Assembly: GCF_030013205.1 (NCBI RefSeq) | Contig: NZ_CP122648.1 | Source: Escherichia coli | GTDB taxonomy: Bacteria > Pseudomonadota > Gammaproteobacteria > Enterobacterales > Enterobacteriaceae | DNA length: 64,000 nucleotides | Strand: one strand, 5' to 3' | Part shown: positions 1-64,000 of the stretch, one piece after another | Layout: every line of letters begins with the position of its first letter | How positions within the stretch are numbered: the first letter of the stretch is position 1 | Program-made: the position numbers and the translations under genes | The notes under the pieces: generated by a model | Databases searched by the model: none | What the model was told of the DNA's origin: nothing | The model's input: the letters and a program-made list of their open reading frames with translations, nothing else

Positions 1-110
1 AAGGTCAATATGCTATTCCGTTTAAAGCAAAATACCTGAAGCTTACAGATAATTCAGTGCAATCAGGTGATGTGTTATCTTCTCTGGTTATGCGTGTGGC
101 GCAGGATTAA
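1..110 (+). CDS. yehD: 3' end of fimbrial major subunit (partial, runs off window start)
   Basis: Frame open from the window edge to TAA at 108-110 (...GQYAIPFKAKYLKLTDNSVQSGDVLSSLVMRVAQD*). It lies directly upstream of chaperone and usher genes, as in the yehDCBA operon. Confidence 0.7.
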   Translation, partial: GQYAIPFKAKYLKLTDNSVQSGDVLSSLVMRVAQD

Positions 111-146
111 TAAATAAAATTTCAAGTTTCTCCAGGTAATAAACAT

Positions 147-173
147 GGCCGCTATCCCCATGGCGGCCTTTTA
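147..173 (+). terminator. Hairpin plus T-run between the subunit and chaperone genes (intra-operon attenuator/terminator)
   Basis: GGCCGC (147-152) pairs with GCGGCC (163-168), followed by TTTT. The position is typical of chaperone-usher operons after the major subunit gene. Confidence 0.5.
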
Positions 174-190
174 ATTTAAGAGGCATTAAG

Positions 191-865
191 ATGAAAGGAT
201 TATTTGCTTTACTCATTTCTTCTATGGTCCTTCCTGCACATGCCGGTATTGTTATCTACGGGACGCGTATTATTTACCCGGCAGAAAATAAAGAAGTGAT
301 GGTGCAGTTGATGAATCAGGGAAACCGTTCTTCGCTGCTGCAGGCGTGGATTGATGATGGCGATACGTCGTTACCACCAGAAAAAATTCAGGTTCCTTTC
401 ATGTTAACGCCACCAGTGGCAAAAATAGGGGCAAATTCCGGGCAGCAAGTAAAAATCAAAATTATGCCGAATAAACTGCCTACTAATAAAGAGAGCATTT
501 TTTATCTGAATGTTCTTGATATTCCACCAAATAGTCCAGAGCAAGAGGGCAAGAATGCACTGAAATTTGCAATGCAAAACAGAATCAAATTGTTTTACCG
601 GCCTGCGGGTATTGCGCCGGTAAATAAAGCGACATTTAAAAAGTTACTGGTAAATCGCAGTGGCAATGGATTGGTGATAAAAAATGACTCAGCAAATTGG
701 GTAACGATTTCGGATGTCAAAGCTAATAATGTCAAAGTCAATTATGAAACTATTATGATTGCCCCCTTAGAAAGTCAGAGTATTAATGTCAAAAGTAATA
801 ATGCGAATAACTGGCATCTGACCATTATCGATGACCATGGCAACTATATTAGTGACAAAATTTAA
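191..865 (+). CDS. yehC: Periplasmic fimbrial chaperone (PapD-like)
   Basis: 224-aa ORF with signal peptide MKGLFALLISSMVLPAHA, followed by PapD-family sequence (GIVIYGTRIIYP ... NRIKLFYRP). Confidence 0.9.
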   Translation: MKGLFALLISSMVLPAHAGIVIYGTRIIYPAENKEVMVQLMNQGNRSSLLQAWIDDGDTSLPPEKIQVPFMLTPPVAKIGANSGQQVKIKIMPNKLPTNKESIFYLNVLDIPPNSPEQEGKNALKFAMQNRIKLFYRPAGIAPVNKATFKKLLVNRSGNGLVIKNDSANWVTISDVKANNVKVNYETIMIAPLESQSINVKSNNANNWHLTIIDDHGNYISDKI

Positions 866-880
866 TTGCAGGAGCTGCCT

Positions 881-3361
881 ATGTTGAGAATGACCCCACT
901 TGCATCAGCAATCGTAGCGTTATTGCTCGGCATTGAAGCTTATGCAGCTGAAGAAACCTTTGATACCCATTTTATGATAGGTGGAATGAAAGACCAGCAG
1001 GTTGCAAATATTCGTCTTGATGATAATCAACCCTTGCCGGGGCAGTATGACATCGATATTTATGTCAATAAGCAATGGCGCGGGAAATATGAGATTATTG
1101 TTAAAGACAACCCGCAAGAAACATGTTTATCAAGGGAAATTATCAAGCGGTTAGGCGTTAATACCGATAACTTTGCCAGCGGTAAGCAATGTTTAACATT
1201 TGAGCAACTTGTTCAGGGTGGGAGCTATACCTGGGATATCGGAGTTTTTCGTCTCGATTTCAGTGTCCCGCAGGCGTGGGTGGAAGAACTGGAAAGTGGC
1301 TATGTTCCACCGGAAAACTGGGAACGGGGTATTAATGCGTTTTATACCTCTTATTATGTGAGTCAGTATTACAGCGACTATAAAGCGTCGGGTAATAGCA
1401 AGAGTACATATGTACGTTTTAACAGCGGGTTAAACTTACTGGGGTGGCAACTGCATTCTGATGCCAGTTTCAGTAAAACAAATAGCAATCCAGGGGTGTG
1501 GAAAAGCAATACCCTGTATCTGGAACGTGGATTTGCCCAACTTCTCGGCACGCTTCGCGTGGGTGATATGTACACATCAAGCGATATTTTTGATTCTGTT
1601 CGCTTCAGCGGTGTGCGGTTGTTTCGTGATATGCAGATGTTGCCTAACTCGAAACAAAATTTTACGCCACGGGTGCAGGGGATTGCTCAGAGTAACGCGC
1701 TGGTAACTATTGAACAGAATGGTTTTGTCGTTTATCAGAAAGAGGTTCCTCCTGGCCCGTTTGCGATTACAGATTTGCAGTTGGCCGGTGGTGGAGCAGA
1801 TCTTGATGTCAGCGTGAAAGAGGCGGACGGCTCGGTTACCACCTATCTGGTGCCTTATGCAGCAGTGCCGAATATGCTGCAACCCGGAGTGTCGAAATAT
1901 GATTTTGCGGCGGGTCGTAGCCATATTGAAGGGGCGAGCAAACAAAGTGATTTTGTCCAGGCGGGTTATCAGTATGGTTTTAATAACTTATTGACGCTGT
2001 ATGGCGGATCGATGGTCGCGAATAATTATTACGCGTTCACTTTGGGGACTAGCTGGAATACACGCATTGGTGCCATTTCCGTCGATGCCACGAAGTCGCA
2101 TAGTAAACAAGACAACGGCGATGTGTTTGACGGGCAAAGTTATCAAATTGCCTACAACAAATTTGTGAGCCAAACGTCGACGCGTTTTGGTCTGGCGGCC
2201 TGGCGTTATTCGTCGCGTGATTACCGGACATTTAACGATCACGTTTGGGCAAACAATAAAGATAATTATCGCCGTGATGAAAACGATATCTATGACATTG
2301 CCGATTATTACCAGAACGATTTTGGCCGTAAAAATAGCTTTTCTGCCAATATGAGCCAGTCATTGCCAGAAGGCTGGGGTTCTGTGTCCTTAAGTACGTT
2401 ATGGCGAGATTACTGGGGGCGTAGCGGCAGCAGTAAGGATTATCAGTTGAGTTATTCCAACAACCTGCGACGGATAAGCTATACCCTCGCGGCAAGCCAG
2501 GCTTATGACGAGAATCATCATGAAGAGAAACGTTTTAATATTTTTATATCGATTCCCTTTGATTGGGGTGATGACGTTACGACGCCTCGTCGGCAAATAT
2601 ATATGTCTAACTCAACGACGTTTGATGATCAGGGTTTTGCCTCAAATAATACGGGATTATCGGGAACCGTTGGAAACCGGGATCAATTTAACTATGGGGT
2701 CAACCTGAGTCATCAGCATCAGGGAAATGAAACAACAGCTGGAGCGAATTTAACCTGGAACGCGCCGGTGGCAACGGTGAATGGCAGTTATAGTCAGTCG
2801 AGTACTTATCGACAGGCTGGAGCCAGTGTTTCAGGGGGCATTGTCGCCTGGTCGGGTGGCGTTAATCTGGCGAACCGTCTTTCCGAAACGTTTGCAGTGA
2901 TGAATGCGCCAGGAATTAAAGATGCTTATGTCAATGGGCAAAAATATCGCACAACAAACCGTAATGGAGTGGTGGTATACGACGGAATGACACCTTATCG
3001 GGAAAATCACCTGATGCTGGATGTGTCGCAAAGCGATAGCGAAGCAGAATTGCGCGGTAACCGGAAAATTGCCGCACCTTATCGCGGCGCGGTTGTACTG
3101 GTTAATTTTGATACCGATCAGCGCAAGCCCTGGTTTATAAAAGCGTTAAGAACGGATGGGCAACCATTAACGTTTGGTTATGAAGTCAATGATATCCATG
3201 GTCATAATATTGGCGTTGTCGGCCAGGGAAGCCAGTTATTTATTCGCACCAATGAAGTTCCGCCATCGGTTAATGTAGCAATTGATAAGCAACAAGGACT
3301 TTCATGCACAATCACCTTCGGTAAAGAGATTGATGAAAGTAGAAATTATATTTGCCAGTAA
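881..3361 (+). CDS. yehB: Outer-membrane fimbrial usher (FimD/PapC family)
   Basis: ATG 881 is preceded by GGAG (871-874). The 826-aa product starts with signal peptide MLRMTPLASAIVALLLGIEAYA. The ORF-track start at 866 is an upstream TTG. Confidence 0.9.
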   Translation: MLRMTPLASAIVALLLGIEAYAAEETFDTHFMIGGMKDQQVANIRLDDNQPLPGQYDIDIYVNKQWRGKYEIIVKDNPQETCLSREIIKRLGVNTDNFASGKQCLTFEQLVQGGSYTWDIGVFRLDFSVPQAWVEELESGYVPPENWERGINAFYTSYYVSQYYSDYKASGNSKSTYVRFNSGLNLLGWQLHSDASFSKTNSNPGVWKSNTLYLERGFAQLLGTLRVGDMYTSSDIFDSVRFSGVRLFRDMQMLPNSKQNFTPRVQGIAQSNALVTIEQNGFVVYQKEVPPGPFAITDLQLAGGGADLDVSVKEADGSVTTYLVPYAAVPNMLQPGVSKYDFAAGRSHIEGASKQSDFVQAGYQYGFNNLLTLYGGSMVANNYYAFTLGTSWNTRIGAISVDATKSHSKQDNGDVFDGQSYQIAYNKFVSQTSTRFGLAAWRYSSRDYRTFNDHVWANNKDNYRRDENDIYDIADYYQNDFGRKNSFSANMSQSLPEGWGSVSLSTLWRDYWGRSGSSKDYQLSYSNNLRRISYTLAASQAYDENHHEEKRFNIFISIPFDWGDDVTTPRRQIYMSNSTTFDDQGFASNNTGLSGTVGNRDQFNYGVNLSHQHQGNETTAGANLTWNAPVATVNGSYSQSSTYRQAGASVSGGIVAWSGGVNLANRLSETFAVMNAPGIKDAYVNGQKYRTTNRNGVVVYDGMTPYRENHLMLDVSQSDSEAELRGNRKIAAPYRGAVVLVNFDTDQRKPWFIKALRTDGQPLTFGYEVNDIHGHNIGVVGQGSQLFIRTNEVPPSVNVAIDKQQGLSCTITFGKEIDESRNYICQ

Positions 3362-3376
3362 TAGTCAGGTGGTCCT

Positions 3377-4411
3377 ATGAAAATTCGCATAATGCTATTT
3401 ATATTAATGATGATGGTTATGCCTGTGAGCTATGCGGCATGTTATAGTGAGTTATCTGTTCAGCACAATTTGGTTGTTCAGGGGGATTTTGCACTTAGTC
3501 AAACACAAATAGCGACATATGAGCATAATTTTAATTATTCGTCATGCGTGAGTACAAATACTATCACCCCTATGAGCCCGTCGGATATTATTGTTGGACT
3601 TTATAACGATACCATTAAATTAAATTTACATTTTGAATGGACCAATAAAAACAACATCACGCTGTCAAATAATCAGACCAGTTTCACCAGTGGTTATTCG
3701 GTAACGGTGACACCTGCGGCCAGTAATGCAAAAGTGAATGTTTCTGCGGGGGGCGGCGGTTCAGTAATGATTAATGGTGTTGCAACATTATCCAGTGCTT
3801 CATCATCGACACGCGGGAGTGCCGCAGTACAATTTCTACTGTGTTTATTAGGTGGCAAGTCATGGGATGCATGTGTAAATAGCTACAGAAATGCATTGGC
3901 ACAAAATGCAGGTGTCTATTCCTTTAATCTGACCTTGTCATACAACCCGATAACCACAACCTGCAAACCGGACGATTTATTAATTACTTTAGAGAGTATT
4001 CCCGTTTCACAATTACCAGCCACAGGTAACAAAGCAACAATAAATAGTAAAAAAGGGGATGTTATTCTGCGTTGTAAAAATTTATTAGGTCAACAAAATC
4101 AAACATCACGAAAAATGCAGGTGTATTTATCAAGTTCTGACTTGTTAACCAACAGCAACACAATACTGAAAGGTGCGGAAGATAATGGCGTAGGATTTAT
4201 TCTTGAAAGTAATAGTTCGCCAGTCACACTTTTAAATATCACTAACAGCAGTAAAGGATACACAAATTTAAAAGAAATTGCGACAAAGTCAAAACTTACA
4301 GATACAACGGTTTCAATTCCGATAACTGCCAGTTACTACGTCTACGATACAAACAAAGTTAAATCTGGCGCACTGGAGGCAACCGCATTAATCAACGTGA
4401 AATACGACTAA
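3377..4411 (+). CDS. yehA: Fimbrial tip/adhesin-like protein
   Basis: 344-aa ORF with a signal peptide ending VSYA. It is Ser/Thr/Asn-rich and is the last gene of the chaperone-usher operon. Confidence 0.75.
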   Translation: MKIRIMLFILMMMVMPVSYAACYSELSVQHNLVVQGDFALSQTQIATYEHNFNYSSCVSTNTITPMSPSDIIVGLYNDTIKLNLHFEWTNKNNITLSNNQTSFTSGYSVTVTPAASNAKVNVSAGGGGSVMINGVATLSSASSSTRGSAAVQFLLCLLGGKSWDACVNSYRNALAQNAGVYSFNLTLSYNPITTTCKPDDLLITLESIPVSQLPATGNKATINSKKGDVILRCKNLLGQQNQTSRKMQVYLSSSDLLTNSNTILKGAEDNGVGFILESNSSPVTLLNITNSSKGYTNLKEIATKSKLTDTTVSIPITASYYVYDTNKVKSGALEATALINVKYD

Positions 4412-4467
4412 TAACAAGCAAGACGAGCAAGTGGCTAATAATAAAAAATAACAAGGTGTCTGCATTT

Positions 4468-4494
4468 CCCCCTCATGATGAGGGGGCTTTTTTT
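4468..4494. terminator. Hairpin between convergent yehA and rcnB (terminator)
   Basis: CCCCCTCAT (4468-4476) pairs with ATGAGGGGG (4478-4486), followed by CTTTTTTT. The rcnB stop codon overlaps the T-run. Confidence 0.6.
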
Positions 4495-4831
4495 AGCGAT
4501 GATAAAAAATCTCACCGTCGTAGGCTTTAATGATTTTACCGTCGGTGTCGCTGATCAACACGTACGCGCCACCCATATAGGTCCAGTGCGTCCCGGCATC
4601 AGGCGCGGGCAGGTTACGTAACTGCCACTGCTTAATGTTGTACTCATCGGTGCGGTACATCTCTGGGACGGTATCGCCTGGTTTGAAATGCTTAAAGTCA
4701 GCAATGAAACTGCTTAACTCATACTTAGAAATTCCCGAGGTATTGGTCGAACCCGCGGTGGCTGGTGCGGCCCAGGCGGCACTGGTAACCAGCAAAAGCG
4801 CACCCAGCAACATCTTATTTTTAATGGTCAT
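4493..4831 (-). CDS. rcnB: Periplasmic nickel/cobalt homeostasis protein
   Basis: 112 aa from ATG 4831 (MTIKNKMLLGALLLVTSAAWA signal peptide), downstream of rcnA. The 172-aa track ORF carries a non-native N-terminal extension. Confidence 0.85.
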   Translation of the reverse strand: MTIKNKMLLGALLLVTSAAWAAPATAGSTNTSGISKYELSSFIADFKHFKPGDTVPEMYRTDEYNIKQWQLRNLPAPDAGTHWTYMGGAYVLISDTDGKIIKAYDGEIFYHR

Positions 4832-5049
4832 AAACTCTCCACTTTGGGGATCTGTAATATCAGTCGCATATCTTTCCTGCCATACAATATAACTGACAAG
4901 CGATATTTTGTTAGTGATCCCATGATTTCGTAAAAAGTGTAAATGAAAGGATGCCCTAAAAGCATCCTTAGCGAGCAGAGAGTCAGCGGAAATAGCTGAT
5001 TTAAGAATCATCCTGGGCTGAAGATAACATGCAAGCCTAAAGGATGGAG

Positions 5050-5874
5050 TTATCGCATTATGCCCATGAAGCCATGTACGCCCATATACACACCAACTAA
5101 GCCAATCAACAGACTGGAAAAATAGGGGGCGCGTTTAGCGAGAGTGTTAAATCCGCTCCAGCGTTTTGCGACCTGCTGAACGCTGATTGCTGCGCCAACG
5201 CCTACGGTGACAAGCGTTAACGCCAGGCCAATGCTGAAACTGACGACCAGTGTTGCGCCCAGTGTCAGGGCTTTCAACTGAATGCATATCAACAGCACGG
5301 TAATTGCTGCCGGGCAGGGGATAAGGCCACCGGTTAAGCCAAATAGCAAAATTTGCCAGTTGGTGACCTCTCTACCATCAAAGCGTCGTTTAATGTCATT
5401 GGCATGGGCTCGTGCATGGGCATCCTGATACTCGCCATGTTCGTGATGGTGATGATGTCCATGGTCGTGGTGATCTTCGTGATCGTGGTGATGATGCTCA
5501 TGATCATGCTCGTGCATATTCTCCAGCCAGTTGCGTTCGCCGCGCCAGGTACGCCAGAACATCCAGAACGCGGTGCCAATAATGATCACTGCGGAAATCA
5601 ACTGGAGCCACGGTTCTGCTGATTGAGCAGTAAAGCGCTTGCTGATCACCATCCCGCCAAAGGCAATCAACCAGACCACTGCGGTATGCGAAATGGTTGC
5701 TGCCAGTCCGAGCATCACCGCCTGTTTAATGGTGCCTTTGATGGCGATGATAAACGCCGCCATCATCGTTTTTGAGTGCCCTGGTTCCAGGCCATGAAGC
5801 GCACCAAGTAAGATGGCGCTGGGGATGAAGAACCAGGCGTTTCCTTGCTGAAGAAGAGTGGTAAATTCGGTCAT
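5050..5874 (-). CDS. rcnA: Nickel/cobalt efflux membrane protein
   Basis: 274-aa polytopic protein with a His/Asp/Glu-rich loop (HEHDHEHHHHDHEDHHDHGHHHHHEH), characteristic of RcnA. Confidence 0.95.
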   Translation of the reverse strand: MTEFTTLLQQGNAWFFIPSAILLGALHGLEPGHSKTMMAAFIIAIKGTIKQAVMLGLAATISHTAVVWLIAFGGMVISKRFTAQSAEPWLQLISAVIIIGTAFWMFWRTWRGERNWLENMHEHDHEHHHHDHEDHHDHGHHHHHEHGEYQDAHARAHANDIKRRFDGREVTNWQILLFGLTGGLIPCPAAITVLLICIQLKALTLGATLVVSFSIGLALTLVTVGVGAAISVQQVAKRWSGFNTLAKRAPYFSSLLIGLVGVYMGVHGFMGIMR

Positions 5875-5911
5875 GATAATAATTCTTAGTATTAATTCGG
5901 CAATCTTATTC

Positions 5912-5946
5912 TACTCCCCCCCAGTACCTGATACTACCCCCCAGTA
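5912..5946. promoter_or_regulatory. Two RcnR operator sites in the rcnA-rcnR divergent region
   Basis: TACTCCCCCCCAGTA (5912-5926) and TACTACCCCCCAGTA (5932-5946). These fit the described RcnR operator type TACT-G6-N-AGTA, read on the other strand. Confidence 0.7.
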
Positions 5947-5994
5947 GATTAATAGTGCTATGATTTTTCATATTCTTGTTAACCAGGTGTTGCC

Positions 5995-6267
5995 ATGTCT
6001 CATACCATCCGTGATAAACAGAAACTGAAAGCGCGTGCCAGTAAGATTCAGGGCCAGGTCGTGGCGCTCAAGAAAATGCTCGACGAGCCGCACGAATGCG
6101 CTGCAGTTTTACAACAGATTGCTGCTATCCGTGGCGCGGTAAACGGTCTGATGCGGGAAGTGATTAAAGGTCATCTGACGGAACACATCGTTCACCAGGG
6201 GGATGAGCTAAAACGTGAAGAAGATCTGGATGTCGTTCTGAAGGTGCTGGATTCTTATATCAAATAA
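5995..6267 (+). CDS. rcnR: Ni/Co-responsive transcriptional repressor (CsoR/RcnR family)
   Basis: 90-aa ORF ([29 protein letters not shown]...) divergent from rcnA. Confidence 0.95.
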
Positions 6268-6304
6268 TTTATTAACGCGATTGTAAAACTGCGGTTTTTA
6301 CTCG

Positions 6305-6333
6305 TTTACAACGCGTGCGCTGGACATTACCAT
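6305..6333 (+). promoter_or_regulatory. Candidate sigma70 promoter, possibly the displaced native thiM promoter
   Basis: TTTACA (6305-6310), a 17-bp spacer, then TACCAT (6328-6333), about 30 bp upstream of the left TPP-aptamer copy. Confidence 0.35.
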
Positions 6334-6360
6334 CCTCCTCTGCGATTTATCATCGCAATC

Positions 6361-6437
6361 AAACGACTCGGGGTGCCCTTCTGCGTGAAGGCTGAGAAAT
6401 ACCCGTATCACCTGATCTGGATAATGCCAGCGTAGGG
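6361..6437 (+). repeat. Left copy of the 77-bp direct repeat: TPP riboswitch aptamer fragment (putative attL)
   Basis: Identical over 77 bp to 15251-15327. The sequence AAACGACTCGGGGTGCCCTTCTGCGTGAAGGCTGAGAAATACCCGTATCACCTGATCTGGATAATGCCAGCGTAGGG is the thiM THI-box aptamer. Confidence 0.9.
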
Positions 6438-6520
6438 GGCCAAAATAGTCTTGAAAATTATGTGGTTGTATCTCTTTTTGACCATAAATCATGCTGTTAA
6501 GGTACAAAAAGGGGTCGTTT

Positions 6521-7828
6521 ATGAGGTCAAGAACTCTCCCATACACATTTCAGCGAAACGGTAATTACTATCTACAAATCCGGCTTTCGGATGGTCGGAT
6601 ATACAAAAAATCACTTTTTACTGACAGTTATCGCGAAGCATCGGCGTTGATGATTGGCCTTACTCCGCACATTCCTTTCGTTAAATCACTCGCTACTCCG
6701 TTGCCGCAATTTAATAAGTTTGTTTCAAACTTGATCGCTTCGTCACGTAACGTAATGATTCCGTTGCCACTCCCTCAGCAATTGAACAATATTTCTAAAG
6801 AAGTTTTGCAGCTTCAACCACCAGCCAAACCGGAAAAGGTGCTAACACTTGCTGATGCGTGGGCTATGTACAAGGAGGAAAGAGGTCGAAATTGGACAAA
6901 ATCGATCTCAATGGCAAATGAGCGTTATATGGAGGTATTGCTTGTTGTCTTGGGAAAAGAAACAGACGTAACGGCAATCACCAAACAAGATATTAAGCGA
7001 GTAATGGAAACTGTCGAAAACTTACCAAAGCGTGTAGTGCAACCGTATAGGTCAATGACTATTCAGCAACTAATCGAATGTGATGATGTGCTGCCAGAGG
7101 ATTTAGTTGGTGCTGAGGCTGTACATAAGCACCTTAAAATCTACAAATCGTTATTCAAAACATTTCTGACTGAAAACAAAGATATTCTATCTAAGTCTCC
7201 GACTGATGGAATAGTAGCGGCACCATCCAAAGCTAGGTTTGGTGCATACAGTGCAGCAGAAATGAAAAAATTTGTAGGATGGGCACTAAAGCAGCCTGAT
7301 GGATGGCAGAAGTGGATCACTTTGTTGTTGGCGTACACAGGAGCCAGAAGAGGTGAGATTGCTAAACTGGAGAAGTCGCAGATCAAATTTGATGAAGATA
7401 GCCAGCGGCACTATCTTCTGATCGCGGAAAGAAGGCTGGGTAAAACTGAGAATGCTACAAGACAGGTAGTGATTCATCCCAAACTGATTGAGTGGGGGTT
7501 TCTGGATTTTGTTAACCGCCAATGGAAAGAGAAAATCTTTTCGGAAGTCTCAGGTCGAAATATGTCAAAGATAGGTAAAGTTCTTTCAGATGTTCGTGAT
7601 CAGCTTGATATTCCTTATCTTGATGATTATGGGCAGCGGCGCTTGGTGCATAGTTTCCGGCATACTATGATTTCTACTTGTTTAGCTGGTTGGGTGAGTA
7701 ATTTGGCGCATCTGCAACAGGTGGTAGGTCATGAGAAAAGCGGTTTAGGGATTACCAGACGCTATTTGCACTCTTTTCCTTTACGTTCAATTTGTTACGT
7801 GATTGATGGTTTGGACTGGTTAAATTGA
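6521..7828 (+). CDS. Tyrosine recombinase / phage-type integrase
   Basis: ATG 6521 with SD AAGGGG (6509-6514). C-terminal catalytic residues are visible: ARRGE (Arg), HSFRH (His-x-x-Arg), GHEK (His), RRYLH (Tyr). The track start at 6491 adds 10 aa. Confidence 0.9.
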   Translation: MRSRTLPYTFQRNGNYYLQIRLSDGRIYKKSLFTDSYREASALMIGLTPHIPFVKSLATPLPQFNKFVSNLIASSRNVMIPLPLPQQLNNISKEVLQLQPPAKPEKVLTLADAWAMYKEERGRNWTKSISMANERYMEVLLVVLGKETDVTAITKQDIKRVMETVENLPKRVVQPYRSMTIQQLIECDDVLPEDLVGAEAVHKHLKIYKSLFKTFLTENKDILSKSPTDGIVAAPSKARFGAYSAAEMKKFVGWALKQPDGWQKWITLLLAYTGARRGEIAKLEKSQIKFDEDSQRHYLLIAERRLGKTENATRQVVIHPKLIEWGFLDFVNRQWKEKIFSEVSGRNMSKIGKVLSDVRDQLDIPYLDDYGQRRLVHSFRHTMISTCLAGWVSNLAHLQQVVGHEKSGLGITRRYLHSFPLRSICYVIDGLDWLN

Positions 7829-7927
7829 TGTGAGCCTCGTGAGAAAGGGAATAAATAGAGAAAATCAAGTTGTTACCTCATTGGCAGGGGATATAATGAC
7901 CATATTGTCATCTTGAGGAACAAAAGT

Positions 7928-9499
7928 ATGGTTGCTCGTTCTAACCTTGTAAATTTAGATGCACTGATTAAGCGTGCTGATTTAGGTTTAAAGATCCAAG
8001 ATAACTCTTCATTTGAAACGCTAAACAGTATTCCTGCAAGAGAATTGAAATCAGGAAGTGGAATTGCTGCGCTTCTGAGAAAACCAGATTTCCAGCGTGA
8101 AACAAATCATTGGGGGCCTGAGCAGGTTGTATCGCTTCTCGAATGCTACATCAATGGTGATTTGATACCTTCCGTTATTCTTTGGCGGTCTTCAACCCAT
8201 CTTTTTGTGATCGATGGTGGTCATCGTTTAAGTGCGTTACGTGCTTGGGTTGAAGATGATTATGGCGACGGTCATATATCCCATCAACTTTTTGGGCATG
8301 ATATTCCTCGTGAACAACGCCGCGCTGCAGATAGAACGAGAAAGCTTGTGAAGGAGAGGGTCGGTAGCTGGGAATATTATCAGAAGTTGCTTGCCGATGA
8401 TGCTTCATTGACCGAGGAACAGCAGAGAAGAATCAGCGTATTAACATCTCGTGGAATCTCAGTCCAATGGGTAGTGGGTGATGTAGATAAGGCAGAAACT
8501 TCATTTTTTAACATCAATATGAAGGGAACTCCTCTTGATGCTATCGAAGAGATGCTTCTAAAAAATCGCAAGAAAAGTATTCCGATAGCAACCCGAGCAA
8601 TTATTCGTGCCGGTAGAGGTCATCGCTATTGGTCGGGGTTTGATCAGAGCATTGCCCAGCAACTTGAAGATAAATCTGCAAAGCTGCATCGTTTGCTGTT
8701 CGAACCTGAAGTTGATCGCCCTATTAAAACTCTTGATCTTCCATTAGGCGGTTCTAGGGGGGTCAGGACAGCGATCCAAGTTTTGAAAGATTTCTTACTG
8801 ATCACTGATTGCAACCAGAATGGTGTTTTGAAAAAAATCGAAGCCTACCCTGATGATGCGTCGGGTGCTGATACGTTAAGAATCCTTTCCAAAGCCACAT
8901 CATTAAGCAATAGAATTACAGGCAATGGCGATGGTAGCTTGGGGCTTCATCCAGCGATTTATTTTTATGGTCCGACTGGAATCCACTCAACGCCAATGTT
9001 TCTAGGAACTGTGCTACTGGTGGCAAAACAACTCTCTAACAATAATGGTCAATTCTTTAAAGACTTCACAACAATCAGATCTAGGCTTGAGAGAATAATG
9101 ATCGAATTTAAGGACTTGATCGCAATGATAGTACAAAAACCAGGTAGTAATGTCCGAGTGGCTCGCTACTGTGATTTTTTAAATGCGGTGATCAAATCAC
9201 TCAAGCAGGGAGAGAATATTGATGAGAGTAAGCTTATCGAGCTGGCCGAATTGGAGGGGAGAATACTCTCTGGAGATTTTAAGAGAACATCAGCAAAAAT
9301 CAGCGATGAACAAAAAAGTAAGGTGTTCATTGACGTGGCTCTGCGCAACGCTTTGAAATGTCCGATTTGCCAAGGTTACCTTGATACTGAAAAGTCAGTT
9401 TCTTATGATCATATCGTACGTGTCCGTGAGGGAGGAGATGGTAATTCTGACAATGTACAGTTGACACACCCTTACTGTAACCAGTCAGTGAAGTGTTAA
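7928..9499 (+). CDS. DUF262/ParB-like (DGQHR-type) N-terminal domain fused to a C-terminal zinc-ribbon HNH nuclease; candidate defence nuclease
   Basis: ATG 7928 with SD GAGGA. Motifs: KPDFQRE, VIDGGHRLSALRAW, FFNINMKGTPL. C-terminal sequence: CPICQGYLDTEKSVSYDHIVRVREGGDGNSDNVQLTHPYCN. The track start at 7913 is a TTG. Confidence 0.8.
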   Translation: MVARSNLVNLDALIKRADLGLKIQDNSSFETLNSIPARELKSGSGIAALLRKPDFQRETNHWGPEQVVSLLECYINGDLIPSVILWRSSTHLFVIDGGHRLSALRAWVEDDYGDGHISHQLFGHDIPREQRRAADRTRKLVKERVGSWEYYQKLLADDASLTEEQQRRISVLTSRGISVQWVVGDVDKAETSFFNINMKGTPLDAIEEMLLKNRKKSIPIATRAIIRAGRGHRYWSGFDQSIAQQLEDKSAKLHRLLFEPEVDRPIKTLDLPLGGSRGVRTAIQVLKDFLLITDCNQNGVLKKIEAYPDDASGADTLRILSKATSLSNRITGNGDGSLGLHPAIYFYGPTGIHSTPMFLGTVLLVAKQLSNNNGQFFKDFTTIRSRLERIMIEFKDLIAMIVQKPGSNVRVARYCDFLNAVIKSLKQGENIDESKLIELAELEGRILSGDFKRTSAKISDEQKSKVFIDVALRNALKCPICQGYLDTEKSVSYDHIVRVREGGDGNSDNVQLTHPYCNQSVKC

Positions 9500-9567
9500 A
9501 ATCACGTTTCACTTTTCGTTGTCATTTGTATCGAACGTTTTTGAGAAAGGGCAGGATTGCGAGCGAG

Positions 9568-9720
9568 TTACCAGCGTAAACAGATAAATACTGTTTTCGT
9601 AAGCCCACTGTCGCCGCTTTCCGCTCTGCAATTTTTGCTTGTCGGGGGGCTAATTGTGGCTTTGCTTGCCATAACATTAAAAGTCAGTAATATACTGAAA
9701 ATTAATACAATACTTTTCAT
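9568..9720 (-). CDS. Possible 50-aa exported peptide (below the ORF-track cutoff)
   Basis: Hand translation of the minus strand gives MKSIVLIFSILLTFNVMASKATISPPTSKNCRAESGDSGLTKTVFICLRW*. The N-terminus is signal-like and the SD is weak (GGGA). Confidence 0.35.
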   Translation of the reverse strand: MKSIVLIFSILLTFNVMASKATISPPTSKNCRAESGDSGLTKTVFICLRW

Positions 9721-9863
9721 ATATCCCATTGAATATTCAGTTCATTGCCAAATAGCAAGCGGAGCACTCTCTCTTTAACGTTGTAGTAACTTAGTTGAAC
9801 AATTTTATAATATAATTTGTCTAAGTTGGTTGATGTATCAAAGCCTTTTTCTGAAGAATGAAT

Positions 9864-9883
9864 TGGCGTGATTACTCACGCCA
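9864..9883 (-). terminator. Hairpin 5 nt after the stop of the 9888-10235 gene
   Basis: TGGCGTGA (9864-9871) pairs with TCACGCCA (9876-9883), loop TTAC. The downstream tract on the minus strand is only moderately U-rich. Confidence 0.4.
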
Positions 9884-9887
9884 GATT

Positions 9888-10235
9888 TTAAATTTCAGAA
9901 CATAGGCTAAGCGTATAGACAGCAGTTTGCCCATCATTGTTAGTCGGTCTCATAACGAAAACAGGCTGACTCCCATTATCAATGTATGTGACTGCAACCC
10001 CTCCATCAGGTGTGGCATACATTTTTGCGATGCTTTTTTGACCTATAAAATCAAGTCTCCAAGTCTTACCACCAAGATGTATTGTCATTTTTTTATCTTG
10101 TATATCAAAAGTTGAATCTACAGAAACTTTCTGACTTCCCGAGTCAATATGACCTTCCTGTATTGCTTTACAGGAAAAGGTTGTGGCGTGGCCCATCACT
10201 GGAATTAACAAAGCGGCAAATACTAGTTTTTTCAT
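9888..10235 (-). CDS. Small exported (periplasmic) protein of unknown function
   Basis: ATG 10235 preceded by GGGAGA. Sec signal peptide MKKLVFAALLIPVMGHA; the mature part looks beta-rich with one Cys near each end. The track ORF has a 19-aa upstream extension. Confidence 0.7.
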   Translation of the reverse strand: MKKLVFAALLIPVMGHATTFSCKAIQEGHIDSGSQKVSVDSTFDIQDKKMTIHLGGKTWRLDFIGQKSIAKMYATPDGGVAVTYIDNGSQPVFVMRPTNNDGQTAVYTLSLCSEI

Positions 10236-10345
10236 TTGTCTCCCTTGATGTGTCAAATGGATGGTGATGCTAATAATACATGATTGATTCAAAATGTCAC
10301 GATTAGTGCGTGGTTAATTGGTGCGTCAAATTGCATCTTTGTGCC

Positions 10346-10810
10346 ATGCGAAAGAATCTGAGATACCTTTTTGGACAACGAGTAAAAGAGTTCCGTATAG
10401 CTATTGGCTTAAGCCAAGAGGCCTTTGCAGATCGGTGTGGTTTTGCTCGTAGTTATATGAGTCGAATTGAGCGTGGTTGCTCTAATGCATCTCTTGATGC
10501 AATTGAGGTTCTGGCTGACGCTTTGCGTATTGAGCCTTGGCAGTTACTAGCTTCTGATTCAAGGAAAACTGATGATCAGGAGGTACTTGTTCCTTATGCT
10601 GCAGATGGGTCGTGTTTTCATCCAGGATTGGCAAGTACTCGCGATGGTTCGTTTAGAGTAGGGGAAAAATCAGCCCAGAAACGTTTCAGTTCGTTCAATG
10701 ACGCTCTCGAATACCTTCGTGGAATGGAAACCGCGAAGTGGCGTAGGCCTAATGCTAGTGGTAATTGGGGAATTGTATCTGCGGTTAAATGGGATCGACT
10801 GAATCAATAA
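10346..10810 (+). CDS. XRE/Cro-family HTH regulator with an uncharacterised C-terminal domain
   Basis: The sequence MRKNLRYLFGQRVKEFRIAIGLSQEAFADRCGFARSYMSRIERG is a classic XRE HTH. About 85 aa of C-terminal sequence are unassigned. Divergent from the 10235 gene. Confidence 0.8.
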   Translation: MRKNLRYLFGQRVKEFRIAIGLSQEAFADRCGFARSYMSRIERGCSNASLDAIEVLADALRIEPWQLLASDSRKTDDQEVLVPYAADGSCFHPGLASTRDGSFRVGEKSAQKRFSSFNDALEYLRGMETAKWRRPNASGNWGIVSAVKWDRLNQ

Positions 10811-10976
10811 GATATCAGTAATTTTCGGGCCACTCCACAAGGCAATAAGTGGCTTAGTGGTGATTATCGAAGGGGAATACAAGCGAGCACCTAGGCACCA
10901 TTGCAAGAACCGCTCAACGCTGAGATCAGCAAGCCCCGATTTCTGCCGACCGTCCCTGTCAAATATCAAGGAGGCA

Positions 10977-11516
10977 TTACGCCTCCTCTTCTTCCTTCTT
11001 AATTCGCTGTACCGTCGAAGGAGCAACATTAAAGATCTCGGCGGTTTTACGCACTGACACGCCATCAGAAAGGGCTTTCTTTATACCTTCTCGATCCACT
11101 GCCTTACCTTTACCACGCTTTCTAGGATTGACGGCTTGCGCTTCTCGTTTACGTTCTAACATCAGTTCACGTTCACACGTTGCCACTGCCGACAACATAG
11201 TAAGCATCATTTTTCCCATCGCGCTTGTAATGTCTGCAATGATCCCTTCTTTGTGAAAGCGAACAATTACACCACGATTATTAAGTTGTTCCACTAAGGC
11301 AAGAATGTCTAAGGTGTTACGCCCTAAACGATCAAGAGAGTGGACGTGTAAGGTGTCGCCTTCTCTCAGATAGGCTAAACACGCTTGTAAGCCTGGGCGG
11401 TTAGTGTCTTTACCAGACAGCTTATCTTCAAAGACTTTGTCGAGAGTTAGTCCTGCAAGCTGGCGATCAGTATTTTGATCTACAGTGCTCACACGCTTAT
11501 AGCCGATATTGCTCAT
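10977..11516 (-). CDS. Serine recombinase (resolvase/invertase family)
   Basis: MSNIGYKRVSTVDQNTDRQ carries the catalytic Ser motif, and there is a C-terminal HTH (VRKTAEIFNVAPSTVQRI). 179 aa from ATG 11516. Confidence 0.9.
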   Translation of the reverse strand: MSNIGYKRVSTVDQNTDRQLAGLTLDKVFEDKLSGKDTNRPGLQACLAYLREGDTLHVHSLDRLGRNTLDILALVEQLNNRGVIVRFHKEGIIADITSAMGKMMLTMLSAVATCERELMLERKREAQAVNPRKRGKGKAVDREGIKKALSDGVSVRKTAEIFNVAPSTVQRIKKEEEEA

Positions 11517-11529
11517 AAAATCCCCTTGA

Positions 11530-11654
11530 TGTATCGATTTGGCACCACTCCAATGCAAATGAGTGTGTTGTATTCATTTGGTCTGTTTCAAGCCTTATGG
11601 ATACGGAATATTACACGATTTAGCTGTATTCATTTGGTATGCCTAATGGATACG
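11530..11654. promoter_or_regulatory. Putative res site (2-3 imperfect inverted-repeat subsites) upstream of the resolvase gene
   Basis: TGTATTCAT (11569-11577) with ATGGATACG (11597-11605), and TGTATTCAT (11625-11633) with ATGGATACG (11646-11654), at different spacings. A weaker third half-site TGTATCGAT lies at 11530-11538. Confidence 0.45.
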
Positions 11655-12165
11655 CAGGGGGATAGATTAAATGGTGTTCTGTTTATACAGGTTTATTTGT
11701 TAGATCAACAAGTTGGCATTTCTAAACAGATGTTTGAACGTTGCCAAATGCCTTGACAACACAAGAAAATGGCTTGCTATGAACGCATTACACGAAATAA
11801 GGCTATAAAAACAAAATAAATTTTAAAATTTGCACAAAAACGAGAAAACTCGTTCGACAAATAATAGATTGGTTTTTAATCGACAATTTCTGACAATTTC
11901 TGATGGTGCTCTGTAAACCGCATTACACAAGGCTTTGCGAAAGTGATGTAAAAGTGAAGAAAGTTAACATTGCACTTTGAAGCCATTTTTCATTGGATTT
12001 TTTAGTAGGGAATTACACAGGGAATAGAGAGCATTATTCTATGATTTACACAGGGAATATAGGGGATTATGGCACACACATAGAAAGGCATTACACAGAG
12101 TGAGTGCTATGTGATGATTGGTAGTAACGGTAGGTCACTGTGAGCTACCCCCCACAGAATTCTGT

Positions 12166-12286
12166 TACCCCTATCAAGTCTAACAGGGGTTTATAAAGAA
12201 TAATAAACCGATGATACCCCTATCAATATTGATACCCCTATTAGCTTTGATATGACTACCCCTATCAAAACTGATACCCGATAAGA
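12166..12286 (+). repeat. Array of five direct repeats (TGA)TACCCCTATCAA followed by an AT-rich stretch (ori-like iterons plus DUE)
   Basis: TACCCCTATCAA at 12166, 12215 and 12257. Variants TACCCCTATTAG at 12233 and TACCCGATAAGA at 12275. An AT-rich run follows at about 12281-12340. Confidence 0.7.
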
Positions 12287-12440
12287 ATAAGTTAATAAGA
12301 ATAATTAAATAATATTCTTTATATCTATATATATGATCTTTTTGCCTTCCGGCGTTAGCTTCACTCTCTGGCAAGCAGCCTTACTCCGCTATCTTTGGGC
12401 TTCGTGGCTGGCCCGTTCCGCTCACACCGAAAGCAAAGCG

Positions 12441-12518
12441 TTACTCTTCTTCGTGTAACTATCGTTGGCGGTAACGCCACACGAAGAAATACTATTGCGC
12501 TGTGCGCAGTAAGAGTAA
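12441..12518. other. GC-richer segment with nested inverted repeats (three-way-junction-like fold; function unknown)
   Basis: TTACTCTT (12441-12448) pairs with AAGAGTAA (12511-12518). CTTCGTGT (12449-12456) pairs with ACACGAAG (12479-12486). TGCGC (12496-12500) pairs with GCGCA (12504-12508). Confidence 0.3.
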
Positions 12519-13364
12519 TCACCTAACCAATCACCTGATTGCTTACGTGTTAACTCTCTCTAACTCTTAATTACCCTCCTACATTTAATAACTCTATTAT
12601 TCTCTGTAGTTGTGTAATTACTCGAAGAGAGAGCGGCTAAAGCTCAATTACACTCTGCTTTCCTCGTGTAATTTCACTAAGCCTCAATACAATTTCACTT
12701 CCTACATTCTGTAGTCGTGTAATAGTTTTCGGTGGGGAAAAGCCAGAGGCGACACCGAAAGAAAATTCTGATCTTATTAATCTTATCTATCTTAGTTAAT
12801 CTTCTTACTTACTTTATCTACTTTATTATTAATAATAGCTTTATAAGCTCTCTGTGTAGCTCTCTGACGCAAGAAACAGCATTCAGGAAGGGAATCACCT
12901 TAGAAAAGTGTTCTTTGCGTCATAATGTGTTTTATGAAGGATTCAGAGGTGTTTCATAACACAAGGTATAGAGGATATTTTAGTTAATTAAAAATAAGGG
13001 GGCTAAATGCTTCTCTAACAGCATTAAGCAGGGTAGAGAATGGAAATGCATTGCCTACGTATATATAAACTCACTACAAGGCTTTACAGAGCGTTTTATA
13101 AAGTAACTAATCTAAGAACTCTCTGTTTTATATCTATCATCATCTTTCCATCATCTAACAAATACAAAATAAGCCCCTTAAATAAGCCTCTGGCGAGCTA
13201 AACAGCCATTACATAAGGGAATGTATTTCTTTTATCAAAACTTCGTTAGAACGCGTTTTAGAGCGTTTTATACAATAAGGAAGAATAGGACCGTCCGCAA
13301 GAGCACGAATTGCTAAGAAAGAATGTAAACGCATGAAAAATATCAGATTTTTTATGAAAATATA

Positions 13365-13393
13365 TTGACAAATGTTTCTTTATATGTAATAAT
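13365..13393 (+). promoter_or_regulatory. Near-consensus sigma70 promoter of the Rep-like module
   Basis: TTGACA (13365-13370), a 17-bp spacer ending in TGT (extended -10 type), then AATAAT (13388-13393). Confidence 0.6.
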
Positions 13394-13444
13394 AGGTATT
13401 AGAGAGACAGAAAAACATTCTTCTCTAAATAATCAAAATCAATG

Positions 13445-13483
13445 CACTTTGAAGCCGTCAGGCTTGCAAGGTGTTTTTCTTTT
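13445..13483 (+). terminator. Intrinsic-terminator-like hairpin in the leader between the promoter and the first ORF (attenuator or short sRNA 3' end)
   Basis: CACTTTGAAGCC (13445-13456) pairs with GGCTTGCAAGGTG (13461-13473) with two mismatches, followed by TTTTTCTTTT. SD AAGGAG and ATG 13504 follow. Confidence 0.5.
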
Positions 13484-13503
13484 AACTGAATAAGGAGTTT
13501 TTT

Positions 13504-13692
13504 ATGAAATGGTTTACACCGGAACACGTCGTAGAGGCATTTAAAAAAGGTGAGCTAACACGACATCAAGTAGTAATGAATCGTAATATGGCAAGGAGTC
13601 GAGGTTATCCAGAGCGTGAAAAATGTTTCGATGCAGCACTAAAAATTATTGATAAATTAAGAAAAAATGAAAAAGGATCTGAAACAGAGTAA
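13504..13692 (+). CDS. Small basic protein of unknown function (62 aa)
   Basis: Strong SD AAGGAG 7 nt upstream of the ATG. First ORF after the promoter and leader. Confidence 0.6.
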   Translation: MKWFTPEHVVEAFKKGELTRHQVVMNRNMARSRGYPEREKCFDAALKIIDKLRKNEKGSETE

Positions 13693-13711
13693 AGAAGAGA
13701 AGGAGAAAACT

Positions 13712-13882
13712 ATGAGCGAAACTACAGAAAAGAAAAGACAACCACGCACTTGCTTTCATATTCCTGATGAAGTATTTCAGGTGTTGTTTAAAGAAGCCAG
13801 AAGTAAACGTATCACTGTTACAGATTACATTCTTGATATGTTGAAAAGAGAGGCTGAAACACTCTCAAATAAAAGCAAGTGA
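13712..13882 (+). CDS. Ribbon-helix-helix (CopG/Arc-like) DNA-binding protein (56 aa)
   Basis: ATG 13712 with SD GAAGGAG. RTCFHIPDEVFQVLFKEARSKRITVTDYILDMLKR fits the RHH strand-helix-helix pattern. The track start at 13667 overlaps the previous ORF. Confidence 0.6.
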   Translation: MSETTEKKRQPRTCFHIPDEVFQVLFKEARSKRITVTDYILDMLKREAETLSNKSK

Positions 13883-13936
13883 TTTTTATCACCATAGTAG
13901 CGCCGTAGAGCGTGATTACATCAAGGAGCTTTTTTA

Positions 13937-14599
13937 ATGATTAAACATACAAAACCTTTCTTAGGAATAGATTATGACTTACTAGCAATCACTTCCCTAG
14001 TGATTAACGGCAAAACAAAAGAAGTAAAACTACATCATAAGATCATTTATTCTTATTTGTTAAGTTTATCTGGCACATATCAAAAGGTAACACCATCTTT
14101 GAAAGGTATTGGTGAGCGGTTAGGAGTAGGTACAGATCAGACGGTACGCCGTCATATCAAAGATCTTGTTTCTTTTGGATGGTTGAAGATTGAGGAAAGG
14201 GCAGGTAGCACAAATGCTTATATTGTCCTTCCTTATGAACAAGAAGCCCAGACACAACAAGAAGCTACCGTTAAAGCTGTTCAGGAACAGCTTCCCCCTA
14301 CGGAAGATAATAAAGAGTTTTCTTTTGATGTTCTTGATGATTGGGATGCGCCTTTACCTTGGGAAATGGAAGAAACGCCATCTGATGAAAAGGTAGCTAA
14401 TGATAATGAGGAGGATGTGTTAGAGAATTTTGCCTCTCTTATCATCCAGGAGAAACACACAAGAACAGGAGGGGCATCATTTATAGAATTTGCAACATCG
14501 TTAGCCTGTAAGCACAGGATAAAGCTACCAAATGGTATTGAGGCATATTTTGCTAAGAAACATCCCAAAGTATATGAAGACTTTGATATTCCATTTTAA
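13937..14599 (+). CDS. Winged-HTH protein with an acidic C-terminal region; putative replication initiator / DNA-binding protein
   Basis: SD AAGGAG precedes the ATG. wHTH-like segment LKGIGERLGVGTDQTVRRHIKDLVSFGWLKIEERAGSTNAYIV, then an acidic tail (DDWDAPLPWEMEETPSDEKVANDNEEDV). It lies next to the iteron region. The CDS call is solid; the function is inferred. Confidence 0.6.
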   Translation: MIKHTKPFLGIDYDLLAITSLVINGKTKEVKLHHKIIYSYLLSLSGTYQKVTPSLKGIGERLGVGTDQTVRRHIKDLVSFGWLKIEERAGSTNAYIVLPYEQEAQTQQEATVKAVQEQLPPTEDNKEFSFDVLDDWDAPLPWEMEETPSDEKVANDNEEDVLENFASLIIQEKHTRTGGASFIEFATSLACKHRIKLPNGIEAYFAKKHPKVYEDFDIPF

Positions 14600-14794
14600 T
14601 AAGGAGGGTTATGATTCAATATTTAGTAAAAAATAAAGTAGAATTCATCTATTCCACTCTCTAAAAATCTATCTGTGTAATATAAAATGAAAACATTATG
14701 GTATTAGCTATGTATTGGTTATTGTTCTTTCTGGCCTTAGAAACATATGCAAGTAAGTCTGGAAAACGAAAGTAATATATTGATGATTTGTTTG

Positions 14795-15052
14795 TTATAA
14801 CTTCGTGGTGTCAAGTCCAGCAGTTTTGAGTCGCTCGGTAAGATTTCTCATTTTGCTGAACTCTGTACCAAAGCTGGCTTTAAGTCCTACACCTTCGCAA
14901 AACTCTTTTGCCGTGACGTTTTTCAGATGGTCAACATATTTGGTCATCTGGAGGTGCATTTCCATCGTTTGGCTATTTCGTGATGCGCTGCTAATGGCTT
15001 GCTTAATGTTCTCGTAGATCTGGGTTCTGTCATTGTTTATCCCACCTATCAA
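14795..15052 (-). CDS. Small hypothetical protein (85 aa from a TTG start; may start internally)
   Basis: Open frame at the right end of the island. The only full-length start is TTG; the first in-frame ATG gives 56 aa (MEMHLQMTKYVDHLKNVTAKEFCEGVGL...). Confidence 0.45.
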   Translation of the reverse strand: MIGGINNDRTQIYENIKQAISSASRNSQTMEMHLQMTKYVDHLKNVTAKEFCEGVGLKASFGTEFSKMRNLTERLKTAGLDTTKL

Positions 15053-15146
15053 ATTTAGAAAAATAATATTAATTAGCTAATTAATATAATCAATGGTTTT
15101 CACCATCTGAATGATAGCCGTTAATTGTTTCTTTTTCATTCCTTCT

Positions 15147-15168
15147 ATGGGGTACAAAATGGGGTACA
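15147..15168 (+). repeat. Tandem ATGGGGTACA repeat near the right island end (candidate integrase arm-type sites)
   Basis: ATGGGGTACA at 15147-15156 and 15159-15168. A related GGTACAAAA occurs at 6501-6509 near the left end. Confidence 0.4.
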
Positions 15169-15250
15169 CAGAGAAGAAGCAATTAATGGAGGCGAGCTTG
15201 CATCTGCAAGCCACTTCCCCTAAGCTGGCACAAAATATAGAGATTCAACC

Positions 15251-15379
15251 AAACGACTCGGGGTGCCCTTCTGCGTGAAGGCTGAGAAATACCCGTATCA
15301 CCTGATCTGGATAATGCCAGCGTAGGGAAGTCACGGACCACCAGGTCATTGCTTCTTCACGTTATGGCAGGAGCAAACT
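15251..15379 (+). promoter_or_regulatory. thiM TPP (THI-box) riboswitch: aptamer plus expression platform (right repeat copy, putative attR)
   Basis: The aptamer sequence matches the well-studied E. coli thiM riboswitch. It continues into AAGTCACGGACCACCAGGTCATTGCTTCTTCACGTTATGGCAGGAGCAAACT and the thiM ATG at 15380. Confidence 0.9.
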
Positions 15380-16168
15380 ATGCAAGTCGACCTGCTGAGT
15401 TCCGCGCAATCTGCGCACGCGTTACACCTTTTTCACCAACATTCCCCTCTTGTGCATTGCATGACCAATGATGTGGTGCAAACTTTTACTGCCAATACCT
15501 TACTGGCGCTCGGTGCATCGCCAGCGATGGTTATCGAAACCGAAGAAGCCAGTCAGTTTGCGGCTATCGCCAGTGCGTTGCTGATTAACGTTGGCACACT
15601 GACGCAGCCACGCGCACAGGCGATGCGTGCCGCCGTTGAACAGGCAAAACGCTCTCAAACACCCTGGACGCTTGATCCAGTAGCGGTTGGTGCACTCGAC
15701 TATCGCCGCCGTTTTTGTCTGGAACTTCTGTCTCATAAGCCAACCGCCATACGTGGTAATGCTTCGGAAATCATGGCATTAGCTGGCATTGCTAATGGCG
15801 GACGGGGAGTGGATACCACTGACGCCGCAGCTAATGCGATACCCGCTGCACAAACACTGGCACGGGAAACTGGCGCAATCGTCGTGGTCACAGGCGAGGT
15901 GGATTATGTTACCGATGGCCATTGCACCGTTGGCATTCACGGTGGCGATCCGCTAATGACCAAAGTGGTAGGAACTGGCTGTGCATTATCGGCGGTTGTC
16001 GCTGCCTGTTGTGCGCTACCAGGCGATATGCTGGAAAATGTCGCATCTGCCTGTCACTGGATGAAACAAGCCGGAGAACGCGCAGTCGCCAGTAGCGAGG
16101 GGCCAGGCAGTTTTGTTCCACATTTCCTTGATGCGCTCTGGCAATTGACGCAGGAGGTGCAAGCGTGA
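15380..16168 (+). CDS. thiM: Hydroxyethylthiazole kinase
   Basis: 262-aa ORF ([33 protein letters not shown]...) directly after the TPP riboswitch. Confidence 0.95.
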
Positions 16169-16965
16169 AACGAATTAACGCTCTGACGATTGCCGGTACT
16201 GATCCGAGTGGTGGTGCGGGGATTCAGGCCGATCTTAAAACCTTCTCGGCACTTGGCGCTTATGGTTGCTCAGTTATTACTGCACTGGTGGCGCAAAATA
16301 CCCGTGGTGTACAGTCGGTGTATCGCATTGAGCCTGATTTTGTCGCCGCCCAGCTCGATTCGGTGTTCAGCGATGTGCGAATCGACACCACTAAAATCGG
16401 TATGTTGGCGGAAACCGATATTGTTGAAGCGGTGGCAGAACGGTTGCAACGTTATCAGATCCAAAACGTGGTACTCGACACCGTTATGCTGGCAAAAAGC
16501 GGCGACCCGCTGCTTTCACCTTCGGCGGTTGCTACGCTGCGCAGTCGATTATTGCCACAGGTTTCATTAATAACGCCAAACTTGCCCGAAGCTGCTGCCT
16601 TGCTCGACGCGCCACACGCGCGCACCGAACAGGAAATGCTGGAACAAGGGCGATCGCTGTTGGCGATGGGCTGTGGCGCAGTGCTAATGAAAGGTGGTCA
16701 TCTGGATGATGAGCAAAGCCCTGACTGGCTGTTTACTCGTGAGGGGGAACAACGATTTACTGCACCGCGCATTATGACCCAAAACACCCACGGCACTGGT
16801 TGTACGCTCTCTGCGGCGTTGGCTGCACTACGCCCGCGCCATACAAACTGGGCTGACACCGTACAGGAGGCAAAAAGCTGGCTTTCATCGGCGTTAGCCC
16901 AGGCCGACACGCTGGAAGTTGGTCACGGTATTGGTCCGGTTCACCACTTCCACGCCTGGTGGTGA
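16165..16965 (+). CDS. thiD: Hydroxymethylpyrimidine / phosphomethylpyrimidine kinase
   Basis: 266-aa ORF overlapping the thiM stop by 4 nt ([27 protein letters not shown]...). Confidence 0.95.
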
Positions 16966-17020
16966 GCACCGTACTATAGCTGCTTTGGTTATTGTCAGCC
17001 TTTGGCACTGACATTCAGGG

Positions 17021-17848
17021 ATGAAACCAATGCAGCTAAGAATCACCAGTCGAAAAAAACTCACCGCTTTATTATGCGCTCTTGGGCTAATTTCCATCGT
17101 TGCGATTTATCCGCGTCAGACGGTGAATTTTTTCTATTCGACAGCAATTCAGATTAAAGACTACATCCACTTCTACGGTTATCGCCCGGTTAAATCTTTC
17201 GCTATTCGCATTCCTGCCAATTACACCATTCATGGTATTGATGTTTCACGCTGGCAGGAGCGAATCGACTGGCAGCGGGTGGCAAAAATGCGCGATAACG
17301 GTATTCGCTTGCAATTTGCCTTTATCAAGGCTACGGAAGGCGAAAAGCTGGTGGACCCCTATTTTTCGCGTAACTGGCAACTAAGCCGCGAAAATGGCCT
17401 GCTGCGCGGGGCGTATCATTATTTCTCCCCGTCGGTATCCGCTTCAGTTCAGGCGCGATTATTTCTGCAAACGGTGGATTTTGCCCACGGCGATCTCCCT
17501 GCCGTGCTGGACGTAGAAGAACGGGGAAAATTATCGGCAAAAGAATTACGCAAGCGGGTAAGTCAGTGGCTAAAAATGGTCGAAAAAAGTACGGGGAAAA
17601 AGCCGATTATTTACTCAGGAGCCGTTTTTTATCACACGAATCTGGCGGGCTATTTCAATGAATATCCGTGGTGGGTGGCTCACTATTATCAACGTCGTCC
17701 GGACAATGACGGCATGGCCTGGCGCTTCTGGCAGCATTCCGACCGTGGACAGGTAGATGGCATTAATGGTCCGGTGGATTTTAATGTGTTTAATGGCACG
17801 GTGGAGGAGTTGCAGGTATTCGTTGATGGGATTAAAGAAACGCCTTAA
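17021..17848 (+). CDS. yegX: Glycoside hydrolase family 25 (lysozyme-like) protein
   Basis: 275-aa ORF with an N-terminal membrane anchor. GH25-type sequence (IHGIDVSRWQERIDW ... GAYHYF ... DFNVFNG). Confidence 0.85.
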   Translation: MKPMQLRITSRKKLTALLCALGLISIVAIYPRQTVNFFYSTAIQIKDYIHFYGYRPVKSFAIRIPANYTIHGIDVSRWQERIDWQRVAKMRDNGIRLQFAFIKATEGEKLVDPYFSRNWQLSRENGLLRGAYHYFSPSVSASVQARLFLQTVDFAHGDLPAVLDVEERGKLSAKELRKRVSQWLKMVEKSTGKKPIIYSGAVFYHTNLAGYFNEYPWWVAHYYQRRPDNDGMAWRFWQHSDRGQVDGINGPVDFNVFNGTVEELQVFVDGIKETP

Positions 17849-17899
17849 ATAAGAAGCAGTGATATACTCCCACCAGACTCCCTGGCAGGAAAAAGACAA

Positions 17900-18646
17900 A
17901 TGGAACAAGCGCATACCCAGCTGATTGCCCAACTGAACGAACGTATTTTAGCGGCGGATAACACGCCGCTTTATATTAAGTTTGCCGAAACGGTAAAAAA
18001 TGCCGTGCGCAGCGGGGTGCTGGAGCATGGCAATATTTTGCCCGGTGAGCGTGATTTAAGTCAGTTAACCGGCGTTTCGCGCATTACGGTGCGCAAGGCG
18101 ATGCAGGCGCTGGAAGAAGAGGGCGTGGTGACGCGTTCGCGTGGTTACGGTACGCAGATCAACAACATCTTCGAATACTCGTTGAAAGAAGCGCGAGGTT
18201 TTTCTCAGCAGGTGGTATTGCGCGGGAAAAAGCCCGATACGCTATGGGTTAACAAGCGTGTCGTGAAATGTCCCGAAGAAGTCGCGCAGCAGCTGGCGGT
18301 CGAAGCGGGAAGTGATGTCTTTTTGCTTAAGCGTATTCGCTATGTCGATGAAGAAGCGGTATCGATTGAGGAATCGTGGGTTCCGGCGCATTTAATTCAT
18401 GATGTTGATGCCATCGGGATTTCTCTTTATGACTATTTCCGCAGCCAGCACATTTACCCACAACGTACGCGTTCCCGCGTTAGCGCCCGGATGCCGGATG
18501 CCGAGTTTCAGTCACATATTCAGTTAGATAGCAAAATACCGGTGCTGGTGATCAAGCAAGTGGCGCTTGACCAACAGCAACGGCCTATTGAGTACAGCAT
18601 CAGCCACTGTCGCAGCGATCTATACGTTTTTGTGTGCGAGGAGTAG
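17900..18646 (+). CDS. yegW: GntR/HutC-family transcriptional regulator
   Basis: 248 aa with an N-terminal GntR HTH (LPGERDLSQLTGVSRITVRKAMQALEEEGVV) and a UTRA-type C-terminal domain. Confidence 0.9.
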   Translation: MEQAHTQLIAQLNERILAADNTPLYIKFAETVKNAVRSGVLEHGNILPGERDLSQLTGVSRITVRKAMQALEEEGVVTRSRGYGTQINNIFEYSLKEARGFSQQVVLRGKKPDTLWVNKRVVKCPEEVAQQLAVEAGSDVFLLKRIRYVDEEAVSIEESWVPAHLIHDVDAIGISLYDYFRSQHIYPQRTRSRVSARMPDAEFQSHIQLDSKIPVLVIKQVALDQQQRPIEYSISHCRSDLYVFVCEE

Positions 18647-19585
18647 TTCCTCGCGCGTTGGCGCACAATCACCGCCCCGATGCCCGACAACCCACGACGC
18701 CACTGCATTGCCCAGTAATACAGCATCCGCCAGTGGCAGACCAGAGGCCAGCCCGGCAAGTACGCCACCTGCATGACTGTCGCCCGCCCCAATGGTGTCT
18801 ACAACTTGCGTTGGATATGCCGGAATGCAGCCAGAAGCGTCGTTGCTGAAATACCATGCGCCTTCTTTATCGAGACGAACGATCAACGGCGCGGCAAATT
18901 TCTCCTGCCATTGCTTGCCAAGTGTTGTTATCTCTGCGGATAAAGCAAAACGTTCGGCGGCAATCTCAGCCTCCTGACGATTGAGTGACACTAAAGGTCG
19001 ACAGGCCATGATCCGCGCCAGTAATGCGTCCGGGATATCGCCAATACGTGGGCCAAAATCGATAAACGGCGTCACGTCTTGCAGCTCTTCCAGCCATTCC
19101 ACTAACAATTCGCCGCAGGGCGAGGCCAGTTGATAACCGGAAAAATAGAGCAGGCTGCCAGGCGCAACGGTTAATCGCGCCAGCCACTGGCGATTCCATT
19201 GATTTTCCACACCGCTGAATGACATAAAAGTGCGTTCGCCATCCGGCTCAACCAGCGCCAGACACCAGCCGTTATCGCCTTCGGCGTTATCGATCAGGCT
19301 GATTAACCCCTCTTTCGCCATCCGGTTGCGAATAATCTCCGCCCACACGCCCTGACCGAGCGGCAAGGCATTACCCGCTTCGATGCCGAGGCGCTTTAAC
19401 GCCACGGCAATATTCAGTGCGCAGCCGCCAACGTTAACGCTCTGCTGTTTCAGTTCGATATCGCACCCGCGCCAGGGGAGGGCATAAGCGTCGGCGATCA
19501 CATCAATGACCGCCGCGCCGACGACCATCACCGGCTGACGCGTGGCTAATTCAGGCAGCAGCGTGTGTAATCGAGCGCCGCTCAT
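18620..19585 (-). CDS. yegV: PfkB-family sugar/nucleoside kinase
   Basis: 321 aa with a C-terminal PfkB signature (DTIGAGDSHAGG). Confidence 0.9.
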   Translation of the reverse strand: MSGARLHTLLPELATRQPVMVVGAAVIDVIADAYALPWRGCDIELKQQSVNVGGCALNIAVALKRLGIEAGNALPLGQGVWAEIIRNRMAKEGLISLIDNAEGDNGWCLALVEPDGERTFMSFSGVENQWNRQWLARLTVAPGSLLYFSGYQLASPCGELLVEWLEELQDVTPFIDFGPRIGDIPDALLARIMACRPLVSLNRQEAEIAAERFALSAEITTLGKQWQEKFAAPLIVRLDKEGAWYFSNDASGCIPAYPTQVVDTIGAGDSHAGGVLAGLASGLPLADAVLLGNAVASWVVGHRGGDCAPTREELLLAHKNV

Positions 19586-20586
19586 ATCGCCTCCCGTTGT
19601 TGGCGATACTTCGCCAGCGCCGTGGCATAGCGGTTGAAATCAAGCTGATTTACCGCATCCAGTTCCGCCTTTAACGCAGGATCGATAGCGTTAATGCCAT
19701 GCAACGCGCCGCAGATTGCCGTCGCCATAGCACCGATGGTGTCTGTATCGCCGCCAAGGTTAGCGCAGAGGACGGCGCAACGGTTCGGATCGGTTTGTGC
19801 CAGTTCAACCAGCGCAATGGCGCACGGAACGGACTCAATAGTGCTGGTACCTGCGCCAACGACCTGGTAAAGCTGTTCGCTGGCGGATTCGATGCCGTCG
19901 GCATTGCGCACAATTTTCAGCGCAATCTCCAGACGTGCTGCCAGTGAGGCGCTGAAGGTAGTGATGCGTTTTTGTTGAGCATGTCGCGCAATTGAAGGCA
20001 GTGGATCAACAATTGCTGACCAGCTTTCTCCGTCAATGGCACGAGAAATCGCCCATGCGATGACTACCGCCCCCGCAACCGCCAGATCGGATTTATGTGT
20101 CGGGCTGGAGGCCAGCGCCACATCATCAATAAAGGAATCAACATCACGCGCCGGAAGCAAACAACCTAATGGCGAGACGCGCATCGCTGCGCCGTTGGTC
20201 ACGCCGTTATTTTCCAGTTCAGCAACGGGTTTACCGTCGCGAATGGCGTTAAGCGCAATCTTCGAGGTCGGACCTAGTACGTTTTTGTTAAAGGCGTCGA
20301 AACGCAGCGCCCAGTCGAGAATATTACGCCCAATCAGATCCGGATCGATCTTGCCTTCACGTTCCAGTAACGCATCCGCCAGACACAGCGCCATCGAGGT
20401 ATCGTCGGTGAATTCGGCGCGGTTAAAATAACAGGCTGCGTTATTCTCCTTTGGCCCAGGCAGAAAACGGTCAATCCAGCCAAAGTGCGCTTTGACGCGA
20501 CTGCGCGGCCAAAGCTCGGAGGGCATCCCCATCGCATCCCCTAACGCCTGCCCATAAAGAGCACCGAGAATACGTTCTGTTTTCAT
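19582..20586 (-). CDS. yegU: ADP-ribosylglycohydrolase-family protein
   Basis: 334 aa (GALYGQALGDAMGMP ... GGDTDTIGAM motifs). Its ends overlap yegV and yegT by 4 nt. Confidence 0.9.
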   Translation of the reverse strand: MKTERILGALYGQALGDAMGMPSELWPRSRVKAHFGWIDRFLPGPKENNAACYFNRAEFTDDTSMALCLADALLEREGKIDPDLIGRNILDWALRFDAFNKNVLGPTSKIALNAIRDGKPVAELENNGVTNGAAMRVSPLGCLLPARDVDSFIDDVALASSPTHKSDLAVAGAVVIAWAISRAIDGESWSAIVDPLPSIARHAQQKRITTFSASLAARLEIALKIVRNADGIESASEQLYQVVGAGTSTIESVPCAIALVELAQTDPNRCAVLCANLGGDTDTIGAMATAICGALHGINAIDPALKAELDAVNQLDFNRYATALAKYRQQREAI

Positions 20587-21860
20587 TTAACTTCCCCTTG
20601 TGTCAACGCAATATCGCGATCATCGACCTTGATAGCCGTAATTTCGTTGTCGGATTCGCGGAAAAAAATCATGAACAGCACGGCGATAATGGCAATCATC
20701 ACCGCGCCGAAAGTCCACATCCCGGACCAGTTGAAAGTCAGTCCGTTTACCGGTTCCTGATAAGCGAACATCTTTTCCATCATCACACCGCCAAGACGAT
20801 AGCCGAGCAAACTGCCGAAGCCCTGGCAGCAGAGCGTGATCAGCCCCTGCGCGGCGGTACGCATATGCACGGGGGCTTTTTTATCGACATAGATGTAAGC
20901 GGTAACGTAGTAAAAATCGTAACTTACGCCGTGCAGCAAAATGCCGAGGAACAGTAACGCGTAGGTGAAATATTCATCCGCACTACCGTAAATAAAGAAG
21001 CCATAGCGGATCGCAGCGGTGACCAGACCAAGTAATAATACCTTTTTGATACCAAAGCGTTTGGTGAAAAACGGCAATGCCAGCATAAAGACGATTTCAG
21101 AGAACTGGCCGAGCGTCATCCAGCCAGTGGCGTTTTTCATACCGACTTCGGTCAGATAACCGTTGGCAAAGATGTAATAGAACGCCAGTGGCATCGCAAA
21201 CAGGAATGAACAGAAGAAAAAGACGAGGAAGTTTTTATCGCGCAGCAGGATCAGCGCATCCAGGCCGAGCATGACTTTAATGTCCATTTTGCCGGTGCTT
21301 TTTGGCGGCGTGTCGGGCAGGAAAAACGCAAACACACCGAGCAGAGCAGAACTTCCGGCGGTAATCAGCAGCGGGATGTTAGTCGGAGAAATATCGGCAT
21401 AACCCAGCATTTGCGGCAAAAATCCACATGCCAGACCGGAGGCAATCCAGCCGATAGTGCCCATCACACGAATGCGTGGGAAATCACGCTCCACATCCGG
21501 CACGTTGGCAAAAGCGATACTGTTAGTCAGCGCAATGGTCGGCATATAGGTTAGCGAGTAGGCCAGCAGTAACGGGAAGAACCCGGCAAAAGTGGTCTGT
21601 TGCGCAGCGAAATACATCAGCGCCGCACCAGCGAACATCAATACCGCCAGCACTTTCTGCGCCGAGAAAAAGCGGTCAGTGATGGAGCCAACCAGAATTG
21701 GCGACAGGATCGCCGCAATGGCGGTACAGGCATACGACCAGCCAATTTCTCCGGCACTAAAACCGCTTTTACTTAACCACAACCACAATGGCACAAACCA
21801 CGCGCCCCAGATAAACCATTCAACAAACATCATGAACGACAGCTTTGCTGTTGTTTTCAT
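20583..21860 (-). CDS. yegT: MFS nucleoside:H+ symporter family transporter
   Basis: 425-aa polytopic membrane protein, first gene of the yegTUV unit. Confidence 0.9.
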   Translation of the reverse strand: MKTTAKLSFMMFVEWFIWGAWFVPLWLWLSKSGFSAGEIGWSYACTAIAAILSPILVGSITDRFFSAQKVLAVLMFAGAALMYFAAQQTTFAGFFPLLLAYSLTYMPTIALTNSIAFANVPDVERDFPRIRVMGTIGWIASGLACGFLPQMLGYADISPTNIPLLITAGSSALLGVFAFFLPDTPPKSTGKMDIKVMLGLDALILLRDKNFLVFFFCSFLFAMPLAFYYIFANGYLTEVGMKNATGWMTLGQFSEIVFMLALPFFTKRFGIKKVLLLGLVTAAIRYGFFIYGSADEYFTYALLFLGILLHGVSYDFYYVTAYIYVDKKAPVHMRTAAQGLITLCCQGFGSLLGYRLGGVMMEKMFAYQEPVNGLTFNWSGMWTFGAVMIAIIAVLFMIFFRESDNEITAIKVDDRDIALTQGEVK

Positions 21861-22116
21861 CTTTTAATTCCTTCATGACAGGTAATGTAAGGTACGCGAT
21901 GACAATACCATTTAATAATACCTTTTAAATACCTTTGCGGTGAAAACTTGACCGCGGTAACATTTTTTCTGATGAATCGAGCCAACAGAAAACGCTGAAA
22001 AAACATCCAAAAGATGGAAAAACTCGCCTGTAACGACCAGGATTATGATTGCCCGCAAAAGGCGGGCCAGGACAATCCATAGCCGATATCCAATCGGAAT
22101 TTACGGGAGCATAGTA

Positions 22117-23169
22117 ATGACAGATATTGCGCAGTTGCTTGGCAAAGACGCCGACAACCTTTTACAGCACCGTTGTATGACTATTCCTTCTGACCAGCTT
22201 TATCTCCCCGGACATGACTACGTAGACCGCGTGATGATTGACAATAATCGCCCGCCAGCGGTGTTACGTAATATGCAGACGTTGTACAACACTGGGCGTC
22301 TGGCTGGCACAGGATATCTTTCTATTCTGCCCGTTGACCAGGGCGTTGAGCACTCTGCCGGAGCTTCATTTGCCGCTAACCCGCTCTACTTTGACCCGAA
22401 AAACATTGTTGAACTGGCGATCGAAGCGGGCTGTAACTGTGTGGCGTCAACTTACGGCGTGCTGGCGTCGGTATCGCGGCGTTACGCGCATCGCATTCCA
22501 TTCCTCGTCAAACTTAATCACAACGAGACGCTAAGTTACCCGAATACCTACGATCAAACGCTGTATGCCAGCGTGGAGCAGGCGTTCAACATGGGCGCGG
22601 TGGCGGTTGGTGCGACTATCTATTTTGGCTCGGAAGAGTCACGTCGCCAGATTGAAGAAATTTCTGCGGCTTTTGAACGTGCGCACGAGCTGGGCATGGT
22701 GACAGTGCTGTGGGCCTATTTGCGTAACTCCGCCTTTAAGAAAGATGGCGTTGATTACCATGTTTCCGCCGACCTGACTGGTCAGGCGAACCATCTGGCG
22801 GCAACCATAGGTGCAGATATCGTCAAACAAAAAATGGCTGAAAATAACGGCGGCTATAAAGCGATTAATTACGGTTATACCGACGATCGCGTGTACAGCA
22901 AGTTGACCAGCGAAAACCCGATTGATCTGGTGCGTTATCAGTTAGCTAACTGCTATATGGGCCGCGCAGGGTTGATAAACTCCGGCGGTGCTGCAGGCGG
23001 TGAAACTGACCTCAGCGATGCAGTGCGTACTGCGATTATCAACAAACGCGCTGGCGGAATGGGGCTGATTCTTGGACGTAAGGCGTTCAAGAAATCGATG
23101 GCTGACGGCGTGAAACTGATTAACGCCGTGCAGGACGTTTATCTCGATAGCAAAATTACTATCGCCTGA
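22117..23169 (+). CDS. fbaB: Fructose-bisphosphate aldolase class I
   Basis: 350 aa from ATG 22117 ([32 protein letters not shown]...). The track ORF has a 24-aa upstream extension. Confidence 0.9.
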
Positions 23170-23204
23170 TACGCCTTATACGAACAGCACTACCCCGTAT
23201 GACG

Positions 23205-23232
23205 GAAAAGGCGTTTACGTCGCATCCGGCAT
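23205..23232. repeat. REP (repetitive extragenic palindrome)-like element
   Basis: GGCGTTTACGTCGCATCCGGCA resembles the canonical E. coli REP consensus. Confidence 0.5.
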
Positions 23233-23253
23233 AAAAACACGCGCACTTTGCTA

Positions 23254-23282
23254 CGGCTTCCCTATCGGGAGGCCGTTTTTTT
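23254..23282 (+). terminator. Rho-independent terminator after fbaB
   Basis: CGGCTTCCC (23254-23262) pairs with GGGAGGCCG (23267-23275), followed by TTTTTTT. Confidence 0.75.
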
Positions 23283-23342
23283 GCCTGTCATTCTGATTAA
23301 TTTTCGAATTGTCGTTTTTGTGATCGTTATCTCGACATTTAA

Positions 23343-25542
<2,200 letters not shown>

Positions 25543-25551
25543 GGACGGTAT

Positions 25552-26004
25552 ATGACTAACCTGTTTGTTCGTAGCGGAATTTCTTTTGTCGATCGTAGCG
25601 AAGTTTTAACCCATATCGGTAATGAGATGCTCGCGAAAGGTGTGGTTCATGATACATGGCCACAGGCATTAATTGCCAGAGAAGCAGAATTCCCTACCGG
25701 GATAATGCTTGAGCAGCACGCCATTGCAATACCGCATTGTGAGGCGATTCATGCTAAGTCGTCAGCCATTTATCTGTTAAGGCCAACAAATAAAGTTCAT
25801 TTTCAGCAAGCGGATGATGATAACGACGTGGCGGTATCGTTGGTTATTGCGTTAATTGTGGAAAATCCGCAGCAGCAATTGAAACTTTTACGCTGTTTAT
25901 TTGGCAAGTTACAACAGCCCGAGATCGTCGAGACACTAATCACTCTTCCTGAAACCCAGTTAAAGGAATACTTCACAAAGTATGTTTTAGATTCAGACGA
26001 ATAA
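25552..26004 (+). CDS. gatA: Galactitol PTS EIIA
   Basis: 150-aa ORF in the gat operon. Confidence 0.9.
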   Translation: MTNLFVRSGISFVDRSEVLTHIGNEMLAKGVVHDTWPQALIAREAEFPTGIMLEQHAIAIPHCEAIHAKSSAIYLLRPTNKVHFQQADDDNDVAVSLVIALIVENPQQQLKLLRCLFGKLQQPEIVETLITLPETQLKEYFTKYVLDSDE

Positions 26005-26034
26005 ATCCCTCTGTAACAATAAAAAGGACTATTT

Positions 26035-26319
26035 ATGAAACGCAAGATTATTGTCGCTTGCGGAGGCGCGGTTGCGACCTCTACGATGGCGGCGGAAGAA
26101 ATTAAAGAGTTGTGTCAGAGTCATAATATTCCTGTTGAATTAATCCAGTGTCGGGTTAATGAAATAGAAACCTATATGGATGGCGTGCATTTGATATGCA
26201 CCACTGCCAGGGTGGATCGAAGTTTTGGCGATATTCCGTTAGTTCACGGCATGCCTTTTGTTTCTGGTGTCGGTATCGAAGCATTACAAAATAAAATTCT
26301 GACTATCTTACAGGGGTGA
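26035..26319 (+). CDS. gatB: Galactitol PTS EIIB
   Basis: 94-aa ORF ([27 protein letters not shown]...). Confidence 0.9.
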
Positions 26320-26322
26320 CCT

Positions 26323-27336
26323 ATGTTTTCAGAAGTCATGCGTTATATTCTCGACCTCGGCCCTACGGTGATGCTGCCAATTGTCATCATTATTTTTTCT
26401 AAAATATTAGGCATGAAGGCAGGCGATTGCTTTAAAGCGGGTCTGCATATCGGGATTGGCTTTGTTGGCATTGGCCTTGTGATTGGCTTAATGCTGGATT
26501 CCATTGGCCCGGCGGCGAAAGCGATGGCGGAAAATTTCGACCTGAATCTGCATGTGGTCGATGTCGGTTGGCCGGGCTCTTCACCAATGACCTGGGCGTC
26601 GCAAATTGCGCTGGTGGCGATTCCGATTGCGATTCTGGTTAACGTGGCGATGCTACTGACCCGTATGACGCGGGTGGTAAATGTTGATATCTGGAATATC
26701 TGGCATATGACCTTCACCGGCGCATTGCTGCATCTGGCAACCGGTTCATGGATGATAGGGATGGCGGGTGTGGTAATTCACGCGGCGTTTGTTTATAAGC
26801 TCGGCGACTGGTTTGCCCGCGATACCCGAAATTTCTTTGAGCTGGAAGGCATTGCTATTCCGCACGGTACGTCGGCGTATCTGGGGCATACGGCGGTGGT
26901 ATCGGCAAGCCTGATTTTTATCCCGCTCACCATTTTAATTGCTGTTTGTGTGCCGGGTAATCAGGTGCTGCCGTTTGGCGATCTTGCAACTATCGGCTTC
27001 TTTGTGGCGATGGCAGTTGCCGTGCATCGTGGAAATCTGTTCCGCACCTTAATCTCGGGTGTCATCATTATGAGCATCACCCTGTGGATCGCGACGCAAA
27101 CTATTGGTTTGCACACCCAACTGGCGGCTAATGCTGGGGCGTTAAAAGCCGGGGGTATGGTGGCTTCAATGGATCAGGGCGGTTCTCCCATTACCTGGTT
27201 ACTGATTCAGGTTTTCTCCCCGCAAAATATTCCCGGTTTCATTATTATCGGCGCAATTTATCTGACCGGTATTTTCATGACCTGGCGTAGAGCGCGTGGT
27301 TTTATTAAACAAGAGAAAGCCGTTCTCGCAGAATAA
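26323..27336 (+). CDS. gatC: Galactitol PTS EIIC, apparently carrying a large in-frame internal deletion (337 aa; I recall about 451 aa for GatC)
   Basis: The N-terminus (MFSEVMRYILDLGPTVMLPIV...) and C-terminus (...RARGFIKQEKAVLAE) look native, but the protein is about 114 aa short. The suspected junction is near GTSAYLG/HTAVVSASL (about 26885). Confidence 0.7.
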   Translation: MFSEVMRYILDLGPTVMLPIVIIIFSKILGMKAGDCFKAGLHIGIGFVGIGLVIGLMLDSIGPAAKAMAENFDLNLHVVDVGWPGSSPMTWASQIALVAIPIAILVNVAMLLTRMTRVVNVDIWNIWHMTFTGALLHLATGSWMIGMAGVVIHAAFVYKLGDWFARDTRNFFELEGIAIPHGTSAYLGHTAVVSASLIFIPLTILIAVCVPGNQVLPFGDLATIGFFVAMAVAVHRGNLFRTLISGVIIMSITLWIATQTIGLHTQLAANAGALKAGGMVASMDQGGSPITWLLIQVFSPQNIPGFIIIGAIYLTGIFMTWRRARGFIKQEKAVLAE

Positions 27337-27383
27337 TTTTTACCTGAGGGGGAGGTAATCCCCCTTAACAATCAGGAGTTTTT

Positions 27384-28424
27384 ATGAAATCAGTGGTGAA
27401 TGATACTGATGGTATCGTGCGCATTGCAGAAAGCGTCATTCCTGAAATTAAACATCAGGATGAGGTACGGGTAAAAATTGCCAGCTCGGGCTTATGTGGT
27501 TCCGATTTACCCAGGATATTTAAAAATGGTGCACATTATTATCCAATAACGTTAGGCCATGAATTTAGCGGCTATATTGATGCGGTGGGATCCGGTGTTG
27601 ATGATTTACACCCTGGCGATGCGGTTGCCTGTGTGCCGTTATTACCCTGTTTTACTTGTCCAGAGTGTTTGAAAGGGTTTTATTCCCAGTGCGCAAAATA
27701 TGATTTTATTGGCTCGCGGCGTGATGGTGGATTTGCTGAATATATTGTCGTTAAGCGAAAAAATGTCTTTGCTCTACCCACGGATATGTCTATTGAGGAT
27801 GGGGCTTTTATTGAGCCGATTACCGTTGGCCTGCATGCTTTTCATTTAGCGCAAGGTTGTGAGAATAAAAACGTTATTATTATTGGTGCCGGAACCATTG
27901 GCCTGCTGGCTATTCAGTGCGCTGTCGCGCTGGGAGCAAAGAGTGTGACGGCTATCGACATTAGCTCAGAAAAACTGGCACTGGCAAAATCTTTCGGTGC
28001 GATGCAAACATTTAACAGCCTTGAAATGAGCGCGCCGCAAATGCAGGGCGTTTTACGCGAGCTGCGCTTTAATCAGCTTATCCTCGAGACGGCTGGCGTC
28101 CCGCAAACCGTCGAACTGGCGGTAGAGATTGCCGGGCCTCATGCCCAGCTGGCGCTGGTGGGCACGTTGCATCAGGATCTGCATTTAACATCGACAACGT
28201 TTGGCAAAATATTACGTAAAGAGCTGACGGTTATCGGCAGCTGGATGAACTACTCCAGCCCTTGGCCGGGGCAGGAGTGGGAAACGGCGAGCCGGTTGCT
28301 GACAGAACGTAAGTTAAGCCTGGAGCCATTAATCGCTCACCGTGGAAGCTTTGAAAGCTTCACCCAGGCGGTGCGTGACATCGCTCGTAATGCTATGCCG
28401 GGCAAAGTGTTGCTCATTCCTTGA
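27384..28424 (+). CDS. gatD: Galactitol-1-phosphate 5-dehydrogenase (Zn-dependent MDR family)
   Basis: 346-aa ORF with GHEFSG and GAGTIGLL motifs. Confidence 0.9.
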   Translation: MKSVVNDTDGIVRIAESVIPEIKHQDEVRVKIASSGLCGSDLPRIFKNGAHYYPITLGHEFSGYIDAVGSGVDDLHPGDAVACVPLLPCFTCPECLKGFYSQCAKYDFIGSRRDGGFAEYIVVKRKNVFALPTDMSIEDGAFIEPITVGLHAFHLAQGCENKNVIIIGAGTIGLLAIQCAVALGAKSVTAIDISSEKLALAKSFGAMQTFNSLEMSAPQMQGVLRELRFNQLILETAGVPQTVELAVEIAGPHAQLALVGTLHQDLHLTSTTFGKILRKELTVIGSWMNYSSPWPGQEWETASRLLTERKLSLEPLIAHRGSFESFTQAVRDIARNAMPGKVLLIP

Positions 28425-28523
28425 AACCGCGGGCCAGCGTGATGCTGGCCCGGTATTGTGCAAAACAGATCATTCACCAATGGTCCCCCTTCGTTTACAC
28501 TAACCACAATTGAATATGGGTAA

Positions 28524-29303
28524 ATGACGATGAATTCATTCGAGCGAAGGAATAAGATCATCCAATTAGTGAATGAACAGGGAACCGTGCTTGTTCAGGA
28601 TCTGGCGGGAGTATTTGCTGCATCGGAAGCGACAATCCGTGCCGATTTGCGCTTTCTCGAACAAAAAGGCGTGGTTACGCGCTTTCATGGCGGTGCGGCG
28701 AAAATAATGTCCGGTAATAGTGAAACCGAGACCCAGGAAGTCGGGTTTAAAGCGCGATTTCAGCTCGCCAGCGCGCCAAAAAACAGAATAGCGCAGGCGG
28801 CAGTCAAAATGATCCACGAAGGGATGACCGTTATTCTCGACAGCGGAAGTACGACAATGCTTATCGCCGAAGGATTAATGACCGCCAAAAATATCACGGT
28901 GATTACCAACAGTCTCCCGGCAGCGTTTGCCCTTTCCGAAAATAAAGACATTACTCTGGTTGTCTGTGGTGGCACGGTCCGCCATAAAACGCGCTCGATG
29001 CATGGTTCCATTGCCGAGCGTTCATTACAGGATATTAATGCCGATTTAATGTTTGTCGGTGCTGATGGTATTGATGCGGTTAATGGTATTACGACCTTTA
29101 ATGAAGGTTATTCGATTAGCGGGGCGATGGTCACAGCCGCAAATAAAGTGATTGCCGTTCTCGATTCATCGAAATTTAATCGTCGCGGTTTTAATCAGGT
29201 ACTGCCAATCGAAAAAATTGACATTATTATTACCGACGATGCCGTGTCAGAGGTGGATAAACTGGCATTGCAGAAGACACGGGTAAAATTAATTACGGTG
29301 TAG
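28524..29303 (+). CDS. gatR: DeoR-family repressor of the gat operon (intact here)
   Basis: 259-aa uninterrupted ORF with a DeoR HTH (ERRNKIIQLVNEQGTVLVQDLAGVFAASEATIRADL). Confidence 0.85.
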   Translation: MTMNSFERRNKIIQLVNEQGTVLVQDLAGVFAASEATIRADLRFLEQKGVVTRFHGGAAKIMSGNSETETQEVGFKARFQLASAPKNRIAQAAVKMIHEGMTVILDSGSTTMLIAEGLMTAKNITVITNSLPAAFALSENKDITLVVCGGTVRHKTRSMHGSIAERSLQDINADLMFVGADGIDAVNGITTFNEGYSISGAMVTAANKVIAVLDSSKFNRRGFNQVLPIEKIDIIITDDAVSEVDKLALQKTRVKLITV

Positions 29304-29324
29304 TATTGTTCTGTATGCCGGATA

Positions 29325-29348
29325 AGGTGTTTACACCGCATCCGGCAT
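29325..29348. repeat. REP-like palindrome
   Basis: ATGCCGGATAAGGTGTTTACACCGCATCCGGCAT. Confidence 0.5.
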
Positions 29349-29384
29349 TACGGATTCTCCCTGGTTCAAGAGAGAATAGTTTGA

Positions 29385-30284
29385 TTAACGCAATAATGGA
29401 CAATCTGGTGGTAATCGACAACGTAACGCCGCCGGAAGTATTTCAATATGGAAGTTTTGCCCACTCAACGGTTCGCCATCAAGATTAAAAGTGATTTCGT
29501 GTGGGGCTTGTATATCAAACCACGACGAAGCGCCTTCGATAATATTCGGGTTATCTTCGTCAGATTTTAAGGTTGATACGAGAGCTGGAAGAATTTCATC
29601 GCCGGTAAAAATGCGCAGTTGCAGCAGGCCATCGTTAATTAACGCGTTCGGGCACAATTGCTGACCGCCACCGGCCTGACGCCCGTTACCAATACCAATG
29701 ACCAGGGCGTCACCTTGCCAGTGAAAGTTTTCACCGCGGATCTCACAACGGTCCGGTTGCAGAGTATCCATGCGCATTAAGCCATGAATGATGTAAGAGA
29801 CGCCACCCAGCGCGGCTTTTAATTTTTCCGGCGTTTCTGTGGTAATACGCGTCCCAAACCCGCCTGTCGCCATATTAATAAAACAGGTTTGTTTGTTGAC
29901 CTGCGCCATATCTATCGCAATGGCGTTACCGGCAATTGCCAGTTTCAGCGCCTTATCCAGAGCCTCAGGAATCCCTACACTAGTGGCAAAATCATTGGCG
30001 GTTCCTAATGGTAAAATTCCCAGCGCGGGTATGTCATCCCCCTCACACTGAATCAACGCCGTAGAAACTTCATTAATGGTGCCATCGCCACCACCGGCAA
30101 TCACCGTTGCGACGCCCAACTTCCGTGCCTCCTCTACATATCGTGCGGCATCGCCTTTCTCCCAGGTGACCCGCACATGGATCGTCATTCCTTCCTCACG
30201 CAACAGCATAATTGCTTCGCGCAAGGGTAGATTGTCAGTACTTTTGCCATTAAGAATCAGTAAGCTGGCGGGAAATTCTGCCAT
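29385..30284 (-). CDS. yegS: Lipid kinase (DAG-kinase-like fold)
   Basis: 299-aa ORF ([32 protein letters not shown] ... GGDGTINE). Confidence 0.9.
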
Positions 30285-30698
30285 GATCGTATGTGCCTTT
30301 ATGATTGGTCTGTAGATAGTGTAGAGCAGAAAAGAAAAGGTGGAGTCAGAACAGGATGAAAGTCTGAGGATAAAAAGTCAGTTCAAGTATGGAGGATTCA
30401 GTGGTTACCACCAGGAGCTTGCAATGGGGACAGTGAATGTTAACGGTAGCCATAGGTAAATTTCAAAAAAGAGCATATACCTAATATTCAACTAAACAGT
30501 GGCATCTTCAATATACTATTCAAAATATATTTAAGCCACCCATAGGGTTACCCGGAAGGGCCTCCGTGTCTGTAATTCCTACTTATGTAGGAAATGTTGT
30601 ACAAAACATTTATTATAATCCTATTCAAATATAATAATCAGCCATTATTATATTTGAACACTAGAGAGTGTCGTTGGTATTTAATGGGGGAAGGTGAG

Positions 30699-31016
30699 AT
30701 GAAAAAGATAGCTGCTATATCATTAATTAGTATTTTTCTTATGTCTGGGTGTGCTGTGCATAATGATGAGACAAGTATCGGTAAATTTGGCCTTGCATAT
30801 AAAAGTAATATTCAGCGTAAACTCGATAACCAATACTACACCGAAGCCGAAGCTTCTTTAGCCAGGGGCAGAATTTCTGGTGCAGAAAATATAGTAAAAA
30901 ATGATGCAGCTCATTTCTGTGTTACTCAGGGCAAAAAAATGCAGATAGTTGACCTGAAGACAGAAGGTGCAGGATTACATGGCGTCGCTCGTCTGACATT
31001 CAAATGTGGAGAGTGA
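30699..31016 (+). CDS. yegR: Small lipoprotein-like protein
   Basis: ATG 30699 with a GGGGAAGGTGAG SD region. MKKIAAISLISIFLMSGC contains a lipobox. 105 aa. The track ORF start at 30594 is rejected. Confidence 0.8.
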   Translation: MKKIAAISLISIFLMSGCAVHNDETSIGKFGLAYKSNIQRKLDNQYYTEAEASLARGRISGAENIVKNDAAHFCVTQGKKMQIVDLKTEGAGLHGVARLTFKCGE

Positions 31017-31174
31017 GAATATTTTTTGGTAAGCGTCAAACATGCGCGTTCTGGTTGTGCGTAGCCGGAACCTGTGCGAGCACGATGCCGTTACGTGAAA
31101 GGCATCGTGCTATGAAGGGGGATTCTATCGATTTGGTCAATGGAAGACGGGGACCAGGGATAGGGCTTATGCAT

Positions 31175-31261
31175 AAAAAATAAGCCCGTGTAAGGGAGAT
31201 TACACAGGCTAAGGAGGTGGTTCCTGGTACAGCTAGCATTTTATGGGTTATGTTTTTCAGC
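31175..31261 (-). ncRNA. cyaR: CyaR (RyeE) Hfq-dependent sRNA
   Basis: The minus strand reads GCTGAAAAACATAACCCATAAAATGCTAGCTGTACCAGGAACCACCTCCTTAGCCTGTGTAATCTCCCTTACACGGGCTTATTTTTT. This matches the CyaR sequence as I recall it, including the terminator hairpin. It is adjacent to yegQ. Confidence 0.85.
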
Positions 31262-31345
31262 GAAACGGATGATAACCTTAATAAATGCAGCTGTATGTGA
31301 TCGGTTTCTAAGAATTTTCCATCCGGGAAAAATAATCGAAATTAA

Positions 31346-32707
31346 TCACTTACCGTGGGGGTTACGCGTGGTTTCCCCGGAGAAATTACGCATCAGCAGC
31401 GCGTAATTTAGCTCAAGATCCTGCGGGACCGGGATCCACACAGTATAACCATCGCCCGGTGCGACCGGCATTGCTTCGCCTTTGGCGTTTTCCATATGCT
31501 CAAGGGTAAAGTTAATGTTCCCTTGCGGCGTCATCAGCTCAAGGCTGTCGCCAACGGAGAATTTATTTTTCACCGCTACCGCCGCGAGGTCGCCCTTGCG
31601 CTCACCGGTAAACTCACCAACAAACTGCTGGCGGTCAGAAACTGAATAACCGTATTCGTAGTTCTGATAATCGTCGTGAGTATGACGACGCAGGAAACCT
31701 TCGGTATAGCCACGATGCGCCAGACCTTCCAGAGTTTCCAGCAGGCTGGTATCGAACGGTTTGCCCGCAGCGGCGTCATCGATAGCTTTACGATAAACCT
31801 GTGCGGTGCGTGCGCAATAGTAGAAAGATTTGGTACGGCCTTCGATTTTCAGCGAATGCACGCCCATTTTGGTCAGGCGTTCTACATGGGCGATGGCGCG
31901 CAGATCTTTCGAGTTCATGATGTAAGTGCCGTGCTCATCTTCAAACGCGGTCATATACTCGCCCGGACGCTGGGCTTCTTCGATCATAAACACTTTGTCA
32001 GTTGGTGCGCCGATACCCAGCGTCGGCTCAACATTTTGCACCGGAATCGGCTCGTACTTGTGTACGATGTTGCCAACGTCATCTTCTTTCCCTTCCTGGA
32101 CGTTGTACTCCCAGCGGCAGGCGTTGGTGCAGGTGCCCTGGTTCGGGTCGCGCTTGTTGATATAGCCAGAGAGCAGGCAGCGACCGGAGTAGGCCATGCA
32201 CAGCGCGCCGTGAACGAAGATCTCGATCTCCATATCCGGCACCTGATTACGGATCTCTTCAATCTCTTCCAGCGACAGCTCGCGAGAGAGGATCACGCGG
32301 GTCAGTCCCATTTGCTGCCAGAATTTCACCGTCGCCCAGTTCACGGCGTTAGCCTGCACCGAGAGGTGGATCGGCATTTCAGGGAAGTGCTCGCGCACCA
32401 GCATAATCAGCCCTGGATCGGACATAATCAGCGCATCCGGCCCCATTTCCACCAGCGGTTTCAGGTCACGGATAAAGGTTTTCAGCTTGGCGTTGTGCGG
32501 TGCAATGTTGACCACGACATAAAACTTTTTCCCCAGCGCATGGGCTTCATTAATGCCGAGCTGAAGATTTTCGTGGTTGAATTCGTTGTTGCGCACACGC
32601 AGGGAGTAACGTGGCTGGCCCGCATAAACAGCATCTGCGCCATAAGCGAAAGCGTAACGCATATTTTTCAGCGTTCCCGCCGGGGAAAGGAGTTCCGGTT
32701 TAAACAT
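31346..32707 (-). CDS. yegQ: Peptidase U32-family protein (tRNA hydroxylation factor TrhP)
   Basis: 453-aa ORF (MFKPELLSPAGTLKNMRYAFAYGADAVYAG...). Confidence 0.9.
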   Translation of the reverse strand: MFKPELLSPAGTLKNMRYAFAYGADAVYAGQPRYSLRVRNNEFNHENLQLGINEAHALGKKFYVVVNIAPHNAKLKTFIRDLKPLVEMGPDALIMSDPGLIMLVREHFPEMPIHLSVQANAVNWATVKFWQQMGLTRVILSRELSLEEIEEIRNQVPDMEIEIFVHGALCMAYSGRCLLSGYINKRDPNQGTCTNACRWEYNVQEGKEDDVGNIVHKYEPIPVQNVEPTLGIGAPTDKVFMIEEAQRPGEYMTAFEDEHGTYIMNSKDLRAIAHVERLTKMGVHSLKIEGRTKSFYYCARTAQVYRKAIDDAAAGKPFDTSLLETLEGLAHRGYTEGFLRRHTHDDYQNYEYGYSVSDRQQFVGEFTGERKGDLAAVAVKNKFSVGDSLELMTPQGNINFTLEHMENAKGEAMPVAPGDGYTVWIPVPQDLELNYALLMRNFSGETTRNPHGK

Positions 32708-32853
32708 AATTCTCTCGTTCTGATGACAGGTCAGATCCGCTTCACCTGATGAAGCGGCCAGGGGAGTGCCCCCACTTTAAGGGCGGGCATTGTAGCGCTG
32801 TAGGGGGGGCTGGTAAAGCGCCAGACGCCAACAACACGCGCCCGGCATCGTAA

Positions 32854-33186
32854 TTACGTATTGTCTTTCACCGTCTGGCTTGTGCCATTGGCTTTAACGG
32901 AGGCAATTCCGGTTTCACGAGATTGCGCGGTGGCGTACATCTGGCTGGAGCCGATAATTTGATGATTGGCGGCTTTCAGATTGAAATAGAATTTGCCGTT
33001 GCTTGCCGTTTTTTTCTCATAGCGTTCTTCTTGCGGGCTGTTGCTACGCACCGACGCGATACCCTTTTCCGCAGAGGCTTTTGAGGTATATAGCTCGCTG
33101 GTGAGGATAGTCTCACCATTGCCCGCTTTTAGCACAAACCGGAACTGATTATCACTGCTCTTACTGAGTTCAAACCAACCAGCCAT
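32854..33186 (-). CDS. yegP: UPF0339/DUF1508 tandem-repeat protein
   Basis: 110 aa from ATG 33186 (MAGWFELSKSSDNQFRFVLKAGNGE...), with an internal duplication (FYFNLKAANHQIIGSSQMY). The track ORF has a 13-aa extension. Confidence 0.85.
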   Translation of the reverse strand: MAGWFELSKSSDNQFRFVLKAGNGETILTSELYTSKASAEKGIASVRSNSPQEERYEKKTASNGKFYFNLKAANHQIIGSSQMYATAQSRETGIASVKANGTSQTVKDNT

Positions 33187-33324
33187 AATGACTCCTTGAT
33201 TGAAATTGCGTATCGAAAACAGCATCTAAAAGGACTGTTTACCGATTAAAGTATGAGCGATTTTCAGGCGGTTGCCAGGGCGAAGAGATAATGTCAGATA
33301 GCCGACAATGCATGGGATAATGTT

Positions 33325-33354
33325 GCCGGATGCGGCGTGAATGCCTTCTCCGGC
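33325..33354. repeat. REP-like palindrome
   Basis: GCCGGATGCGGCGTGAATGCCTTCTCCGGC. Confidence 0.5.
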
Positions 33355-33365
33355 AGGTAAAAATG

Positions 33366-34088
33366 TTAAACGATGCGGCAGGCGTCGGCTTCCCAGCGGT
33401 AACCGACGCCGTAAACGGCACGGATAAAGGACTGTTCGGCGTCGAGAGATTCCAGCTTGCGGCGCAGGTTTTTAATGTGGCTATCGATGGTGCGGTCGGT
33501 TACTACGCGGTAGTCGTCATAAAGATGATTGAGCAATTGCTCGCGGGAGAACACTTTTCCTGGTTCATGAGAGAGCGTTTTCAGCAGACGAAATTCCGCA
33601 GGCGTCAGGTCAAGCATTTTTCCGCGCCATGAAGCCTGAAAACGACCTTCGTCGATAATCAACGGGCTTTCAGCATCCTGTTGCTGCAACTCACGCTGCG
33701 GTTTGCAACGGCGCAAAATGGTTTTGACGCGCGCTACCACTTCCCGTGGGCTGTACGGCTTGCAGATATAATCATCTGCGCCAATTTCCAGCCCCAGCAG
33801 GCGGTCGATCTCTTCGATTTTTGCTGTCACCATCACGATCGGAATGTCAGAAAAACGACGAATTTCCCGACACAGCGTCAGGCCATCGGTGCCAGGGAGC
33901 ATCAGATCCAGCAGGATCAGATCCGGTGGTGTCTGGCGCACATACGGCAGTACCTGATCGCCGTGGCTAATCAACGTTGGCGCATAGCTCGCAGCACGCA
34001 GATAATCAATGAGTAACTGCCCCAGCTTCGGTTCATCTTCCACGATCAAAATACGCGGTGTGTTTTCGTCGATTGGTAACTCGGTCAT
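33366..34088 (-). CDS. baeR: OmpR-family response regulator
   Basis: 240-aa ORF with a receiver domain ([10 protein letters not shown]...DLMLPG) and a winged-helix output domain. Confidence 0.95.
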
Positions 34089-35488
34089 ACTTCTCTCTGT
34101 AAATCCCGTTCCAGCGGTAACTCTACTGTAATGCTTACCCCGCCAAAAGGCGAATGGGCAGCAATAATGCGGCCATTATGTGCTTCAACAATGTTCAGGC
34201 AAATCGCCAGCCCCAGCCCGGAACCGCCGCTGGCACGGTTGCGGGAGCCTTCGGTGCGATAAAAACGTTCAAACAATTTTTGTAGTTGATCGTCACTGAC
34301 ACCCGGCGCACTGTCGGCAAAGGTCAGGCGCACCGTTTTGTCGTGCTGCCCGGCAGAGATTTTCAGGCTGCCGCCGCTGTCAGTGTAGCGCAGGCTGTTT
34401 TCAAGTAAGTTATTGAATAACTGCATTAAACGGTCGCGATCGCCAAATACAGTAATACTGTCTGGCAGGGAAAATTGCAGTTTCAGGCCACGGCTGGCGA
34501 ATCGTTCGCGAAATGCGCCGCCCGCCACTTCCAGCAGTGGGATCAAATCTACCGGTGCTTTTTGATAGGCGAGAGCGCCTTCATCAGACATCGACAACTG
34601 ATGAAGATCGTCAACCAGTTTGGTCAGTGTACCGACCTCCGCCTGTAAAGACGCCACCGTCTCCGGCGTGAATTTACGCACGCCATCCTGAATGGCTTCC
34701 AGTTCACCGCGCAGCACCGCTAATGGCGTACGCAGTTCGTGAGAAATATCGGCCATAAAATCGCGCCGCATTTGCTGGTTTTTCTCCAGCGTGCTGGCAA
34801 GCTGGTTGAAGTCTTGCGCCAGTTTGCCCAGTTCATCTTCACTGGTGGGCGTTACGCGGGTAGTGAAATCGCCCGCCGCCAGTTTGTGCGTGCCGTCCAC
34901 CAGCCGTTTTACCGGTGCCAGCAAACCACGCGCCAGCAGAAAGGTAGCGAGTGCCGCGAGTAACGTTGCCAGAGCGACAATCAGCCAGCTGGTTTGCCGC
35001 TGTTGTTTATCGAAATTGATATCAGTATTGCGGGTCAGTCGCTCAACAGGGGAGGCAATCACCGCGCCCACTTCCGCACCGTTGACCAGAATGGGGCGCC
35101 GTGTACCGTCAGGTGGAATCGGCGCTCGCGGACCAACCAGCACTTTGTTGTTTTGATCAACCACCCAGAACTGGGTACGCCAGCCGTGCGGTGGCATACC
35201 CGGGCCGGGTTTATCTTCCGAATTATCGTGTTCAAATGAACGCAGGATCTGAAAGACAAAGCGATCATTGTTGCGCAGGAAGCGCCAGTTGCCATGCTGC
35301 GCATACTGCTCGCCAAGCGCATCACTTAACAGTTGTAATCGCTGTTCATTACCATGCTTGATGTAATCAATAAAGCCACGCTCAAAACTGATACGCACCG
35401 CCCAGTGCATACTGATCAGCAAGACAATGCAGGTGGCGAAAATCGCCAGAAACAGTTTGCCGGTAATACCGGGTCGCCAGAACTTCAT
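34085..35488 (-). CDS. baeS: Envelope-stress sensor histidine kinase
   Basis: 467 aa with two TM segments, HAMP, an H-box ([11 protein letters not shown]) and an HATPase domain. Overlaps baeR by 4 nt. Confidence 0.95.
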
Positions 35489-36900
35489 TGCGCGCTCCTT
35501 TTTCGCCGCGAAATAGCTACATTTTGATGCGTATCGTTCGGCACTCTGGCAAAGATGAACGCCGTAAGGGCAATGATAAACGCCATGCTAAGCCAGGTGT
35601 ACATAAAGACGGTTTGTGTGGTGCCGCTGTCGACGCTGACATGCTGCGAACCAAAAAGTCCCAGCAACAGCCCGGCGATGGTGACGCCGATACTCATCGA
35701 CAATTGCATAATCATCGACAGCAGGCTGTTTCCGCTGCTCGCCAGATTGTCCGGGAGATCTTTCAGCGTCAGGGTGTTCATGGAGGAGAAACGCGTCGAG
35801 TTGACCATCCCTTGTAAAAACAGGACGAACGGCAAAACGTAGTACCAGCCCAGCAGGGCGGTAGTCATAAACAACAGGGTGACCAGCGACAGACCCAGCG
35901 TGGTCGCCACCAGTACCCGACGATAACCAAAGCGATTCACCACCTGTACCACAATTCGCTTCATCCCCATGCTGCCAAGCACCATCGGGATCATCATCAG
36001 TCCGGCATGAAACGGCGAGAAGCCAAGGCCAATTTGCAGGAAAACCGGCGTCATAAAGGGCAACATGCCGCTACCGATACGTCCGGCAAAACTCCCCGCC
36101 AGGCCCAGCGAAAAGGTACGAGTACGGAACAGTTTCAGACTGAACAGGGCGCGGTTGTTATTTCTGGCGTGCAGCAAATAAAGCACCAGTGCTACCACGC
36201 CAACTGCGACCAGGCCAGCAATCGCCAGCGGCGATAAACCTGTACCTTTACTGCCGTCCAGCGCCAGGGTTAATACCGCCATACCAACCGCCAGCAATAA
36301 AAAGCCGGAGAGATCGAAGCGCCGCGTCTGCATGGTGTAGTTCGGCATTAACATCAGCGTGGCGATCGCGCCAATAATCCCCACCGGAATGTTGATTAAA
36401 AAGATCCAATGCCAGGAGGCGTACTCCACCAGCAGGCCGCCGAGCGCCGGACCGAGCAGCGGACCGACCTGACCGGGTAACGTGACAAAGGTCATCGCCG
36501 CCATATATTGCTCGCGCGGTACGATTTTCATCACCGTCAACCTGCCGACCGGCACCATCATCGCACCGCCAACGCCCTGTAACGCGCGTGCCAGCAACAG
36601 TTCGTTCAGCGTGCCGGAAAGCGCGCAAAACAGTGAACCGAGAGTAAACAGCACGATGGCGGTAAAGAAAATATTGCGCACGCCGACTTTGTCCGCCAGC
36701 CAGCCGCTGGCAGGCAACATCACCGCCACGGTCAGCACATAAGAGACAATGACCATGTGCATATGCAACGGACTTTCCCCGAGGCTTTGCGCCATTGAGG
36801 GAAGGGCGGTGTTAACGATGGTGGTGTCCAGCGACTGCATAAAGAAGCCGAAAGCCACAATCCACAATTGCCAGCGGGTGCTGTCGGGAAGATCTGTCAT
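35485..36900 (-). CDS. mdtD: MFS (DHA2-type) transporter
   Basis: 471-aa, 14-TM-type ORF within the mdtABCD-baeSR operon. Confidence 0.9.
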
Positions 36901-39900
36901 TTACTCGGTTACCGTTTGTTTAGGTTTACGCGAAAAACGCAGCCGCAGACGGTCGAAAAAGAGATACACCACCGGCGTGGTATACAGCGTCAGAAGCTGG
37001 CTCATTACCAGACCGCCGACAATGGTGATCCCCAGGGGTTGGCGCAGCTCCGAGCCGTCACCGCCCGACAACACCAGCGGCAGCGCACCAAACAGCGCCG
37101 CCAGGGTAGTCATCATAATCGGGCGAAAACGCAGCAGACAGGCCTGGAAAATAGCTTCCTGCGGCGTCAGGTTACCGTGCCGTTGGGCTTCAAGCGCAAA
37201 ATCGACCATCATAATGGCGTTTTTCTTCACGATGCCGATTAATAGCATGATCCCTATCAGGGCGATTAGGCTGAACGGGGCATTGAACAGCTCCAGCGCC
37301 AGCAGCGCTCCAACGCCCGCCGAGGGCAGGGTGGAGAGAATCGTCAGCGGATGTACGTAACTCTCGTAAAGGATACCCAGCACGATATACACCGTGGCGA
37401 TGGCGGCGATAATCAGAATCACCTGCGAGTTCATCGTCTCCTGGAACACCTGCGCCGTGCCGGCAAAACTACCGCGTACCGTCGAAGGCACACCAAGCTG
37501 GGTCATTGCGCGATCGATCGCCGCACTGGCGTCCGAGAGCGATTTCCCGGTCGGCAGGTTAAACGAAATGGTCGAGGCTGCCGATAATCCCTGATGATTC
37601 ACCGACAGCGGAGCATTCGCCGGTTGCCATTTAGCGAAATACGACAGCGGGATCGCTTTTCCTTCGTTATTGATAACGAACATTTTTTCCAGCGCACTGA
37701 TGTCCTGGGTATAGCGCGGATCCACTTCCATCACCACTTTATACTGGTTCATCGGCTGGTAAATGGTCGAGATCTGCCGCTGACCGAAGGCGTTATTTAA
37801 CAGGCTGTTGGCGGCCTGTACATCGATTCCCAGCCGTGCCATGGTGTCGCGGTCGTAAACCAGATTCATCTCCGCGCCGTTATCCTGCTGATCGGAGTTC
37901 ACGTCCGCCAGTTCCGGCAACGTCGCCAGTTTTTTGCGGATTTTCGGCTCCCATTCGCGCAGTGCCGCCAGGTCGTCGGATAACAACGTGTACTGGTAGC
38001 TGGCGTTCGACTGACGCCCACCAACGCGAATATCCTGTACCGCCATCAGGAACAGATTCGCCCCCGGTTCTTTCGCCAGTTTTACGCGCAGACGGTCGAT
38101 AATTTGCTGCGCCGTTTCGCTGCGTTCGTCGCGTGGCTTGAGGGTGATAAACATCATCCCACTGTTCACCCGCGAACCGCCGGTAAAGCCGGTGACATTA
38201 TCCACCGCCGGATCGTCACGGATAATTTTCATAAAATCCTGCAACTTACCGCGCATCGCCTGAAACGAAATACTCTGATCCGCCTGTATCCCGCCCATCA
38301 ACACGCCGGTGTCCTGCTCCGGGAAGAAGGTTTTCGGGATCGAGATATACAGCCAGATATTCAGCGCAATGGTGCCAAGCAGCACCACGCCCACCAGACG
38401 GGTATGATTGAGCACCCATTTCAGCGACTTGCCATAGCCTTGTTGCAGGGCTACCAACATTCGACCAAAACCACGCAGTCGCTTTTGCTCGCGCGGCTTG
38501 CTGGCTTTCAGCATCCAGCCACACATCATTGGCGTTAGCGTCAGGGAAACCAGCAACGAAATACCAATGGCGACAGAAAGCGTCACGGCAAACTCGCGTA
38601 ACAGTCGGCCCGGCAATCCGCCCATCAACAGCAGCGGCAGGAACACCGCCACCAGTGACAGACTCATCGACAGCACCGTAAAACCGACTTCGCGAGTACC
38701 TTGCAGTGCGGCCTGTAGTGGTTTCATCCCCGCTTCCAGGTGACGGGCAATGTTTTCCAGCACCACGATGGCGTCATCCACCACGAAACCAGTAGCGATG
38801 GTGAGTGCCATTAACGACAGGTTATTGAGACTGAATCCGCACAGGTACATCGCCGCAAACGTACCAATCAGCGAAACCGGCACCGCAACGGCGGGAATAA
38901 TAGTGGCGCGACCCGAGCGCAGGAATAAAAACACCACCAGAATCACCAGCGCCACCGAGATAATCAGCGTTTGCTCGACTTCTTCCAGCGAGGCGCGAAT
39001 GGTGGGGGAGCGATCCTGGGCAATTTGCAGATCAATCGCCGCCGGAATGGTCTCCTGCAACTCCGGTAATTTTGCCCGGATGCTGTCAACCGTCTGGATA
39101 ATATTGGCTTCCGGCAGCTTGCGGATCATCAGCAAAATAGCCGGTTTGGCATTGGTCATCCCGGCGTTGCGCACATCCTGCACTGAGTCGGTCACCGTCG
39201 CTACATCGCCCAGACGAACCGCGCCGCCGTTGTTGTAATGAATAATCAGCGGCTGATATTCAGCGGCGGTTTTCAGTTCATCGTTAGTCTGGATCTGCCA
39301 GCGGTGAGTGCCATCTTCCAGCGCCCCTTGCGGTTTACGCACGTTGGCATTGCTGATGGCAGTGCGTACGTCGTCCAGTGACACGCCCTGATTAAACAGC
39401 GCCTGCGGGTTCAGCCCGACGCGCACCGCAGGTAGCGAGCTGCCGCCAACATCGACATCACCGACACCGTCGATTTGCGAAATCGTCGGAGCCAGCTGCG
39501 TCGAGGCAAAATCGTACAGTTCACCTTGCGAATAAGTATCGGATGTTAGCGTCAGGATCATAATTGGCGCATCCGACGGGTTTGCTTTGCGATAGGTCGG
39601 ACGGCTGGGCATCCCGCTGGGCAGCAAACTTTGTGCGGCGTTGATGGCCGCCTGCACATCACGCGCCGCGCCGTTGATATCCCGGTTAAAATCAAACTGC
39701 AAAATAATGCGCGTGCTGCCGAGCGAACTGCTGGAGGTCATTTCACTGACTCCGGCAATGCGCCCAAGTGAGCGCTCCAGCGGCGTGGCAACGGAAGACG
39801 CCATTGTTTCTGGTGACGCACCGGGCAGCGAGGCACTGACCATAATCACCGGAAAATCGACCTGCGGCAGCGGGGCGACCGGCAGCATACGGAAACCCAG

Positions 39901-39978
39901 TATGCCGCACAGGGTAATGGCGACCGACAGTAAAATCGTCGCCACCGGGCGGTAAATGAAGAGGGCAAAAAACTTCAC
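36901..39978 (-). CDS. mdtC: RND multidrug efflux pump subunit
   Basis: 1025-aa RND permease. Confidence 0.95.
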
Positions 39979-42900
39979 TTACGCCTCCTCTTCATGGCGA
40001 GCAAAGCGACTTTTGGTCCACAATGCCAGGCGGTCGAATAGCAGATAAATCACCGGCGTGGTGAACAGCGTCAGCACCTGGCTGACAATCAGACCGCCGA
40101 CCATGCCGATACCTAACGGACGACGCAGTTCCGCGCCGACCCCGGTACTCAACATCAGCGGCAGCGCGCCAAGCAGAGCCGCCAGGGTGGTCATCAGGAT
40201 CGGACGAAAACGCAACAGACAAGCCTGGTAGATTGCATCGCGTGGCGACATGCCTTGCTCGCGCTCAGCAGCCAGCGCGAAGTCGATCATCATGATGGCG
40301 TTCTTCTTCACGATACCGATCAGCAAAATAATGCCGATAATTGCAATCACATCCAGTTCGCTACCGGCAATCATTAACGCCAGCAGTGCGCCAACACCTG
40401 CCGTGGGTAGCGTCGAGAGAATGGTGATCGGGTGAATAAAGCTCTCGTACAGAATGCCGAGCACGATATACATCGCCACCACCGCCGCGACAATCAGCCA
40501 GACAGTGCTGCCCAGCGCCGACTGGAAAGCGAGGGTGCTGCCCTGGAACTGCGTGGTGATATCCACCGGCAGATTCAGCGTCTTTTCGGTGTCCATAATC
40601 GCCTGCACCGCATCGCCCAGCGAATAGTTATCCGGCACGTTAAAGGAGATGGTCGTTACCGGGAACTGATCCAGATGGTTGATGGAAAGCGGCGCAAAAC
40701 GCTGCTCAATTTTGGCAATTGAGCTTAACGGCACCACTCCACCGTCGCTGCTGGTCAGGCGAATGGTATCCAGCGCCGCGAGGCCTGGGGTATTTTCGGT
40801 GTTGTGTTCCAGCACCACGCGATACTGGTTAGCCTGAGTATAAATAGTGGAAATCAGCCGCTGACCAAACGCGTTGTACAGGGCGTTATCGACATCCGCC
40901 ATGCTGATCCCCAGACGGCTGGCGCTGTCGCGATCAACATTGACATACGCCACCAGCCCTTTGTCCTGCCAGTCGCTGGAGACATCAGAAAGCTGTGGCA
41001 GTTGCTGGAGTTTTTCCATCAACTGTGGCACCCAGGTACTGAGCGCATCCAGTGACGTGGCCTGCAAGGTAAACTGGTACTGGGTGCGGCTGACCTGAGT
41101 ATCGATGGTCAGGTCCTGCGTTGGTTGCAAGAAGAGATCGACGCCCGGCACTTTATCCACCGCCGTTTGCAGACGGGCGATGACTTTTTGCACCCGATCA
41201 TCACGTTCATCCAACGGTTTGAGGTTGATCTGCAAACGCGCACTGTTCAGCGACGGGTTAGTGCCATCAACGCCAACAAACGAGGTCAGGCTTTGCACTG
41301 CCGGATCCTGCAAAATCACATCCGCGACCTGGCGTTGCCGCTGGGCCATATTGGCAAAGGAGCTGGATTGCGGTGCCTGCAAAGTGCCCTGAATAATGCC
41401 GTTGTCCTGTACCGGGAAGAAACCTTTCGGAATGAATACCCACAAGAGAACACTAAGCAGCAGCGTGCTGAGTGCCACGCTTAAGGTCAGCCACGGATGA
41501 TTCAGCACTTTCGCCAGTCCACGACCATAGGCGGCGATTATCCTGTCGAACATTTTCTCCGAGGCTCGGGAGAAGCGATTCTGTTTACGCAGCGACTCCT
41601 GGCTGAGCATCCGCGCGCACATCATCGGCGTCAGAGTCAGCGACACCACGGCTGAGATCAAAATCGCGACTGCCAGAGTAATAGCAAATTCGCGGAACAG
41701 TCGCCCGACGATATCGCCCATAAATAGCAGTGGGATCAACACTGCAATCAGTGAGAAGGTCAGCGAGATAATGGTAAAGCCGATTTCACCCGCGCCTTTG
41801 AGCGCCGCCGCCAACGGTTTTTCGCCTTTTTCGATATAGCGGGAAATGTTTTCGATCACCACGATGGCGTCATCGACCACAAATCCGGTGGCGATAGTTA
41901 ACGCCATCAGCGTCAGGTTATTGATTGAAAAATCGAGAAACACCATGACCGCGAAGGTGCCGATTAACGACAGCGGCACTGCGACGCCGGGAATGATGGT
42001 CGCCGGAATATTACGCAAAAACAGGTAGATAATCATGACTACCAGCGCGATAGCCATCATCAATTCAAACTGAGTATCATCGACGGATGCGCGAATATTG
42101 GTGGTACGGTCAGAAAGTACCGTCACTTTTACCGATTTCGGCAAACTCTCGGTGAGTTGTGGCAGCATCTGCCGGATGCTGTCGGCGGTGGAGATAATGT
42201 TAGCACCGGGCTGGCGCTGAACATTCATCACAATGGCCTGTTCTTTGTTCGCCCACGCGCCGAGCCAGCTGTTTTCTGCTCCTTGCTCTACGGTTGCGAC
42301 ATCGCCCAGACGAATCGGCGCGCCGTTCTGGTAGGCGATGATCAGCTGGCGATACTCTTCGGCGGATTGCATCTGGTCGTTCGCGGAAAGTGTGACCGCA
42401 CGGGAAGGGCCGTCGAGGCTACCTTTTGCCGAGTTAACGTTAGCGCCGGTAATAGCGGTGCGCACGGTTTCGCTGGTCAGGCCGAGGGCGGCAATCGCCT
42501 GGGCGTTAAGTTTGACACGAACAGCCGGACGCTGGCCGCCGGAAAGCGTCACCAGGCCGACACCGGAAATCTGCGAGATTTTCTGCGCGACGCGGGTTTC
42601 CACCATATCTTCCACTTGCGTCATTGGCATGGCGGTTGAGGTGACGGCGAGCGTCATGATTGGTGGATCTGCCGGGTTCACTTTGCTGTAAACCGGCGGG
42701 TTAGGCAGATCGCTCGGCAACAAGTTGGTCGCAGCGTTAATCGCGGCCTGCACTTCCTGCTCGGCGACATCGAGCGGTAATGTTAGCTGGAACTGTAAGG
42801 TGATAACTGACGCACCGCCGGAACTTTGCGACGACATCTGTTTCAGGCCAGACATCTGCCCAAACTGGCGTTCAAGCGGCGCGGTAACGGCAGAGGTCAT

Positions 42901-43101
42901 GACATCCGGGCTCGCACCTGGGTAGAGCGTGACTACCTGAATGGTTGGATAGTCCACTTCCGGCAGCGCCGAAACGGGCAGGGCGCGATAACCGATAATC
43001 CCGGCGAGTAAGATCGCCACCATCAGCAGCGTGGTGGCGACAGGACGCATAATAAACAGGCGCGACGGGCCGCCTGTGCTGCTCGAGGGTAACACCTGCA
43101 T
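39979..43101 (-). CDS. mdtB: RND multidrug efflux pump subunit
   Basis: 1040-aa RND permease. Its start overlaps the mdtA stop (ATGA). Confidence 0.95.
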
Positions 43102-44348
43102 CAGGAGCGTGCTCCTTTTTTCGCGTATTCGCGGCTGGTGGCTTTCTCTTCCGAAGTGGTGGCGCTTTGAGCTTCAACCACTTCCACTTTCGCCCCTTCG
43201 GTCAGGCGATCAATTCCGTCCGTCACTACGCGGTCGCCCGCAGAAATACCTGCGCGGATCACCACTTTCTGACTGTCCTGAATGCCTGGCGTCACCAGAT
43301 GTTTGCTGACCTTGTTTTCGCTATTCAGCACCCAGACAAAATGGCCTTCATTGCCCATTTGCAGGGCGGCTGTTGGGATCACTACGGCGTTTTGTTCGGT
43401 GTCGACTAACATGCGCGCGTTAACAAACTGATTGGGAAACAGCGCATCATCCTGATTATTAAAGCGTGCTTTCACTTTAATCGTACCGGTTGTGGCATCG
43501 ATTTGGTTATCGAGGCTTAACAGCGTGCCTTCACTTAATTTCTTCGAGTTGGTGCGATCCCAGGCTTCTACCACCAGCGGTTTTCCGGCTTTTTGCGCCT
43601 GCACTACGGTAGCGATATCGCTTTCCGGCAGGGTAAAGAGCAAATCGATAGGATGCGTCTGGGTGATCACCACGATCCCGGTGGTATCACCACTGGAGAT
43701 TTGGTTACCAACATCAACCTGCTTGAGACCAACGCGACCATCGACTGGTGCGGTAATACGGCTCCAGTCGAGTTGCAGCTGTGCGCTGGCGACGCTTGCT
43801 TCATCTGCCTTAATGGTGCCTTCGGTTTCACTGACCAGCGCTTGTTGGGCATCCAGTTCCTGACGAGATACGAGATTGGTTTTTGCCAGTTGCTGATAAC
43901 GCGCCAGGTCACGGCGGGCGTTGGCAAGCGTGGCTTTATCTTTTGCCAGTTGGCCCTGGGCTTGTGCTAATGCAACTTTGAACTGGCTGGGGTCAATTTC
44001 TGCCAGTAAATCGCCTGCTTTGACCTGCTGGCCTTCCTGGAAATGTAACGCCATCAGTTGACCGTCCACGCGGCTGCGCACCGTAACGGTATTAGCGGCG
44101 GTAATGGTGCCAAGCCCGGTGAGATAACGTGGCACAGCTTGTTCTACGGCAGTCGCCGCCTGAACCGGGGCTAATGGGCCGGAACGCATACCACGGCGAC
44201 CACCCGCTGGCGATTGCTGCGCTTGTTTCGTCGCCCCTGGGGCTGCACTCCGGGAGTCATTGCGGCCTTGCCAGAACCAGAATGCGGCGATGGCGGCGAT
44301 AACCACCACGATTACGATTACCCAACGGGATTTATAACTGCCTTTCAT
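43101..44348 (-). CDS. mdtA: RND membrane-fusion (periplasmic adaptor) protein
   Basis: 415 aa from ATG 44348 ([24 protein letters not shown]...). The 464-aa track ORF has a 49-aa upstream extension that runs over the promoter region. Confidence 0.9.
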
Positions 44349-44401
44349 CGTTAAGAGTTTCTCTTCCTGAAACGTTTCGCGGAATGATACTAGTGTAGCC
44401 A

Positions 44402-44419
44402 GCCAATAAGGGAGAAAAA
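44402..44419 (-). promoter_or_regulatory. BaeR-binding box upstream of mdtA
   Basis: The minus strand reads TTTTTCTCCCTTATTGGC, close to the published BaeR consensus TTTTTCTCCATDATTGGC as I recall it. It lies 54-71 bp upstream of the mdtA ATG. Confidence 0.6.
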
Positions 44420-44577
44420 TGGAGGAATTATGAAACACTATCGGGAATCGTCTGAATGGCGGGCACATTTGCGAGCACGCATCCAGTAATAACACATGAA
44501 ACTATTTTATCTACGCGTTAGCGATAGACTACGTGCATGGCGAAAGGAGGTAAGCCGATGATTTCAGCGGGACGCTG

Positions 44578-44721
44578 AAACGGGAAAGCCCCTCCCGAGG
44601 AAGGGGCCATAAATAAGGAAAGGGTCATGATGAAGCTACTCATCATCGTGGTGCTCTTAGTCATTAGCTGGCCAGCTTACTAAGACTACCAGGGCGGGGG
44701 AAACCCCGCTCTACCCTCACT
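44578..44721 (-). ncRNA. sibB: Sib antisense sRNA (antitoxin), copy 1; ends approximate (+/- 10 nt)
   Basis: A minus-strand -10 box CATACT (44728-44733) gives a start near 44721. The transcript fully overlaps ibs and ends at the hairpin GCCCCT/AGGGGC (44588-44607) plus UUUCCCGUUUC. Confidence 0.6.
44627..44683 (+). CDS. ibsB: Ibs type I toxin, 18 aa (MMKLLIIVVLLVISWPAY)
   Basis: Hand translation. The SD AAGGAAAGGG is upstream. The peptide is identical to IbsB as I recall it. Confidence 0.8.
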   Translation: MMKLLIIVVLLVISWPAY

Positions 44722-44905
44722 CCTGAAAGTATGCCTTCACGATAAGATTGTCAATCTGCAGGCTTTGCAGTCTGCGATCCTGCCAGCAAATATTCTTTGC
44801 GAGACGTTACGCAATAATCACACTGGAAACTATTTTATCCGCAAGTCAGCGATAGACTGCATTCAGGGCGAAAGGAGGTAAGCCGACGATTTCAGCGGGA
44901 CGCTG

Positions 44906-45049
44906 AAACGGGAAAGCCCCTCCCGAGGAAGGGGCCTTAAATAAGGAAAGGGTCATGATGAAGATACTCATCATCGTGGTGCTCTTAGTGATTAGCTACC
45001 CAGCATACTAAGACTACCAGGGCGGGGGAAACCCCGCTCTACCCTCACT
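44906..45049 (-). ncRNA. Sib antisense sRNA, copy 2; ends approximate
   Basis: Minus-strand -10 box CATAAT (45056-45061). Same hairpin/terminator arrangement as copy 1. Confidence 0.55.
44955..45011 (+). CDS. Ibs type I toxin variant, 18 aa (MMKILIIVVLLVISYPAY)
   Basis: Hand translation of the middle repeat unit, with the same SD context. Confidence 0.7.
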   Translation: MMKILIIVVLLVISYPAY

Positions 45050-45235
45050 CCTGAAATTATGCCTTCACGATAAGATTGTCAATCTGCAGGCTTTGCAGTC
45101 TGCGATCCCGCCAGCAAATATTCTTTGCGAGTCGTTACGCAATAATCACAGAGGAAACTATTTTGTTCACGCGTTAGCGATAGACTGCATTCAGGGCGAA
45201 AGGAGGTAAGCCGACGATTTCAGCGGGACGCTGAA

Positions 45236-45384
45236 ACGGGAAACCCTCTCCCGGAGAAGAGGGCTTTTAATAAGGAAAGGGTTATGATGAAGCACGTCAT
45301 CATACTGGTGATACTCTTAGTGATTAGCTTCCAGGCTTACTAAGAACACCAGGGGGAGGGGGAAACCTCTCCCTAACCCTCACT
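45236..45384 (-). ncRNA. sibA: Sib antisense sRNA, copy 3; ends approximate
   Basis: Minus-strand -10 box CATAAT (45391-45396). Terminator hairpin CCCTCT/AGAGGG followed by UUUCCCGUUUC. Confidence 0.6.
45284..45343 (+). CDS. ibsA: Ibs type I toxin, 19 aa (MMKHVIILVILLVISFQAY)
   Basis: Hand translation. Identical to IbsA as I recall it. Confidence 0.8.
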   Translation: MMKHVIILVILLVISFQAY

Positions 45385-45563
45385 CCTGAAATTATGTCAC
45401 TCCGCCCTTAGTGTCAATCGACGGCTCTTCGTTCTTGCGAGGCGAATAGCAAAATTTTCTGCGCCGCCGGGCCTAATTCTGAAAGTTTCTTCGTTTGCTC
45501 TTATTTCATTATTGCAATCGGTATGATACCGGACCTCAATAATTCTCTAAGAAAGGATTTCTT

Positions 45564-46223
45564 ATGAGCGAACAAATCACGTTTGCCACCAGCGATTTTG
45601 CCAGTAACCCGGAACCACGTTGCCCCTGCATTTTGTTGCTGGATGTTTCTGGCTCGATGAGCGGAAGACCTATTAATGAACTTAATGCCGGATTGGTTAC
45701 CTTTCGCGATGAGCTGCTTGCCGACCCGCTGGCCTTAAAAAGAGTGGAACTCGGCATTGTGACGTTCGGCCCGGTGCATGTGGAACAACCCTTTACCAGC
45801 GCCGCTAATTTTTTCCCGCCCATCCTGTTTGCCCAAGGCGATACACCAATGGGCGCTGCCATTACCAAAGCCCTGGATATGGTAGAGGAGCGCAAACGTG
45901 AGTATCGTGCAAATGGTATTTCGTATTATCGCCCGTGGATTTTCCTGATCACCGATGGCGCTCCAACCGATGAGTGGCAGGCTGCCGCCAACAAAGTGTT
46001 TCAGGGGGAAGAAGATAAGAAGTTTGCCTTCTTTTCCATCGGTGTTCAGGGGGCGGATATGAATACTTTGGCACAAATCAGCGTTCGTCAGCCTTTGCCA
46101 CTGCAGGGATTACAATTCCGTGAACTGTTTAGCTGGTTATCCAGTTCGCTGCGTTCGGTTTCCCGCTCCACGCCGGGAACGGAAGTTGTGCTGGAAGCGC
46201 CAAAAGGCTGGACGTCAGTGTGA
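45564..46223 (+). CDS. yegL: von Willebrand factor A (vWA, TerY-like) protein
   Basis: 219 aa with the MIDAS motif [11 protein letters not shown]. Confidence 0.9.
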
Positions 46224-46981
46224 GCTGGCGTCTGGTCTATGCATCAACCGTTGGAACGTCGCACATCAGCGCGGACTTGCCTTGCCAGGATGCCTGCCAG
46301 ATGCAGGTTGCCTGGTTAAATGACCAGCAGCCATTATTGTCGGTATTTGTCGCTGATGGCGCAGGCAGTGTCTCGCAGGGTGGCGAAGGCGCGATGCTCG
46401 CCGTCAATGAAGCGATGGCTTATATGTCGCAAAAAGTGCAGGGCGGGGAATTGGGGCTTAATGATGTCCTCGCCACGGATATTGTGCTGACCATTCGTCA
46501 GCGACTTTTTGCCGAGGCGGAAGCCAAAGAATTAGCGGTTCGCGATTTTGCCTGCACATTTCTGGGACTGATTTCATCGCCTGACGGCACCTTGATTATG
46601 CAGATTGGCGATGGCGGCGTGGTGGTAGATTTGGGGCACGGTCTGCAACTGCCGCTCACGCCGATGGTGGGTGAATATGCCAATATGACGCATTTCATTA
46701 GCGATAAAGATGCTGTTTCCAGACTGGAAACTTTCACCAGCACTGAGCGTGCGCATAAAGTTGCAGCATTTACGGATGGTATTCAGCGACTGGCGTTAAA
46801 TATGCTGGATAATTCTCCGCATGTGCCTTTCTTTACCCCGTTTTTCAATGGACTGGCGGCAGCAACGCAGGAACAACTCGATTTATTACCTGAATTGTTA
46901 AAGCAGTTTTTGTCCAGCCCGGCGGTAAACGAGCGTACCGATGATGATAAAACGTTGGCACTGGCGCTGTGGTTACCATGA
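46220..46981 (+). CDS. yegK: PP2C-like Ser/Thr phosphatase
   Basis: 253 aa from a GTG start overlapping the yegL stop (GTGA). Motifs [21 protein letters not shown]. Confidence 0.9.
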
Positions 46982-48918
46982 AACCCACTTTATATACTGC
47001 TACTGGTGAGTGCGTTACGCCAGGCCGTGAACTGGGCAAAGGTGGCGAAGGCGCGGTTTATGATATCGAGGAGTTTGCCGATAGCGTCGCCAAGATTTAT
47101 CACACGCCGCCACCCGCCTTAAAACAGGACAAACTTGCCTTTATGGCTGCGACAGCTGACGCACAGTTGCTGAATTATGTCGCCTGGCCGCAGGCAACGC
47201 TTCACGGTGGACGAGGCGGAAAAGTTATTGGTTTTATGATGCCAAAAGTTTCTGGTAAAGAACCGATTCATATGATCTATAGCCCGGCACATCGTCGTCA
47301 ACGTTACCCTCATTGTGCGTGGGATTTTCTACTCTATGTTGCGCGCAATATTGCTTCATCTTTTGCTACGGTTCACGAGCACGGGCATGTCGTGGGTGAC
47401 GTAAACCAGAACAGCTTTATGGTAGGCCGTGACAGCAAAGTGGTGTTGATTGATAGCGACTCCTTTCAGATTAACGCCAATGGCACGCTGCATTTATGCG
47501 AAGTCGGCGTGTCGCATTTTACGCCGCCAGAGCTGCAAACATTGCCATCATTTGTCGGTTTTGAACGTACCGCGAATCACGATAATTTTGGCCTTGCGTT
47601 GCTGATTTTTCACGTCTTGTTTGGTGGGCGGCATCCTTATTCCGGTGTACCGCTTATCTCTGATGCGGGTAATGCGCTGGAGACGGATATTGCCCATTTC
47701 CGTTATGCCTACGCGTCAGATAATCAGCGACGTGGTTTAAAACCGCCGCCACGATCGATTCCGCTGTCGATGTTACCGGGCGATGTTGAAGCCATGTTTC
47801 AGCAGGCATTCACGGAAAGTGGCGTGGCAACCGGGCGTCCGACGGCAAAAGCGTGGGTAGCGGCACTTGATTTACTACGCCAACAGTTAAAGAAATGTAC
47901 CGTTTCGGCAATGCATGTTTACCCCGCTCATTTGACTGACTGCCCGTGGTGTGCGCTGGATAATCAAGGCGTTATCTATTTTATTGATCTCGGCGAAGAG
48001 GTCATTACCACCGGCGGGAATTTTGTGCTGGCGAAAGTCTGGGCGATGGTGATGGCGTCAGTAGCACCGCCAGCATTGCAATTGCCATTACCCGATCATT
48101 TCCAGGCTGCTGGCAGGCCGCTTCCTTTAGGCCTGTTACGGCGCGAATACATCATTCTGATTGAGATCGCACTGTCAGCGTTATCGCTGTTGCTTTGCGG
48201 CCTTCAGGCAGAACCGCGTTATATCATTTTGGTTCCCATGCTGGCGGCTATCTGGATTATTGGCAGCCTGACAAGCAAAGCGTACAAAGCAGAAATCCAG
48301 CAACGCCGTGAGGCATTTAATCGCGCGAAAATGGACTATGACCATTTAGTCAGCCAGATCCAACAGTTGGGCGGGCTGGAAGGTTTTATCGCCAAACGGA
48401 CGATGCTCGAAAAAATGAAGGACGAAATTCTTGGGTTACCGGAAGAAGAAAAACGTGCTCTGGCAGCACTTCAGGACACCGCAAGGGAACGGCAGAAGCA
48501 GAAGTTTCTGGAGGGATTTTTTATTGATGTTGCCTCTATTCCCGGCGTTGGCCCTGCGCGTAAAGCTGCGTTACGGTCCTTTGGTATTGAAACGGCGGCA
48601 GACGTTACCCGACGGAGCGTTAAGCAAGTGAAAGGTTTTGGTGATCATCTGACCCAGGCGGTTATCGACTGGAAAGCGAGTTGCGAACGCCGTTTTGTTT
48701 TCAGGCCGAACGAAGCGGTAACGCCTGCAGACAGACAAGCGGTAATGGCAAAAATGGCCGCCAAACGACATCGGCTGGAATCGGCGCTGACTGTCGGTGC
48801 GACAGAGTTGCAGCGATTCCGCCTTCATGCTCCAGCACGGACCATGCCGTTGATGGAACCGTTACGTCAGGCGGCAGAAAAACTGGCTCAGGCGCAGGCT
48901 GATTTAAGCCGCTGCTGA
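46978..48918 (+). CDS. yegI: Membrane-anchored atypical Ser/Thr kinase with C-terminal helix-hairpin-helix repeats
   Basis: ATG 46978 overlaps the yegK stop (ATGA); an alternative GTG is at 46969. Gly-loop GKGGEGAVY, then VAKIYH, GDVNQNSF, LIDSDSF. Two hydrophobic TM-like segments. HhH-like IPGVGPARKAALRSFGIETAADV and VKGFGDHLTQAVIDW. Confidence 0.85.
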   Translation: MKPTLYTATGECVTPGRELGKGGEGAVYDIEEFADSVAKIYHTPPPALKQDKLAFMAATADAQLLNYVAWPQATLHGGRGGKVIGFMMPKVSGKEPIHMIYSPAHRRQRYPHCAWDFLLYVARNIASSFATVHEHGHVVGDVNQNSFMVGRDSKVVLIDSDSFQINANGTLHLCEVGVSHFTPPELQTLPSFVGFERTANHDNFGLALLIFHVLFGGRHPYSGVPLISDAGNALETDIAHFRYAYASDNQRRGLKPPPRSIPLSMLPGDVEAMFQQAFTESGVATGRPTAKAWVAALDLLRQQLKKCTVSAMHVYPAHLTDCPWCALDNQGVIYFIDLGEEVITTGGNFVLAKVWAMVMASVAPPALQLPLPDHFQAAGRPLPLGLLRREYIILIEIALSALSLLLCGLQAEPRYIILVPMLAAIWIIGSLTSKAYKAEIQQRREAFNRAKMDYDHLVSQIQQLGGLEGFIAKRTMLEKMKDEILGLPEEEKRALAALQDTARERQKQKFLEGFFIDVASIPGVGPARKAALRSFGIETAADVTRRSVKQVKGFGDHLTQAVIDWKASCERRFVFRPNEAVTPADRQAVMAKMAAKRHRLESALTVGATELQRFRLHAPARTMPLMEPLRQAAEKLAQAQADLSRC

Positions 48919-48930
48919 GCCATTTTTCAA

Positions 48931-50283
48931 TTAACGAAACACCACTTCCGCCCAGCGTGCCAGCCCGGCGGTGACGGAGCCAAAGTCATCGCCGCCTGCA
49001 ATCGGAATGCCCGGCAACTGTTCTGCCAGCGCTTTTTTAATCAGCGGCGAACGGGCGCTACCGCCGGTCAGGTAGATGACATCCGGTTTTTCCTGGGCGT
49101 TATCCAGGGCCAGTTGCACCTGTTCCAGAATCCGCATCAGTGGCTGGTTGAGGGCGCTTTCCAGCCCTTGCTGGCTAATCAGCGTAGCCAGTTCATCGCT
49201 GATAAACGGCAGTGAGGCGCGGGTTTCCGCTACGCTTGAAAGCGCAATTTTGCTCTCTTCTGCGCTACGTACCAGGCGATAGCTTAAACGCTGACGCCAG
49301 ACTTTCTGTAACAGGGCCACTTTTTCCGGTTCGCGGGCATCGCGTACCAGATCGTTAAGCAGACGACCGTTGGCACTACTGTAGAAATCACTTTGCGCAG
49401 GTACGTCGTTGATGGCAACCGCATTCCACCACGGCAGAATCGGCAGGGCGATGCCTTTTTCGGTTTCGCCCCCCATGCCCAGTAACGGCATCAGGTTTTT
49501 AAACGCCAGTGCGATATCCAGATCGTTACCGCCAATACGGCAACCACTGTGACCCAGCAGGCTGGCTTCACGATCGAGACGCGAACGCCACTGCGGCCCC
49601 ATCAGCAGCAATGAACAGTCAGTCGTACCACCGCCGATATCCACCACCAGCACCCGTTTTTCTTCCTGCAAAGTCGCTTCGTAATCCAGCCCTGCCGCTA
49701 CCGGCTCGTACTGGAATACCACATCCTTAAACCCGGCACGCTTCGCCGCGCGTTCCAGAATCCCCTGCGCCTGGGTGTTTGCTTCATCGCCGCCAAGCCC
49801 CTGGAAGTTGATCGGGCGACCAATCACTGCCTGAGTAATTGCCTCCGGCAGTTGAGCCTGCGCCTGCTGGCGAATGTGCAACATCATTGCGCAGACCAGA
49901 TCCTCAAACAGCGCTACCTGCTGCGGTTTTAAGCCGCTGGCACCGAGGAACGATTTTGGTGATTTCACAAACCACACTTCTTCTGGATCATCAATGTACT
50001 GTGCCAGTGAGGAAAGACCGAACTGCACGCTTTTCGCCGTAACATCGATATCTTCTTCGCGGTTATAACGAATCGCCCGACGCAACAGCGCCTGCGTTTC
50101 ATCGTCGTCTGCCGGAACATCATGATGGCGGTACAGCCATTCGCTTACCGCTTCACGCGTTGGCGCGCAAAGCATTGAAGGCAGCAGCGTGCTGTCGTTT
50201 TCCATTTTCAGTAATTGCGGCTTACCGTCGCGCATGACCGCCACTGAACAGTTTGCTGTACCGTAATCAAAACCAATAAACAC
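48931..50283 (-). CDS. yegD: Hsp70/actin-fold ATPase (DnaK-like, lacks a substrate-binding domain)
   Basis: 450 aa from GTG 50283 (VFIGFDYGTANCSVAVMRDGK...). The track ORF has a 22-aa extension. Confidence 0.85.
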   Translation of the reverse strand: MFIGFDYGTANCSVAVMRDGKPQLLKMENDSTLLPSMLCAPTREAVSEWLYRHHDVPADDDETQALLRRAIRYNREEDIDVTAKSVQFGLSSLAQYIDDPEEVWFVKSPKSFLGASGLKPQQVALFEDLVCAMMLHIRQQAQAQLPEAITQAVIGRPINFQGLGGDEANTQAQGILERAAKRAGFKDVVFQYEPVAAGLDYEATLQEEKRVLVVDIGGGTTDCSLLLMGPQWRSRLDREASLLGHSGCRIGGNDLDIALAFKNLMPLLGMGGETEKGIALPILPWWNAVAINDVPAQSDFYSSANGRLLNDLVRDAREPEKVALLQKVWRQRLSYRLVRSAEESKIALSSVAETRASLPFISDELATLISQQGLESALNQPLMRILEQVQLALDNAQEKPDVIYLTGGSARSPLIKKALAEQLPGIPIAGGDDFGSVTAGLARWAEVVFR

Positions 50284-50356
50284 GAAATAATCCCCATGCC
50301 GGTGAAGAAGGGGCGTGACTTTAGCGAAATGTTGCCGTCGCGACAACCGGAATATG

Positions 50357-50369
50357 AAAGCAAAGCGTA
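50357..50369 (+). promoter_or_regulatory. Ada-box-like sequence in the alkA promoter
   Basis: GAAAGCAAAGCGTA lies about 50 bp upstream of the alkA ATG and resembles the Ada-binding AAAGCGCA-type box with one mismatch, from memory. Confidence 0.4.
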
Positions 50370-50416
50370 GCGTCTGAATAACGTTTATGCTGAAAGCGGA
50401 TTAACAAGGAGATGCG

Positions 50417-51274
50417 ATGTATACCTTGAACTGGCAGCCGCCGTATGACTGGTCGTGGATGTTGGGATTTCTCGCCGCCCGTGCGGTGAACGGTGTGGAA
50501 ACGGTCGCTGACGATTATTATGCCCGTAGTCTGGCGGTGGGCGAATATCGTGGCGTGGTGACTGCTATTCCGGATATAGCCAGCCATACTCTGCACATAA
50601 ATTTAAGAGCAGGTTTAGAACCCGTTGCCGCTGAGTGTCTGGCGAAAATGAGCCGCCTGTTTGATCTGCAATGTAACCCGCAGATTGTTAACGGTGCGTT
50701 GGGCAAGTTAGGCGCGGCACGGCCCGGATTGCGTTTACCCGGTTGTGTTGATGCTTTTGAGCAGGGCGTGCGGGCGATTTTAGGCCAGCTGGTGAGCGTG
50801 GCGATGGCGGCAAAATTGACCGCCAGAGTGGCACAGCTTTATGGCGAACGGCTGGATGATTTTCCGGATTATGTCTGCTTCCCCACGCCTCAGCGGCTAG
50901 CTGCAGCCGACCCGCAGGCATTAAAAGCGTTAGGTATGCCGTTGAAACGGGCAGAGGCACTGATTCATCTGGCAAATGCGGCGCTGGAGGGCACCTTACC
51001 AATGACAATACCGAGCGATGTGGAGCAGGCGATGAAAACGCTGCAAACTTTTCCGGGTATCGGGCGCTGGACGGCGAATTATTTCGCCTTACGTGGCTGG
51101 CAGGCGAAAGATGTTTTCCTGCCGGATGATTATCTGATTAAACAGCGATTTCCGGGAATGACACCGGCACAAATCCGCCGTTATGCCGAACGCTGGAAGC
51201 CCTGGCGTTCTTATGCGCTGTTGCATATCTGGTATACGGAAGGCTGGCAACCAGACGGAACGGACGAATTGTAG
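50417..51274 (+). CDS. alkA: 3-methyladenine DNA glycosylase II
   Basis: 285-aa ORF (MYTLNWQPPYDWSWMLGFLAARAV...) containing an HhH-GPD motif (FPGIGRWTANYFALRG). Confidence 0.95.
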   Translation: MYTLNWQPPYDWSWMLGFLAARAVNGVETVADDYYARSLAVGEYRGVVTAIPDIASHTLHINLRAGLEPVAAECLAKMSRLFDLQCNPQIVNGALGKLGAARPGLRLPGCVDAFEQGVRAILGQLVSVAMAAKLTARVAQLYGERLDDFPDYVCFPTPQRLAAADPQALKALGMPLKRAEALIHLANAALEGTLPMTIPSDVEQAMKTLQTFPGIGRWTANYFALRGWQAKDVFLPDDYLIKQRFPGMTPAQIRRYAERWKPWRSYALLHIWYTEGWQPDGTDEL

Positions 51275-51295
51275 GCCTGATACGCCGCATCAGGC
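51271..51295. repeat. REP-like palindrome between convergent alkA and yegE
   Basis: GTAGGCCTGATACGCCGCATCAGGC. Confidence 0.5.
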
Positions 51296-51311
51296 GATGG
51301 GGAAGCACGCC

Positions 51312-54300
51312 TTAGTTAATCGCGAAATAACTGCTATTCACCAGCAAATCCAGCGGTTGGGCATCGGCAATCACATCGCCATAAATCAGATCGACGCCGA
51401 TGCCAGAAAGCGTATCCATCACCAGGGGTAAAACTACTGGCCCGGCGATGGTCTTCATCCCGAGCCGCTGAGCGTGCCCCTGAATGATCGTAATCAGCAT
51501 CTCATCCATCAAATTTCCCTGCACGTTGGCGCATAACTCACCATCAAGTAGCAGGTAATCTGCCATATTCGCTTTCAGCGAGTTGAAGATTTGCAGATCG
51601 CGGCCCACCTGACTGAATACGATCCGACATCCCGCCAGCCGCAGTTTTTGCACGCTTTCTGCGTGATCTAAAATCGCGTCTGCCGGAATAATCAGATGTA
51701 ATAACCGTGGTGGTAGAGGGCTATTTTCCAGCTGCTCAATTAGTTCATTCACCAGCGTGGCGCTACTCAAACCGGCAACGGAAAGGGGGAGGGCGATACT
51801 TAAGCCTTTACTGGCAATCGCTTTTGCGGCCTGCTGGAAAAAATCGTGGAATACCCGTCGGTCAAGAGCATGGCTAAGTGCCGGATCGCTGAAACTACGA
51901 CGAAATGTTTGTTCATCAATAATCTCGCCTTCGCAACTCCAGAGCTTAAGTGAAATCAGCCACAAATTACGCGCTTCCGGGATCCGCGGCGAAGCGACAC
52001 CGTGGGCGATCATCATCAACTGATTCTCTTTAATCATCCGCCACTGTTCATCAAGCGATATCGCCGCCCGTTCGCTATGTGCGGCAGCTTGCTGCGGTTC
52101 GTAAACCGTCACCCGGCCCCGTCCACCATTTTTGGAGGCATAACAGGCGATATCAGCCTGTGACATCACTTCAGCCGCCTGATGATTGTTGTCATCAATT
52201 AAGGTAATCCCGGCACTGGCACCTACCCGATGTACACGTCCTTCCCAGATAAAGTGATAGTCATTCACGGCGCTGATAATGCGTGTAGCGATAAAACGCG
52301 CACTTTCGACATTACAATCTGGCAGCAGCAGACCAAATTCATCGCCACCGAGTCGCGCCAGCACGTCGCTGGAGCGCAGCATACTCAGCATCAACGACGC
52401 CAGTTCGCGCAGCAAAGCGTCGCCAGCGGCGTGCCCGGCGCTGTCATTCACCGCTTTAAAGCGATCAAGATCGATAAACACCAGTGCATGTCGCTGATGT
52501 GTACTGTTTACCGTTTGCAGCAGGATGCGTAGTTGCTTCTCAAAACTGGCGCGATTGGCGAGATGCGTCAGTGCATCATGGGAGGCGCTGTAGCTCAGCT
52601 GGCGCAGCATTTTGCGTGATTCGGTGACGTCCTGAATCACCAGAACCGAGCCTATATTGCTGCCGTCCAGAGTACTTAACGGCGTAATACTGTAATGCAC
52701 GTCGTAGCTGCCGCCGCTCCGACAGTGCAACACCACATCTTGTTCAATCGCGGAACGTGAGGTGTCGGCACTGTAAATGTTCTCCATTAATGGTCCGTTG
52801 TCGCCAAAAGTAATATGCAACACCGTCAGGAGCGGAACACCTAATGCTTCTTCCTGCGTCCAGCCGCTCATCTTCTCCGCCACCGGATTCATAAAGGTAA
52901 TTTTCATCGCCATATCAATACAGACCACGGCTTCGCCGATGGAATCCAGCGTAATGTGCAGGCGCTCTTTTTCCTGAAACAATGCCTCGTTAAGCTGTTT
53001 CACTTCGGTCATATCCATATTAATGCCGAGCAGGCGTTCGACTTCGCCTTCTTTATTCAGTACCCGGTTAGCGAGGGCGCGGATATGGCGAATGCCGTGT
53101 TTCACGGTAATGCGAAATTCCAGTTTAAAGGGAGAGCGTGATTGCAATGAATCGCGAATCACTTTTTCGGCGTGCTGGCGATCTTCCGGCAGCACGCACT
53201 CGTACCACACCTGCCAGTTCGGTTTGATATGCGGAGGAATTTCATACAGCTCGAACATCCGCTTATCCCAGCTAAAAATATTCGGCTTTAGCTCCCACTC
53301 CCAGATGCCAATCCCGCCCGCTTCGTTAGCCAGCGTGATGCGCTCCATCAGTTGCTGGTTCACCTGTTCGGTGCGTTTTAGCTCGTTAATGTCTTCAATC
53401 TGAGCGATAAAATAGAGCGGCGTACCATCGGTGTGGCGCACCAGTGAGACGGCAAGCAACGCCCAGACAACATCGCCATTGCGGTTGTAGTAGCGTTTTT
53501 CCATTGAATAGGTGTTTATTTCACCGCTGATCAGCTTTTCAACCTGTTGCAGATCTTTATTGAGATCCTCCGGCCAGGTCAGTTGCTGAAAGGTGAGTCC
53601 GCGCAGTTCTTCCTGACTGTAACCGAGAAACTGGCAGAGTGCTTTGTTGGATTGCAGCCATTGTCCCTCGGTGCCCACTAATGCCATGCCGATGGCGGAA
53701 TATTCCATGGCATTACGAAAACGGGTTTCGCTTTCGGAAATGTGTTTGCGTTCCGCACGAAAGGCATACATCACCATGGTCATGATGTTGGCGGGCAGCA
53801 GGATCAGCAAAAACGGTAGCCACGGCATATGGCTCATCAGATATGTACGCGGCGTAGCAAGCAGGGAGGGATCTGCGGCCATCATCAGCGACACCATCAT
53901 CACCGTGGTAAGGAAGATCAAAAAGGCTTCCATTCGTGGCAGGCGCACGGCGCTCCACATCAACAGCACAATAATGAAAGTAAAAGGCCACGGCAGATAC
54001 AGCATCGAAAGCCAGCTTAACGTCAGTGTGATGGCTAACGTGAGCAGCGACTCAAAAAGCAACCGTGGGTTGCGATGGCGCAGCAGATAGTGTGGTTTAA
54101 ATAACAATCCCAGCGGCACTAGTGCCAGTGCGCCGATGGATTCTGAAAGTACCCATATCAAAAATGCCCTGAGAGGATCGTCTCCGGGCGTCAGCAGGAC
54201 AACCAGAACACCCCCCAACAGAGGCGGAACAATGGCGCTGCCGAGTGCCAGACGCAGCCAGTCAGCCAGATTTTGCAATGGGTTATACCACGGCAGCAAT

Positions 54301-54629
54301 TTACGCAGTAGCACTGCCCCGACCACGGCTTCAACAATATTGATGGTCGTCCAGGTCATGTTCAGCGAGCTGGTGGAAAAAAGCAGGATGGATGCGGCGA
54401 TATTTCCCAGCGAGCAGCTCAGCGCAATTCCCGGCCACATGCGCCCGGCATGGCGATAAAACGCCACCATCATGATGGACGTCGGGAACCACAATGGGGC
54501 GAGTTGGGTGCCAAACTGCGAAAGCTCAAGCGAGAAAAGGGTAAAGATAAACGAGACTAAACCTAAACTGACCAGGTGAAGCAGCGGGTGGGGCAGGGCA
54601 ATTAATACATGCTGTGATTGTTTGCTCAT
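51312..54629 (-). CDS. yegE: MASE1-PAS-GGDEF-EAL(-like) diguanylate cyclase
   Basis: 1105 aa with an N-terminal polytopic membrane domain, PAS repeats, a GGDEF motif (RLGGDEFGLLL) and a C-terminal EAL-like domain. Renamed dgcE. Confidence 0.9.
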   Translation of the reverse strand: MSKQSQHVLIALPHPLLHLVSLGLVSFIFTLFSLELSQFGTQLAPLWFPTSIMMVAFYRHAGRMWPGIALSCSLGNIAASILLFSTSSLNMTWTTINIVEAVVGAVLLRKLLPWYNPLQNLADWLRLALGSAIVPPLLGGVLVVLLTPGDDPLRAFLIWVLSESIGALALVPLGLLFKPHYLLRHRNPRLLFESLLTLAITLTLSWLSMLYLPWPFTFIIVLLMWSAVRLPRMEAFLIFLTTVMMVSLMMAADPSLLATPRTYLMSHMPWLPFLLILLPANIMTMVMYAFRAERKHISESETRFRNAMEYSAIGMALVGTEGQWLQSNKALCQFLGYSQEELRGLTFQQLTWPEDLNKDLQQVEKLISGEINTYSMEKRYYNRNGDVVWALLAVSLVRHTDGTPLYFIAQIEDINELKRTEQVNQQLMERITLANEAGGIGIWEWELKPNIFSWDKRMFELYEIPPHIKPNWQVWYECVLPEDRQHAEKVIRDSLQSRSPFKLEFRITVKHGIRHIRALANRVLNKEGEVERLLGINMDMTEVKQLNEALFQEKERLHITLDSIGEAVVCIDMAMKITFMNPVAEKMSGWTQEEALGVPLLTVLHITFGDNGPLMENIYSADTSRSAIEQDVVLHCRSGGSYDVHYSITPLSTLDGSNIGSVLVIQDVTESRKMLRQLSYSASHDALTHLANRASFEKQLRILLQTVNSTHQRHALVFIDLDRFKAVNDSAGHAAGDALLRELASLMLSMLRSSDVLARLGGDEFGLLLPDCNVESARFIATRIISAVNDYHFIWEGRVHRVGASAGITLIDDNNHQAAEVMSQADIACYASKNGGRGRVTVYEPQQAAAHSERAAISLDEQWRMIKENQLMMIAHGVASPRIPEARNLWLISLKLWSCEGEIIDEQTFRRSFSDPALSHALDRRVFHDFFQQAAKAIASKGLSIALPLSVAGLSSATLVNELIEQLENSPLPPRLLHLIIPADAILDHAESVQKLRLAGCRIVFSQVGRDLQIFNSLKANMADYLLLDGELCANVQGNLMDEMLITIIQGHAQRLGMKTIAGPVVLPLVMDTLSGIGVDLIYGDVIADAQPLDLLVNSSYFAIN

Positions 54630-54946
54630 TACCGCTTTATCCGCAAGACCAGGTCGCCAGTATTCGTTTCTGTGTTTATGCTAGTACAAAAGTTTTACAT
54701 TTTATATGCGAATTGCTCATAAAGTGACGTAAAGGCGGATAATTTGCGCAACTTCGTATAACAATTTTTACCTTGCATTAAAACTGAACAACGTAATTTG
54801 CCACCGGGAATTATTCGTCAACAATTACTCTGAGCGCGCGGCAACGCTATTCGACTGGTATCAGGCGGATGAAATCCCTATAATTGCCGCGTTTGGCGCT
54901 TCGTCGCCCCCTTCCTAACATCCAGGTTAATCAGGTCGCTAAATAT

Positions 54947-55588
54947 ATGACTGATCAGTCTCATCAGTGCGTCATTATCGGTATCGCTGGCGCATCGGCT
55001 TCCGGCAAGAGTCTTATTGCCAGTACCCTTTATCGTGAATTACGTGAGCAAGTCGGTGATGAACACATCGGCGTAATTCCCGAAGACTGCTATTACAAAG
55101 ATCAAAGCCATCTGTCGATGGAAGAACGCGTTAAGACCAACTACGACCATCCTAGCGCGATGGATCACAGCCTGCTGCTTGAGCATTTACAAGCATTGAA
55201 ACGCGGCTCGGCCATTGACCTGCCGGTTTACAGCTATGTTGAACATACGCGTATGAAAGAAACGGTGACGGTTGAGCCGAAGAAAGTCATCATTCTCGAA
55301 GGCATTTTGCTGCTGACGGATGCGCGTTTGCGTGATGAACTTAACTTCTCAATTTTCGTTGATACCCCGCTGGATATCTGCCTGATGCGCCGCATCAAGC
55401 GTGACGTTAACGAGCGTGGGCGTTCAATGGATTCAGTGATGGCGCAATATCAAAAAACCGTGCGTCCGATGTTCCTGCAATTCATTGAGCCTTCTAAACA
55501 ATATGCGGACATTATCGTGCCGCGCGGCGGGAAAAACCGCATCGCCATCGATATATTGAAAGCGAAAATAAGTCAGTTCTTTGAATAA
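54947..55588 (+). CDS. udk: Uridine/cytidine kinase
   Basis: 213 aa from ATG 54947 ([23 protein letters not shown]-loop). The track ORF has a 21-aa extension. Confidence 0.95.
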
Positions 55589-55679
55589 GCTTGATAAATT
55601 GTGTACCGTTCAGTGATAACCTGGTATGCCCTTGACGTAATTGGCGTTAAGGGAGTGATGCGCGAAAGGAGAAAATGCC

Positions 55680-56261
55680 ATGCGTCTGTGTGACCGAGAT
55701 ATTGAAGCCTGGCTTGATGAAGGCCGTTTGTCGATCAACCCACGTCCGCCAGTGGAGCGTATTAACGGCGCGACGGTGGATGTACGCCTGGGCAATAAAT
55801 TTCGTACCTTCCGTGGTCACACGGCAGCGTTTATCGATCTGAGCGGTCCCAAAGATGAAGTGAGCGCCGCGCTTGACCGCGTGATGAGCGATGAGATCGT
55901 TCTCGATGAAAGCGAGGCGTTCTATCTTCACCCAGGAGAGCTGGCGCTGGCGGTGACGCTGGAGTCGGTGACGCTGCCAGCCGATCTGGTGGGCTGGCTG
56001 GACGGGCGTTCCTCATTGGCGCGTCTGGGGCTGATGGTGCACGTCACCGCGCACCGCATCGATCCGGGCTGGTCTGGCTGCATTGTGCTGGAGTTCTACA
56101 ACTCCGGTAAGCTGCCGCTGGCGCTGCGTCCGGGCATGTTAATTGGTGCGCTGAGCTTTGAGCCGCTTTCCGGCCCGGCGGCGCGACCATACAACCGCCG
56201 CGAAGATGCGAAATATCGCAACCAGCAGGGCGCGGTAGCCAGCCGAATCGATAAAGACTAA
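55680..56261 (+). CDS. dcd: dCTP deaminase
   Basis: 193-aa ORF ([23 protein letters not shown]...). Confidence 0.95.
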
Positions 56262-56282
56262 TTCAGGCCCATTGAGGATACC

Positions 56283-58136
56283 ATGAGACGATTTCTGACG
56301 ACGCTGATGATACTCCTGGTCGTGCTGGTGGCCGGGTTATCTGCGTTAGTGTTGCTGGTGAATCCGAATGATTTCCGCGACTATATGGTCAAGCAAGTTG
56401 CTGCACGTAGCGGTTATCAATTGCAGCTCGACGGGCCACTGCGTTGGCACGTCTGGCCGCAGCTTAGTATCCTCTCCGGGCGAATGTCTCTCACCGCCCA
56501 GGGCGCGAGCCAGCCACTGGTTCGCGCCGACAACATGCGTCTGGACGTGGCGCTTTTACCACTACTGAGTCATCAACTGAGCGTTAAGCAGGTGATGCTA
56601 AAAGGGGCAGTGATCCAACTGACGCCGCAGACGGAAGCGGTGCGCAGTGAAGACGCTCCGGTTGCACCGCGCGACAATACCTTGCCGGATCTGTCAGACG
56701 ATCGCGGATGGTCGTTTGATATATCCAGTCTTAAGGTGGCGGACAGCGTGCTGGTGTTCCAGCATGAAGATGACGAGCAGGTGACAATCCGCAATATCCG
56801 TCTGCAAATGGAACAAGATCCCCAACATCGTGGCTCATTTGAGTTCTCCGGGCGGGTTAATCGCGATCAGCGCGATCTCACGATATCCCTTAACGGTACG
56901 GTAGATGCTTCTGATTATCCGCATGATTTAACGGCGGCTATTGAACAAATTAACTGGCAGTTGCAGGGTGCAGATTTACCAAAACAAGGTATTCAGGGGC
57001 AGGGGAGTTTCCAGGCCCAGTGGCAGGAGTCACATAAACGCCTTTCATTTAACCAAATCAGCTTGACCGCCAATGACAGTACGCTGAGCGGGCAAGCACA
57101 GGTCACACTGACAGAGAAACCGGAATGGCAGCTGAGGCTGCAATTCCCGCAACTGAATCTTGACAACCTCATCCCCCTTAATGAAACAGCGAACGGTGAG
57201 AACGGTGCCGCGCAGCAAGGGCAGAGCCAATCAACGTTGCCGCGCCCGGTCATTTCTTCGCGTATTGATGAACCGGCCTATCAGGGACTGCAAGGCTTTA
57301 CGGCTGATATTTTGTTGCAGGCCAGTAACGTGCGCTGGCGCGGAATGAATTTTACAGATGTTGCCACGCAAATGACCAACAAGTCGGGTTTACTGGAAAT
57401 TACTCAACTGCAGGGCAAACTTAACGGTGGACAGGTTTCGCTGCCGGGCACGCTGGACGCGACATCAATAAATCCGCGGATAAACTTCCAGCCACGGCTG
57501 GAAAACGTTGAGATTGGTACCATTCTGAAGGCGTTTAACTATCCGATTTCGTTGACCGGAAAAATGTCACTGGCTGGTGATTTCTCCGGTGCTGACATAG
57601 ATGCCGACGCATTCCGCCACAACTGGCAAGGACAGGCACATGTCGAAATGACCGACACGCGCATGGAAGGGATGAACTTCCAGCAGATGATTCAGCAAGC
57701 GGTAGAACGTAATGGTGGTGATGTGAAGGCCGCTGAAAACTTCGATAACGTAACGCGTCTTGACCGCTTTACCACCGATTTGACGTTGAAGGATGGCGTC
57801 GTGACGTTAAACGACATGCAAGGTCAATCGCCTGTGCTGGCGCTTACAGGGGAAGGTATGTTGAATCTGGCAGATCAAACCTGCGACACCCAGTTTGATA
57901 TTCGGGTCGTGGGTGGCTGGAACGGGGAAAGCAAACTGATTGATTTCCTCAAAGAAACGCCAGTACCGCTGCGGGTTTATGGCAACTGGCAGCAACTCAA
58001 TTACAGTCTGCAAGTGGATCAGTTACTGCGCAAACATCTACAGGACGAAGCGAAACGTCGCCTGAATGACTGGGCCGAGCGGAATAAAGATTCCCGCAAT
58101 GGCAAAGATGTGAAGAAGTTGCTGGAGAAGATGTAG
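56283..58136 (+). CDS. asmA: AsmA-family outer-membrane biogenesis / lipid-transport protein
   Basis: 617-aa ORF with an N-terminal anchor (MRRFLTTLMILLVVLVAGLSALVLLV). Confidence 0.95.
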   Translation: MRRFLTTLMILLVVLVAGLSALVLLVNPNDFRDYMVKQVAARSGYQLQLDGPLRWHVWPQLSILSGRMSLTAQGASQPLVRADNMRLDVALLPLLSHQLSVKQVMLKGAVIQLTPQTEAVRSEDAPVAPRDNTLPDLSDDRGWSFDISSLKVADSVLVFQHEDDEQVTIRNIRLQMEQDPQHRGSFEFSGRVNRDQRDLTISLNGTVDASDYPHDLTAAIEQINWQLQGADLPKQGIQGQGSFQAQWQESHKRLSFNQISLTANDSTLSGQAQVTLTEKPEWQLRLQFPQLNLDNLIPLNETANGENGAAQQGQSQSTLPRPVISSRIDEPAYQGLQGFTADILLQASNVRWRGMNFTDVATQMTNKSGLLEITQLQGKLNGGQVSLPGTLDATSINPRINFQPRLENVEIGTILKAFNYPISLTGKMSLAGDFSGADIDADAFRHNWQGQAHVEMTDTRMEGMNFQQMIQQAVERNGGDVKAAENFDNVTRLDRFTTDLTLKDGVVTLNDMQGQSPVLALTGEGMLNLADQTCDTQFDIRVVGGWNGESKLIDFLKETPVPLRVYGNWQQLNYSLQVDQLLRKHLQDEAKRRLNDWAERNKDSRNGKDVKKLLEKM

Positions 58137-58156
58137 GTTACCAGGTGACCTGTCCT

Positions 58157-58193
58157 GTAGGCCTGATAAGACGCGTAAAGCGTCGCATCAGGC
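58157..58193. repeat. REP-like palindrome after asmA
   Basis: GTAGGCCTGATAAGACGCGTAAAGCGTCGCATCAGGC. Confidence 0.55.
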
Positions 58194-58428
58194 GTTCGTG
58201 GCGGCACCATTATATTCTGAATATGTAAGATCGAAGGCTGTTCCGTTCACTTGATGTTCCTCGCTACTATGGAACGCTCAAGCCGGTGAACGTGCCAGGG
58301 TGGCTCAATCTCCACCACCCTGGCAACCCGGACCCACACCCCCGCTGTGATGTCCATGTACCACAGACAACGCTTCATTGCTGAAGTTATAAGGCGTTAC
58401 GCAGCATTGGGTAAAATGGCCGATACCA

Positions 58429-60012
58429 TCACACCTCGTACTCCATCTCGCCATCCTTACGCAGCGGTATAATCTGCACCTTCTGCACGCGATGGCTTTC
58501 CACCTGCAACGTTTTAAGCAAATAATCCCCCACCTGAACTTCTTCGCCAGGTTTTGGAATACGCTGCAAATATTCCATCAGCAGCCCGGCAATGGTGTGA
58601 TATTCGCGTTTCTCATCCAGCGGTAGCGGCACATATTGCACCAGATCTTCCAGTGGCATATGACCATTCGCCGTCCAGGAACCGTCGGCGTTTTTCTGAA
58701 TATCATGGCGGGCGTCGATCTCTTCCACTTCGTTCGGCAAGTTACCGGCAATAGTTTCCGTGACGTCACTTAATGTCACAATCCCTTCCACCGAGCCAAA
58801 CTCATCCACTACAAAAGCAAAGTGCGTGCGGGCATTACGGAACTGCTCCAGGGCAGGTAACAACGGCAAGGTTTCCGGGAACACCAGCGGCTGGCGAATC
58901 AACACCCGCAGGTTGAGCGGTTCGCCGCGCAGAGACTGTTGTAGCAGGTCGATAACGTGAACAACACCGAGCAAATCTTCTGCGTCATCACCGTCGGTAA
59001 CCACCAGCCGCGTATGCTGATTTCGCTCCAGCAACTGGCGGATTTCTTCTTCCGGCGCGTTGAGATCGATATGCTCAATATCGTGGCGCGACGTCATAAT
59101 GCTGCTGACGGTACGCTGGTTAAGATTAAGTACCCGCTCAATCATCCGCCGTTCCTGCGGATTAAAGATTTGCTGGTTACCATGATCCACCAGCATGGAC
59201 GCGGTTTCGGCGTCCAGTTCCGCATCTTCTTTTTGCCCGCTAAGCAGGCGCATTACCGCTTCGGTAGTCCGCTGGCGCAGCGTCTGGTTAGCGGAAAGAA
59301 AACGTCGCCGGTTAAAGATAGCCAACTGATTGAGCGCCTCGATCATCACCGAGAAACCAATAGCAGCGTACAGGTAGCCTTTCGGAATGACGAAGCCGAA
59401 ACCTTCTGCCACCAGGCTAAAGCCAATCATCAACAGGAAGCTTAAGCAGAGAATAACGATCGTCGGGTGACTGTTAACAAATTGCGTTAACGGCTTGCTG
59501 GCCATCAACATCAGGCTAATAGCGATAACGACGGCGGCCATCATGACCAGTAAATGGTCGACCATCCCGACGGCGGTAATCACCGAGTCGAGTGAGAAGA
59601 TGGCGTCCAGTACCACAATTTGTGTCACCACCCCCCAGAACTTCGCACCTTTGCGTTGCGTGGGGTTATTGCTGTCTTTCCCTTCCAGCCGTTCGTTCAG
59701 CTCCATCGTGGCTTTGAACAGCAGGAAGAAACCACCAAACAGCATGATTAAGTCGCGGGCGCTAAAGGTAAACGAGCGGAAGCTGAATAGCGGTTGTGTC
59801 AGGGTGACCAGCCAGGAGATTGACGCCAGCAGTAACAGGCGCATTAACATCGCCAGCAGCAGCCCGGTAACCCGTGCGCGGTCGCGCTGCTTCGGCGGTA
59901 GTTTTTCGGCGAGGATGGCAATAAAGACCAGGTTATCAATGCCGAGGACCAGTTCGATCACAATCAGCGTGATTAACCCGGCCCAGATAGACGGATCGGC
60001 AATCCATTCCAT
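58429..60012 (-). CDS. yegH: TerC-family membrane protein with CBS pair and CorC/HlyC C-terminal domain
   Basis: 527 aa from ATG 60012 ([33 protein letters not shown]...). The track ORF has a 22-aa extension. Confidence 0.9.
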
Positions 60013-60173
60013 AGTAAGTACAAAACCTATTCGTTGTATGACAAATGTCACAATTCGATCATGGATAAATCGGGGCAAAAATGCAATGTTGCAGCACTAT
60101 TTATCTCATATTATTTGAGGTTTATAACCTCACATTATCCCTTAATTAAAAGTGGTAATAATAAAACATTATT

Positions 60174-60187
60174 TAAGAAATATCGCA
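60174..60187 (+). promoter_or_regulatory. Possible RcsAB box upstream of the colanic-acid operon
   Basis: TAAGAAATATCGCA resembles the RcsAB-box consensus TaAGaatatTCctA, from memory. The position upstream of wza is appropriate. Confidence 0.3.
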
Positions 60188-60453
60188 TGTGGAGACACTA
60201 TATTAAATATTGTCAATCTAAAGAAACTCCTAAAAACCATATTGAATGACACTTAATATAATTCTTAAAAATAGCCAATTGCCGAATTGTTACCTTGCCT
60301 GCTATTCCGTTAGCTGTAACACTTCCTCCTGCATTATTGGAGAGCCAATATTCAATTACCATAATGTCACCTTATATTCGGAAGTTAATTTTCGCAATAA
60401 CCCTTTCTCATCAACGACTGTATGTTGAGAGGGTTTTAAAAATTAAGCTAAAT

Positions 60454-60492
60454 CAGTGTATTGGTAGCTAAAAAGCCAGGGGCGGTAGCGTG
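60454..60492 (+). promoter_or_regulatory. JUMPStart element containing the ops (RfaH recruitment) site
   Basis: CAGTGTATTGGTAGCTAAAAAGCCAGGGGCGGTAGCGTG. The ops core GGCGGTAGCGTG is at 60481-60492, in the wza leader. Confidence 0.8.
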
Positions 60493-60670
60493 TCTGGATG
60501 CCTGAAAGACCAGTCTGAATTATTCTGTCAATAGCCTGCGGATGAAATCAATTTTTTTAGGACTGATGCCAGTTAAATTTTTATTCAATTAACTGCAAGG
60601 TAAATGTGCATGGCGACATTGCTATTAATAGTGCACAGGATAATTACTCTGCCAAAGTGATAAATAAACA

Positions 60671-61810
60671 ATGATGAAATCCAAAATGAAATTGATGCCA
60701 TTATTGGTGTCAGTAACCTTGATAAGCGGTTGCACAGTACTTCCGGGCAGCAATATGTCGACGATGGGCAAAGACGTCATCAAACAGCAGGACGCTGATT
60801 TCGATCTCGACAAAATGGTGAATGTTTATCCGTTGACCCCGCGCCTGATTGACCAATTACGTCCACGACCCAACGTAGCGCGCCCCAATATGACGCTGGA
60901 AAGTGAGATCGCGAATTACCAGTATCGCGTCGGGCCGGGGGACGTTCTTAATGTCACCGTCTGGGATCACCCGGAACTCACCACGCCAGCCGGTCAGTAC
61001 CGTAGCTCCAGCGACACCGGCAACTGGGTACAGCCTGACGGCACCATGTTCTACCCGTATATCGGCAAAGTTCACGTGGTGGGGAAAACGCTCGCTGAAA
61101 TCCGCAGTGATATTACCGGGCGCTTAGCGACGTACATCGCTGACCCGCAGGTGGACGTTAATATCGCCGCCTTCCGCTCGCAAAAAGCGTATATCTCAGG
61201 TCAGGTGAATAAATCCGGTCAACAGGCCATCACCAACGTACCACTGACCATTCTCGATGCCATCAACGCCGCAGGTGGCCTGACCGACACCGCTGACTGG
61301 CGCAACGTGGTGCTAACACACAATGGTCGTGAAGAACGCATTTCTTTGCAGGCGCTGATGCAAAACGGCGACCTCAATCAGAACCGACTGCTTTATCCCG
61401 GCGATATTCTCTACGTGCCGCGTAATGATGATCTGAAAGTATTTGTGATGGGTGAAGTGAAAAAACAGAGCACCCTGAAAATGGACTTTAGCGGCATGAC
61501 CCTGACTGAAGCCCTGGGCAATGCTGAAGGCATCGACATGACCACCTCCAACGCCAGCGGCATCTTTGTCATTCGTCCGCTGAAAGGCGAGGGCGGGCGT
61601 AACGGCAAGATTGCCAATATCTATCAGCTGGATATGTCCGATGCCACGTCGCTGGTGATGGCGACAGAATTCCGCCTGCAACCTTATGACGTGGTGTATG
61701 TCACCACCGCACCGGTTTCCCGCTGGAACCGTCTGATCAATCAGTTGCTGCCAACTATTAGCGGTGTCCGTTACATGACGGATACAGCCAGCGACATTCA
61801 TAACTGGTAA
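60671..61810 (+). CDS. wza: Outer-membrane polysaccharide export lipoprotein
   Basis: 379-aa ORF with a lipobox (LISGC). Confidence 0.95.
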
Positions 61811-61815
61811 TCGTC

Positions 61816-62259
61816 ATGTTTAACAACATCTTAGTTGTCTGCGTCGGCAATATTTGCCGTTCCCCGACGGCGGAACGCTTACTGCAACGTTATCACCCGG
61901 AGCTAAAAGTGGAGTCCGCTGGACTCGGCGCGCTGGTCGGTAAGGGCGCTGACCCTACCGCTATCAGCATCGCCGCAGAACATCAACTGTCTCTGGAAGG
62001 TCACTGTGCCCGTCAAATCAGCCGCAGCCTGTGTCGCAACTACGACCTGATTTTGACCATGGAAAAGCGCCATATCGAACGCTTATGCGAGATGGCACCT
62101 GAGATGCGCGGCAAAGTGATGCTGTTTGGTCACTGGGATAACGAATGTGAAATCCCCGATCCATATCGCAAAAGCCGGGAAACGTTTGCAGCGGTGTACA
62201 CATTACTTGAACGGTCTGCCCGCCAGTGGGCGCAGGCATTGAACGCAGAGCAGGTATAA
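61816..62259 (+). CDS. wzb: Low-molecular-weight protein-tyrosine phosphatase
   Basis: 147 aa with the active-site CVGNICRS. Confidence 0.95.
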   Translation: MFNNILVVCVGNICRSPTAERLLQRYHPELKVESAGLGALVGKGADPTAISIAAEHQLSLEGHCARQISRSLCRNYDLILTMEKRHIERLCEMAPEMRGKVMLFGHWDNECEIPDPYRKSRETFAAVYTLLERSARQWAQALNAEQV

Positions 62260-62261
62260 GA

Positions 62262-64000
62262 ATGACAGAAAAAGTAAAACAACATGCCGCTCCGGTAACG
62301 GGCAGTGATGAAATCGATATTGGTCGCCTGGTCGGCACCGTCATTGAAGCGCGCTGGTGGGTGATTGGCATCACCGCCGTATTTGCCCTCTGTGCCGTGG
62401 TTTACACCTTCTTCGCCACGCCGATTTATAGTGCCGACGCACTGGTACAAATCGAGCAAAACAGCGGCAATTCGTTAGTGCAGGACATTGGTTCGGCATT
62501 AGCCAACAAACCGCCAGCATCGGACGCCGAGATCCAGTTGATTCGTTCGCGTCTGGTGCTTGGTAAAACGGTGGACGATCTCGACCTCGATATTGCGGTG
62601 AGCAAAAACACGTTCCCGATTTTCGGTGCGGGCTGGGATCGCCTGATGGGACGCCAGAACGAGACGGTAAAAGTGACCACCTTTAACCGCCCGAAAGAGA
62701 TGGCGGAACAGGTGTTTACGCTTAATGTGCTGGACGATAAAAACTACACTCTGAGCAGCGATGGCGGCTTTAGCGCCCGTGGGCAAGCGGGCCAGATGCT
62801 GAAAAAAGAAGGCGTCACGCTGATGGTTGAAGCCATTCACGCCCGCCCGGGTAGTGAGTTTACCGTCACCAAATACTCCACGCTGGGGATGATCAATCAA
62901 CTACAAAACAGCCTGACGGTAACGGAGAACGGCAAAGACGCAGGCGTACTGAGCCTGACTTATACCGGTGAAGATCGCGAACAGATCCGCGACATTCTTA
63001 ACAGCATCGCTCGTAACTATCAGGAACAAAATATTGAGCGCAAATCGGCGGAAGCGTCGAAAAGCCTCGCTTTCCTCGCGCAACAGTTACCGGAAGTACG
63101 TAGCCGCCTTGATGTTGCCGAAAACAAACTGAATGCCTTCCGTCAGGATAAAGATTCTGTTGATCTGCCGCTGGAAGCGAAAGCGGTGCTCGATTCGATG
63201 GTGAACATCGACGCGCAGTTGAACGAACTGACCTTTAAAGAAGCGGAAATCTCCAAGCTATACACCAAAGTTCACCCGGCGTATCGCACGCTGCTGGAGA
63301 AACGGCAGGCGCTGGAAGAAGAGAAAGCCAAACTTAACGGTCGCGTAACGGCGATGCCGAGAACTCAGCAGGAAATTGTCCGTCTGACCCGCGATGTCGA
63401 GTCTGGGCAGCAGGTCTATATGCAGCTGCTGAATAAAGAGCAGGAGCTGAAAATCACCGAAGCCAGCACCGTCGGCGATGTGCGCATTGTTGACCCGGCA
63501 ATCACCCAGCCAGGTGTGCTGAAACCGAAGAAAGGGCTGATTATCCTCGGTGCGATTATCCTTGGCCTGATGCTCTCTATCGTGGGTGTACTGCTGCGCT
63601 CGTTGTTTAATCGCGGCATCGAAAGCCCGCAAGTGCTGGAAGAACACGGTATCAGCGTATATGCCAGCATCCCGCTGTCGGAGTGGCAAAAAGCGCGCGA
63701 TAGCGTCAAAACCATCAAAGGGGTTAAACGCTATAAACAGAGCCAGCTACTGGCGGTGGGGAATCCAACCGATCTGGCGATTGAAGCCATCCGCAGTCTG
63801 CGTACCAGTCTGCACTTCGCGATGATGCAGGCGCAGAACAATGTGTTGATGATGACCGGGGTTAGCCCGTCAATCGGTAAAACCTTTGTCTGCGCCAACC
63901 TGGCGGCGGTGATCAGCCAGACCAATAAACGGGTGTTGTTGATCGACTGCGATATGCGCAAAGGCTACACCCACGAGCTGTTGGGCACTAATAACGTTAA
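62262..64000 (+). CDS. wzc: Tyrosine autokinase / polysaccharide co-polymerase (partial, runs off window end)
   Basis: Not in the ORF track because the frame is still open at the window end. Hand translation from ATG 62262 gives MTEKVKQHAAPVTGSDEIDIGRLVGTVIEARWWVIG.... The Walker A motif GVSPSIGKT lies near 63860. Confidence 0.9.
   Translation, partial: MTEKVKQHAAPVTGSDEIDIGRLVGTVIEARWWVIGITAVFALCAVVYTFFATPIYSADALVQIEQNSGNSLVQDIGSALANKPPASDAEIQLIRSRLVLGKTVDDLDLDIAVSKNTFPIFGAGWDRLMGRQNETVKVTTFNRPKEMAEQVFTLNVLDDKNYTLSSDGGFSARGQAGQMLKKEGVTLMVEAIHARPGSEFTVTKYSTLGMINQLQNSLTVTENGKDAGVLSLTYTGEDREQIRDILNSIARNYQEQNIERKSAEASKSLAFLAQQLPEVRSRLDVAENKLNAFRQDKDSVDLPLEAKAVLDSMVNIDAQLNELTFKEAEISKLYTKVHPAYRTLLEKRQALEEEKAKLNGRVTAMPRTQQEIVRLTRDVESGQQVYMQLLNKEQELKITEASTVGDVRIVDPAITQPGVLKPKKGLIILGAIILGLMLSIVGVLLRSLFNRGIESPQVLEEHGISVYASIPLSEWQKARDSVKTIKGVKRYKQSQLLAVGNPTDLAIEAIRSLRTSLHFAMMQAQNNVLMMTGVSPSIGKTFVCANLAAVISQTNKRVLLIDCDMRKGYTHELLGTNNV

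What the first reader, a model, noticed from the sequence alone, without database searches (positions are those of the whole stretch)
6268..6530. Orphan, P1-truncated TPP aptamer sits between a candidate thiamine-regulon promoter and the integrase start
The left repeat copy lies downstream of a plausible promoter (TTTACA-N17-TACCAT, 6305-6333). By the attL model this promoter would be the displaced native thiM promoter. The copy ends 83 bp upstream of the int ATG (6521).

The repeat stops at ...GCGTAGGG. The native 3' strand of helix P1 (AAGTC, present only at 15328 onward) is therefore replaced by GGCCAAAATAGTC.

So int may be transcribed through an aptamer that keeps P2-P5 but has a disrupted P1. 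It is either a dead relic or a co-opted sensor tying integrase expression to TPP status. I cannot tell which from the sequence.
Basis: inference. Interest (0 to 1): 0.55.

Follow-up and report, generated by a model that had tools for sequence, protein, structure and literature searches.

The report
Island attL inside thiM TPP riboswitch
The "orphan" TPP aptamer is the host's own thiM promoter and aptamer, cut off from thiM when an 8.9-kb integrase-borne defence island inserted into the riboswitch; the island supplies a replacement aptamer for thiM, and nothing suggests the left-over copy senses thiamine for the integrase.

Summary
The window is the E. coli rcnR–thiMD region. An 82-nt direct repeat (78 nt exact) at 6356-6437 and 15246-15327 brackets an 8.8-kb island.

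- **Left copy.** It is a TPP aptamer without the 3' strand of P1 (Rfam 61.9 bits, against 71.2 for the right copy).
- **Promoter.** It lies behind TTTACA-N17-TACCAT. Published thiM numbering shows this is the native thiM promoter (TSS = 6340).
- **Distance to int.** The copy ends 83 nt before the int ATG.

The attL reading is correct. The same integrase family sits in the same place in 17 loci from other Enterobacterales genera and in 202 of 5426 E. coli genomes.

In E. coli islands that carry a foreign aptamer allele, attL holds the native allele and attR the foreign one. So the element replaces the aptamer (and presumably the promoter) of thiMD, with crossover at the 3' end of the block.

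The "co-opted sensor" idea finds no support:
- No lineage carries a P1 3' strand.
- No conserved pairing links the aptamer to the int ribosome-binding site.
- Three attL copies have decayed below the Rfam threshold.
- A conserved, aptamer-independent hairpin occludes the int SD and AUG.

The given finding is an ordinary attL by-product. The site itself, a riboswitch aptamer used as att site, I found undescribed.

The parts
6305..6333 (+). Native thiM promoter (-35 TTTACA 6305-6310, -10 TACCAT 6328-6333). The inferred TSS is 6340.
   Evidence: Consensus scan. The hexamers and spacer are identical in the K-12 empty site. Published numbering (RBS G142, AUG U152; PMC5499598) maps +1 to 6340.
6356..6437 (+). 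Left copy of the att identity block (attL). It holds the host's original thiM leader, the 5' strand of P1 and aptamer helices P2-P5. The P1 3' strand and the expression platform are missing.
   Evidence: Repeat D1. Rfam TPP 61.9 bits with P1 mismatches. Colinear with K-12. In E. coli L021/L022 this copy keeps the native allele while attR carries a foreign one.
6438..6520 (+). Element-derived arm between the crossover and int, which is also the int leader. In other lineages it starts with the palindrome GGCCGAAATTCGGCC; this is lost here. The long hairpin H2 begins in this arm at 6458 and runs on past it to 6524, inside int.
   Evidence: Family alignment. RNAalifold consensus and pair counts.
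6458..6524 (+). Conserved hairpin H2. The 5' strand (6458-6482, including CTCTTTTTGAC) pairs with the 3' strand (6502-6524), which contains the GGTACAAAAAGGG motif, the int SD (AAGGGG 6509-6514) and the AUG (6521-6523).
   Evidence: 23 pairs, 94.3% of cells paired across 13 sequences, with many G-U-compatible one-sided changes; slid controls give 44-62%. The structure was derived from the same alignment, so this support is moderate.
6521..7828 (+). Tyrosine integrase gene (435 aa) of the island.
   Evidence: Pfam PF00589 (29.4 bits, cut-off 27.1) and phrog_1 integrase, E 1.6e-26. Homologues of 74-82% identity are found next to a TPP aptamer copy in other genera.
7913..9499 (+). Cargo gene: GmrSD-N / HNH endonuclease (type IV restriction-like).
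   Evidence: Pfam PF03235 and PF01844. Hochhauser et al. list an rcnR-thiM island of 7,956 bp as RM_type_IV.
10977..11558 (-). Serine recombinase / DNA invertase. Relatives (37-49% identity) occur in seven of the other-genus loci.
   Evidence: Pfam PF00239 and phrog_125. tblastn across loci.
12010..12280 (.). Iteron-like short direct repeats in a non-coding stretch. This is a possible replication origin of the island.
   Evidence: Repeat families D2, D3 and D10. The function is inferred only.
13937..14599 (+). HTH_36 protein resembling phage replication initiators.
   Evidence: Pfam PF13730; phrog_270, phrog_428 and phrog_391.
14795..15052 (-). RptR-family small repressor (Pfam HTH_73). A TAGCTA site lies at 15074-15079 in its upstream region.
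   Evidence: PF24718, E 7.5e-27. PDB 9r2z, E 8e-29. RptR binds TAGCTA (PMC12255303). The site is read directly from the sequence.
15151..15168 (+). Two direct GGTACA repeats in the island's right arm (three in most other lineages). The same motif occurs at 6501-6513 next to int. They are candidate arm-type integrase sites.
   Evidence: Motif search: the only matches with 0-1 mismatch in 64 kb lie at the two island ends. They are conserved in the right-end alignment. The function is inferred.
15198..15226 (+). Candidate outward promoter of the island (TTGCAT-N17-TAAGCT), about 30 nt before the 5' strand of P1. It is inferred to drive thiMD in the integrated state and int in the excised circle.
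   Evidence: TTG...TA...T is kept while other positions vary across lineages. The last island gene points away from thiM. O157:H7 and O55:H7 keep this end but lack the native promoter. It is not flagged by the consensus scan and there is no transcript data.
15246..15327 (+). Right copy of the identity block (attR). It is the element-borne leader and aptamer up to the crossover.
   Evidence: Repeat D1. Allele comparison in L021, L022, L007 and L009.
15249..15379 (+). Functional, chimeric thiM TPP riboswitch. The aptamer is element-borne. From 15328 onward, the P1 3' strand (AAGTC) and the SD/AUG-sequestering platform are native.
   Evidence: Rfam 71.2 bits with P1 formed. Colinear with K-12 from 15328. 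Mechanism from PMC5499598.
15380..16965 (+). The thiM-thiD operon (thiM 15380-16168, thiD 16165-16965).
   Evidence: ORFs. RefSeq annotation of the identical strain K_EC180.

Best explanation
The left TPP aptamer is the attL junction of an ~8.9-kb integrase-led island with defence-type cargo. The island belongs to a family that integrates site-specifically into the aptamer of the thiM TPP riboswitch in Enterobacterales.

How integration works:
- The element's attP carries its own copy of the thiM leader and aptamer, from just before the 5' strand of P1 to ...GCGTAGGG.
- Recombination crosses over at the 3' end of that block.
- At attR, the element's upstream region (with a candidate outward promoter) and its aptamer join the host's P1 3' strand, expression platform and thiMD. 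A complete riboswitch is rebuilt there.
- At attL, the host's own promoter and aptamer are fused to the element's int-proximal arm.

Consequences for the left copy:
- It exists because of this target-restoring geometry, not because it senses TPP.
- It probably forms the 5' part of a 181-nt int leader transcribed from the thiM promoter.
- It has no P1 and no platform, so it should bind TPP poorly and transmit nothing.
- Int translation is instead held down by a conserved hairpin that buries the int SD and AUG.

Shown: the anatomy, the empty site, the family-wide site specificity, the allele swap and the lack of P1.

Inferred: the exact crossover position, the outward promoter, transcription from thiMp into int, and the role of the hairpin.
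For: - **Boundaries.** Repeat and island boundaries are clear, and the K-12 empty site is colinear with both flanks.
- **Native promoter.** The thiM TSS maps to 6340 by published numbering.
- **Site specificity.** The integrase is a tyrosine recombinase. All 17 other-genus loci found with the integrase family hold a TPP aptamer copy. In the 15 with the int 5' end, it ends 82-87 nt before the int start.
- **Frequency.** 202 of 5426 E. coli genomes carry the integrase family, and 461 of 5426 carry the island right end fused to the thiM riboswitch.
- **Aptamer scores.** attR copies score 71-77 bits. attL copies score 57-63 bits, and three are below threshold.
- **Allele swap.** In E. coli L021 and L022, attL has the native allele and attR a foreign allele.
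- **Crossover.** In all 13 loci with both copies, the two copies are identical for at least 13 nt next to ...GCGTAGG and differ further 5'.
- **No P1.** No P1 3' strand is present in any attL.
- **Hairpin.** H2 is conserved, with 94% of cells paired.
- **P1 dependence.** A P1-stem mutant of the related E. coli tbpA TPP riboswitch misfolds and fails to bind TPP (PMC8609307).
Against: - No transcript, excision or binding data exist for this locus.
- The left copy still passes the Rfam threshold. Its ligand-contacting arms (P2/P3, P4/P5) are intact, so weak TPP binding cannot be excluded.
- In the window lineage only, the 5' strand of P1 (AACGACUC) can pair with the int SD region (GGGGUCGUU, -10.3 kcal/mol, 18 of 1000 shuffles as good).
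- Also in the window lineage only, AGTC sits 9 nt after GGG.
- Forcing the aptamer lowers the predicted SD accessibility in this lineage from 0.33 to 0.04.
- The candidate outward promoter matches only 6 of 12 consensus positions and was not flagged by the scan.
- Hairpin H2 could instead reflect inverted protein-binding sites in the DNA.
Confidence: 0.85

Rival explanations
1. Co-opted sensor. The P1-less aptamer in the int leader still binds TPP and tunes Int synthesis, tying excision or integration to thiamine status. One possible route is a substitute P1 formed with downstream island sequence or with the int SD.
For: - The aptamer arms are intact and score above the Rfam threshold.
- int always lies 82-87 nt behind an aptamer copy, at chromosomal attL and at island-to-island junctions alike.
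- In the window lineage, the 5' strand of P1 can pair with the int SD (p about 0.018).
- In the window lineage, forcing the aptamer lowers predicted SD accessibility.
Against: - The pseudo-P1 pairing is absent in the other 15 lineages (p 0.17-0.97). One hit at p=0.018 among 16 tests is expected by chance about a quarter of the time.
- No lineage carries the 6-nt P1 3' strand, although adding it would be trivial.
- attL copies decay in L006, L016 and L020.
- Conservation of the aptamer in attP is fully explained by its role at thiM after integration.
- The SD is occluded by H2 whether or not the aptamer is forced, in most lineages.
- P1 is needed for TPP sensing in a related switch.
Confidence: 0.07
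2. The left copy matters to the host rather than to int. The displaced promoter and aptamer produce a stable decoy RNA (a TPP sponge or small RNA), or the promoter's main effect is constitutive read-through into island genes such as the GmrSD nuclease.
For: - A strong 5' hairpin (6341-6357) and structured aptamer arms are predicted.
- No terminator-like site lies between the promoter and int.
- int and the GmrSD gene are co-oriented.
Against: - There is no evidence of selection on the left copy: copies decay, and the O157:H7/O55:H7 remnant has lost it altogether.
- A single-copy RNA is unlikely to buffer cellular TPP (my own inference).
- An untranslated 181-nt leader invites Rho termination. 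For thiM this was shown when translation is blocked (PMC5499598).
Confidence: 0.05
3. The duplication is not a site-specific att structure. It would be a chance or recombinational duplication of the riboswitch, with an unrelated insertion between the copies.
For: None beyond the bare existence of a repeat.
Against: The same integrase family lies at the same distance from the same aptamer position in 17 loci of other genera and four E. coli lineages, with varied cargo. The empty site is precise.
Confidence: 0.01

Closest known systems
Genomic islands and prophages in tRNA/tmRNA genes (Islander-type integration, PMC4383910)
   Same: A tyrosine integrase sits next to one end. The target is a structured RNA gene. 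The element carries a copy of part of the target, so one end holds a regenerated functional gene and the other a displaced, non-functional fragment. Tandem arrays occur at the same site.
   Different: The target here is a cis-regulatory riboswitch aptamer, not a stand-alone RNA gene. The element restores the 5' part of the target and so presumably also supplies transcription, whereas tDNA islands restore the 3' part.
dusA-specific islands (Farrugia et al. 2015, PMC4482086)
   Same: They integrate in the 5' end of the target and replace that 5' end with element-borne sequence. Putative promoters are present before and after integration. SXT integration at the 5' end of prfC, recalled from my own memory and not checked here, would be a further case.
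   Different: Those elements replace protein-coding 5' ends. Here a ligand-binding RNA domain is replaced, and the result is a chimeric riboswitch (foreign aptamer, native P1 3' strand and platform). The integrase showed no similarity to any PDB chain. Its relation to DusA-type integrases was not tested.
E. coli thiM TPP riboswitch (RF00059; Bastet et al. 2017, PMC5499598)
   Same: The left copy is literally the first 98 nt of the thiM mRNA: its promoter, leader, 5' strand of P1 and helices P2-P5.
   Different: It lacks the P1 3' strand, the anti-sequestering and sequestering stems, and the thiM RBS. It is followed by island sequence and int instead.
[quoted passage not shown] 2023, PMC10121019)
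   Same: A small island with an integrase and defence cargo and no other recognisable mobility genes. Their supplementary table lists an 'rcnR-thiM' island of 7,956 bp with RM_type_IV and MGE type 'None'.
   Different: That survey places the island only between two flanking genes. The riboswitch att site, the aptamer duplication and the aptamer swap are not mentioned in the text or in the held supplements I searched.

Membership tests
TPP riboswitch (Rfam RF00059), left copy | Aptamer sequence and structure consensus (P2-P5, CUGAGA, ACCUGAUCUGGAUAAUGCCAGCG) | tested here: met
   61.9 bits against a gathering score of 54.3; E 6e-12 in the local search.
TPP riboswitch (Rfam RF00059), left copy | P1 helix closing the three-way junction | tested here: not met
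   Two of the five model P1 pairs are non-standard. The native AAGUC strand is present only at 15328. No attL in the family has it.
TPP riboswitch (Rfam RF00059), left copy | Expression platform that couples aptamer or P1 formation to an RBS or terminator | tested here: not met
   The native platform is at attR only. No conserved aptamer-to-SD pairing exists. Forcing the aptamer leaves int SD accessibility unchanged in most lineages, although the positive control on attR was weak.
TPP riboswitch (Rfam RF00059), left copy | Binds TPP and changes expression of the downstream gene | not testable with these tools
   This needs in-line probing or ITC, and reporter fusions.
attL of a tyrosine-integrase integrative element with target restoration | Direct repeats bounding the element that equal the attB segment of an empty site | tested here: met
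   82-nt repeat. The K-12 empty site is colinear across it.
attL of a tyrosine-integrase integrative element with target restoration | Tyrosine recombinase gene adjacent to one end, with the same site used by relatives | tested here: met
   PF00589 and phrog_1. All 17 other-genus loci hold a TPP aptamer copy beside the int match, and four E. coli lineages use the same aptamer position.
attL of a tyrosine-integrase integrative element with target restoration | Functional target regenerated at the other end from element-borne sequence | tested here: met
   attR scores 71.2 bits with P1 formed and is followed by thiMD. A foreign aptamer allele sits at attR in L021 and L022.
attL of a tyrosine-integrase integrative element with target restoration | Excision to a circular attP form and reintegration | not testable with these tools
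   Support is only indirect: near-identical islands occur in many E. coli backgrounds, and attP-like junctions occur in tandem arrays.
Phage satellites (PICI / P4-like) | Integrase plus satellite hallmark genes (AlpA/Stl-type regulators, primase-replicase, packaging or capsid-redirecting genes) | tested here: not met
   PHROGs and Pfam find only the integrase, an XRE regulator, an invertase, a Rep-like HTH_36 protein, RptR and GmrSD. No packaging or primase genes were found. Weak or novel hallmarks cannot be excluded.

The most novel reading that the evidence does not exclude
In the E. coli lineage of this window, the host 5' strand of P1 (AACGACUC, 6362-6369) pairs with the int Shine-Dalgarno region (GGGGUCGUU, 6511-6519). 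This would act as a long-range substitute P1. TPP binding to the orphan aptamer would then stabilise SD sequestration and lower integrase synthesis when thiamine is plentiful. If so, a mobile element would have built a new expression platform on a captured host aptamer.
Probability: 0.06. Interest if true: 0.8.

Novelty: new variant of a known kind. Interest (0 to 1): 0.4.

Why it matters
As posed (does an orphan aptamer regulate int?), the finding is most likely an ordinary attL by-product. The setting is less ordinary.

- **Unusual att site.** A widespread family of small defence-carrying islands uses a riboswitch aptamer as its attachment site. It replaces the host's aptamer (and apparently the promoter) of thiMD with its own.
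- **Frequency.** About 8% of complete E. coli genomes (461 of 5426), including O157:H7 and O55:H7, carry the island's right end fused to the thiM riboswitch. In these genomes the aptamer upstream of thiMD is presumably element-delivered.
- **Natural experiment.** The carriers offer chimeric riboswitches (foreign aptamer, native platform) that could be studied directly.
- **Annotation.** The 'second TPP riboswitch' that PGAP annotates in the four carrier genomes I inspected is an att-site fragment, not a regulator.
- **Literature.** I found no paper in the searchable library that describes this att site. One pan-genome survey lists the island only by its flanking genes.

Tried and rejected
1. 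**Pairing of the 5' strand of P1 (ACGACUC) with the int SD.** I noticed this early. It is real in the window (-10.3 kcal/mol, p about 0.018) but absent in 15 other lineages, so I treat it as chance or lineage-private.
2. **AGTC at 6447-6450 as a displaced P1 3' strand** (possibly extended by UCAA/UUGA). It occurs only in the window lineage. Other lineages have the GGCCGAAATTCGGCC palindrome there.
3. **Plain MFE folding of the attL and attR leaders.** This was uninformative (z -1.0 and -0.6).
4. **Constrained partition-function test of SD accessibility.** No consistent aptamer effect at attL. The attR positive control responded in only 3-4 of 9 loci, so the test is weak.
5. **Hairpin H1 (GGCCGAAATTCGGCC).** It has a few compensatory G-C to A-U changes but is not convincingly above controls, and it is lost in the window.
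6. **HTH_73 as an excisionase.** Rejected. It is an RptR-family defence-island repressor.
7. **Phage or satellite identity.** There is no whole-island match in phage records, only a 430-bp patch in phage muut, and there are no satellite hallmarks.
8. **Consensus scan for an outward promoter at the right end.** It found nothing on the + strand. The TTGnnn-N17-TAAnCT candidate rests on conservation only.
9. **Literature searches** for thiM or a TPP riboswitch as an att site found nothing. Only a supplementary-table entry 'rcnR-thiM' turned up.
10. **The antisense ORF 6298-6546** (82 aa, GTG start) overlaps the aptamer and was not pursued; I regard it as spurious.
Full report
**1. What is in the window**

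The region is the E. coli rcnR–thiMD locus. It is identical to strain K_EC180.
- rcnR ends at 6267 and thiM starts at 15380.
- Between them lies low-GC DNA (0.33-0.48, against 0.53-0.57 in thiMD).
- That DNA is bounded by an 82-nt direct repeat at 6356-6437 and 15246-15327. It has one mismatch (T6359 against C), and 78 nt are exact.

Rfam calls both copies TPP aptamers.
- The right copy (15249-15345) scores 71.2 bits.
- The left copy (6359-6454) scores 61.9 bits, with two of the five P1 pairs non-standard.
- The gathering score is 54.3.

- TTTACA-N17-TACCAT is at 6305-6333.
- 83 nt separate the repeat from the int ATG at 6521.
- The left copy continues GGCCAAAATAGTC where the right copy continues AAGTC.

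**2. It is attL, and the promoter is the native thiM promoter**

The K-12 empty site aligns with the left flank through ...GCGTAGGG and with the right flank from AAGTC onward. There is nothing in between.

Bastet et al. 2017 number the thiM RBS as G142 and the AUG as U152 (PMC5499598).
- Counting back across the empty-site sequence puts +1 at window 6340, 7 nt after TACCAT.
- A transcript from it would carry the int AUG at +182.
- No terminator-like site lies between the promoter and int.

**3. The element**

The island runs from 6438 to 15245 and encodes the following:
- a tyrosine integrase (6521-7828);
- a GmrSD/HNH nuclease;
- an XRE regulator;
- a serine invertase;
- a Rep-like HTH_36 protein, downstream of iteron-like repeats;
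- a homologue of the defence-island repressor RptR (PDB 9r2z, E 8e-29; PMC12255303), with a TAGCTA site upstream.

No phage or satellite hallmark genes were found.

**4. A family that targets the riboswitch**

Integrases of 74-82% identity occur in many other genera, including Buttiauxella, Lelliottia, Enterobacter, Leclercia, Atlantibacter, Erwinia and Pantoea.
- In every locus that retains the int 5' end, int is preceded by a TPP aptamer copy ending ...GCGTAGG(G) 82-87 nt before the start codon (84 in nearly all).
- A second, complete copy abuts thiM 5-11 kb away where the sequence reaches that far.

In E. coli:
- 202 of 5426 complete genomes carry the integrase family. Of these, 125 belong to the window lineage.
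- 461 of 5426 have the island's right end fused to the thiM riboswitch.
- That number includes O157:H7 and O55:H7. Their ~2-kb remnant retains the right end but has lost int, the left copy and the native thiM promoter.

Cargo varies between members: GmrSD, a C5-methylase with an HATPase/Ymh protein, AIPR, TIR, and helicases.

Tandem arrays occur. In several loci the aptamer copy before int is preceded by another island's right end, which gives an attP-like junction.

**5. Which copy is whose**

In E. coli MB06233 (L021) and ETEC1734 (L022):
- The left copy has the native E. coli allele.
- The copy at thiM has a foreign, Enterobacter-like allele. It differs in the leader, the P3 loop and J2-4.
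- In Enterobacter (L007, L009) the thiM copy carries a compensatory P3 variant that is absent from the left copy.

In all 13 loci with both copies, the two are identical for at least 13 nt next to ...GCGTAGG and differ only further 5'.

So the element carries its own leader and aptamer, and the crossover is at the 3' end of the block.
- The working thiM riboswitch of carriers is a chimera: element aptamer plus host P1 3' strand and platform.
- The left copy is the host's original aptamer.
- This is the mirror image of tDNA islands and resembles dusA islands, which replace the 5' end of their target (PMC4482086).

The last island gene points away from thiM, and O157:H7 lacks the native promoter. 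The island's right end must therefore supply transcription.
- A conserved TTGnnn-N17-TAAnCT (15198-15226) is the candidate.
- It is weak by consensus and has not been tested.

**6. Does the left copy sense TPP for int?**

The evidence is against it.

(a) None of the 19 attL-type junctions examined has a P1 3' strand.
- Most continue with the palindrome GGCCGAAATTCGGCC.
- In the related E. coli tbpA switch, a P1-stem mutant misfolds and does not bind TPP, and the competing anti-P1 stem governs sensing (PMC8609307).

(b) attR copies score 71-77 bits in every locus.
- attL copies score 57-63 bits.
- Three attL copies have decayed below threshold: L006, L016, and L020 at 40.6 bits.

(c) The conserved feature of the int leader is a long hairpin (6458-6524).
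- It pairs a CUCUUUUUG stretch with the SD, and UNAUG with the start codon.
- 94% of cells are paired, with many wobble-compatible changes.
- It is independent of the aptamer.

(d) A duplex test between the 5' strand of P1 and the int-proximal arm stands out only in the window lineage.
- There it gives -10.3 kcal/mol, with the partner being the int SD; 18 of 1000 shuffles do as well.
- The other 15 lineages give p = 0.17-0.97.
- One such hit among 16 tests is unremarkable.

(e) Forcing the aptamer arms does not change predicted SD accessibility in most lineages.
- The window (0.33 to 0.04) and L017 are exceptions.
- The attR control is weak, so this test is inconclusive.

Conservation of the aptamer inside attP is fully explained by its job at thiM after integration.

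**7. Likely working of the left junction (inferred)**

- The thiM promoter transcribes the orphan aptamer and the int leader.
- The hairpin blocks int translation.
- The long untranslated leader may then expose the transcript to Rho. This was shown for thiM itself when translation is blocked (PMC5499598).
- The result would be low, thiamine-independent Int levels in the integrated state.
- In the excised circle, the same leader would be read from the island's own outward promoter.

**8. Novelty**

The duplicated target fragment at attL is textbook. The target, a riboswitch aptamer, and the resulting aptamer swap are not described in any paper I could search.
- Hochhauser et al. 2023 list an 'rcnR-thiM' island (7,956 bp, RM_type_IV, MGE type 'None') in a supplementary table, without comment on the site.
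- PGAP annotates both copies as 'TPP riboswitch'.

I rate the posed finding as ordinary and the context as a new variant of a known kind.

Noticed in passing
L002 (E. coli O157:H7 FRIK2455) 731-3082; also O55:H7 CB9615: These strains carry a ~2.3-kb remnant of a thiM-riboswitch island: an RptR homologue, a hypothetical gene and an outer-membrane protein gene. It has no integrase, no left aptamer copy and no native thiM promoter. thiMD must therefore be expressed from island-derived DNA in this whole lineage.
   Followed up: partly
window 13877-14305: A 430-bp stretch of the island (the end of a small ORF and the start of the Rep-like HTH_36 gene) is 94.7% identical to hypothetical genes of the 146-kb lytic Escherichia phage muut. 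This could reflect gene exchange or a helper relationship.
   Followed up: no
window 12010-12280: Several families of short direct repeats (28-nt, 18-nt and 23-nt units) lie in a ~1.7-kb non-coding stretch upstream of small ORFs and the Rep-like gene. They look like iterons of a replication origin, which would suggest that the island replicates after excision.
   Followed up: no
window 15053-15110: The RptR homologue (14795-15052, minus strand) has the published RptR operator TAGCTA (15074-15079) in its upstream region. In this island, however, no defence operon follows it on that strand.
   Followed up: partly
L009, L011, L016, L020 (aptamer-proximal ~150 nt): A second type of sequence precedes some aptamer copies. 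It has GGACACAAGCTGGCACACAG repeats and the palindromes CTGGCATGATCCAG and GATTAACGGGACGTTAATC. It is either a divergent island right end or a conserved native thiM upstream region of the Enterobacter/Kosakonia group. I did not resolve which.
   Followed up: partly
window 44612-45417 (minus strand): Three tandem Sib antitoxin RNAs are present (140-150 bits each).
   Followed up: no
window 31178-31263 (minus strand) and 60454-60492 (plus strand): There is a CyaR sRNA gene (100.7 bits) and a JUMPstart element (57.3 bits). Both are ordinary chromosomal features unrelated to the finding.
   Followed up: no
window 6359: The only difference between the two repeat copies is T6359 in the left copy. 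K-12, three other E. coli attL copies and the right copy all have C there. It is either a strain polymorphism or a mutation after integration. Incidentally, it would extend a possible UCAA/UUGA pairing with 6451-6454.
   Followed up: partly

Follow-up and report, generated by a model that had tools for sequence, protein, structure and literature searches.

A gene-restoring integrative island with an unusual target, the TPP riboswitch of thiM in Escherichia coli

Islands at this position have been catalogued before. The entries concerned in the TIGER/Islander supplement (PMC7192596) list “Eco824.15.TPP_RNA” and “Kox2.11.TPP_RNA” without comment, and the rcnR-thiM entry in the supplementary table of Hochhauser et al. 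2023 (PMC10121019) describes an island of 7956 bp labelled RM_type_IV, enters “None” for the type of mobile element and does not treat the position as a hotspot. In E. coli B, the type IV enzyme EcoBLMcrX is encoded in a thiM-adjacent island (Fomenkov et al. 2017, PMC5487053). The riboswitch, the repeat and the specificity of the integrase are unmentioned in PMC10121019 and PMC5487053. An earlier sequence-only reading of the locus described here had called a riboswitch attB with a replacement copy unusual; the adjective is fair, but the site itself was already present in TIGER/Islander and in Hochhauser et al. 2023. The testable points of that reading were all borne out.

We analyzed a window of 64,000 nucleotides from E. 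coli contig NZ_CP122648.1 (assembly GCF_030013205.1). Taking the evidence as a whole, the best explanation, to which we assign a probability of about 0.88, is that positions 6438-15245 are a small integrative island of 8.8 kb that entered by Int-mediated attP x attB recombination inside the thiM TPP aptamer. The island is bounded by an 82-nt direct repeat (6356-6437 and 15246-15327) identical at 81 of 82 positions, including a 77-nt block without mismatch (6361-6437 and 15251-15327), an exact repeat that cannot have arisen by chance in 64 kb. The only mismatch, T6359 on the left versus C on the right, is a SNP of the strain's left flank, because the K-12 attB reads CAACC as in the island copy. 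This agrees with the 77-bp identity and the 4/5 match in the five upstream bases that had been read from the sequence, and the identification of the repeat as the thiM TPP aptamer was likewise correct, since both copies exceed the Rfam gathering score (RF00059, 54.3 bits). The right aptamer (15249-15345) scores 71.2 bits with an intact P1, and the left one (6359-6454) scores 61.9 bits with a broken P1 helix that contains two non-standard pairs; in related loci, the restored aptamers score 73-77 bits and the attL copies 57-63 bits in all cases.

By Rfam and comparison with K-12, attL (6356-6437, plus strand) is a thiM aptamer without the P1 3' strand, in which host DNA makes up the left flank and the larger part of the aptamer. 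The right copy, attR (15246-15327, plus strand), forms a complete TPP aptamer together with 15328-15345, and its 5' portion, to about 15313-15325, is island-borne as judged by sequence comparison. As had been noticed, only this copy runs into the native sequence (15328-16965, plus strand), which comprises the P1 3' strand, the expression platform, thiM (15380-16168) and thiD (16165-16965). The DNA between the copies is indeed richer in AT (GC of about 0.33-0.48 within the island versus about 0.47-0.57 in the flanks). It opens with a tyrosine integrase of 435 aa (6521-7828, plus strand; PF00589 and PHROG integrase families) whose start lies 83 bp from the left repeat and agrees with the PGAP start in the identical ETEC1748 locus; the proposed attL-int...attR geometry is upheld.

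In K-12, rcnR and thiM are adjacent with one aptamer between them, in agreement with the earlier reading. The query 6000-15800 shrinks to a span of 911 bp in K-12 and the other island-free genomes listed, and the predicted empty site (left flank, one 77-bp copy, right flank) is what K-12 and the majority of the other complete E. coli genomes show. In 37 genomes, 80% or more of this island is present, and an int of this family was found in 221 of 5426 E. coli genomes, always on the chromosome. rcnR and thiM flank all 15 homologous copies inspected (two of them fragments), as they do the identical locus of ETEC1748. The right end of the R1 type is joined to the thiM leader in 461 genomes, including O157:H7 and O55:H7, in which int and attL are lost and thiMD is intact; some copies are cut by IS elements.

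The integrase (PF00589 score of 29.4 bits, cut-off 27.1) has 545 homologues, and R276, H377, R380, H404 and Y415 are invariant across the 12 that were compared. Outside E. coli we found 17 loci of the family from at least 10 named genera of enteric bacteria. At 16 of these, an aptamer copy ends about 85 nt before int; the genera include Buttiauxella, Dryocola, Lelliottia, Enterobacter, Serratia and Silvania, as well as Leclercia, Atlantibacter, Erwinia, Pantoea and Kosakonia. The remaining locus, L019, is a remnant in which a piece of int lies about 470 nt upstream of the thiM aptamer. Wherever the flank reaches far enough, a second aptamer and thiM lie about 3.4-11 kb downstream in these species. 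The left neighbor outside E. coli is not rcnR, and the target is therefore the thiM leader itself. This integrase family is linked to this aptamer site in several E. coli backgrounds and at the 17 loci of other species.

Natural variants indicate where the crossover lies. We place strand exchange tentatively at the 3' end of the repeat, in the segment AATGCCAGCGTAG, which comprises the P5 loop and 3' strand; the corresponding segment of attL (6423-6435, plus strand) should hold the overlap region, as judged from L021, L023, L044, L045 and L042, and sits within the P4/P5 dyad CCTGATCTGG-ATAATG-CCAGCGTAGG (6411-6436). L021 has a foreign P3 in attR and a native P3 in attL. In L023, attL has the P3 allele that about 988 E. 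coli genomes, Nissle 1917 among them, carry natively; the other allele is in attR. The CCCCATC-type P3 of Enterobacter attR is island-borne, because P3 is CTTTG in island-free Enterobacter. Both P3 and J2-4 are foreign in the attR of L044, and its attL is native. The P3 and J2-4 of attR thus come from the island in these cases. Right ends of the L045 type have only AATGCCAGCGTAGGG in common with the aptamer, and attL identity stops at GCGTAG, GCGTAGG or GCGTAGGG depending on the island type. J2-4 (TATC, TATT or TACC) mostly fits the host genus in attL and attR alike, a pattern that would suit a crossover at J2-4; this position was provisionally set aside, as the alleles differ by single transitions and the E. 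coli attR of L044 has a foreign J2-4. With a crossover at the extreme 3' end of the repeat, the replacement copy would therefore be nearly the whole aptamer plus island-borne upstream DNA. Several loci (L009, L011, L016, L017 and L045) resemble tandem arrays or deletion composites, in which the assignment of host and island sequence is complicated.

We propose that the tyrosine integrase recombines the island attP with an attB in the TPP aptamer that precedes thiM. The strands would most likely be exchanged within AATGCCAGCGTAG, at the P5 loop or immediately 3' of it, with the imperfect P4/P5 dyad (CCTGATCTGG and CCAGCGTAGG) acting as the two core sites, much as tRNA-targeting integrases use anticodon or T stem-loops. 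As the target lies at the head of an operon, the part of it that the island carries would be the upstream one: about 62-75 nt of aptamer (P1 5' strand, P2, P3, J3-2, J2-4 and the P4/P5 5' strands), preceded by the leader and a block resembling the thiM promoter. After integration, attR would be a chimeric, complete riboswitch with its promoter and ligand pocket from the island and its P5/P4 3' strands, P1 3' strand, expression platform and thiMD from the host. The displaced host copy, attL, would keep the native promoter, lack the P1 3' strand and read into int.

Pattern scans of public viral and metagenome contigs for an excised circle or attP junction gave 0 hits; that this copy is still mobile is therefore an inference, and so is the mode of transfer. 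The negative scans, the lack of a recognizable excisionase in the island and the frequency of decayed versions (O157:H7 and O55:H7 without int and attL, IS-truncated copies) would fit an immobile relic, inserted once in the distant past and inherited vertically since with a dead integrase. We regard such a history as unlikely: the integrase is of full length and its catalytic residues are invariant, phased repeats are kept in both arms, and the family is spread over many genera with unrelated left flanks. Related islands that differ in cargo are also found at this site in E. coli backgrounds whose native P3 alleles differ, and the P3 allele of attR follows the island rather than the host, which requires independent insertions. 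Finally, to the left of attL, L009, L011 and L017 contain int fragments or sequence from the right end of the island, as tandem insertion predicts.

The arms of the island carry conserved repeats. The left arm (6438-6520, plus strand), which corresponds to the right arm of attP and includes the int leader, was studied by alignment of 20 attL-to-int leaders, alifold and single-sequence folds. It begins with a degenerate copy (6438-6452) of a conserved GGCCGAAATTCGGCC palindrome, and AAGGTACAAAAAGGGG (6499-6514), which resembles an arm-type site, overlaps the int ribosome-binding site and pairs with CTCTTTTTGACC (6472-6483). The right arm has two direct ATGGGGTACA repeats, 12 bp apart (15147-15171, plus strand), as candidate arm-type sites. 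The GGTACA motifs were found where the sequence-only reading had placed them (6501-6506, and ATGGGGTACA twice within 15147-15168), and its proposal that they are arm sites is strengthened by their conservation: most related islands have three (G/A)GGGTACA repeats with 12-bp spacing in the right arm, and the motif recurs in the left arm at the int ribosome-binding site and start codon. The phased GGGGTACA repeats of both arms are probable arm-type sites to which Int would bind, one of them overlapping the int ribosome-binding site.

Upstream of attL lies the native thiM promoter region (6305-6353, plus strand; promoter scan and K-12 identity), with the candidates TTTACA-17-TACCAT (6305-6333) and a -10-like TATCAT (6348-6353) picked out by eye; identical DNA precedes the single aptamer of K-12. 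Because the target is a 5' leader, this promoter, if active as expected, is left reading into attL and int. At the other end, the region upstream of the restored riboswitch (15196-15245, plus strand) is island-borne and conserved across R1-type islands. It contains a palindrome, GCTTGCATCTGCAAGC (15196-15211), and a promoter-like TTGCAT (15198-15203)-17-TAAGCT (15221-15226) with 3/6 consensus bases in each hexamer, and a consensus promoter scan of the island right end returned no plus-strand sigma-70 site. The region aligns gap-free and in register with the sequence that natively precedes thiM in island-free Lelliottia amnigena. The island probably supplies the promoter of the restored riboswitch.

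The arrangement at attL raises the question of whether its aptamer is a working sensor, with int controlled by the native thiM promoter together with an aptamer that lacks P1, and expression, excision and re-integration responsive to thiamine. The attL copy is above the Rfam threshold in all loci (57-63 bits), and its island-borne 3' part (P4/P5) is near-invariant across island types although it is dispensable to the thiM-side riboswitch, but this conservation is also explained by a role as Int core sites. All leaders folded place the int ribosome-binding site in a conserved hairpin of 10-11 bp (z-scores of -0.7 to -3.5), but the hairpin arms overlap the arm-type-like DNA motifs and their conservation is therefore explicable at the DNA level. 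A weak long-range closure of the P1 5' strand with int codons 2-3 is given by alifold; the helix has just 3-4 bp and is invariant, and thus offers no covariation for or against. As both the P1 3' strand and the native switching helix are absent from attL, which also has two non-standard P1 pairs in the Rfam alignment, we consider a sensor function very unlikely.

RecA-dependent, Campbell-type recombination of a circular element, with the integrase irrelevant to target choice, is highly improbable. In its favor, the 77-82 bp of perfect identity exceed the minimum length for RecA, agreement of the island copy with E. coli extends to the 5 nt that precede the aptamer, and host-like J2-4 in island-borne segments suggests occasional homologous exchange between copies. 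Against it, L045-type islands occupy the same position with only about 15 nt of attB identity, the host/island boundary is always at the 3' end of the repeat in informative cases rather than scattered, and the integrase clade goes together with this site in genera with differing aptamers.

The integrative island would have a slot behind int for exchangeable anti-phage cargo, filled here by a GmrSD-type type IV restriction enzyme (7928-9499, plus strand; PF03235 47.3 bits, PF01844 22.3 bits, PGAP name) with an N-terminal DUF262/GmrSD_N and a C-terminal HNH domain. Cargo varies among islands: GmrSD, HNH with AIPR, SIR2 with ImmA and HigB, or DUF1837 with a DEAD-box helicase. Next come a small hypothetical protein found in several islands of the family (9888-10235, minus strand; phrog_35183) and a helix-turn-helix regulator of the Xre/C-protein-like type (10346-10810, plus strand; PF13560, PF01381, PADLOC control-protein models). 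The right half contains a small serine recombinase of the resolvase/invertase type (10977-11516, minus strand; PF00239 118 bits, phrog_125 DNA invertase) and about 2 kb without a convincing ORF or Rfam match (11517-13503), which may be a replication origin given its iteron-like repeats (12010-12070, and TACCCCTATCAA at 12166, 12215 and 12257). Two small plus-strand ORFs follow (13504-13692 and 13712-13882), neither with a Pfam or PHROG family match; the product of the second looks like a ribbon-helix-helix protein, and one or the other could encode a regulator or excision factor. The last genes encode a Rep-like protein with HTH_36, akin to phage O and DnaD-like initiators (13937-14599, plus strand; PF13730, PHROG replication-initiator families), and a small repressor of the RptR family (14795-15040, minus strand; Pfam HTH_73, PF24718 93.5 bits; PDB 9r2z E = 8e-29). 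RptR binds TAGCTA (PMC12255303), and such a box lies upstream of the gene (15074-15079). Positions 10960-14750 have 87-89% identity to elements at tRNA-Thr and tRNA-Gly that bear a gene for a major capsid protein; phage records gave no match to the island beyond a 430-bp patch. The resolvase, iteron-rich non-coding DNA and Rep-like gene would thus form a replication/regulation module common to capsid-encoding satellite-like elements, which suggests spread via excision, replication and the help of another element.

The locus is an integrative island of the gene-restoring kind, and its target is unusual. Like phage satellites (PICI, cf-PICI, P4-like), it is small and has an integrase, a Rep-like initiator, iteron-like repeats, a repressor and defense cargo, but it lacks capsid, packaging and primase genes, and no helper phage is known. 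With the islands of Hochhauser et al. 2023 and E. coli B it shares small size, an integrase and exchangeable anti-phage cargo. Islands and prophages at tRNA and tmRNA genes (P4-type; Williams 2002 sublocation rules; Islander/TIGER) likewise have a tyrosine integrase beside attL, a conserved structured-RNA target whose stem-loop probably gives the core dyad, an element-borne copy of the displaced part that keeps the target functional, and tandem arrays and decayed remnants at the site. Unlike these, the thiM island targets a cis-regulatory riboswitch instead of a stand-alone RNA gene and restores its 5' portion, so that the identity block lies upstream of the crossover and a promoter must come along; the functional copy is int-distal, and the int-proximal one is a truncated aptamer under the host promoter. 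The dusA islands, as described by Farrugia et al. 2015 (PMC4482086), also insert within the 5' end of a conserved host gene and have a widespread, site-defined integrase family. In contrast to the protein-coding dusA, the target at thiM is an RNA aptamer and the product a chimeric ligand-sensing RNA.

The island (window 6438-15245) lies between two direct repeats of 82 nt, attL at 6356-6437 and attR at 15246-15327, which agree at 81 of 82 positions. The exact 77-bp duplication reported by the sequence-only reading is present within them (6361-6437 and 15251-15327), and alignment with K-12 identified the sole mismatch, T6359, as a SNP in the flank of this strain. Both copies were called by Rfam as the TPP aptamer (RF00059), which agrees with the proposed identity of the repeat as the aptamer of the thiM leader. 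The right call (15249-15345, 71.2 bits, above gathering) covers the full model with an intact P1 whose single non-standard pair is the outermost. From 15246 onward the window is identical to the K-12 leader, and this copy alone, as had been read, runs into the known expression platform, thiM (15380-16168) and then thiD. The left call (6359-6454, 61.9 bits) has two non-standard P1 pairs because the DNA past GCGTAGGG is no longer thiM leader; it possesses neither an intact P1 nor a platform controlling a thiamine gene, island DNA following GCGTAGGG and the next gene being int, which encodes a 435-aa tyrosine recombinase and begins 83 nt past the left copy. GC content was ~0.33-0.48 between the copies vs ~0.47-0.57 outside, and this profile and the ORF agree with the described AT-richer interior opening with a tyrosine integrase gene.

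The main test, set beforehand, was the structure of the empty site. Using window 6000-15800 as a query, we found a 100% identical locus in E. coli ETEC1748 (pig, Belgium) and at least 80% of the query in 37 of 5426 complete E. coli genomes; in K-12 and the other island-free E. coli listed, the query collapsed to 911 bp (the query minus 8890 bp), in the order rcnR, one aptamer, thiM. Alignment of K-12 with both junctions gave left flank, one copy and right flank exactly, the arrangement expected of island-free genomes, and the island-free thiM sites of Lelliottia and Enterobacter are also single-copy. The observation is real, and its interpretation as an integrase island inserted into the thiM riboswitch is supported.

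The integrase matched PF00589 with 29.4 bits (cut-off 27.1) as well as the integrase families phrog_1 and phrog_216; an NCBIfam search returned sub-threshold matches only, and a PDB profile search with the integrase alignment returned no match. Residues R276, H377, R380, H404 and Y415 were invariant across 12 homologues. In total 545 homologues were detectable, with integrases ~78-82% identical in Cronobacter, Enterobacter, Citrobacter, Klebsiella, Kluyvera and Serratia. Among the 5426 E. coli genomes, int of this family was present in 221, always on the chromosome, and rcnR and thiM flank all 15 of the 15 homologous copies inspected (two of them fragments) as well as the identical ETEC1748 locus. 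A cross-species scan using one genome per species returned 17 loci, including Buttiauxella, Dryocola, Lelliottia, Enterobacter, Serratia, Silvania, Leclercia, Atlantibacter, Erwinia, Pantoea and Kosakonia. An aptamer copy ends ~85 nt upstream of int in 16 of these 17 loci, and at the remaining one, a remnant in Candidatus Pantoea haifensis, a fragment of int lies ~470 nt upstream of a single thiM aptamer. Wherever the fetched flank was long enough, it contained a second aptamer of higher score (73-77 bits), ~3.4-11 kb downstream and with thiM after it. The search of other genomes thus bore out the tie to this site, as the 16 E. coli loci inspected and the 17 loci from other species are all at thiM; the target is the thiM leader itself, since loci outside E. 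coli have a left neighbour other than rcnR. We conclude that a whole integrase clade across Enterobacteriaceae uses a riboswitch aptamer as attB. Directly left of attL, we also observed island right-end sequences or int fragments in several species (L009, L011, L017 and L007), a sign of islands in tandem or of one insertion after another at the thiM aptamer. Exact-pattern scans of viral and metagenome contigs for an attP junction (right end, aptamer, left end) gave 0 matches and the junction was also absent from the fetched loci, a result that says nothing about excision either way.

To position the crossover, we used natural sequence variants as markers. One E. coli locus (L021) carries the native P3 hairpin in attL and a foreign P3, CCCCATCAATGATGGG, in attR. 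A second locus (L023) has the P3 allele CTTTG in attL and the other allele in attR; ~988 E. coli genomes, Nissle 1917 among them, natively carry CTTTG together with a linked flank SNP. The CCCCATC-type P3 of Enterobacter attR is island-borne, since island-free Enterobacter has CTTTG at P3. In E. coli strain 2-1 (L044), P3 and J2-4 (TATT) are both foreign in attR, and attL has the native TATC. These variants place the exchange 3' of J2-4. On the other side, a rarer island type (12 genomes including ABWA45) has only AATGCCAGCGTAGGG in common with the aptamer at its right end, and attL identity stops at GCGTAG, GCGTAGG or GCGTAGGG according to island type. With limits from both sides, we infer that the overlap falls within AATGCCAGCGTAG (window 6423-6435 and 15313-15325), in the P5 loop and 3' strand, a segment that lies in an imperfect P4/P5 dyad, CCTGATCTGG-ATAATG-CCAGCGTAGG. 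A crossover at J2-4 had been favoured first, as the TATC, TATT and TACC alleles track the host genus in both copies. It was dropped on the foreign J2-4 of L044 attR and on the ABWA45-type (L045) ends sharing 15 nt only; the genus-matched alleles were given less weight because they are single transitions apart and L044 is a clear exception, and some doubt remains.

With this boundary between host and island DNA, the working attR riboswitch is a chimera. Its island part begins upstream of P1, reaches at least the end of J2-4 and probably includes the 5' strands of P4 and P5; the remainder, namely the 3' strands of P5, P4 and P1, the expression platform and thiMD, is host DNA. In E. coli ABWA45 (NZ_CP022154.1), GT-rich DNA at L045 7990-8263 stands in place of the 5' ~62 nt of the aptamer, only AATGCCAGCGTAGGG being retained before the native platform; this sequence was found in 12 complete E. 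coli genomes, PGAP annotates no riboswitch at this type of right end, and thiMD expression in such strains may escape TPP control.

A 5' leader as target means that the native thiM upstream region (6305-6353, in which TATCAT at 6348-6353 resembles a -10 element) has remained on the attL side, facing int, and that island DNA now precedes thiMD. Strong conservation among islands of differing cargo extends over the last ~95 nt of the island, which include a GCTTGC-N4-GCAAGC palindrome and ACTTCCCCTAAGCTGG. Island-free Lelliottia amnigena has native DNA upstream of thiM to which this block aligned gap-free and in aptamer register (23 of 36 positions matching by our own count), with a TTGCxx hexamer 17 nt from TA(A/C)GCT in both; in the window, these promoter-like hexamers are TTGCAT (15198-15203) and TAAGCT (15221-15226). 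A consensus promoter scan of the island right end reported minus-strand sites only and did not call TTGCAT/TAAGCT, for which reason we treat a plus-strand island promoter for thiMD, suggested by the conservation and the Lelliottia homology, as hypothetical. Right ends of the window's class (R1) are fused to the thiM leader in 461 of the 5426 complete E. coli genomes (~8.5%), including O157:H7 and O55:H7, which have lost int and attL and in which thiM and thiD are annotated as intact; intact thiM and thiD behind an R1 end indirectly support an island promoter. Given that int and attL are lost and the right end kept, O157:H7 and O55:H7 have a thiM leader that stems in part from the island and is locked in position. 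The remnant at the thiM site, ~2.2 kb in E. coli O157 AR-0430 (L002 1269-3640) and likewise found in O157:H7 and O55:H7, retains an RptR-like gene, one GGGGTACA repeat, the promoter-like block and attR. We also considered the second right-end class (R2) as captured Enterobacter promoter DNA and rejected this, the alignment to the native Enterobacter upstream region being gapped and unconvincing.

Most related islands have three (G/A)GGGTACA repeats with 12-bp spacing ~100 nt left of the aptamer, of which the window has two copies (15147-15171). In the left arm, the motif occurs again at the int ribosome-binding site (GAGGTACAAAAAGGG, window 6499-6514) and, in most islands, also at the int start codon (ATGGGGTACA). 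Islands of the second right-end type have phased CACA-type repeats instead, and the int of one such island starts ATGGGCCACAGA. GGGTACA occurs only three times in the 64-kb window, and two of these occurrences are among the arm-type repeats. The suggestion that GGTACA-type repeats are arm-type integrase sites is strengthened by this conservation in both arms, and we retain them as candidate sites.

The attL aptamer is without the P1 3' strand and the native switching helix, and we therefore read it as a by-product of integration. Thiamine-responsive control of int through the attL leader would be an alternative, to which we assign a low probability: in folds, a conserved hairpin is predicted to sequester the int ribosome-binding site, but the folds gave no covariation and no credible substitute for P1. 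This hairpin of 10-11 bp (window 6472-6514), in which CUCUUUUUG pairs with the ribosome-binding site (ACAAAAAGGG), was recovered in 4 of the 4 leaders folded (the window and the L005, L021 and L023 regions) with z-scores of -0.7 to -3.5. Both of its arms are almost invariant and overlap the DNA motifs, so RNA-level control is inseparable from DNA-level conservation, and the hairpin could either hold down translation of the integrase or simply represent two Int-binding DNA sites in inverted orientation. Most islands (right flanks of L004-L022) carry a palindrome, GGCCGAAATTCGGCC, directly after attL, with compensatory changes in GGCCAAAATTTGGCC and GGCCAAAACTTGGCC; that of the window is degenerate (GGCCAAAATAGTCTT, 6438-6452).

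The slot after int is variable among islands. In the window it holds a putative type IV restriction gene of the GmrSD type, whose product has an N-terminal PF03235 domain (DUF262/GmrSD_N, 47.3 bits) and a C-terminal HNH domain (PF01844, 22.3 bits), the only C-terminal nuclease family reported by Pfam. The commonest E. coli variant carries HNH and AIPR genes, E. coli C carries SIR2 with ImmA and HigB genes, and strain GF130 carries DUF1837 with a DEAD-box helicase. The right half comprises, in order, a small serine recombinase, ~2 kb of ORF-free DNA, two small ORFs, a Rep-like HTH_36 protein and an RptR-family repressor. The region without convincing ORF (11517-13503) has no Rfam match, is 87-89% conserved in two E. 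coli elements located at tRNA-Thr (L024) and tRNA-Gly (L025), and contains iteron-like 28-nt repeats at 12010-12070 and TACCCCTATCAA repeats at 12166-12268; the region may serve as an origin of replication or as a packaging site, or may encode an unknown RNA. The repressor gene next to attR (14795-15079 with its upstream box) encodes an 81-aa HTH_73 protein (PF24718, 93.5 bits), a close homologue (E = 8e-29 against PDB 9r2z) of the defence-island repressor RptR, which was described in 2025. A TAGCTA box at 15074-15079 in its upstream region, kept in related islands, corresponds to the RptR binding motif (PMC12255303); homology and this upstream box place the protein in the RptR family.

Window 10960-14750 is 87-89% identical to part of the L024 and L025 elements, which span ~12 kb and have the same resolvase, non-coding and Rep backbone, a different integrase, a major capsid protein and a 'baseplate' protein. 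These elements may be a family of phage satellites, and the shared backbone suggests that thiM islands may be satellite-like replicative elements relying on another element for transfer. Phage and plasmid collections returned small patches only and not the island. One such patch, 430 bp at 13877-14305 at the start of the Rep-like gene, is 94.7% identical in the 146-kb Escherichia phage muut (MN850573), and could reflect exchange between phage and island family or a helper-satellite relationship.

The clade copes with a target at a 5' end by bringing along promoter-like DNA and the larger part of the aptamer; mobile element and host each contribute half of the riboswitch that results. This offers a natural system for riboswitch modularity, in which island aptamer halves are combined with host platforms and one variant appears to be aptamer-less. 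The compact integrase/attP pair, with its conserved single-copy chromosomal target, could serve enteric strain engineering. A joint reading, that the island both alters host physiology and ties its own behaviour to thiamine, we consider improbable. If true, ~8.5% of complete E. coli would have a mobile-element promoter and ligand-binding half in the thiM riboswitch, with 12 genomes aptamer-less, and thiamine-salvage regulation would vary between strains with the island carried; int would sit behind the native thiM promoter and a P1-less aptamer, and integrase expression, hence island stability, could respond to TPP.

Full-text literature searches combining thiM or riboswitch with integrase or attachment site returned no paper describing a riboswitch as an attachment site. 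The site had already been recorded three times, twice in supplementary listings. The TIGER/Islander supplement lists 'Eco824.15.TPP_RNA' and 'Kox2.11.TPP_RNA' (PMC7192596); that of Hochhauser et al. lists an 'rcnR-thiM' island of 7956 bp (RM_type_IV) with the mobile-element type 'None', outside their 41 hotspots (PMC10121019); and in E. coli B, Fomenkov et al. assigned the type IV enzyme EcoBLMcrX to a variable island adjacent to thiM (PMC5487053). Aptamer, repeat and integrase specificity are discussed in none of the three (PMC7192596, PMC10121019, PMC5487053). The thiM island explains this recurrent E. coli insertion point for defence genes, listed earlier without a recognisable mobile element.

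Descriptions of site-specific islands usually name tRNA or tmRNA genes, or else the ends of protein-coding genes, as their targets. At thiM we found the components of an integrative element: a recombinase with catalytic residues, repeats of part of the target, a single-copy empty site, and the same integrase clade at the same site across lineages. Members of the family are widespread and carry defence cargo, and remnants persist in major lineages such as O157:H7. Pfam and PHROG searches found no packaging or capsid-remodelling genes in 6438-15245, which sets the window island apart from phage satellites (PICI, cf-PICI or P4-like), whereas its backbone-sharing relatives encode a capsid protein. 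The category is not new, since the thiM island is in kind a gene-restoring integrative island; it is distinct in three respects, namely a riboswitch aptamer as target, the restoration of a 5' part together with promoter-like DNA, and a chimeric riboswitch as product.

Follow-up and report, generated by a model that had tools for sequence, protein, structure and literature searches.

Genomic island and its cargo

The window, the whole stretch of 64,000 nucleotides of Escherichia coli DNA that was analysed, contained an 8.9 kb island bounded by 82-nt direct repeats that are copies of the thiM TPP riboswitch. A tRNA-targeting island was ruled out by a negative tRNA scan. The features of the island were:

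6356..6437, + strand: attL, 82-nt direct repeat, part of a TPP riboswitch aptamer (6359-6454); repeat search
6521..7828, + strand: tyrosine integrase of the island (int); Pfam Phage_integrase, phrog_1 integrase
7870..7897, + strand: promoter-like site TTGTTA-16-TATAAT in the gap between int and the putative nuclease gene; consensus match at 10/12 positions
7928..9499, + strand: CDS of the DUF262-(helical middle domain)-HNH protein, 523 aa; translation, Pfam, identity to WP_021293132.1
8075..8566, + strand: DUF262 / GmrSD_N ParB-like NTPase domain, aa 50-213; Pfam PF03235
8567..9337, + strand: conserved all-helical middle domain, aa ~214-470; conservation
9359..9487, + strand: predicted C-terminal zinc-ribbon HNH nuclease, aa 478-520; Pfam, PHROG, Foldseek, invariant residues
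9487..9513, + strand: terminator-like hairpin and T-run overlapping the stop codon of the putative nuclease gene; consensus match
9888-10235, − strand: 115-aa hypothetical protein
10346-10810, + strand: XRE-type HTH protein
10977-11516, − strand: serine recombinase/invertase
about 12010-12280: iteron-like repeats, in an AT-rich stretch of 2 kb
13937-14599, + strand: replication-initiator-like HTH_36 protein
14795-15040, − strand: HTH_73 protein
within the island backbone, 9888..15040: two small ORFs
15246..15327, + strand: attR, second 82-nt copy, 99% identical, part of the thiM TPP riboswitch (15249-15345); repeat search, annotation

Translation of 7928-9499(+) gave a stop-free ORF of 523 aa, identical to RefSeq WP_021293132.1, which bears the product name 'GmrSD restriction endonuclease domain-containing protein'. 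The sequence NZ_CP128888.1 is 100% identical to the region, and the CDS is annotated there. The gap from int to the gene is 99 nt long, and a GAGGA ribosome-binding site (consensus match) lies between the promoter-like site and the ATG. The gene would be its own transcription unit, expressed from a variable integrase-proximal slot. A sequence-only reading of this DNA had described a 523-aa ORF with DUF262-type and HNH motifs just downstream of int, occupying the first cargo position of an integrative island. The ORF, the quoted motifs and the gap were all found, and the placement is borne out by the 82-nt att repeats, the int-adjacent position and the swapped cargo of sister islands.

Relatives of the integrase occupied the same rcnR/thiM site in 221/5426 E. 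coli genomes, and the putative nuclease gene was carried by 39/5426 complete E. coli genomes. Three other enterobacterial taxa also have the module of int and this gene at this att site, with 88-91% nucleotide identity. In the three sister islands inspected (integrases 76-98% identical), the slot contained either an mREase_IV-like HNH enzyme (241 aa, PADLOC mREase_IV match with E 1e-23) or a 316-aa hypothetical protein; AbiU/AIPR was found deeper inside one of them. Sister island L087 shares the 115-aa gene, the XRE HTH, the resolvase and the HTH-like gene, and L088 does likewise with partial disruption by IS3, while L089 shares only the resolvase of this backbone within the stretch examined. 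The position is an integrase-proximal variable defence slot: the integrase, att site and backbone are constant and the cargo differs.

Domain architecture

In Pfam, the N-terminal region (aa 50-213) matched GmrSD_N/PF03235 (E = 3.3e-12, bit score 47.4, cutoff 33.2). Its motifs were FQR (aa 55-57), DGGHR (aa 96-100, nt 8213-8227) and FxxxN (aa 193-197). In the family alignment F55-Q56-R57 and F193xxxN197 were invariant, i.e. the QR and FxxxN motifs defined for DUF262 (PMC12137116) are present. The family consensus of the third motif was DG(G/A)HR, represented here by D96-G-G-H-R100, in which D, G and R are kept and the QQ of DGQQR is replaced. The ParB-like DUF262 domain would bind and hydrolyse NTP.

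The C-terminus matched HNH/PF01844 at aa 478-520, barely above threshold (Pfam; E = 1.5e-4, bit score 22.3, cutoff 21.4), and three HNH families of PHROG matched it too (E 4.5e-6 to 8e-5). With Foldseek, the last ~63 aa matched the Gme HNH nickase 4h9d with very high confidence. The HNH residues are C478xxC481 ... D494-H495 ... N509 ... H514xxC517-N518. In a 79-sequence family alignment reaching down to 23% identity, C478, C481, H495, H514 and C517 were invariant and N509 and N518 were at least 90% conserved. The C-terminus thus has the profile, the fold and the catalytic-type and zinc-binding residues of a PF01844 HNH domain and is predicted to be catalytic; it would be an HNH domain of the His-Me finger type, stabilised by zinc, and would nick or cut DNA. 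A DUF1524 domain (PF07510) was not matched even at E<=1 in Pfam, a negative that is weak by itself since BrxU too gave no DUF1524 match at E<=1e-3 in a similar scan. The nuclease motif is D494-H495-I-V-R, without the Pro of (D/E)HxxP, and the domain is a PF01844 HNH with a CxxC pair.

Between these domains lies a conserved, all-helical region (aa ~214-470) with the invariant motifs GxGHxYWS (aa 229-236), TLDLPLxG (aa 268-275) and TGNxxGSLGLHPA (aa 331-343). No family in Pfam, NCBIfam or PADLOC covered it and a fold search with Foldseek returned no confident structural relative. An eight-helix domain following DUF262 has been proposed to be common to NsnA-C, GmrSD-M, SspE-M and DndB-C (PMC12065111). 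The helical domain here would probably contact DNA and pass the signal to the nuclease.

The sequence-only reading had anticipated this architecture in four respects, and each held up: the DUF262-type N-terminal region (now above the PF03235 cutoff in the Pfam search it had recommended), the ~250-aa middle part resembling nothing recognised, the zinc-ribbon HNH in the last ~45 aa, and the departure from a canonical DUF262 plus DUF1524 build.

Family size and conservation

A search of one protein library gave 2908 matches to the family, and a representative library gave 417 clusters at E<=1e-30; the family occurs in no fewer than 536 species from many phyla, including Cyanobacteria and a Paceibacterota MAG. 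Among the matches listed, nearly all that were not fragments had a length of 510-560 aa. The architecture is therefore not due to chance, since full-length homologues are widespread. Identity across phyla was 45-65%, a range that holds between E. coli and Bacteroidota or Acidobacteriota. NCBIfam gave no match to the protein. The overall fold was closest to BrxU and SspE. Sequence searches of the PDB, run with the protein itself and with the profile of its family, gave only a marginal match to a group II intron maturase HNH, and the profile matched no BrxU, SspE or DndI sequence.

Genomic neighbourhoods and defence context

Across 80 homologue loci no neighbour cluster occurred in more than eight, and no recurrent partner emerged when 287 flanking proteins were scanned together against Pfam and PADLOC; the PADLOC lists of neighbours were dominated by redundant methyltransferase models on the same few proteins. 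The lack of a conserved neighbour across these loci indicates that the gene works alone, and the neighbourhood check proposed in the sequence-only reading thus agreed with its view of a stand-alone single gene.

The immediate neighbours in the 80 loci were mostly ordinary genes, and the gene was found in several mobile-element and defence contexts. Gp44 of phage KL3 (57.7% identical) is encoded beside an EcoRII-C/Vsr/Dcm module and next to the portal gene of this P2-like phage. The E. coli paralogue WP_000146939.1 (52% identical) is flanked by gpD and ogr in a P2-like prophage. A Pf8 prophage has a homologue next to an excisionase gene and a toxin-antitoxin pair. On Acinetobacter plasmids, a full-length homologue (hhalign match of very high confidence, E 7e-23) adjoins BREX-1 (PMC10117892). 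The swapped slot and the adjacency to restriction-modification and BREX genes support a defence role. The same contexts, namely the sister slots, the EcoRII module and BREX, favour the earlier proposal of a defence nuclease, the function itself being predicted.

The diversity of carriers (integrative island, P2-like phages, filamentous Pf prophage, plasmids) could also mean that the gene serves the mobile element, either by excluding plasmids, conjugative DNA or satellites or as a selfish, homing-type HNH nuclease. The fertility inhibitor Osa, a ParB/Srx-fold ATPase/DNase (PMC4619093), provides a precedent, and both the single gene with variable flanks and the conservation of its module with int at one att site in other taxa would fit. 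We nevertheless consider service to the element improbable: recognised anti-phage genes replace the nuclease in the sister-island slot, and BREX and restriction-modification adjacency indicates defence. Homing HNH enzymes are usually small, reside in introns or phage genes and are not joined to a ParB-like NTPase. The fusion encoded here is unlike that build.

A phosphorothioate-linked effector, or a DndB-like regulator of a dnd/ssp-type system, was considered as DGGHR/DGAHR resembles the DGQHR of DndB-type domains and SspE and DndI are DUF262-nuclease fusions (PMC11662687). This explanation is largely refuted and we regard it as extremely improbable: DndB/DGQHR models were not matched in Pfam or NCBIfam, neither the island nor the recurrent neighbours of the 80 loci included dnd or ssp genes, and the conserved HNH catalytic set speaks against a mere regulator.

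Proposed mechanism

The protein is probably a defence nuclease that acts alone, is carried by mobile elements, resembles GmrSD, BrxU and SspE in its build and responds to a hypermodified base. Judging from the characterised enzymes of the GmrSD family, some feature of foreign DNA, a hypermodified base being the likeliest, would be recognised by the N-terminal and middle domains, with NTP turnover controlling the nuclease; in characterised relatives, NTP hydrolysis gates a His-Me nuclease (PMC11662687, PMC10952713, PMC12137116). Ordinary host Dam/Dcm methylation would be tolerated, and the presence of a C5 methyltransferase within four genes in 8/80 loci was counted towards m5C tolerance. The NTPase, nuclease and anti-phage functions are predictions, and the nature of the trigger is the most tentative of them.

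The high conservation across phyla, as judged from sequence, fits an enzyme engaged in an arms race poorly. It rather suggests a conserved, non-escapable trigger, and an enzyme of the same build might act independently of modification, sensing a phage protein, the ends or structures of DNA, or foreign DNA that is free or being replicated, and either cutting the DNA of the invader or acting as an abortive-infection toxin on host DNA. The sensor motif DG(G/A)HR differs from the DGQQR of modification-dependent GmrSD enzymes, the middle domain is distinct in sequence, and the family extends to Acidobacteriota, Bacteroidota, Cyanobacteria and a Paceibacterota MAG. DndI, moreover, cuts regardless of modification, which only releases it from self DNA (PMC11662687). 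We still think modification independence unlikely, given that the characterised DUF262-nuclease fusions all sense glc-hmC, hmC/m5C, 7-deazaguanine or phosphorothioate (PMC11662687, PMC10952713, PMC12137116), that the sister-island slot is filled by a methyl-directed type IV-like HNH enzyme, and that the gene has no partner immunity or antitoxin gene.

A similarly tentative explanation is that the family forms a separate lineage of ParB-NTPase-gated nucleases, more than a GmrSD subtype, in which the well-conserved, structurally unmatched middle domain is a new sensor and the trigger, possibly a conserved feature of invading DNA or its replication, lies outside the known GmrSD cues. A trigger of this kind would explain the 45-65% identity to Bacteroidota and Acidobacteriota proteins, as classical GmrSD enzymes diverge beyond recognition.

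If active, the enzyme would be a compact, well-conserved single-gene nuclease whose carriers are satellite-like islands, BREX plasmids and prophages of the P2-like and filamentous kinds. Identifying its trigger would widen the known sensing range of DUF262, so far comprising glc-hmC, hmC/m5C, 7-deazaguanine and phosphorothioate, and would show whether a ParB-like NTPase gates a classical zinc-ribbon HNH as it does DUF1524. The enzyme would also be relevant to the host range of therapeutic phages on porcine ETEC and other carrier E. coli lineages.

Comparison with known systems

Both the architecture and the protein itself appear in a published GmrSD catalogue (PMC12373910; Nat Commun 2025;16:7828), which covers single-gene ParB_n + (HNH or DUF1524) systems. 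WP_021293132.1 belongs there to the GmrSD-family cluster CLS_014 (Supplementary Dataset 6), as does the P2-prophage paralogue WP_000146939.1; the CDD label given there for CLS_014 is DUF262 only. The sequence-only reading, which could not assign the protein to a described family, did not stand in this respect, in view of the RefSeq GmrSD name and this entry. The catalogue reports that all 15 GmrSD groups had representatives synthesised and challenged with T-even phages, with three already known to be active and five further ones found active. CLS_014 may accordingly be a group inactive on these phages, or one of two clusters outside the 15.

In a broad sense, a pfam03235/COG1479 match with a fused His-Me/HNH nuclease in a single gene, the protein is a GmrSD enzyme. 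In the strict sense of DUF262 plus DUF1524 (PMC4619093, PMC12707154), it has the N-terminal DUF262/ParB-like domain and the QR and FxxxN motifs but neither DGQQR nor a C-terminal DUF1524 with (D/E)HxxP. DGQQR occurs in nearly 100% of GmrSD members, in contrast to DG(G/A)HR here. Compared with the DUF262+DUF1524 type IV enzymes BrxU and GmrSD (Eco94GmrSD, CT596 GmrSD), the nuclease is a PF01844 HNH; with BrxU, hhalign covered only 53 columns of the ParB core, at fairly high confidence, and did not align the C-terminus. The family is also far more conserved across phyla (45-65% identity) than the published GmrSD subtypes.

SspE and DndI, phosphorothioate-sensing DUF262+DUF1524 nickases, are likewise DUF262-nuclease fusions, but their nuclease subtype differs and no match was found at the sequence level. 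The modification genes sspABCD or dndBCDE were absent from the island and from the recurrent neighbours of the 80 loci. Assignment as a DndB or DGQHR protein was rejected on the Pfam and NCBIfam results and the same neighbourhoods.

The protein shares the DUF262 sensor domain with Menshen NsnA, Dazbog and PD-T4-2, DUF262 proteins without DUF1524. PADLOC 2.0, suggested in the sequence-only reading as a check, contained no model for the protein and gave NsnA as its only match (E 2e-5, aa 52-111). A Menshen (NsnABC) component was rejected because this match is partial, NsnB/NsnC-like partners are lacking and the nuclease here is part of the DUF262 protein itself. McrA-like type IV HNH enzymes (PADLOC mREase_IV) occupy the same slot in sister islands and have the same PF01844-type HNH effector, but are about 240 aa long, with another N-terminal reader and without a ParB-like NTPase domain. 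On its sequence, the protein is a divergent, already catalogued branch of the GmrSD type IV restriction family rather than a new class of system.

Gene and domain architecture

The nuclease gene was intact, and its expression signals were consensus matches only:

7870-7897, + strand: promoter-like site, TTGTTA-16-TATAAT
Upstream of the gene: its GAGGA ribosome-binding site
7928-9499, + strand: DUF262-HNH coding sequence, an uninterrupted open reading frame of 523 codons with the peptide motifs quoted in the sequence-only reading
Across the stop codon: hairpin with a T-run

Since it has a promoter-like site, a ribosome-binding site and a hairpin of its own, the gene looks monocistronic.

The two terminal domains proposed from the sequence were borne out: the N-terminal domain is demonstrably DUF262 and the C-terminus demonstrably HNH. 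Pfam placed GmrSD_N/DUF262 (PF03235) at aa 50-213 (E=3.3e-12; 47.4 bits vs a curated cutoff of 33.2) and HNH (PF01844) at aa 478-520, the latter barely over threshold (E=1.5e-4; 22.3 bits vs 21.4). The near-threshold call was supported by matches to three PHROG HNH families, by the similarity of the C-terminal ~63 residues, in a structural model of high confidence, to the Gme HNH nickase 4h9d (Foldseek, prob 0.99), and by conservation. Among 79 homologues, with identity down to 23%, C478, C481, H495, H514 and C517 were invariant and D494, N509 and N518 at least 90% conserved; they likely form a zinc site of Cys2-His-Cys type together with a D-H...N...N catalytic set. The QR motif, the Asp, Gly and Arg of DGxxR, and FxxxN of the DUF262 domain were all invariant in the family.

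As anticipated, the middle region (aa ~214-470) matched no family in Pfam, NCBIfam or PADLOC. Conservation nevertheless extended over the whole protein, this part included, and the alignments revealed the motifs GxGHxYWS (229-236), TLDLPLxG (268-275) and TGNxxGSLGLHPA (331-343). A fold search had been proposed for residues ~210-470. Aa 205-523 were re-modelled with a deeper alignment (pLDDT 93.7, pTM 0.92), giving about eleven helices, after which comes a small beta-beta-alpha unit; Foldseek accounted for the HNH tail but returned no match for the remainder. An eight-helix domain common to GmrSD-M, SspE-M, NsnA-C and DndB-C has been proposed (PMC12065111), and the middle domain may be related to it.

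A widespread and conserved family

The nuclease is a member of a discrete, full-length family. A library of 5.8 billion proteins yielded 2908 matches at E<=1e-3, the best 120 of which were about 510-545 aa long and 56-97% identical. In a 50%-identity representative library, 1123 cluster representatives matched at E<=1e-3, of which 417 reached E<=1e-30; among the representatives listed, nearly all non-fragments were 510-560 aa. A genome collection held the family in at least 536 species, and its range covered Alpha-, Beta- and Gammaproteobacteria, Bacteroidota, Verrucomicrobiota, Acidobacteriota, Cyanobacteria, Planctomycetota and a Paceibacterota MAG. In PHROGs it corresponds to phrog_29172 (E=4e-226), labelled 'unknown function'.

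Identity across phyla was 45-65% (E. coli vs Bacteroidota ~55%, vs Acidobacteriota ~45%), and mean column identity was 68% in the family alignment A1. The published GmrSD subtypes, according to PMC12373910, share 'virtually no similarity' outside DGQQR. For a putative restriction enzyme, such cross-phylum conservation is unusually high, and it fits poorly with an enzyme locked in an arms race against injected inhibitors. Chiefly for this reason a more novel reading, such as a different, conserved trigger, is kept alive.

Homologue neighbourhoods

Across 80 loci from different species we found no conserved neighbouring gene family; the gene thus works alone, in agreement with the single-gene system first suggested. 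The largest neighbour cluster, a C5 cytosine methyltransferase, occurred at 8 of the 80 loci, several times with EcoRII-C and Vsr, and the other immediate neighbours were heterogeneous.

Several homologues were carried by phages and plasmids. In the P2-like Burkholderia phage KL3, gp44 (57.7% identical) has the portal gene on one side and an EcoRII-C/Vsr/Dcm module on the other (gp44-gp47 block, L082:2881-7569). The methyltransferase/EcoRII-C/Vsr trio was also seen beside homologues in several beta-proteobacterial genomes (loci L060, L066, L067 and L075). An E. coli paralogue (WP_000146939.1; 52% identical) is flanked by gpD and ogr in a P2-like prophage, an arrangement shared with Salmonella Newport. 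In the filamentous Pseudomonas prophage Pf8 (NC_073756.1), gp01 (L084:4992-6530), at the end with the excisionase and a toxin-antitoxin pair, is a 38%-identical full-length homologue; annotated as 'putative repressor C protein', it is probably a misannotated defence-type nuclease. A 551-aa Acinetobacter-plasmid protein, though 24% identical, is clearly homologous: hhalign gave prob 99.5 and E 7e-23 over 448 columns, and every motif is retained. Its gene adjoins BREX-1 on many Acinetobacter plasmids and lies within the BREX cluster in others (PMC10117892).

The integrative island

The chromosome order was yehABCD-rcnBAR / island / thiMD-yegXWVUT. The repeat-to-repeat length of the island was 8,890 bp, and it is AT-rich, with a G+C content of 33-48% vs 53-57% across thiMD just downstream. 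Besides the nuclease it encodes a tyrosine integrase, an XRE-type HTH protein, a serine invertase/resolvase and an HTH_73 protein; further features were:

6305-6333: promoter-like site, now directly upstream of int
6356-6437 and 15246-15327: 82-nt direct repeats, 99% identical, bounding the island
6359-6454: full TPP aptamer (61.9 bits), now directly upstream of int
9888-10235, - strand: 115-aa hypothetical protein (phrog_35183, unknown function)
11517-13503: AT-rich, non-coding, unannotated 2-kb stretch with iteron-like direct repeats
12010-12070 and 12163-12279: iteron-like repeats, TACCCCTATCAA-type units and a 28-nt pair
13937-14599: replication-initiator-like HTH_36 protein (phrog_270/428/391), near the iteron-like repeats
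15249-15345: complete thiM aptamer (71.2 bits), 8.9 kb away from its former upstream region

Each repeat forms part of a full-length TPP riboswitch aptamer, and the island splits the thiMD leader, whose two sides fall in 6305-6520 and 15246-15380. Because a promoter-like site and a TPP aptamer precede int, integrase expression might respond to thiamine; thiMD may rely on a promoter supplied by the island. The excised island may replicate, like a satellite or integrative mobilisable element. The 115-aa protein has a signal-peptide-like N-terminus; two sister islands (CREC-544 and USMARC-49610) have an annotated hypothetical protein, likewise of 115 aa, in the corresponding place.

Of 5426 complete E. 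coli genomes, 221 had an integrase of this family at the same rcnR/thiM site, and among the 221 the DUF262-HNH gene was present in only 39-40. The slot contents differed among the sister islands:

CREC-544, L087:12467-13192: 241-aa McrA-like HNH protein; integrase 98% identical
USMARC-49610, L088:12734-13684: unrelated 316-aa hypothetical protein; integrase 97% identical
A23, L089:12438-18016: small ORFs and a similar mREase_IV-like HNH protein; integrase 76% identical

The CREC-544 protein matched PADLOC 'mREase_IV' (type IV methyl-directed restriction enzymes; E 1.3e-23). No family match was found for the 316-aa protein (WP_001007828.1), a candidate defence gene, and an AbiU/AIPR protein was encoded further into the A23 island. 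Backbone genes recurred in CREC-544 and, partly IS3-disrupted, in USMARC-49610; within the stretch covered, A23 had a resolvase. In the three sister islands inspected, the integrase-proximal slot has the pattern of a variable defence hotspot, which upheld the earlier placement of the gene in a cargo slot. A module of the int and nuclease genes, at 88-91% nucleotide identity, was also present in Enterobacter nematophilus, Franconibacter pulveris and an uncultured enterobacterium, there too beside copies of the TPP riboswitch.

Prior cataloguing

While the reading as a defence nuclease in a cargo slot stood, the view that it belonged to no named family did not. The window sequence was 100% identical to a record whose coding sequence is WP_021293132.1, named in RefSeq 'GmrSD restriction endonuclease domain-containing protein' and listed in the 14-member cluster CLS_014 (PMC12373910, Supplementary Dataset 6). 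In that study, all DUF262/ParB_n proteins of Enterobacteria were clustered into single-gene systems of ParB_n with HNH or DUF1524, plus three two-gene systems; representatives of all 15 groups were synthesised, and five additional systems were active against T-even phages. There, 20 clusters correspond to only 18 slots, and CLS_014 is not certain to be among the 15 groups. Under the broad definition used in this study, the nuclease is an already catalogued GmrSD member. PADLOC 2.0 had no model for the family.

Proposed mechanism and comparison with known systems

In relatives, the QR, DGxxR and FxxxN motifs bind and hydrolyse NTP (PMC12137116), and the Arg of DGxxR is needed for ATPase activity and defence in DndI (PMC11662687). 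NTP hydrolysis in SspE and DndI alters how far apart the N- and C-terminal domains lie and so controls DNA binding or nicking (PMC11662687, PMC10952713). By this logic, DNA would be read by the ParB-like and helical domains, and the HNH domain, under the control of NTP turnover, would do the nicking or cutting. Ordinary m5C at Dcm-type sites and m6A are unlikely targets, because the gene coexists with the Dam/Dcm background of its E. coli host and Dcm-type methylases lie beside the gene at 8 of the 80 loci. By analogy, our best guess for the trigger is a hypermodified base; that the putative nuclease is strictly modification-dependent we propose only tentatively.

Strict GmrSD proteins carry DGQQR and DUF1524 as defining features, whereas the nuclease family has DG(G/A)HR and the nuclease a CxxC-type PF01844 HNH. 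A missing DUF1524 match is not reliable for excluding GmrSD-type nucleases: BrxU of pEFER (L086:18711-20471), the structural archetype of DUF262+DUF1524 enzymes, itself had GmrSD_N as its sole Pfam match at E<=1e-3. Taken alone, the negative from Pfam is therefore weak, and the case rests on the motifs and hhalign. Against BrxU, the family profile aligned over only 53 columns, those surrounding the QR and DGxxR motifs (prob 82, E 1e-5), with no profile-level homology outside the ParB core; against the PDB it found no BrxU, SspE or DndI chain. In layout and context the nuclease is like GmrSD, BrxU and SspE, and we consider it a rather probable stand-alone defence nuclease of the GmrSD-like kind.

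Follow-up and report, generated by a model that had tools for sequence, protein, structure and literature searches.

C-protein circuits are a textbook genetic timer, by which a dangerous gene enters a new host safely. They follow a logic of activation from a left operator (OL) and repression from a right one (OR) (PMC3488213). The C.PvuII-like motifs of leaderless C genes display a 35-bp Z-X-N-X-GTG-x-n-x-Z* architecture and a spacing of 17–18 nt, and the known C genes have a weak OR and lack a convincing -10 box (Sorokin et al. 2009, PMC2632904). The same survey found many C-like regulators without any restriction gene nearby and asked what their targets are; indeed, none of the 18 members of its motif 3 group is associated with restriction-modification (RM) genes (PMC2632904).

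The locus described here belongs to a 64,000-nt stretch of Escherichia coli DNA (contig NZ_CP122648.1; hereafter the window). It is carried by an 8.9-kb island inserted in the thiM TPP riboswitch, with a copy of the att repeat at each end; the host of this small mobile island is a pig E. coli. For E. coli B, published descriptions of the island at thiM do not go beyond its carrying ecoBLmcrX (PMC5487053), and a literature search found nothing on DUF6538, on the thiM hotspot in Hochhauser et al. 2023 or on the module itself. This module consists of a helix-turn-helix (HTH) regulator and a divergent gene encoding a 115-aa protein (p115), separated by a spacer that does measure 110 bp (10236–10345), as initially annotated (Table 1). 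A gene encoding a GmrSD-like nuclease lies upstream of the regulator, with a relic gene, a hairpin and p115 in between. The downstream neighbour is a convergent serine-recombinase gene (10977–11516, minus strand), whose 3' end is overlapped by the hairpin that follows the regulator gene, and the island carries no methylase gene. The p115 and regulator genes are 95–98% identical across E. coli thiM islands while the adjoining cargo varies (GmrSD-like, HNH and others), and this comparison of sequences indicates that the pair is a unit of inheritance in these islands. The variable cargo consists of defence genes: this island has the GmrSD-like nuclease, and those of relatives have Gabija-like, Kiwa, Zorya II, OLD-family or restriction systems.

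Table 1. Features of the regulator/p115 module and its surroundings (window coordinates)
Feature	Position	Strand	Remarks
Relic of an exported-protein gene (68/69 aa), frameshifted	9509-9729	-	G6/C6 run 9644-9649 is one base short
G+C-rich hairpin separating relic and p115 gene	9863-9884	both	Terminator-like
p115 gene	9888-10235	-	115-aa precursor; RefSeq 'hypothetical protein'
Predicted sigma-70 promoter of p115	10273-10300	-	-35 GTGACA (10300-10295), 16-nt spacer, -10 TATTAT (10278-10273)
Double C-box-like operator, 35 bp	10294-10328	+	ATG-TCACG-ATT-AGTGC-GTG-GTTAA-TTG-GTGCG-TCA
Left operator OL	10297-10309		Triplets CAC 10298-10300 and GTG 10306-10308
Central GTG of the operator	10310-10312
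Right operator OR, weaker	10313-10325
Regulator gene	10346-10810	+	154 aa; RefSeq 'helix-turn-helix domain-containing protein'
C-protein-like XRE HTH domain (regulator aa 1-70)	10346-10555	+	Pfam, PADLOC, PDB, AF2
C-terminal domain (regulator aa 78-154)	10577-10807	+	Beta-rich, b-b-b-a-b-b-b, 77 aa
Terminator-like hairpin 3' of the regulator gene	10969-10987	+	AGGAGGCATTACGCCTCCT then CTTCTTCCTT

The initial annotation read the regulator as a 154-aa protein made of an XRE HTH and a C-terminal part that could not be placed, and both points hold. Residues 9–63 match the Pfam families HTH_31 (E=5e-12; 46.4 bits for a cut-off of 27) and HTH_3 (E=1.4e-9; 38.2 bits for a cut-off of 23), and residues 70–154 have no Pfam match. 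The AF2 model of the HTH part is a five-helix bundle (helices 5–19, 24–31, 35–42, 50–60 and 65–68; pLDDT >90). Profile matches and modelled fold thus agree in assigning the N-terminal domain to the XRE (Cro/C1-type) HTH superfamily. The best PADLOC models are both 'Control_protein' (E=5e-17 and 7e-15), and a sequence search of the PDB returned C.AhdI (1Y7Y) as the best match (E=2.2e-10), followed by C.BclI (4.4e-7). Judged by its sequence, the regulator is therefore a relative of the C proteins of RM systems and not a generic Cro/cI switch. Three other kinships were considered and rejected. A lambda cI/LexA-type repressor was dismissed given that the regulator has no Pfam Peptidase_S24 match and that the b-b-b-a-b-b-b fold has no significant structural match; an XRE antitoxin of a type II toxin–antitoxin system (HigA, HipB, MqsA), as the NCBIfam matches stay below threshold and cover the HTH alone, and the neighbour is divergent and exported; and a CapH/CapP-type defence regulator, as the PADLOC capH match is again limited to the HTH (E=9e-9) and the island has no peptidase gene.

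The control region displays the anatomy of a C operator. The operator ends 17 nt before the ATG of the regulator, and this distance is 17–18 nt in all relatives. With this spacing and no Shine-Dalgarno sequence 5' of the ATG, the mRNA of the regulator is probably leaderless, like those of PvuII, AhdI and Esp1396I. OR is weak and poorly symmetric, and no convincing -10 box was found 5' of the ATG. Among relatives, 27 full-length and 19 HTH-only loci each have one operator, always at -57/-56 relative to the start codon. These ~46 loci extend from Enterobacterales to Betaproteobacteria, the full-length ones including Enterobacterales, Pseudomonas, Rhodocyclales and others, and their flanking DNA is unalignable. 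Furthermore, the box co-varies with the recognition helix: LDRTYISGIERG is found with GTGACTTATAGTCCGTGG, the canonical C-box, FARSYMSRIERG, which is the helix of the regulator studied here, with GTCACGATTAGTGCGTGG, and FARTYMSRIETG with GTCACGATTAGTGTGTGT. The loci with a canonical C-box (Photorhabdus, Serratia) are not obviously beside restriction genes and were therefore not used as RM examples. The operator DNA also resembles the codons of the recognition helix (10453–10476) at 15 of 24 nucleotides.

Other readings of this conserved box were dropped. As a sigma-54 promoter, three Rhodocyclales boxes (TGGCACGATTAGTGCG) are near the -24/-12 consensus, but the other 23 loci carry GT instead of the essential GG. 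As a small upstream ORF (ATG-TCA-CGA-TTA-GTG-CGT-GGT-TAA, MSRLVRG), its variable positions are non-synonymous and its ATG is missing in Betaproteobacteria. The box was also considered as a site of cassette recombination, since homology between paralogous E. coli copies starts 4–17 nt left of it. However, selection on the operator alone predicts the same boundary, so this idea is unsupported.

Compared with the group of C.PvuII, C.AhdI and C.Esp1396I, the module thus shares an XRE-type HTH, with C.AhdI as nearest solved relative, and a double operator of 35 bp in which inverted tri-nucleotide repeats surround an AT-rich centre, with a conserved central GTG, a strong distal site and a weak proximal one, 17 nt from an SD-less start codon, the spacing of leaderless C genes. 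It also shares a divergent partner gene using the same control region, comparable to pvuIIM facing pvuIIC. Differences are found as well. C proteins are single-domain proteins of 70–100 aa, whereas the 154-aa regulator has an additional 77-aa domain; its half-sites are CAC/GTG instead of the canonical GAC/GTC; and its recognition helix reads ARSYMSR for DRTYISG, with loss of the equivalent of the base-reading Arg46. Unlike in RM systems, there is neither a co-transcribed nuclease nor a methylase here, and the divergent gene encodes a predicted secreted protein. The orphan C homologues surveyed by Sorokin et al. (PMC2632904) are close in their C.PvuII-like double boxes, leaderless spacing and nearby integrases or resolvases, but neither a fused C-terminal domain nor a recurrent exported or membrane partner was reported for them. 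As for phage cI/Cro switches, which the initial annotation took as the model, what stands is a mobile element with an HTH regulator and a divergent promoter region bearing operators. Since a second, antagonistic regulator is missing, this is no Cro/cI pair; the anatomy of the circuit is that of an RM C-protein circuit. Moreover, unlike in these switches, the regulator bears neither an S24 peptidase nor another known C-terminal domain, the operators form a single cluster, and no lytic or early operon lies on the divergent side.

The divergent gene encodes a predicted small periplasmic protein exported by Sec and signal peptidase I, in line with the earlier proposal of a Sec-type exported protein with a cysteine near each mature end. 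The precursor begins with MKKLVFAALLIPVMGHA-TTF, read from the sequence as a typical signal peptide with n-, h- and c-regions and G-H-A in positions -3 to -1: an MKK n-region, an LVFAALLIPVM core and a GHA-TT cleavage site, with a maximum 12-residue hydropathy of 2.55. Cleavage after GHA would remove a 17-aa signal peptide and leave a 98-aa mature chain with a cysteine near each end. Both cysteines (Cys22 and Cys112) are invariant across 12 homologues, while the signal-peptide region is variable. The ATG is preceded by a strong Shine-Dalgarno sequence (AGGGAGA). The family comprises 29 clusters, all from Enterobacterales, at 55–99% identity. Its sole family match is phrog_35183, a PHROG family of unknown function; no homologue was found among 50,697 deposited phage genomes. 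The best Pfam match (DUF6406, E=0.022) is sub-threshold, and neither a characterised envelope-protection family (lysozyme inhibitors, exclusion lipoproteins and the like) nor any other characterised protein was matched; NCBIfam and PADLOC gave nothing significant and the PDB profile search was empty. Prophages and plasmids encode envelope-exported exclusion proteins, such as P1 Sim, T4 Imm/Sp, phi80 Cor and T5 Llp. Like these, p115 is small, encoded by a mobile element and, as predicted, exported, but no sequence similarity to exclusion proteins of this kind was detected.

The predicted promoter of p115 has 10 of 12 consensus matches, the best score in the region, and its -35 hexamer lies inside OL. 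The same arrangement (GTGACA, 16–17 nt, then a -10 box with 5/6 matches) is found in 8 of the 11 loci with GTGACA, upstream of five unrelated partner families. This geometry is missing in the betaproteobacterial loci and in the commonest partner class, a 165-aa protein with two transmembrane segments, where the box has GAGACA and the partner starts ~220 nt away.

Across the homologous loci, the divergent partners are mostly small exported or membrane proteins of several unrelated families. An N-terminal hydrophobic segment is present in 27 of 32 divergent neighbours and in 88 of 401 control ORFs (84% versus 22%; Fisher p ~1e-12, the loci not being independent), and only two partners (L041 and L049) are clearly cytoplasmic on inspection. 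Given 27/32 against 22% of control ORFs, the pairing of the regulator with an exported partner is not accidental. The proposal that two small exported proteins face the regulator in a mobile element is thus borne out for the pairing and, with the thiM att repeats, for the element, but not for the second protein. The latter had been seen as a possible 50-aa ORF, separated from p115 by a hairpin. The hairpin is indeed there, and is terminator-like on both strands (TTGGCGTGATTACTCACGCCAG then ATTTTAAATT on the plus strand, TGGCGTGAGTAATCACGCCA then ATTCATTCTT on the minus strand). The ORF (9568–9729, minus strand), which RefSeq does not annotate, is the signal-peptide half of a gene whose conserved C-terminal half (...YENSIYLFTLVTRSQSCPFSKTFDTNDNEK) lies in another frame at 9512–9646. 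Indeed, a base is missing in the run 9644–9649, which splits the frames. The family is intact in two related loci, L017 (5614–5820) and L108 (6005–6214); tblastn of the intact L017 protein against the window matched 9515–9646 (aa 27–68, 50% identity), and three-frame translation and DNA alignment with both intact genes revealed a 1-nt deletion and a 3-nt insertion. The first conserved cysteine of the family is also replaced. With this ORF reduced to the 5' half of a broken gene, the module has one intact exported protein and one relic.

Residues 78–154 of the regulator form a separate domain that AF2 folds with confidence and that carries an invariant W-R-R-P-N...G-N-W-G...W signature. This domain has no Pfam model and no significant match among solved structures. 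It is found in 467 protein clusters with several architectures, including fusions to nucleic-acid-related domains (ASCH, RNase_T exonuclease). A word-index protein search with the domain alone yielded mostly fragments. Among the other architectures, a small H-x3-R-x3-RGI protein adjoins the domain protein on both of the two short contigs concerned. The domain would be an add-on, the same operator being used by HTH-only relatives; most likely, it modulates oligomerisation or senses a signal.

Taken together, these data make it reasonably probable that the module is an entry-timed, autoregulated C-type controller of an envelope protein, organised as a portable two-gene unit; from the sequence and the parallel with C systems, we infer operator binding, a leaderless start and the direction and timing of the regulation. 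One dimer of the regulator would bind the strong OL (CAC-GATTA-GTG) and a second one the weaker OR, cooperatively, across the conserved GTG. Low levels of the regulator would activate its own gene, and high levels would repress it. As the -35 hexamer of p115 is inside OL, occupation of OL should switch p115 off. On arrival of the island in a naive cell, p115 would be made first, then turned down while the regulator slowly accumulates, an order that would parallel that of methylase then nuclease in C-controlled restriction systems. p115, Sec-exported and probably disulphide-bonded in the periplasm, would most likely act in the envelope during establishment, for example, as a guess, by blocking further entry of DNA or phages. 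Several observations tell against this reading: genuine C proteins are shorter (70–100 aa) and precede a co-transcribed nuclease gene, whereas a convergent recombinase gene lies 3' of the regulator; p115-family genes also occur away from regulator and operator; the shared -35 geometry is missing in the partner class and the loci named above; and OR is weak, with no convincing -10 box 5' of the regulator.

Three other explanations deserve consideration. In an anti-phage or abortive-infection module, the C-terminal domain would sense an infection cue (phage nucleic acid or protein), the regulator would leave its operator, and the exported or membrane partner would block entry or kill the cell. 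The defence genes that the islands carry as variable cargo, the diversity of the small partners, as expected of interchangeable effectors, and the fusions of the C-terminal domain to ASCH and RNase_T are all in keeping with this, as is a weak PADLOC '1TM effector' match (E=0.0012) of the single-transmembrane protein that follows the regulator in Yersinia relatives. However, none of the divergent partners matches a PADLOC model; p115, as a predicted cleaved soluble periplasmic protein, is unlikely to kill cells; HTH-only relatives have the same operator and type of partner without the proposed sensor domain; and p115-family genes also occur without regulator or operator, as in E. coli Kiwa islands (p68 on the minus strand, then p116 and recombinase on the plus strand), and therefore p115 does not need the regulator. 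On balance, we regard this explanation as unlikely.

The regulator could also belong to the island backbone and control excision, replication or transfer, the exported protein being simply the last cargo gene. Of 27 loci with a domain-bearing regulator, 20 have a serine recombinase within 8 kb and 15 an integrase, against 4 and 3 of 19 for HTH-only relatives. Complete islands such as that of UTI89 keep the regulator in a backbone (Int, NIPSNAP, recombinase, membrane protein, regulator, 304-aa protein) around changing cargo, and non-RM C homologues were also found beside integrases or resolvases (Sorokin et al., PMC2632904). Yet the whole window has a single strong operator, the one in the island directly 5' of the regulator, and none was found near the int, recombinase or rep-like genes or the iteron region of the island, which also leaves the earlier suggestion of an island master repressor unsupported. 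Furthermore, a random last cargo gene would neither be exported or membrane-bound at the observed frequency nor share its -35 hexamer with the operator. A backbone role consequently seems doubtful. An invertible segment was also envisaged, since the recombinase/regulator order differs between loci, and abandoned: inverted repeats flanking 9500–10970 are at chance level only, and the recombinase of the window is just 36–38% identical to those of other loci. The least probable of the three explanations, and a remote one, is that the regulator is an orphan C gene left by a decayed RM system after loss of nuclease and methylase, neutral and without functional tie to p115. Many orphan C homologues have been proposed to be vestiges of destroyed restriction systems (Sorokin et al., PMC2632904), E. 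coli plasmids carry IS-flanked copies, and the immediate neighbour is a pseudogene. Nevertheless, the regulator is conserved over its full length (58–81% identity from E. coli to Pseudomonas, 48–62% in Betaproteobacteria), its operator is kept base for base with co-variation, and 958 of 5,426 complete E. coli genomes (~18%), O157:H7 and UTI89 among them, contain relatives, the subgroup also being found in Yersinia, Pseudomonas and Betaproteobacteria. Such conservation and wide presence therefore indicate purifying selection, not decay.

The locus points to a confidently folding 77-aa domain, found in hundreds of clusters, without Pfam model or structural relative. The entry-timed control of an envelope protein also has a more ambitious extension, which we hold to be improbable, according to which the module is a widespread, unrecognised 'entry-timed' envelope module of defence islands that keeps more phages or DNA from entering the cell. 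The exported or membrane factor would then be made only in the first generations after arrival, or on a signal received by the C-terminal domain; if true, this would answer the 2009 question about the targets of non-RM C proteins and define a new domain fold. More directly, the locus offers a concrete answer to that question for one large subgroup, namely a small secreted or membrane protein, whose promoter shares the operator. If the partners are exclusion or envelope-defence factors, the module would represent a new kind of defence-island cargo or backbone function; if they are not, it would be a tidy case of a known type of regulator reused beyond restriction systems.

The helix-turn-helix (HTH) domain of the 154-aa regulator is generic by Pfam, and its nearest characterised relatives are the controller (C) proteins of restriction-modification systems. 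Indeed, a comparison with all PDB sequences ranks C.AhdI first (E=2.2e-10) and C.BclI next, and the top PADLOC models for the regulator are 'Control_protein' (E=5e-17). By sequence, the regulator is a member of the C protein family and is predicted to act like one. However, it departs from two defining features of C proteins, as it has neither a co-transcribed nuclease nor a methylase and is not single-domain. The ORF and its HTH, the 110-bp spacer, the divergent 115-aa ORF (p115) and a hairpin are all as the initial annotation described them.

The decisive evidence for the predicted identity of the regulator lies in its upstream DNA. When the 80 nt preceding the start codon were aligned for full-length relatives from 27 species, one block was conserved and everything to its left was unalignable. 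A weight matrix built on the first 24 nt of this block finds exactly one site per locus, invariably 56–57 nt before the start codon, and a single strong site in the full 64-kb window. In 19 shorter relatives that consist of the HTH only (Burkholderiales and others), the gene is preceded by this site as well, and therefore the box travels with the HTH and not with the C-terminal domain. In register, 10294–10328 reads ATG-TCACG-ATT-AGTGC-GTG-GTTAA-TTG-GTGCG-TCA and ends 17 nt before the ATG. This agrees with the description of C.PvuII-like sites, which span 35 bp with the architecture Z-X-N-X-GTG-x-n-x-Z*, have an invariant GTG between a distal operator that is strong and a proximal one that is weak, and lie at a modal distance of 17–18 nt from the start codon, a spacing tied to leaderless C mRNAs (Sorokin et al., PMC2632904). 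No Shine-Dalgarno sequence precedes the regulator ATG in the upstream sequences inspected, either in the window or in relatives. The recognition triplets are, however, CAC/GTG and not the GAC/GTC of canonical C-boxes (PMC3488213), and the recognition helix differs accordingly (FARSYMSRIERG versus LDRTYISGIERG at canonical C-box loci). Across the loci of the full-length relatives (27-species set), helix and operator vary together: LDRTYISGIERG is found with GTGACTTATAGTCCGTGG, the canonical C-box, FARSYMSRIERG with GTCACGATTAGTGCGTGG and FARTYMSRIETG with GTCACGATTAGTGTGTGT, while a Pseudomonas clade carries a further helix/box variant. Because of this co-variation, which is good comparative evidence, the box is the predicted cognate operator of the regulator. 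Within the gene itself, the recognition-helix codons (YMSRIERG, 10453–10476) resemble the upstream operator at 15/24 nt and score 12–13 bits, where the 99.99th percentile is 0.6; a coincidence, a duplication relic or a weak internal site could each account for the resemblance.

Residues 78–154 are as strongly conserved as the HTH and fold with high confidence, both within the full-length model and alone (pLDDT 94.5). A domain-only query yielded 467 clusters at 50% identity, in which the domain is nearly always C-terminal, preceded by this HTH, an ASCH domain, an RNase_T exonuclease or a long N-terminal region of unknown type; of 147 representatives, 23 consist of the domain alone. Its fusion with the HTH is rare in viral data (3 of 2.9 million IMG/VR contigs, 1 of 50,697 phage records). 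Since HTH-only relatives share the operator, the domain is accessory to DNA binding, and the roles that suggest themselves are oligomerisation and signal sensing. In two unrelated metagenome contigs (L106 and L107), domain proteins of other architectures adjoin a small, toxin-like-looking H-x3-R-x3-RGI protein, a hint that the domain also occurs in toxin-antitoxin-like pairs.

The divergent neighbour of the regulator carries an N-terminal signal peptide or TM segment at 27 of the 32 loci, versus 22% of the other ORFs of the same loci, and only two partners are clearly cytoplasmic on inspection. These partners fall into several families that have at most a remote relationship to one another and lack any Pfam or PADLOC model: the beta-rich p115, a 117-aa family, a 165-aa two-TM protein, secreted proteins of 211 and 243 aa, and a helical 'C...DRD...C' periplasmic family. 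The best predicted p115 promoter combines a -35 GTGACA (10300–10295), and thus a hexamer located inside the left operator (OL), with a -10 TATTAT after 16 nt. The same layout, with a 5/6 -10 at equal spacing, is found at 8 of the 11 loci having GTGACA and spans five partner families with otherwise unrelated upstream DNA; it is absent from the 165-aa class and from betaproteobacterial loci.

The N-terminus of p115 is MKKLVFAALLIPVMGHA, followed after the predicted signal-peptide cleavage by TTF. Cys22 and Cys112 are invariant across its family and the signal peptide is variable. The family is narrow (29 clusters, Enterobacterales only), with no characterised relatives found and no homologue among deposited phages in a phage genome search; p115 occurs without the regulator in Kiwa-carrying islands. 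The 50-aa ORF initially proposed as a second exported protein is a relic, corresponding by alignment to the signal-peptide half of an exported protein of 68/69 aa whose gene is intact in other E. coli islands. A G6/C6 run (9644–9649) lacks one base, so that the conserved C-terminal half lies in another frame, and one conserved Cys is lost.

The interval 9300–11700 is 100% identical to porcine enterotoxigenic E. coli chromosomes such as ETEC1748, in whose record it lies within an 8.9-kb insertion between rcnR and thiM. The insertion is bordered by a perfect 78-bp direct repeat (6360–6437 and 15250–15327), which corresponds to the 5' portion of the TPP riboswitch of thiM, matched twice by Rfam.

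Features of the island, in window positions
Feature	Position	Remark
TPP riboswitch/att-site intervals	6359-6454 and 15249-15345	island attachment site = thiM riboswitch 5' 78 nt
Tyrosine integrase	6521-7828	
DUF262/GmrSD_N + HNH nuclease	7928-9499	523 aa
Module under study	9509-10810	
Serine recombinase	10977-11516	convergent
Stretch of ~1.9 kb without genes	11560-13500	many iteron-like repeats
Ribbon-helix-helix-like ORF	13667-13882	71 aa
HTH_36 protein	13937-14599	
Last part of the island		small ORFs, the HTH_36 protein listed above, HTH_73 protein

The backbone is retained in sister islands at this site, in which the gene after the integrase is exchanged (e.g. HNH nuclease, IS-disrupted genes). 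The E. coli B version is the known home of the type IV enzyme EcoBLMcrX, in a paper whose discussion does not include the module studied here (PMC5487053). The left riboswitch copy, which lies 66 nt before the integrase gene, still has the native promoter side of thiM, and therefore transcription of the integrase may start at the thiM promoter and pass through a hybrid TPP aptamer; upstream of the right copy, with thiM, lies island DNA. The 523-aa cargo protein probably acts as a modification-dependent (type IV) nuclease. A Burkholderiaceae MAG (L048) encodes a homologue of it with 56% identity, at a distance of 2.4 kb from a homologue of the regulator, so that this cargo is common to different bacterial classes. 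Over 7478–7906, which covers the 3'-terminal part of the integrase gene and the spacer after it, the DNA shares 94.7% identity with a stretch of the virulent Escherichia phage muut (146 kb) whose annotation lists hypothetical proteins. The geneless stretch, devoid of any credible ORF, contains direct repeats of TGTTACCCCTATCAA (four copies, 12163–12268) and GAATTACACAGGGAATAGAG (two to three copies, 12010–12070). Together with the 71-aa ORF and the HTH_36 protein, it looks like an iteron origin with a Rep-like module; the island may therefore replicate once excised, in which case the adjoining serine recombinase could be a multimer resolvase.

Related islands are found elsewhere. In UTI89, a complete 10.5-kb island between two tRNA-Thr copies, next to proA, carries in order a DUF6538 integrase, NIPSNAP, a Gabija-like UvrD with an OLD-type ATPase, a recombinase, a 165-aa membrane protein, the regulator and a 304-aa protein; the O157:H7 copy adjoins a type II Zorya system. 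Such islands seem to form a family in which the backbone is fixed, each being a minimal island with defence genes as cargo. A 9.7-kb human faecal virome sequence (MT836560.1, 'UNVERIFIED: Bacteriophage sp.') is another island of this family, encoding a 665-aa integrase, cargo, a recombinase, a 322-aa protein, two tandem exported proteins and, after the operator, a 158-aa regulator; packaging could account for its occurrence in a virome.

From this anatomy, and by analogy with PvuII, AhdI and Esp1396I, the regulator bound at OL would most likely switch on transcription of its own gene as a leaderless mRNA that is poorly translated, another dimer, bound at the right operator (OR), would set a ceiling on the regulator level, and the occupied OL would occlude the p115 promoter. 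In an island entering a regulator-free cell, p115 would be expressed on arrival, then damped after the regulator accumulates. The sign of regulation may also be the opposite. Our preferred guess, tentative, is that p115 acts at the envelope during establishment, e.g. by excluding further DNA or phage entry. The defence genes of the surrounding cargo make a sensor-effector defence module attractive, a reading that we consider unlikely. Control of the island life cycle by the regulator is similarly doubtful: it fits the co-occurrence with recombinase and integrase but is at odds with the single operator and the bias towards exported or membrane partners. As for a decayed remnant of a restriction system, it is very improbable, being contradicted by the full-length conservation of the regulator and by prevalence (relatives in 958/5,426 complete E. 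coli genomes).

C homologues beside integrases or resolvases had already been reported, their target being posed as a question (Sorokin et al., PMC2632904). No account was found in the literature of the domain fusion, of an exported partner that recurs or of the promoter-operator arrangement that the loci share; the finding thus extends the known C-type regulators.
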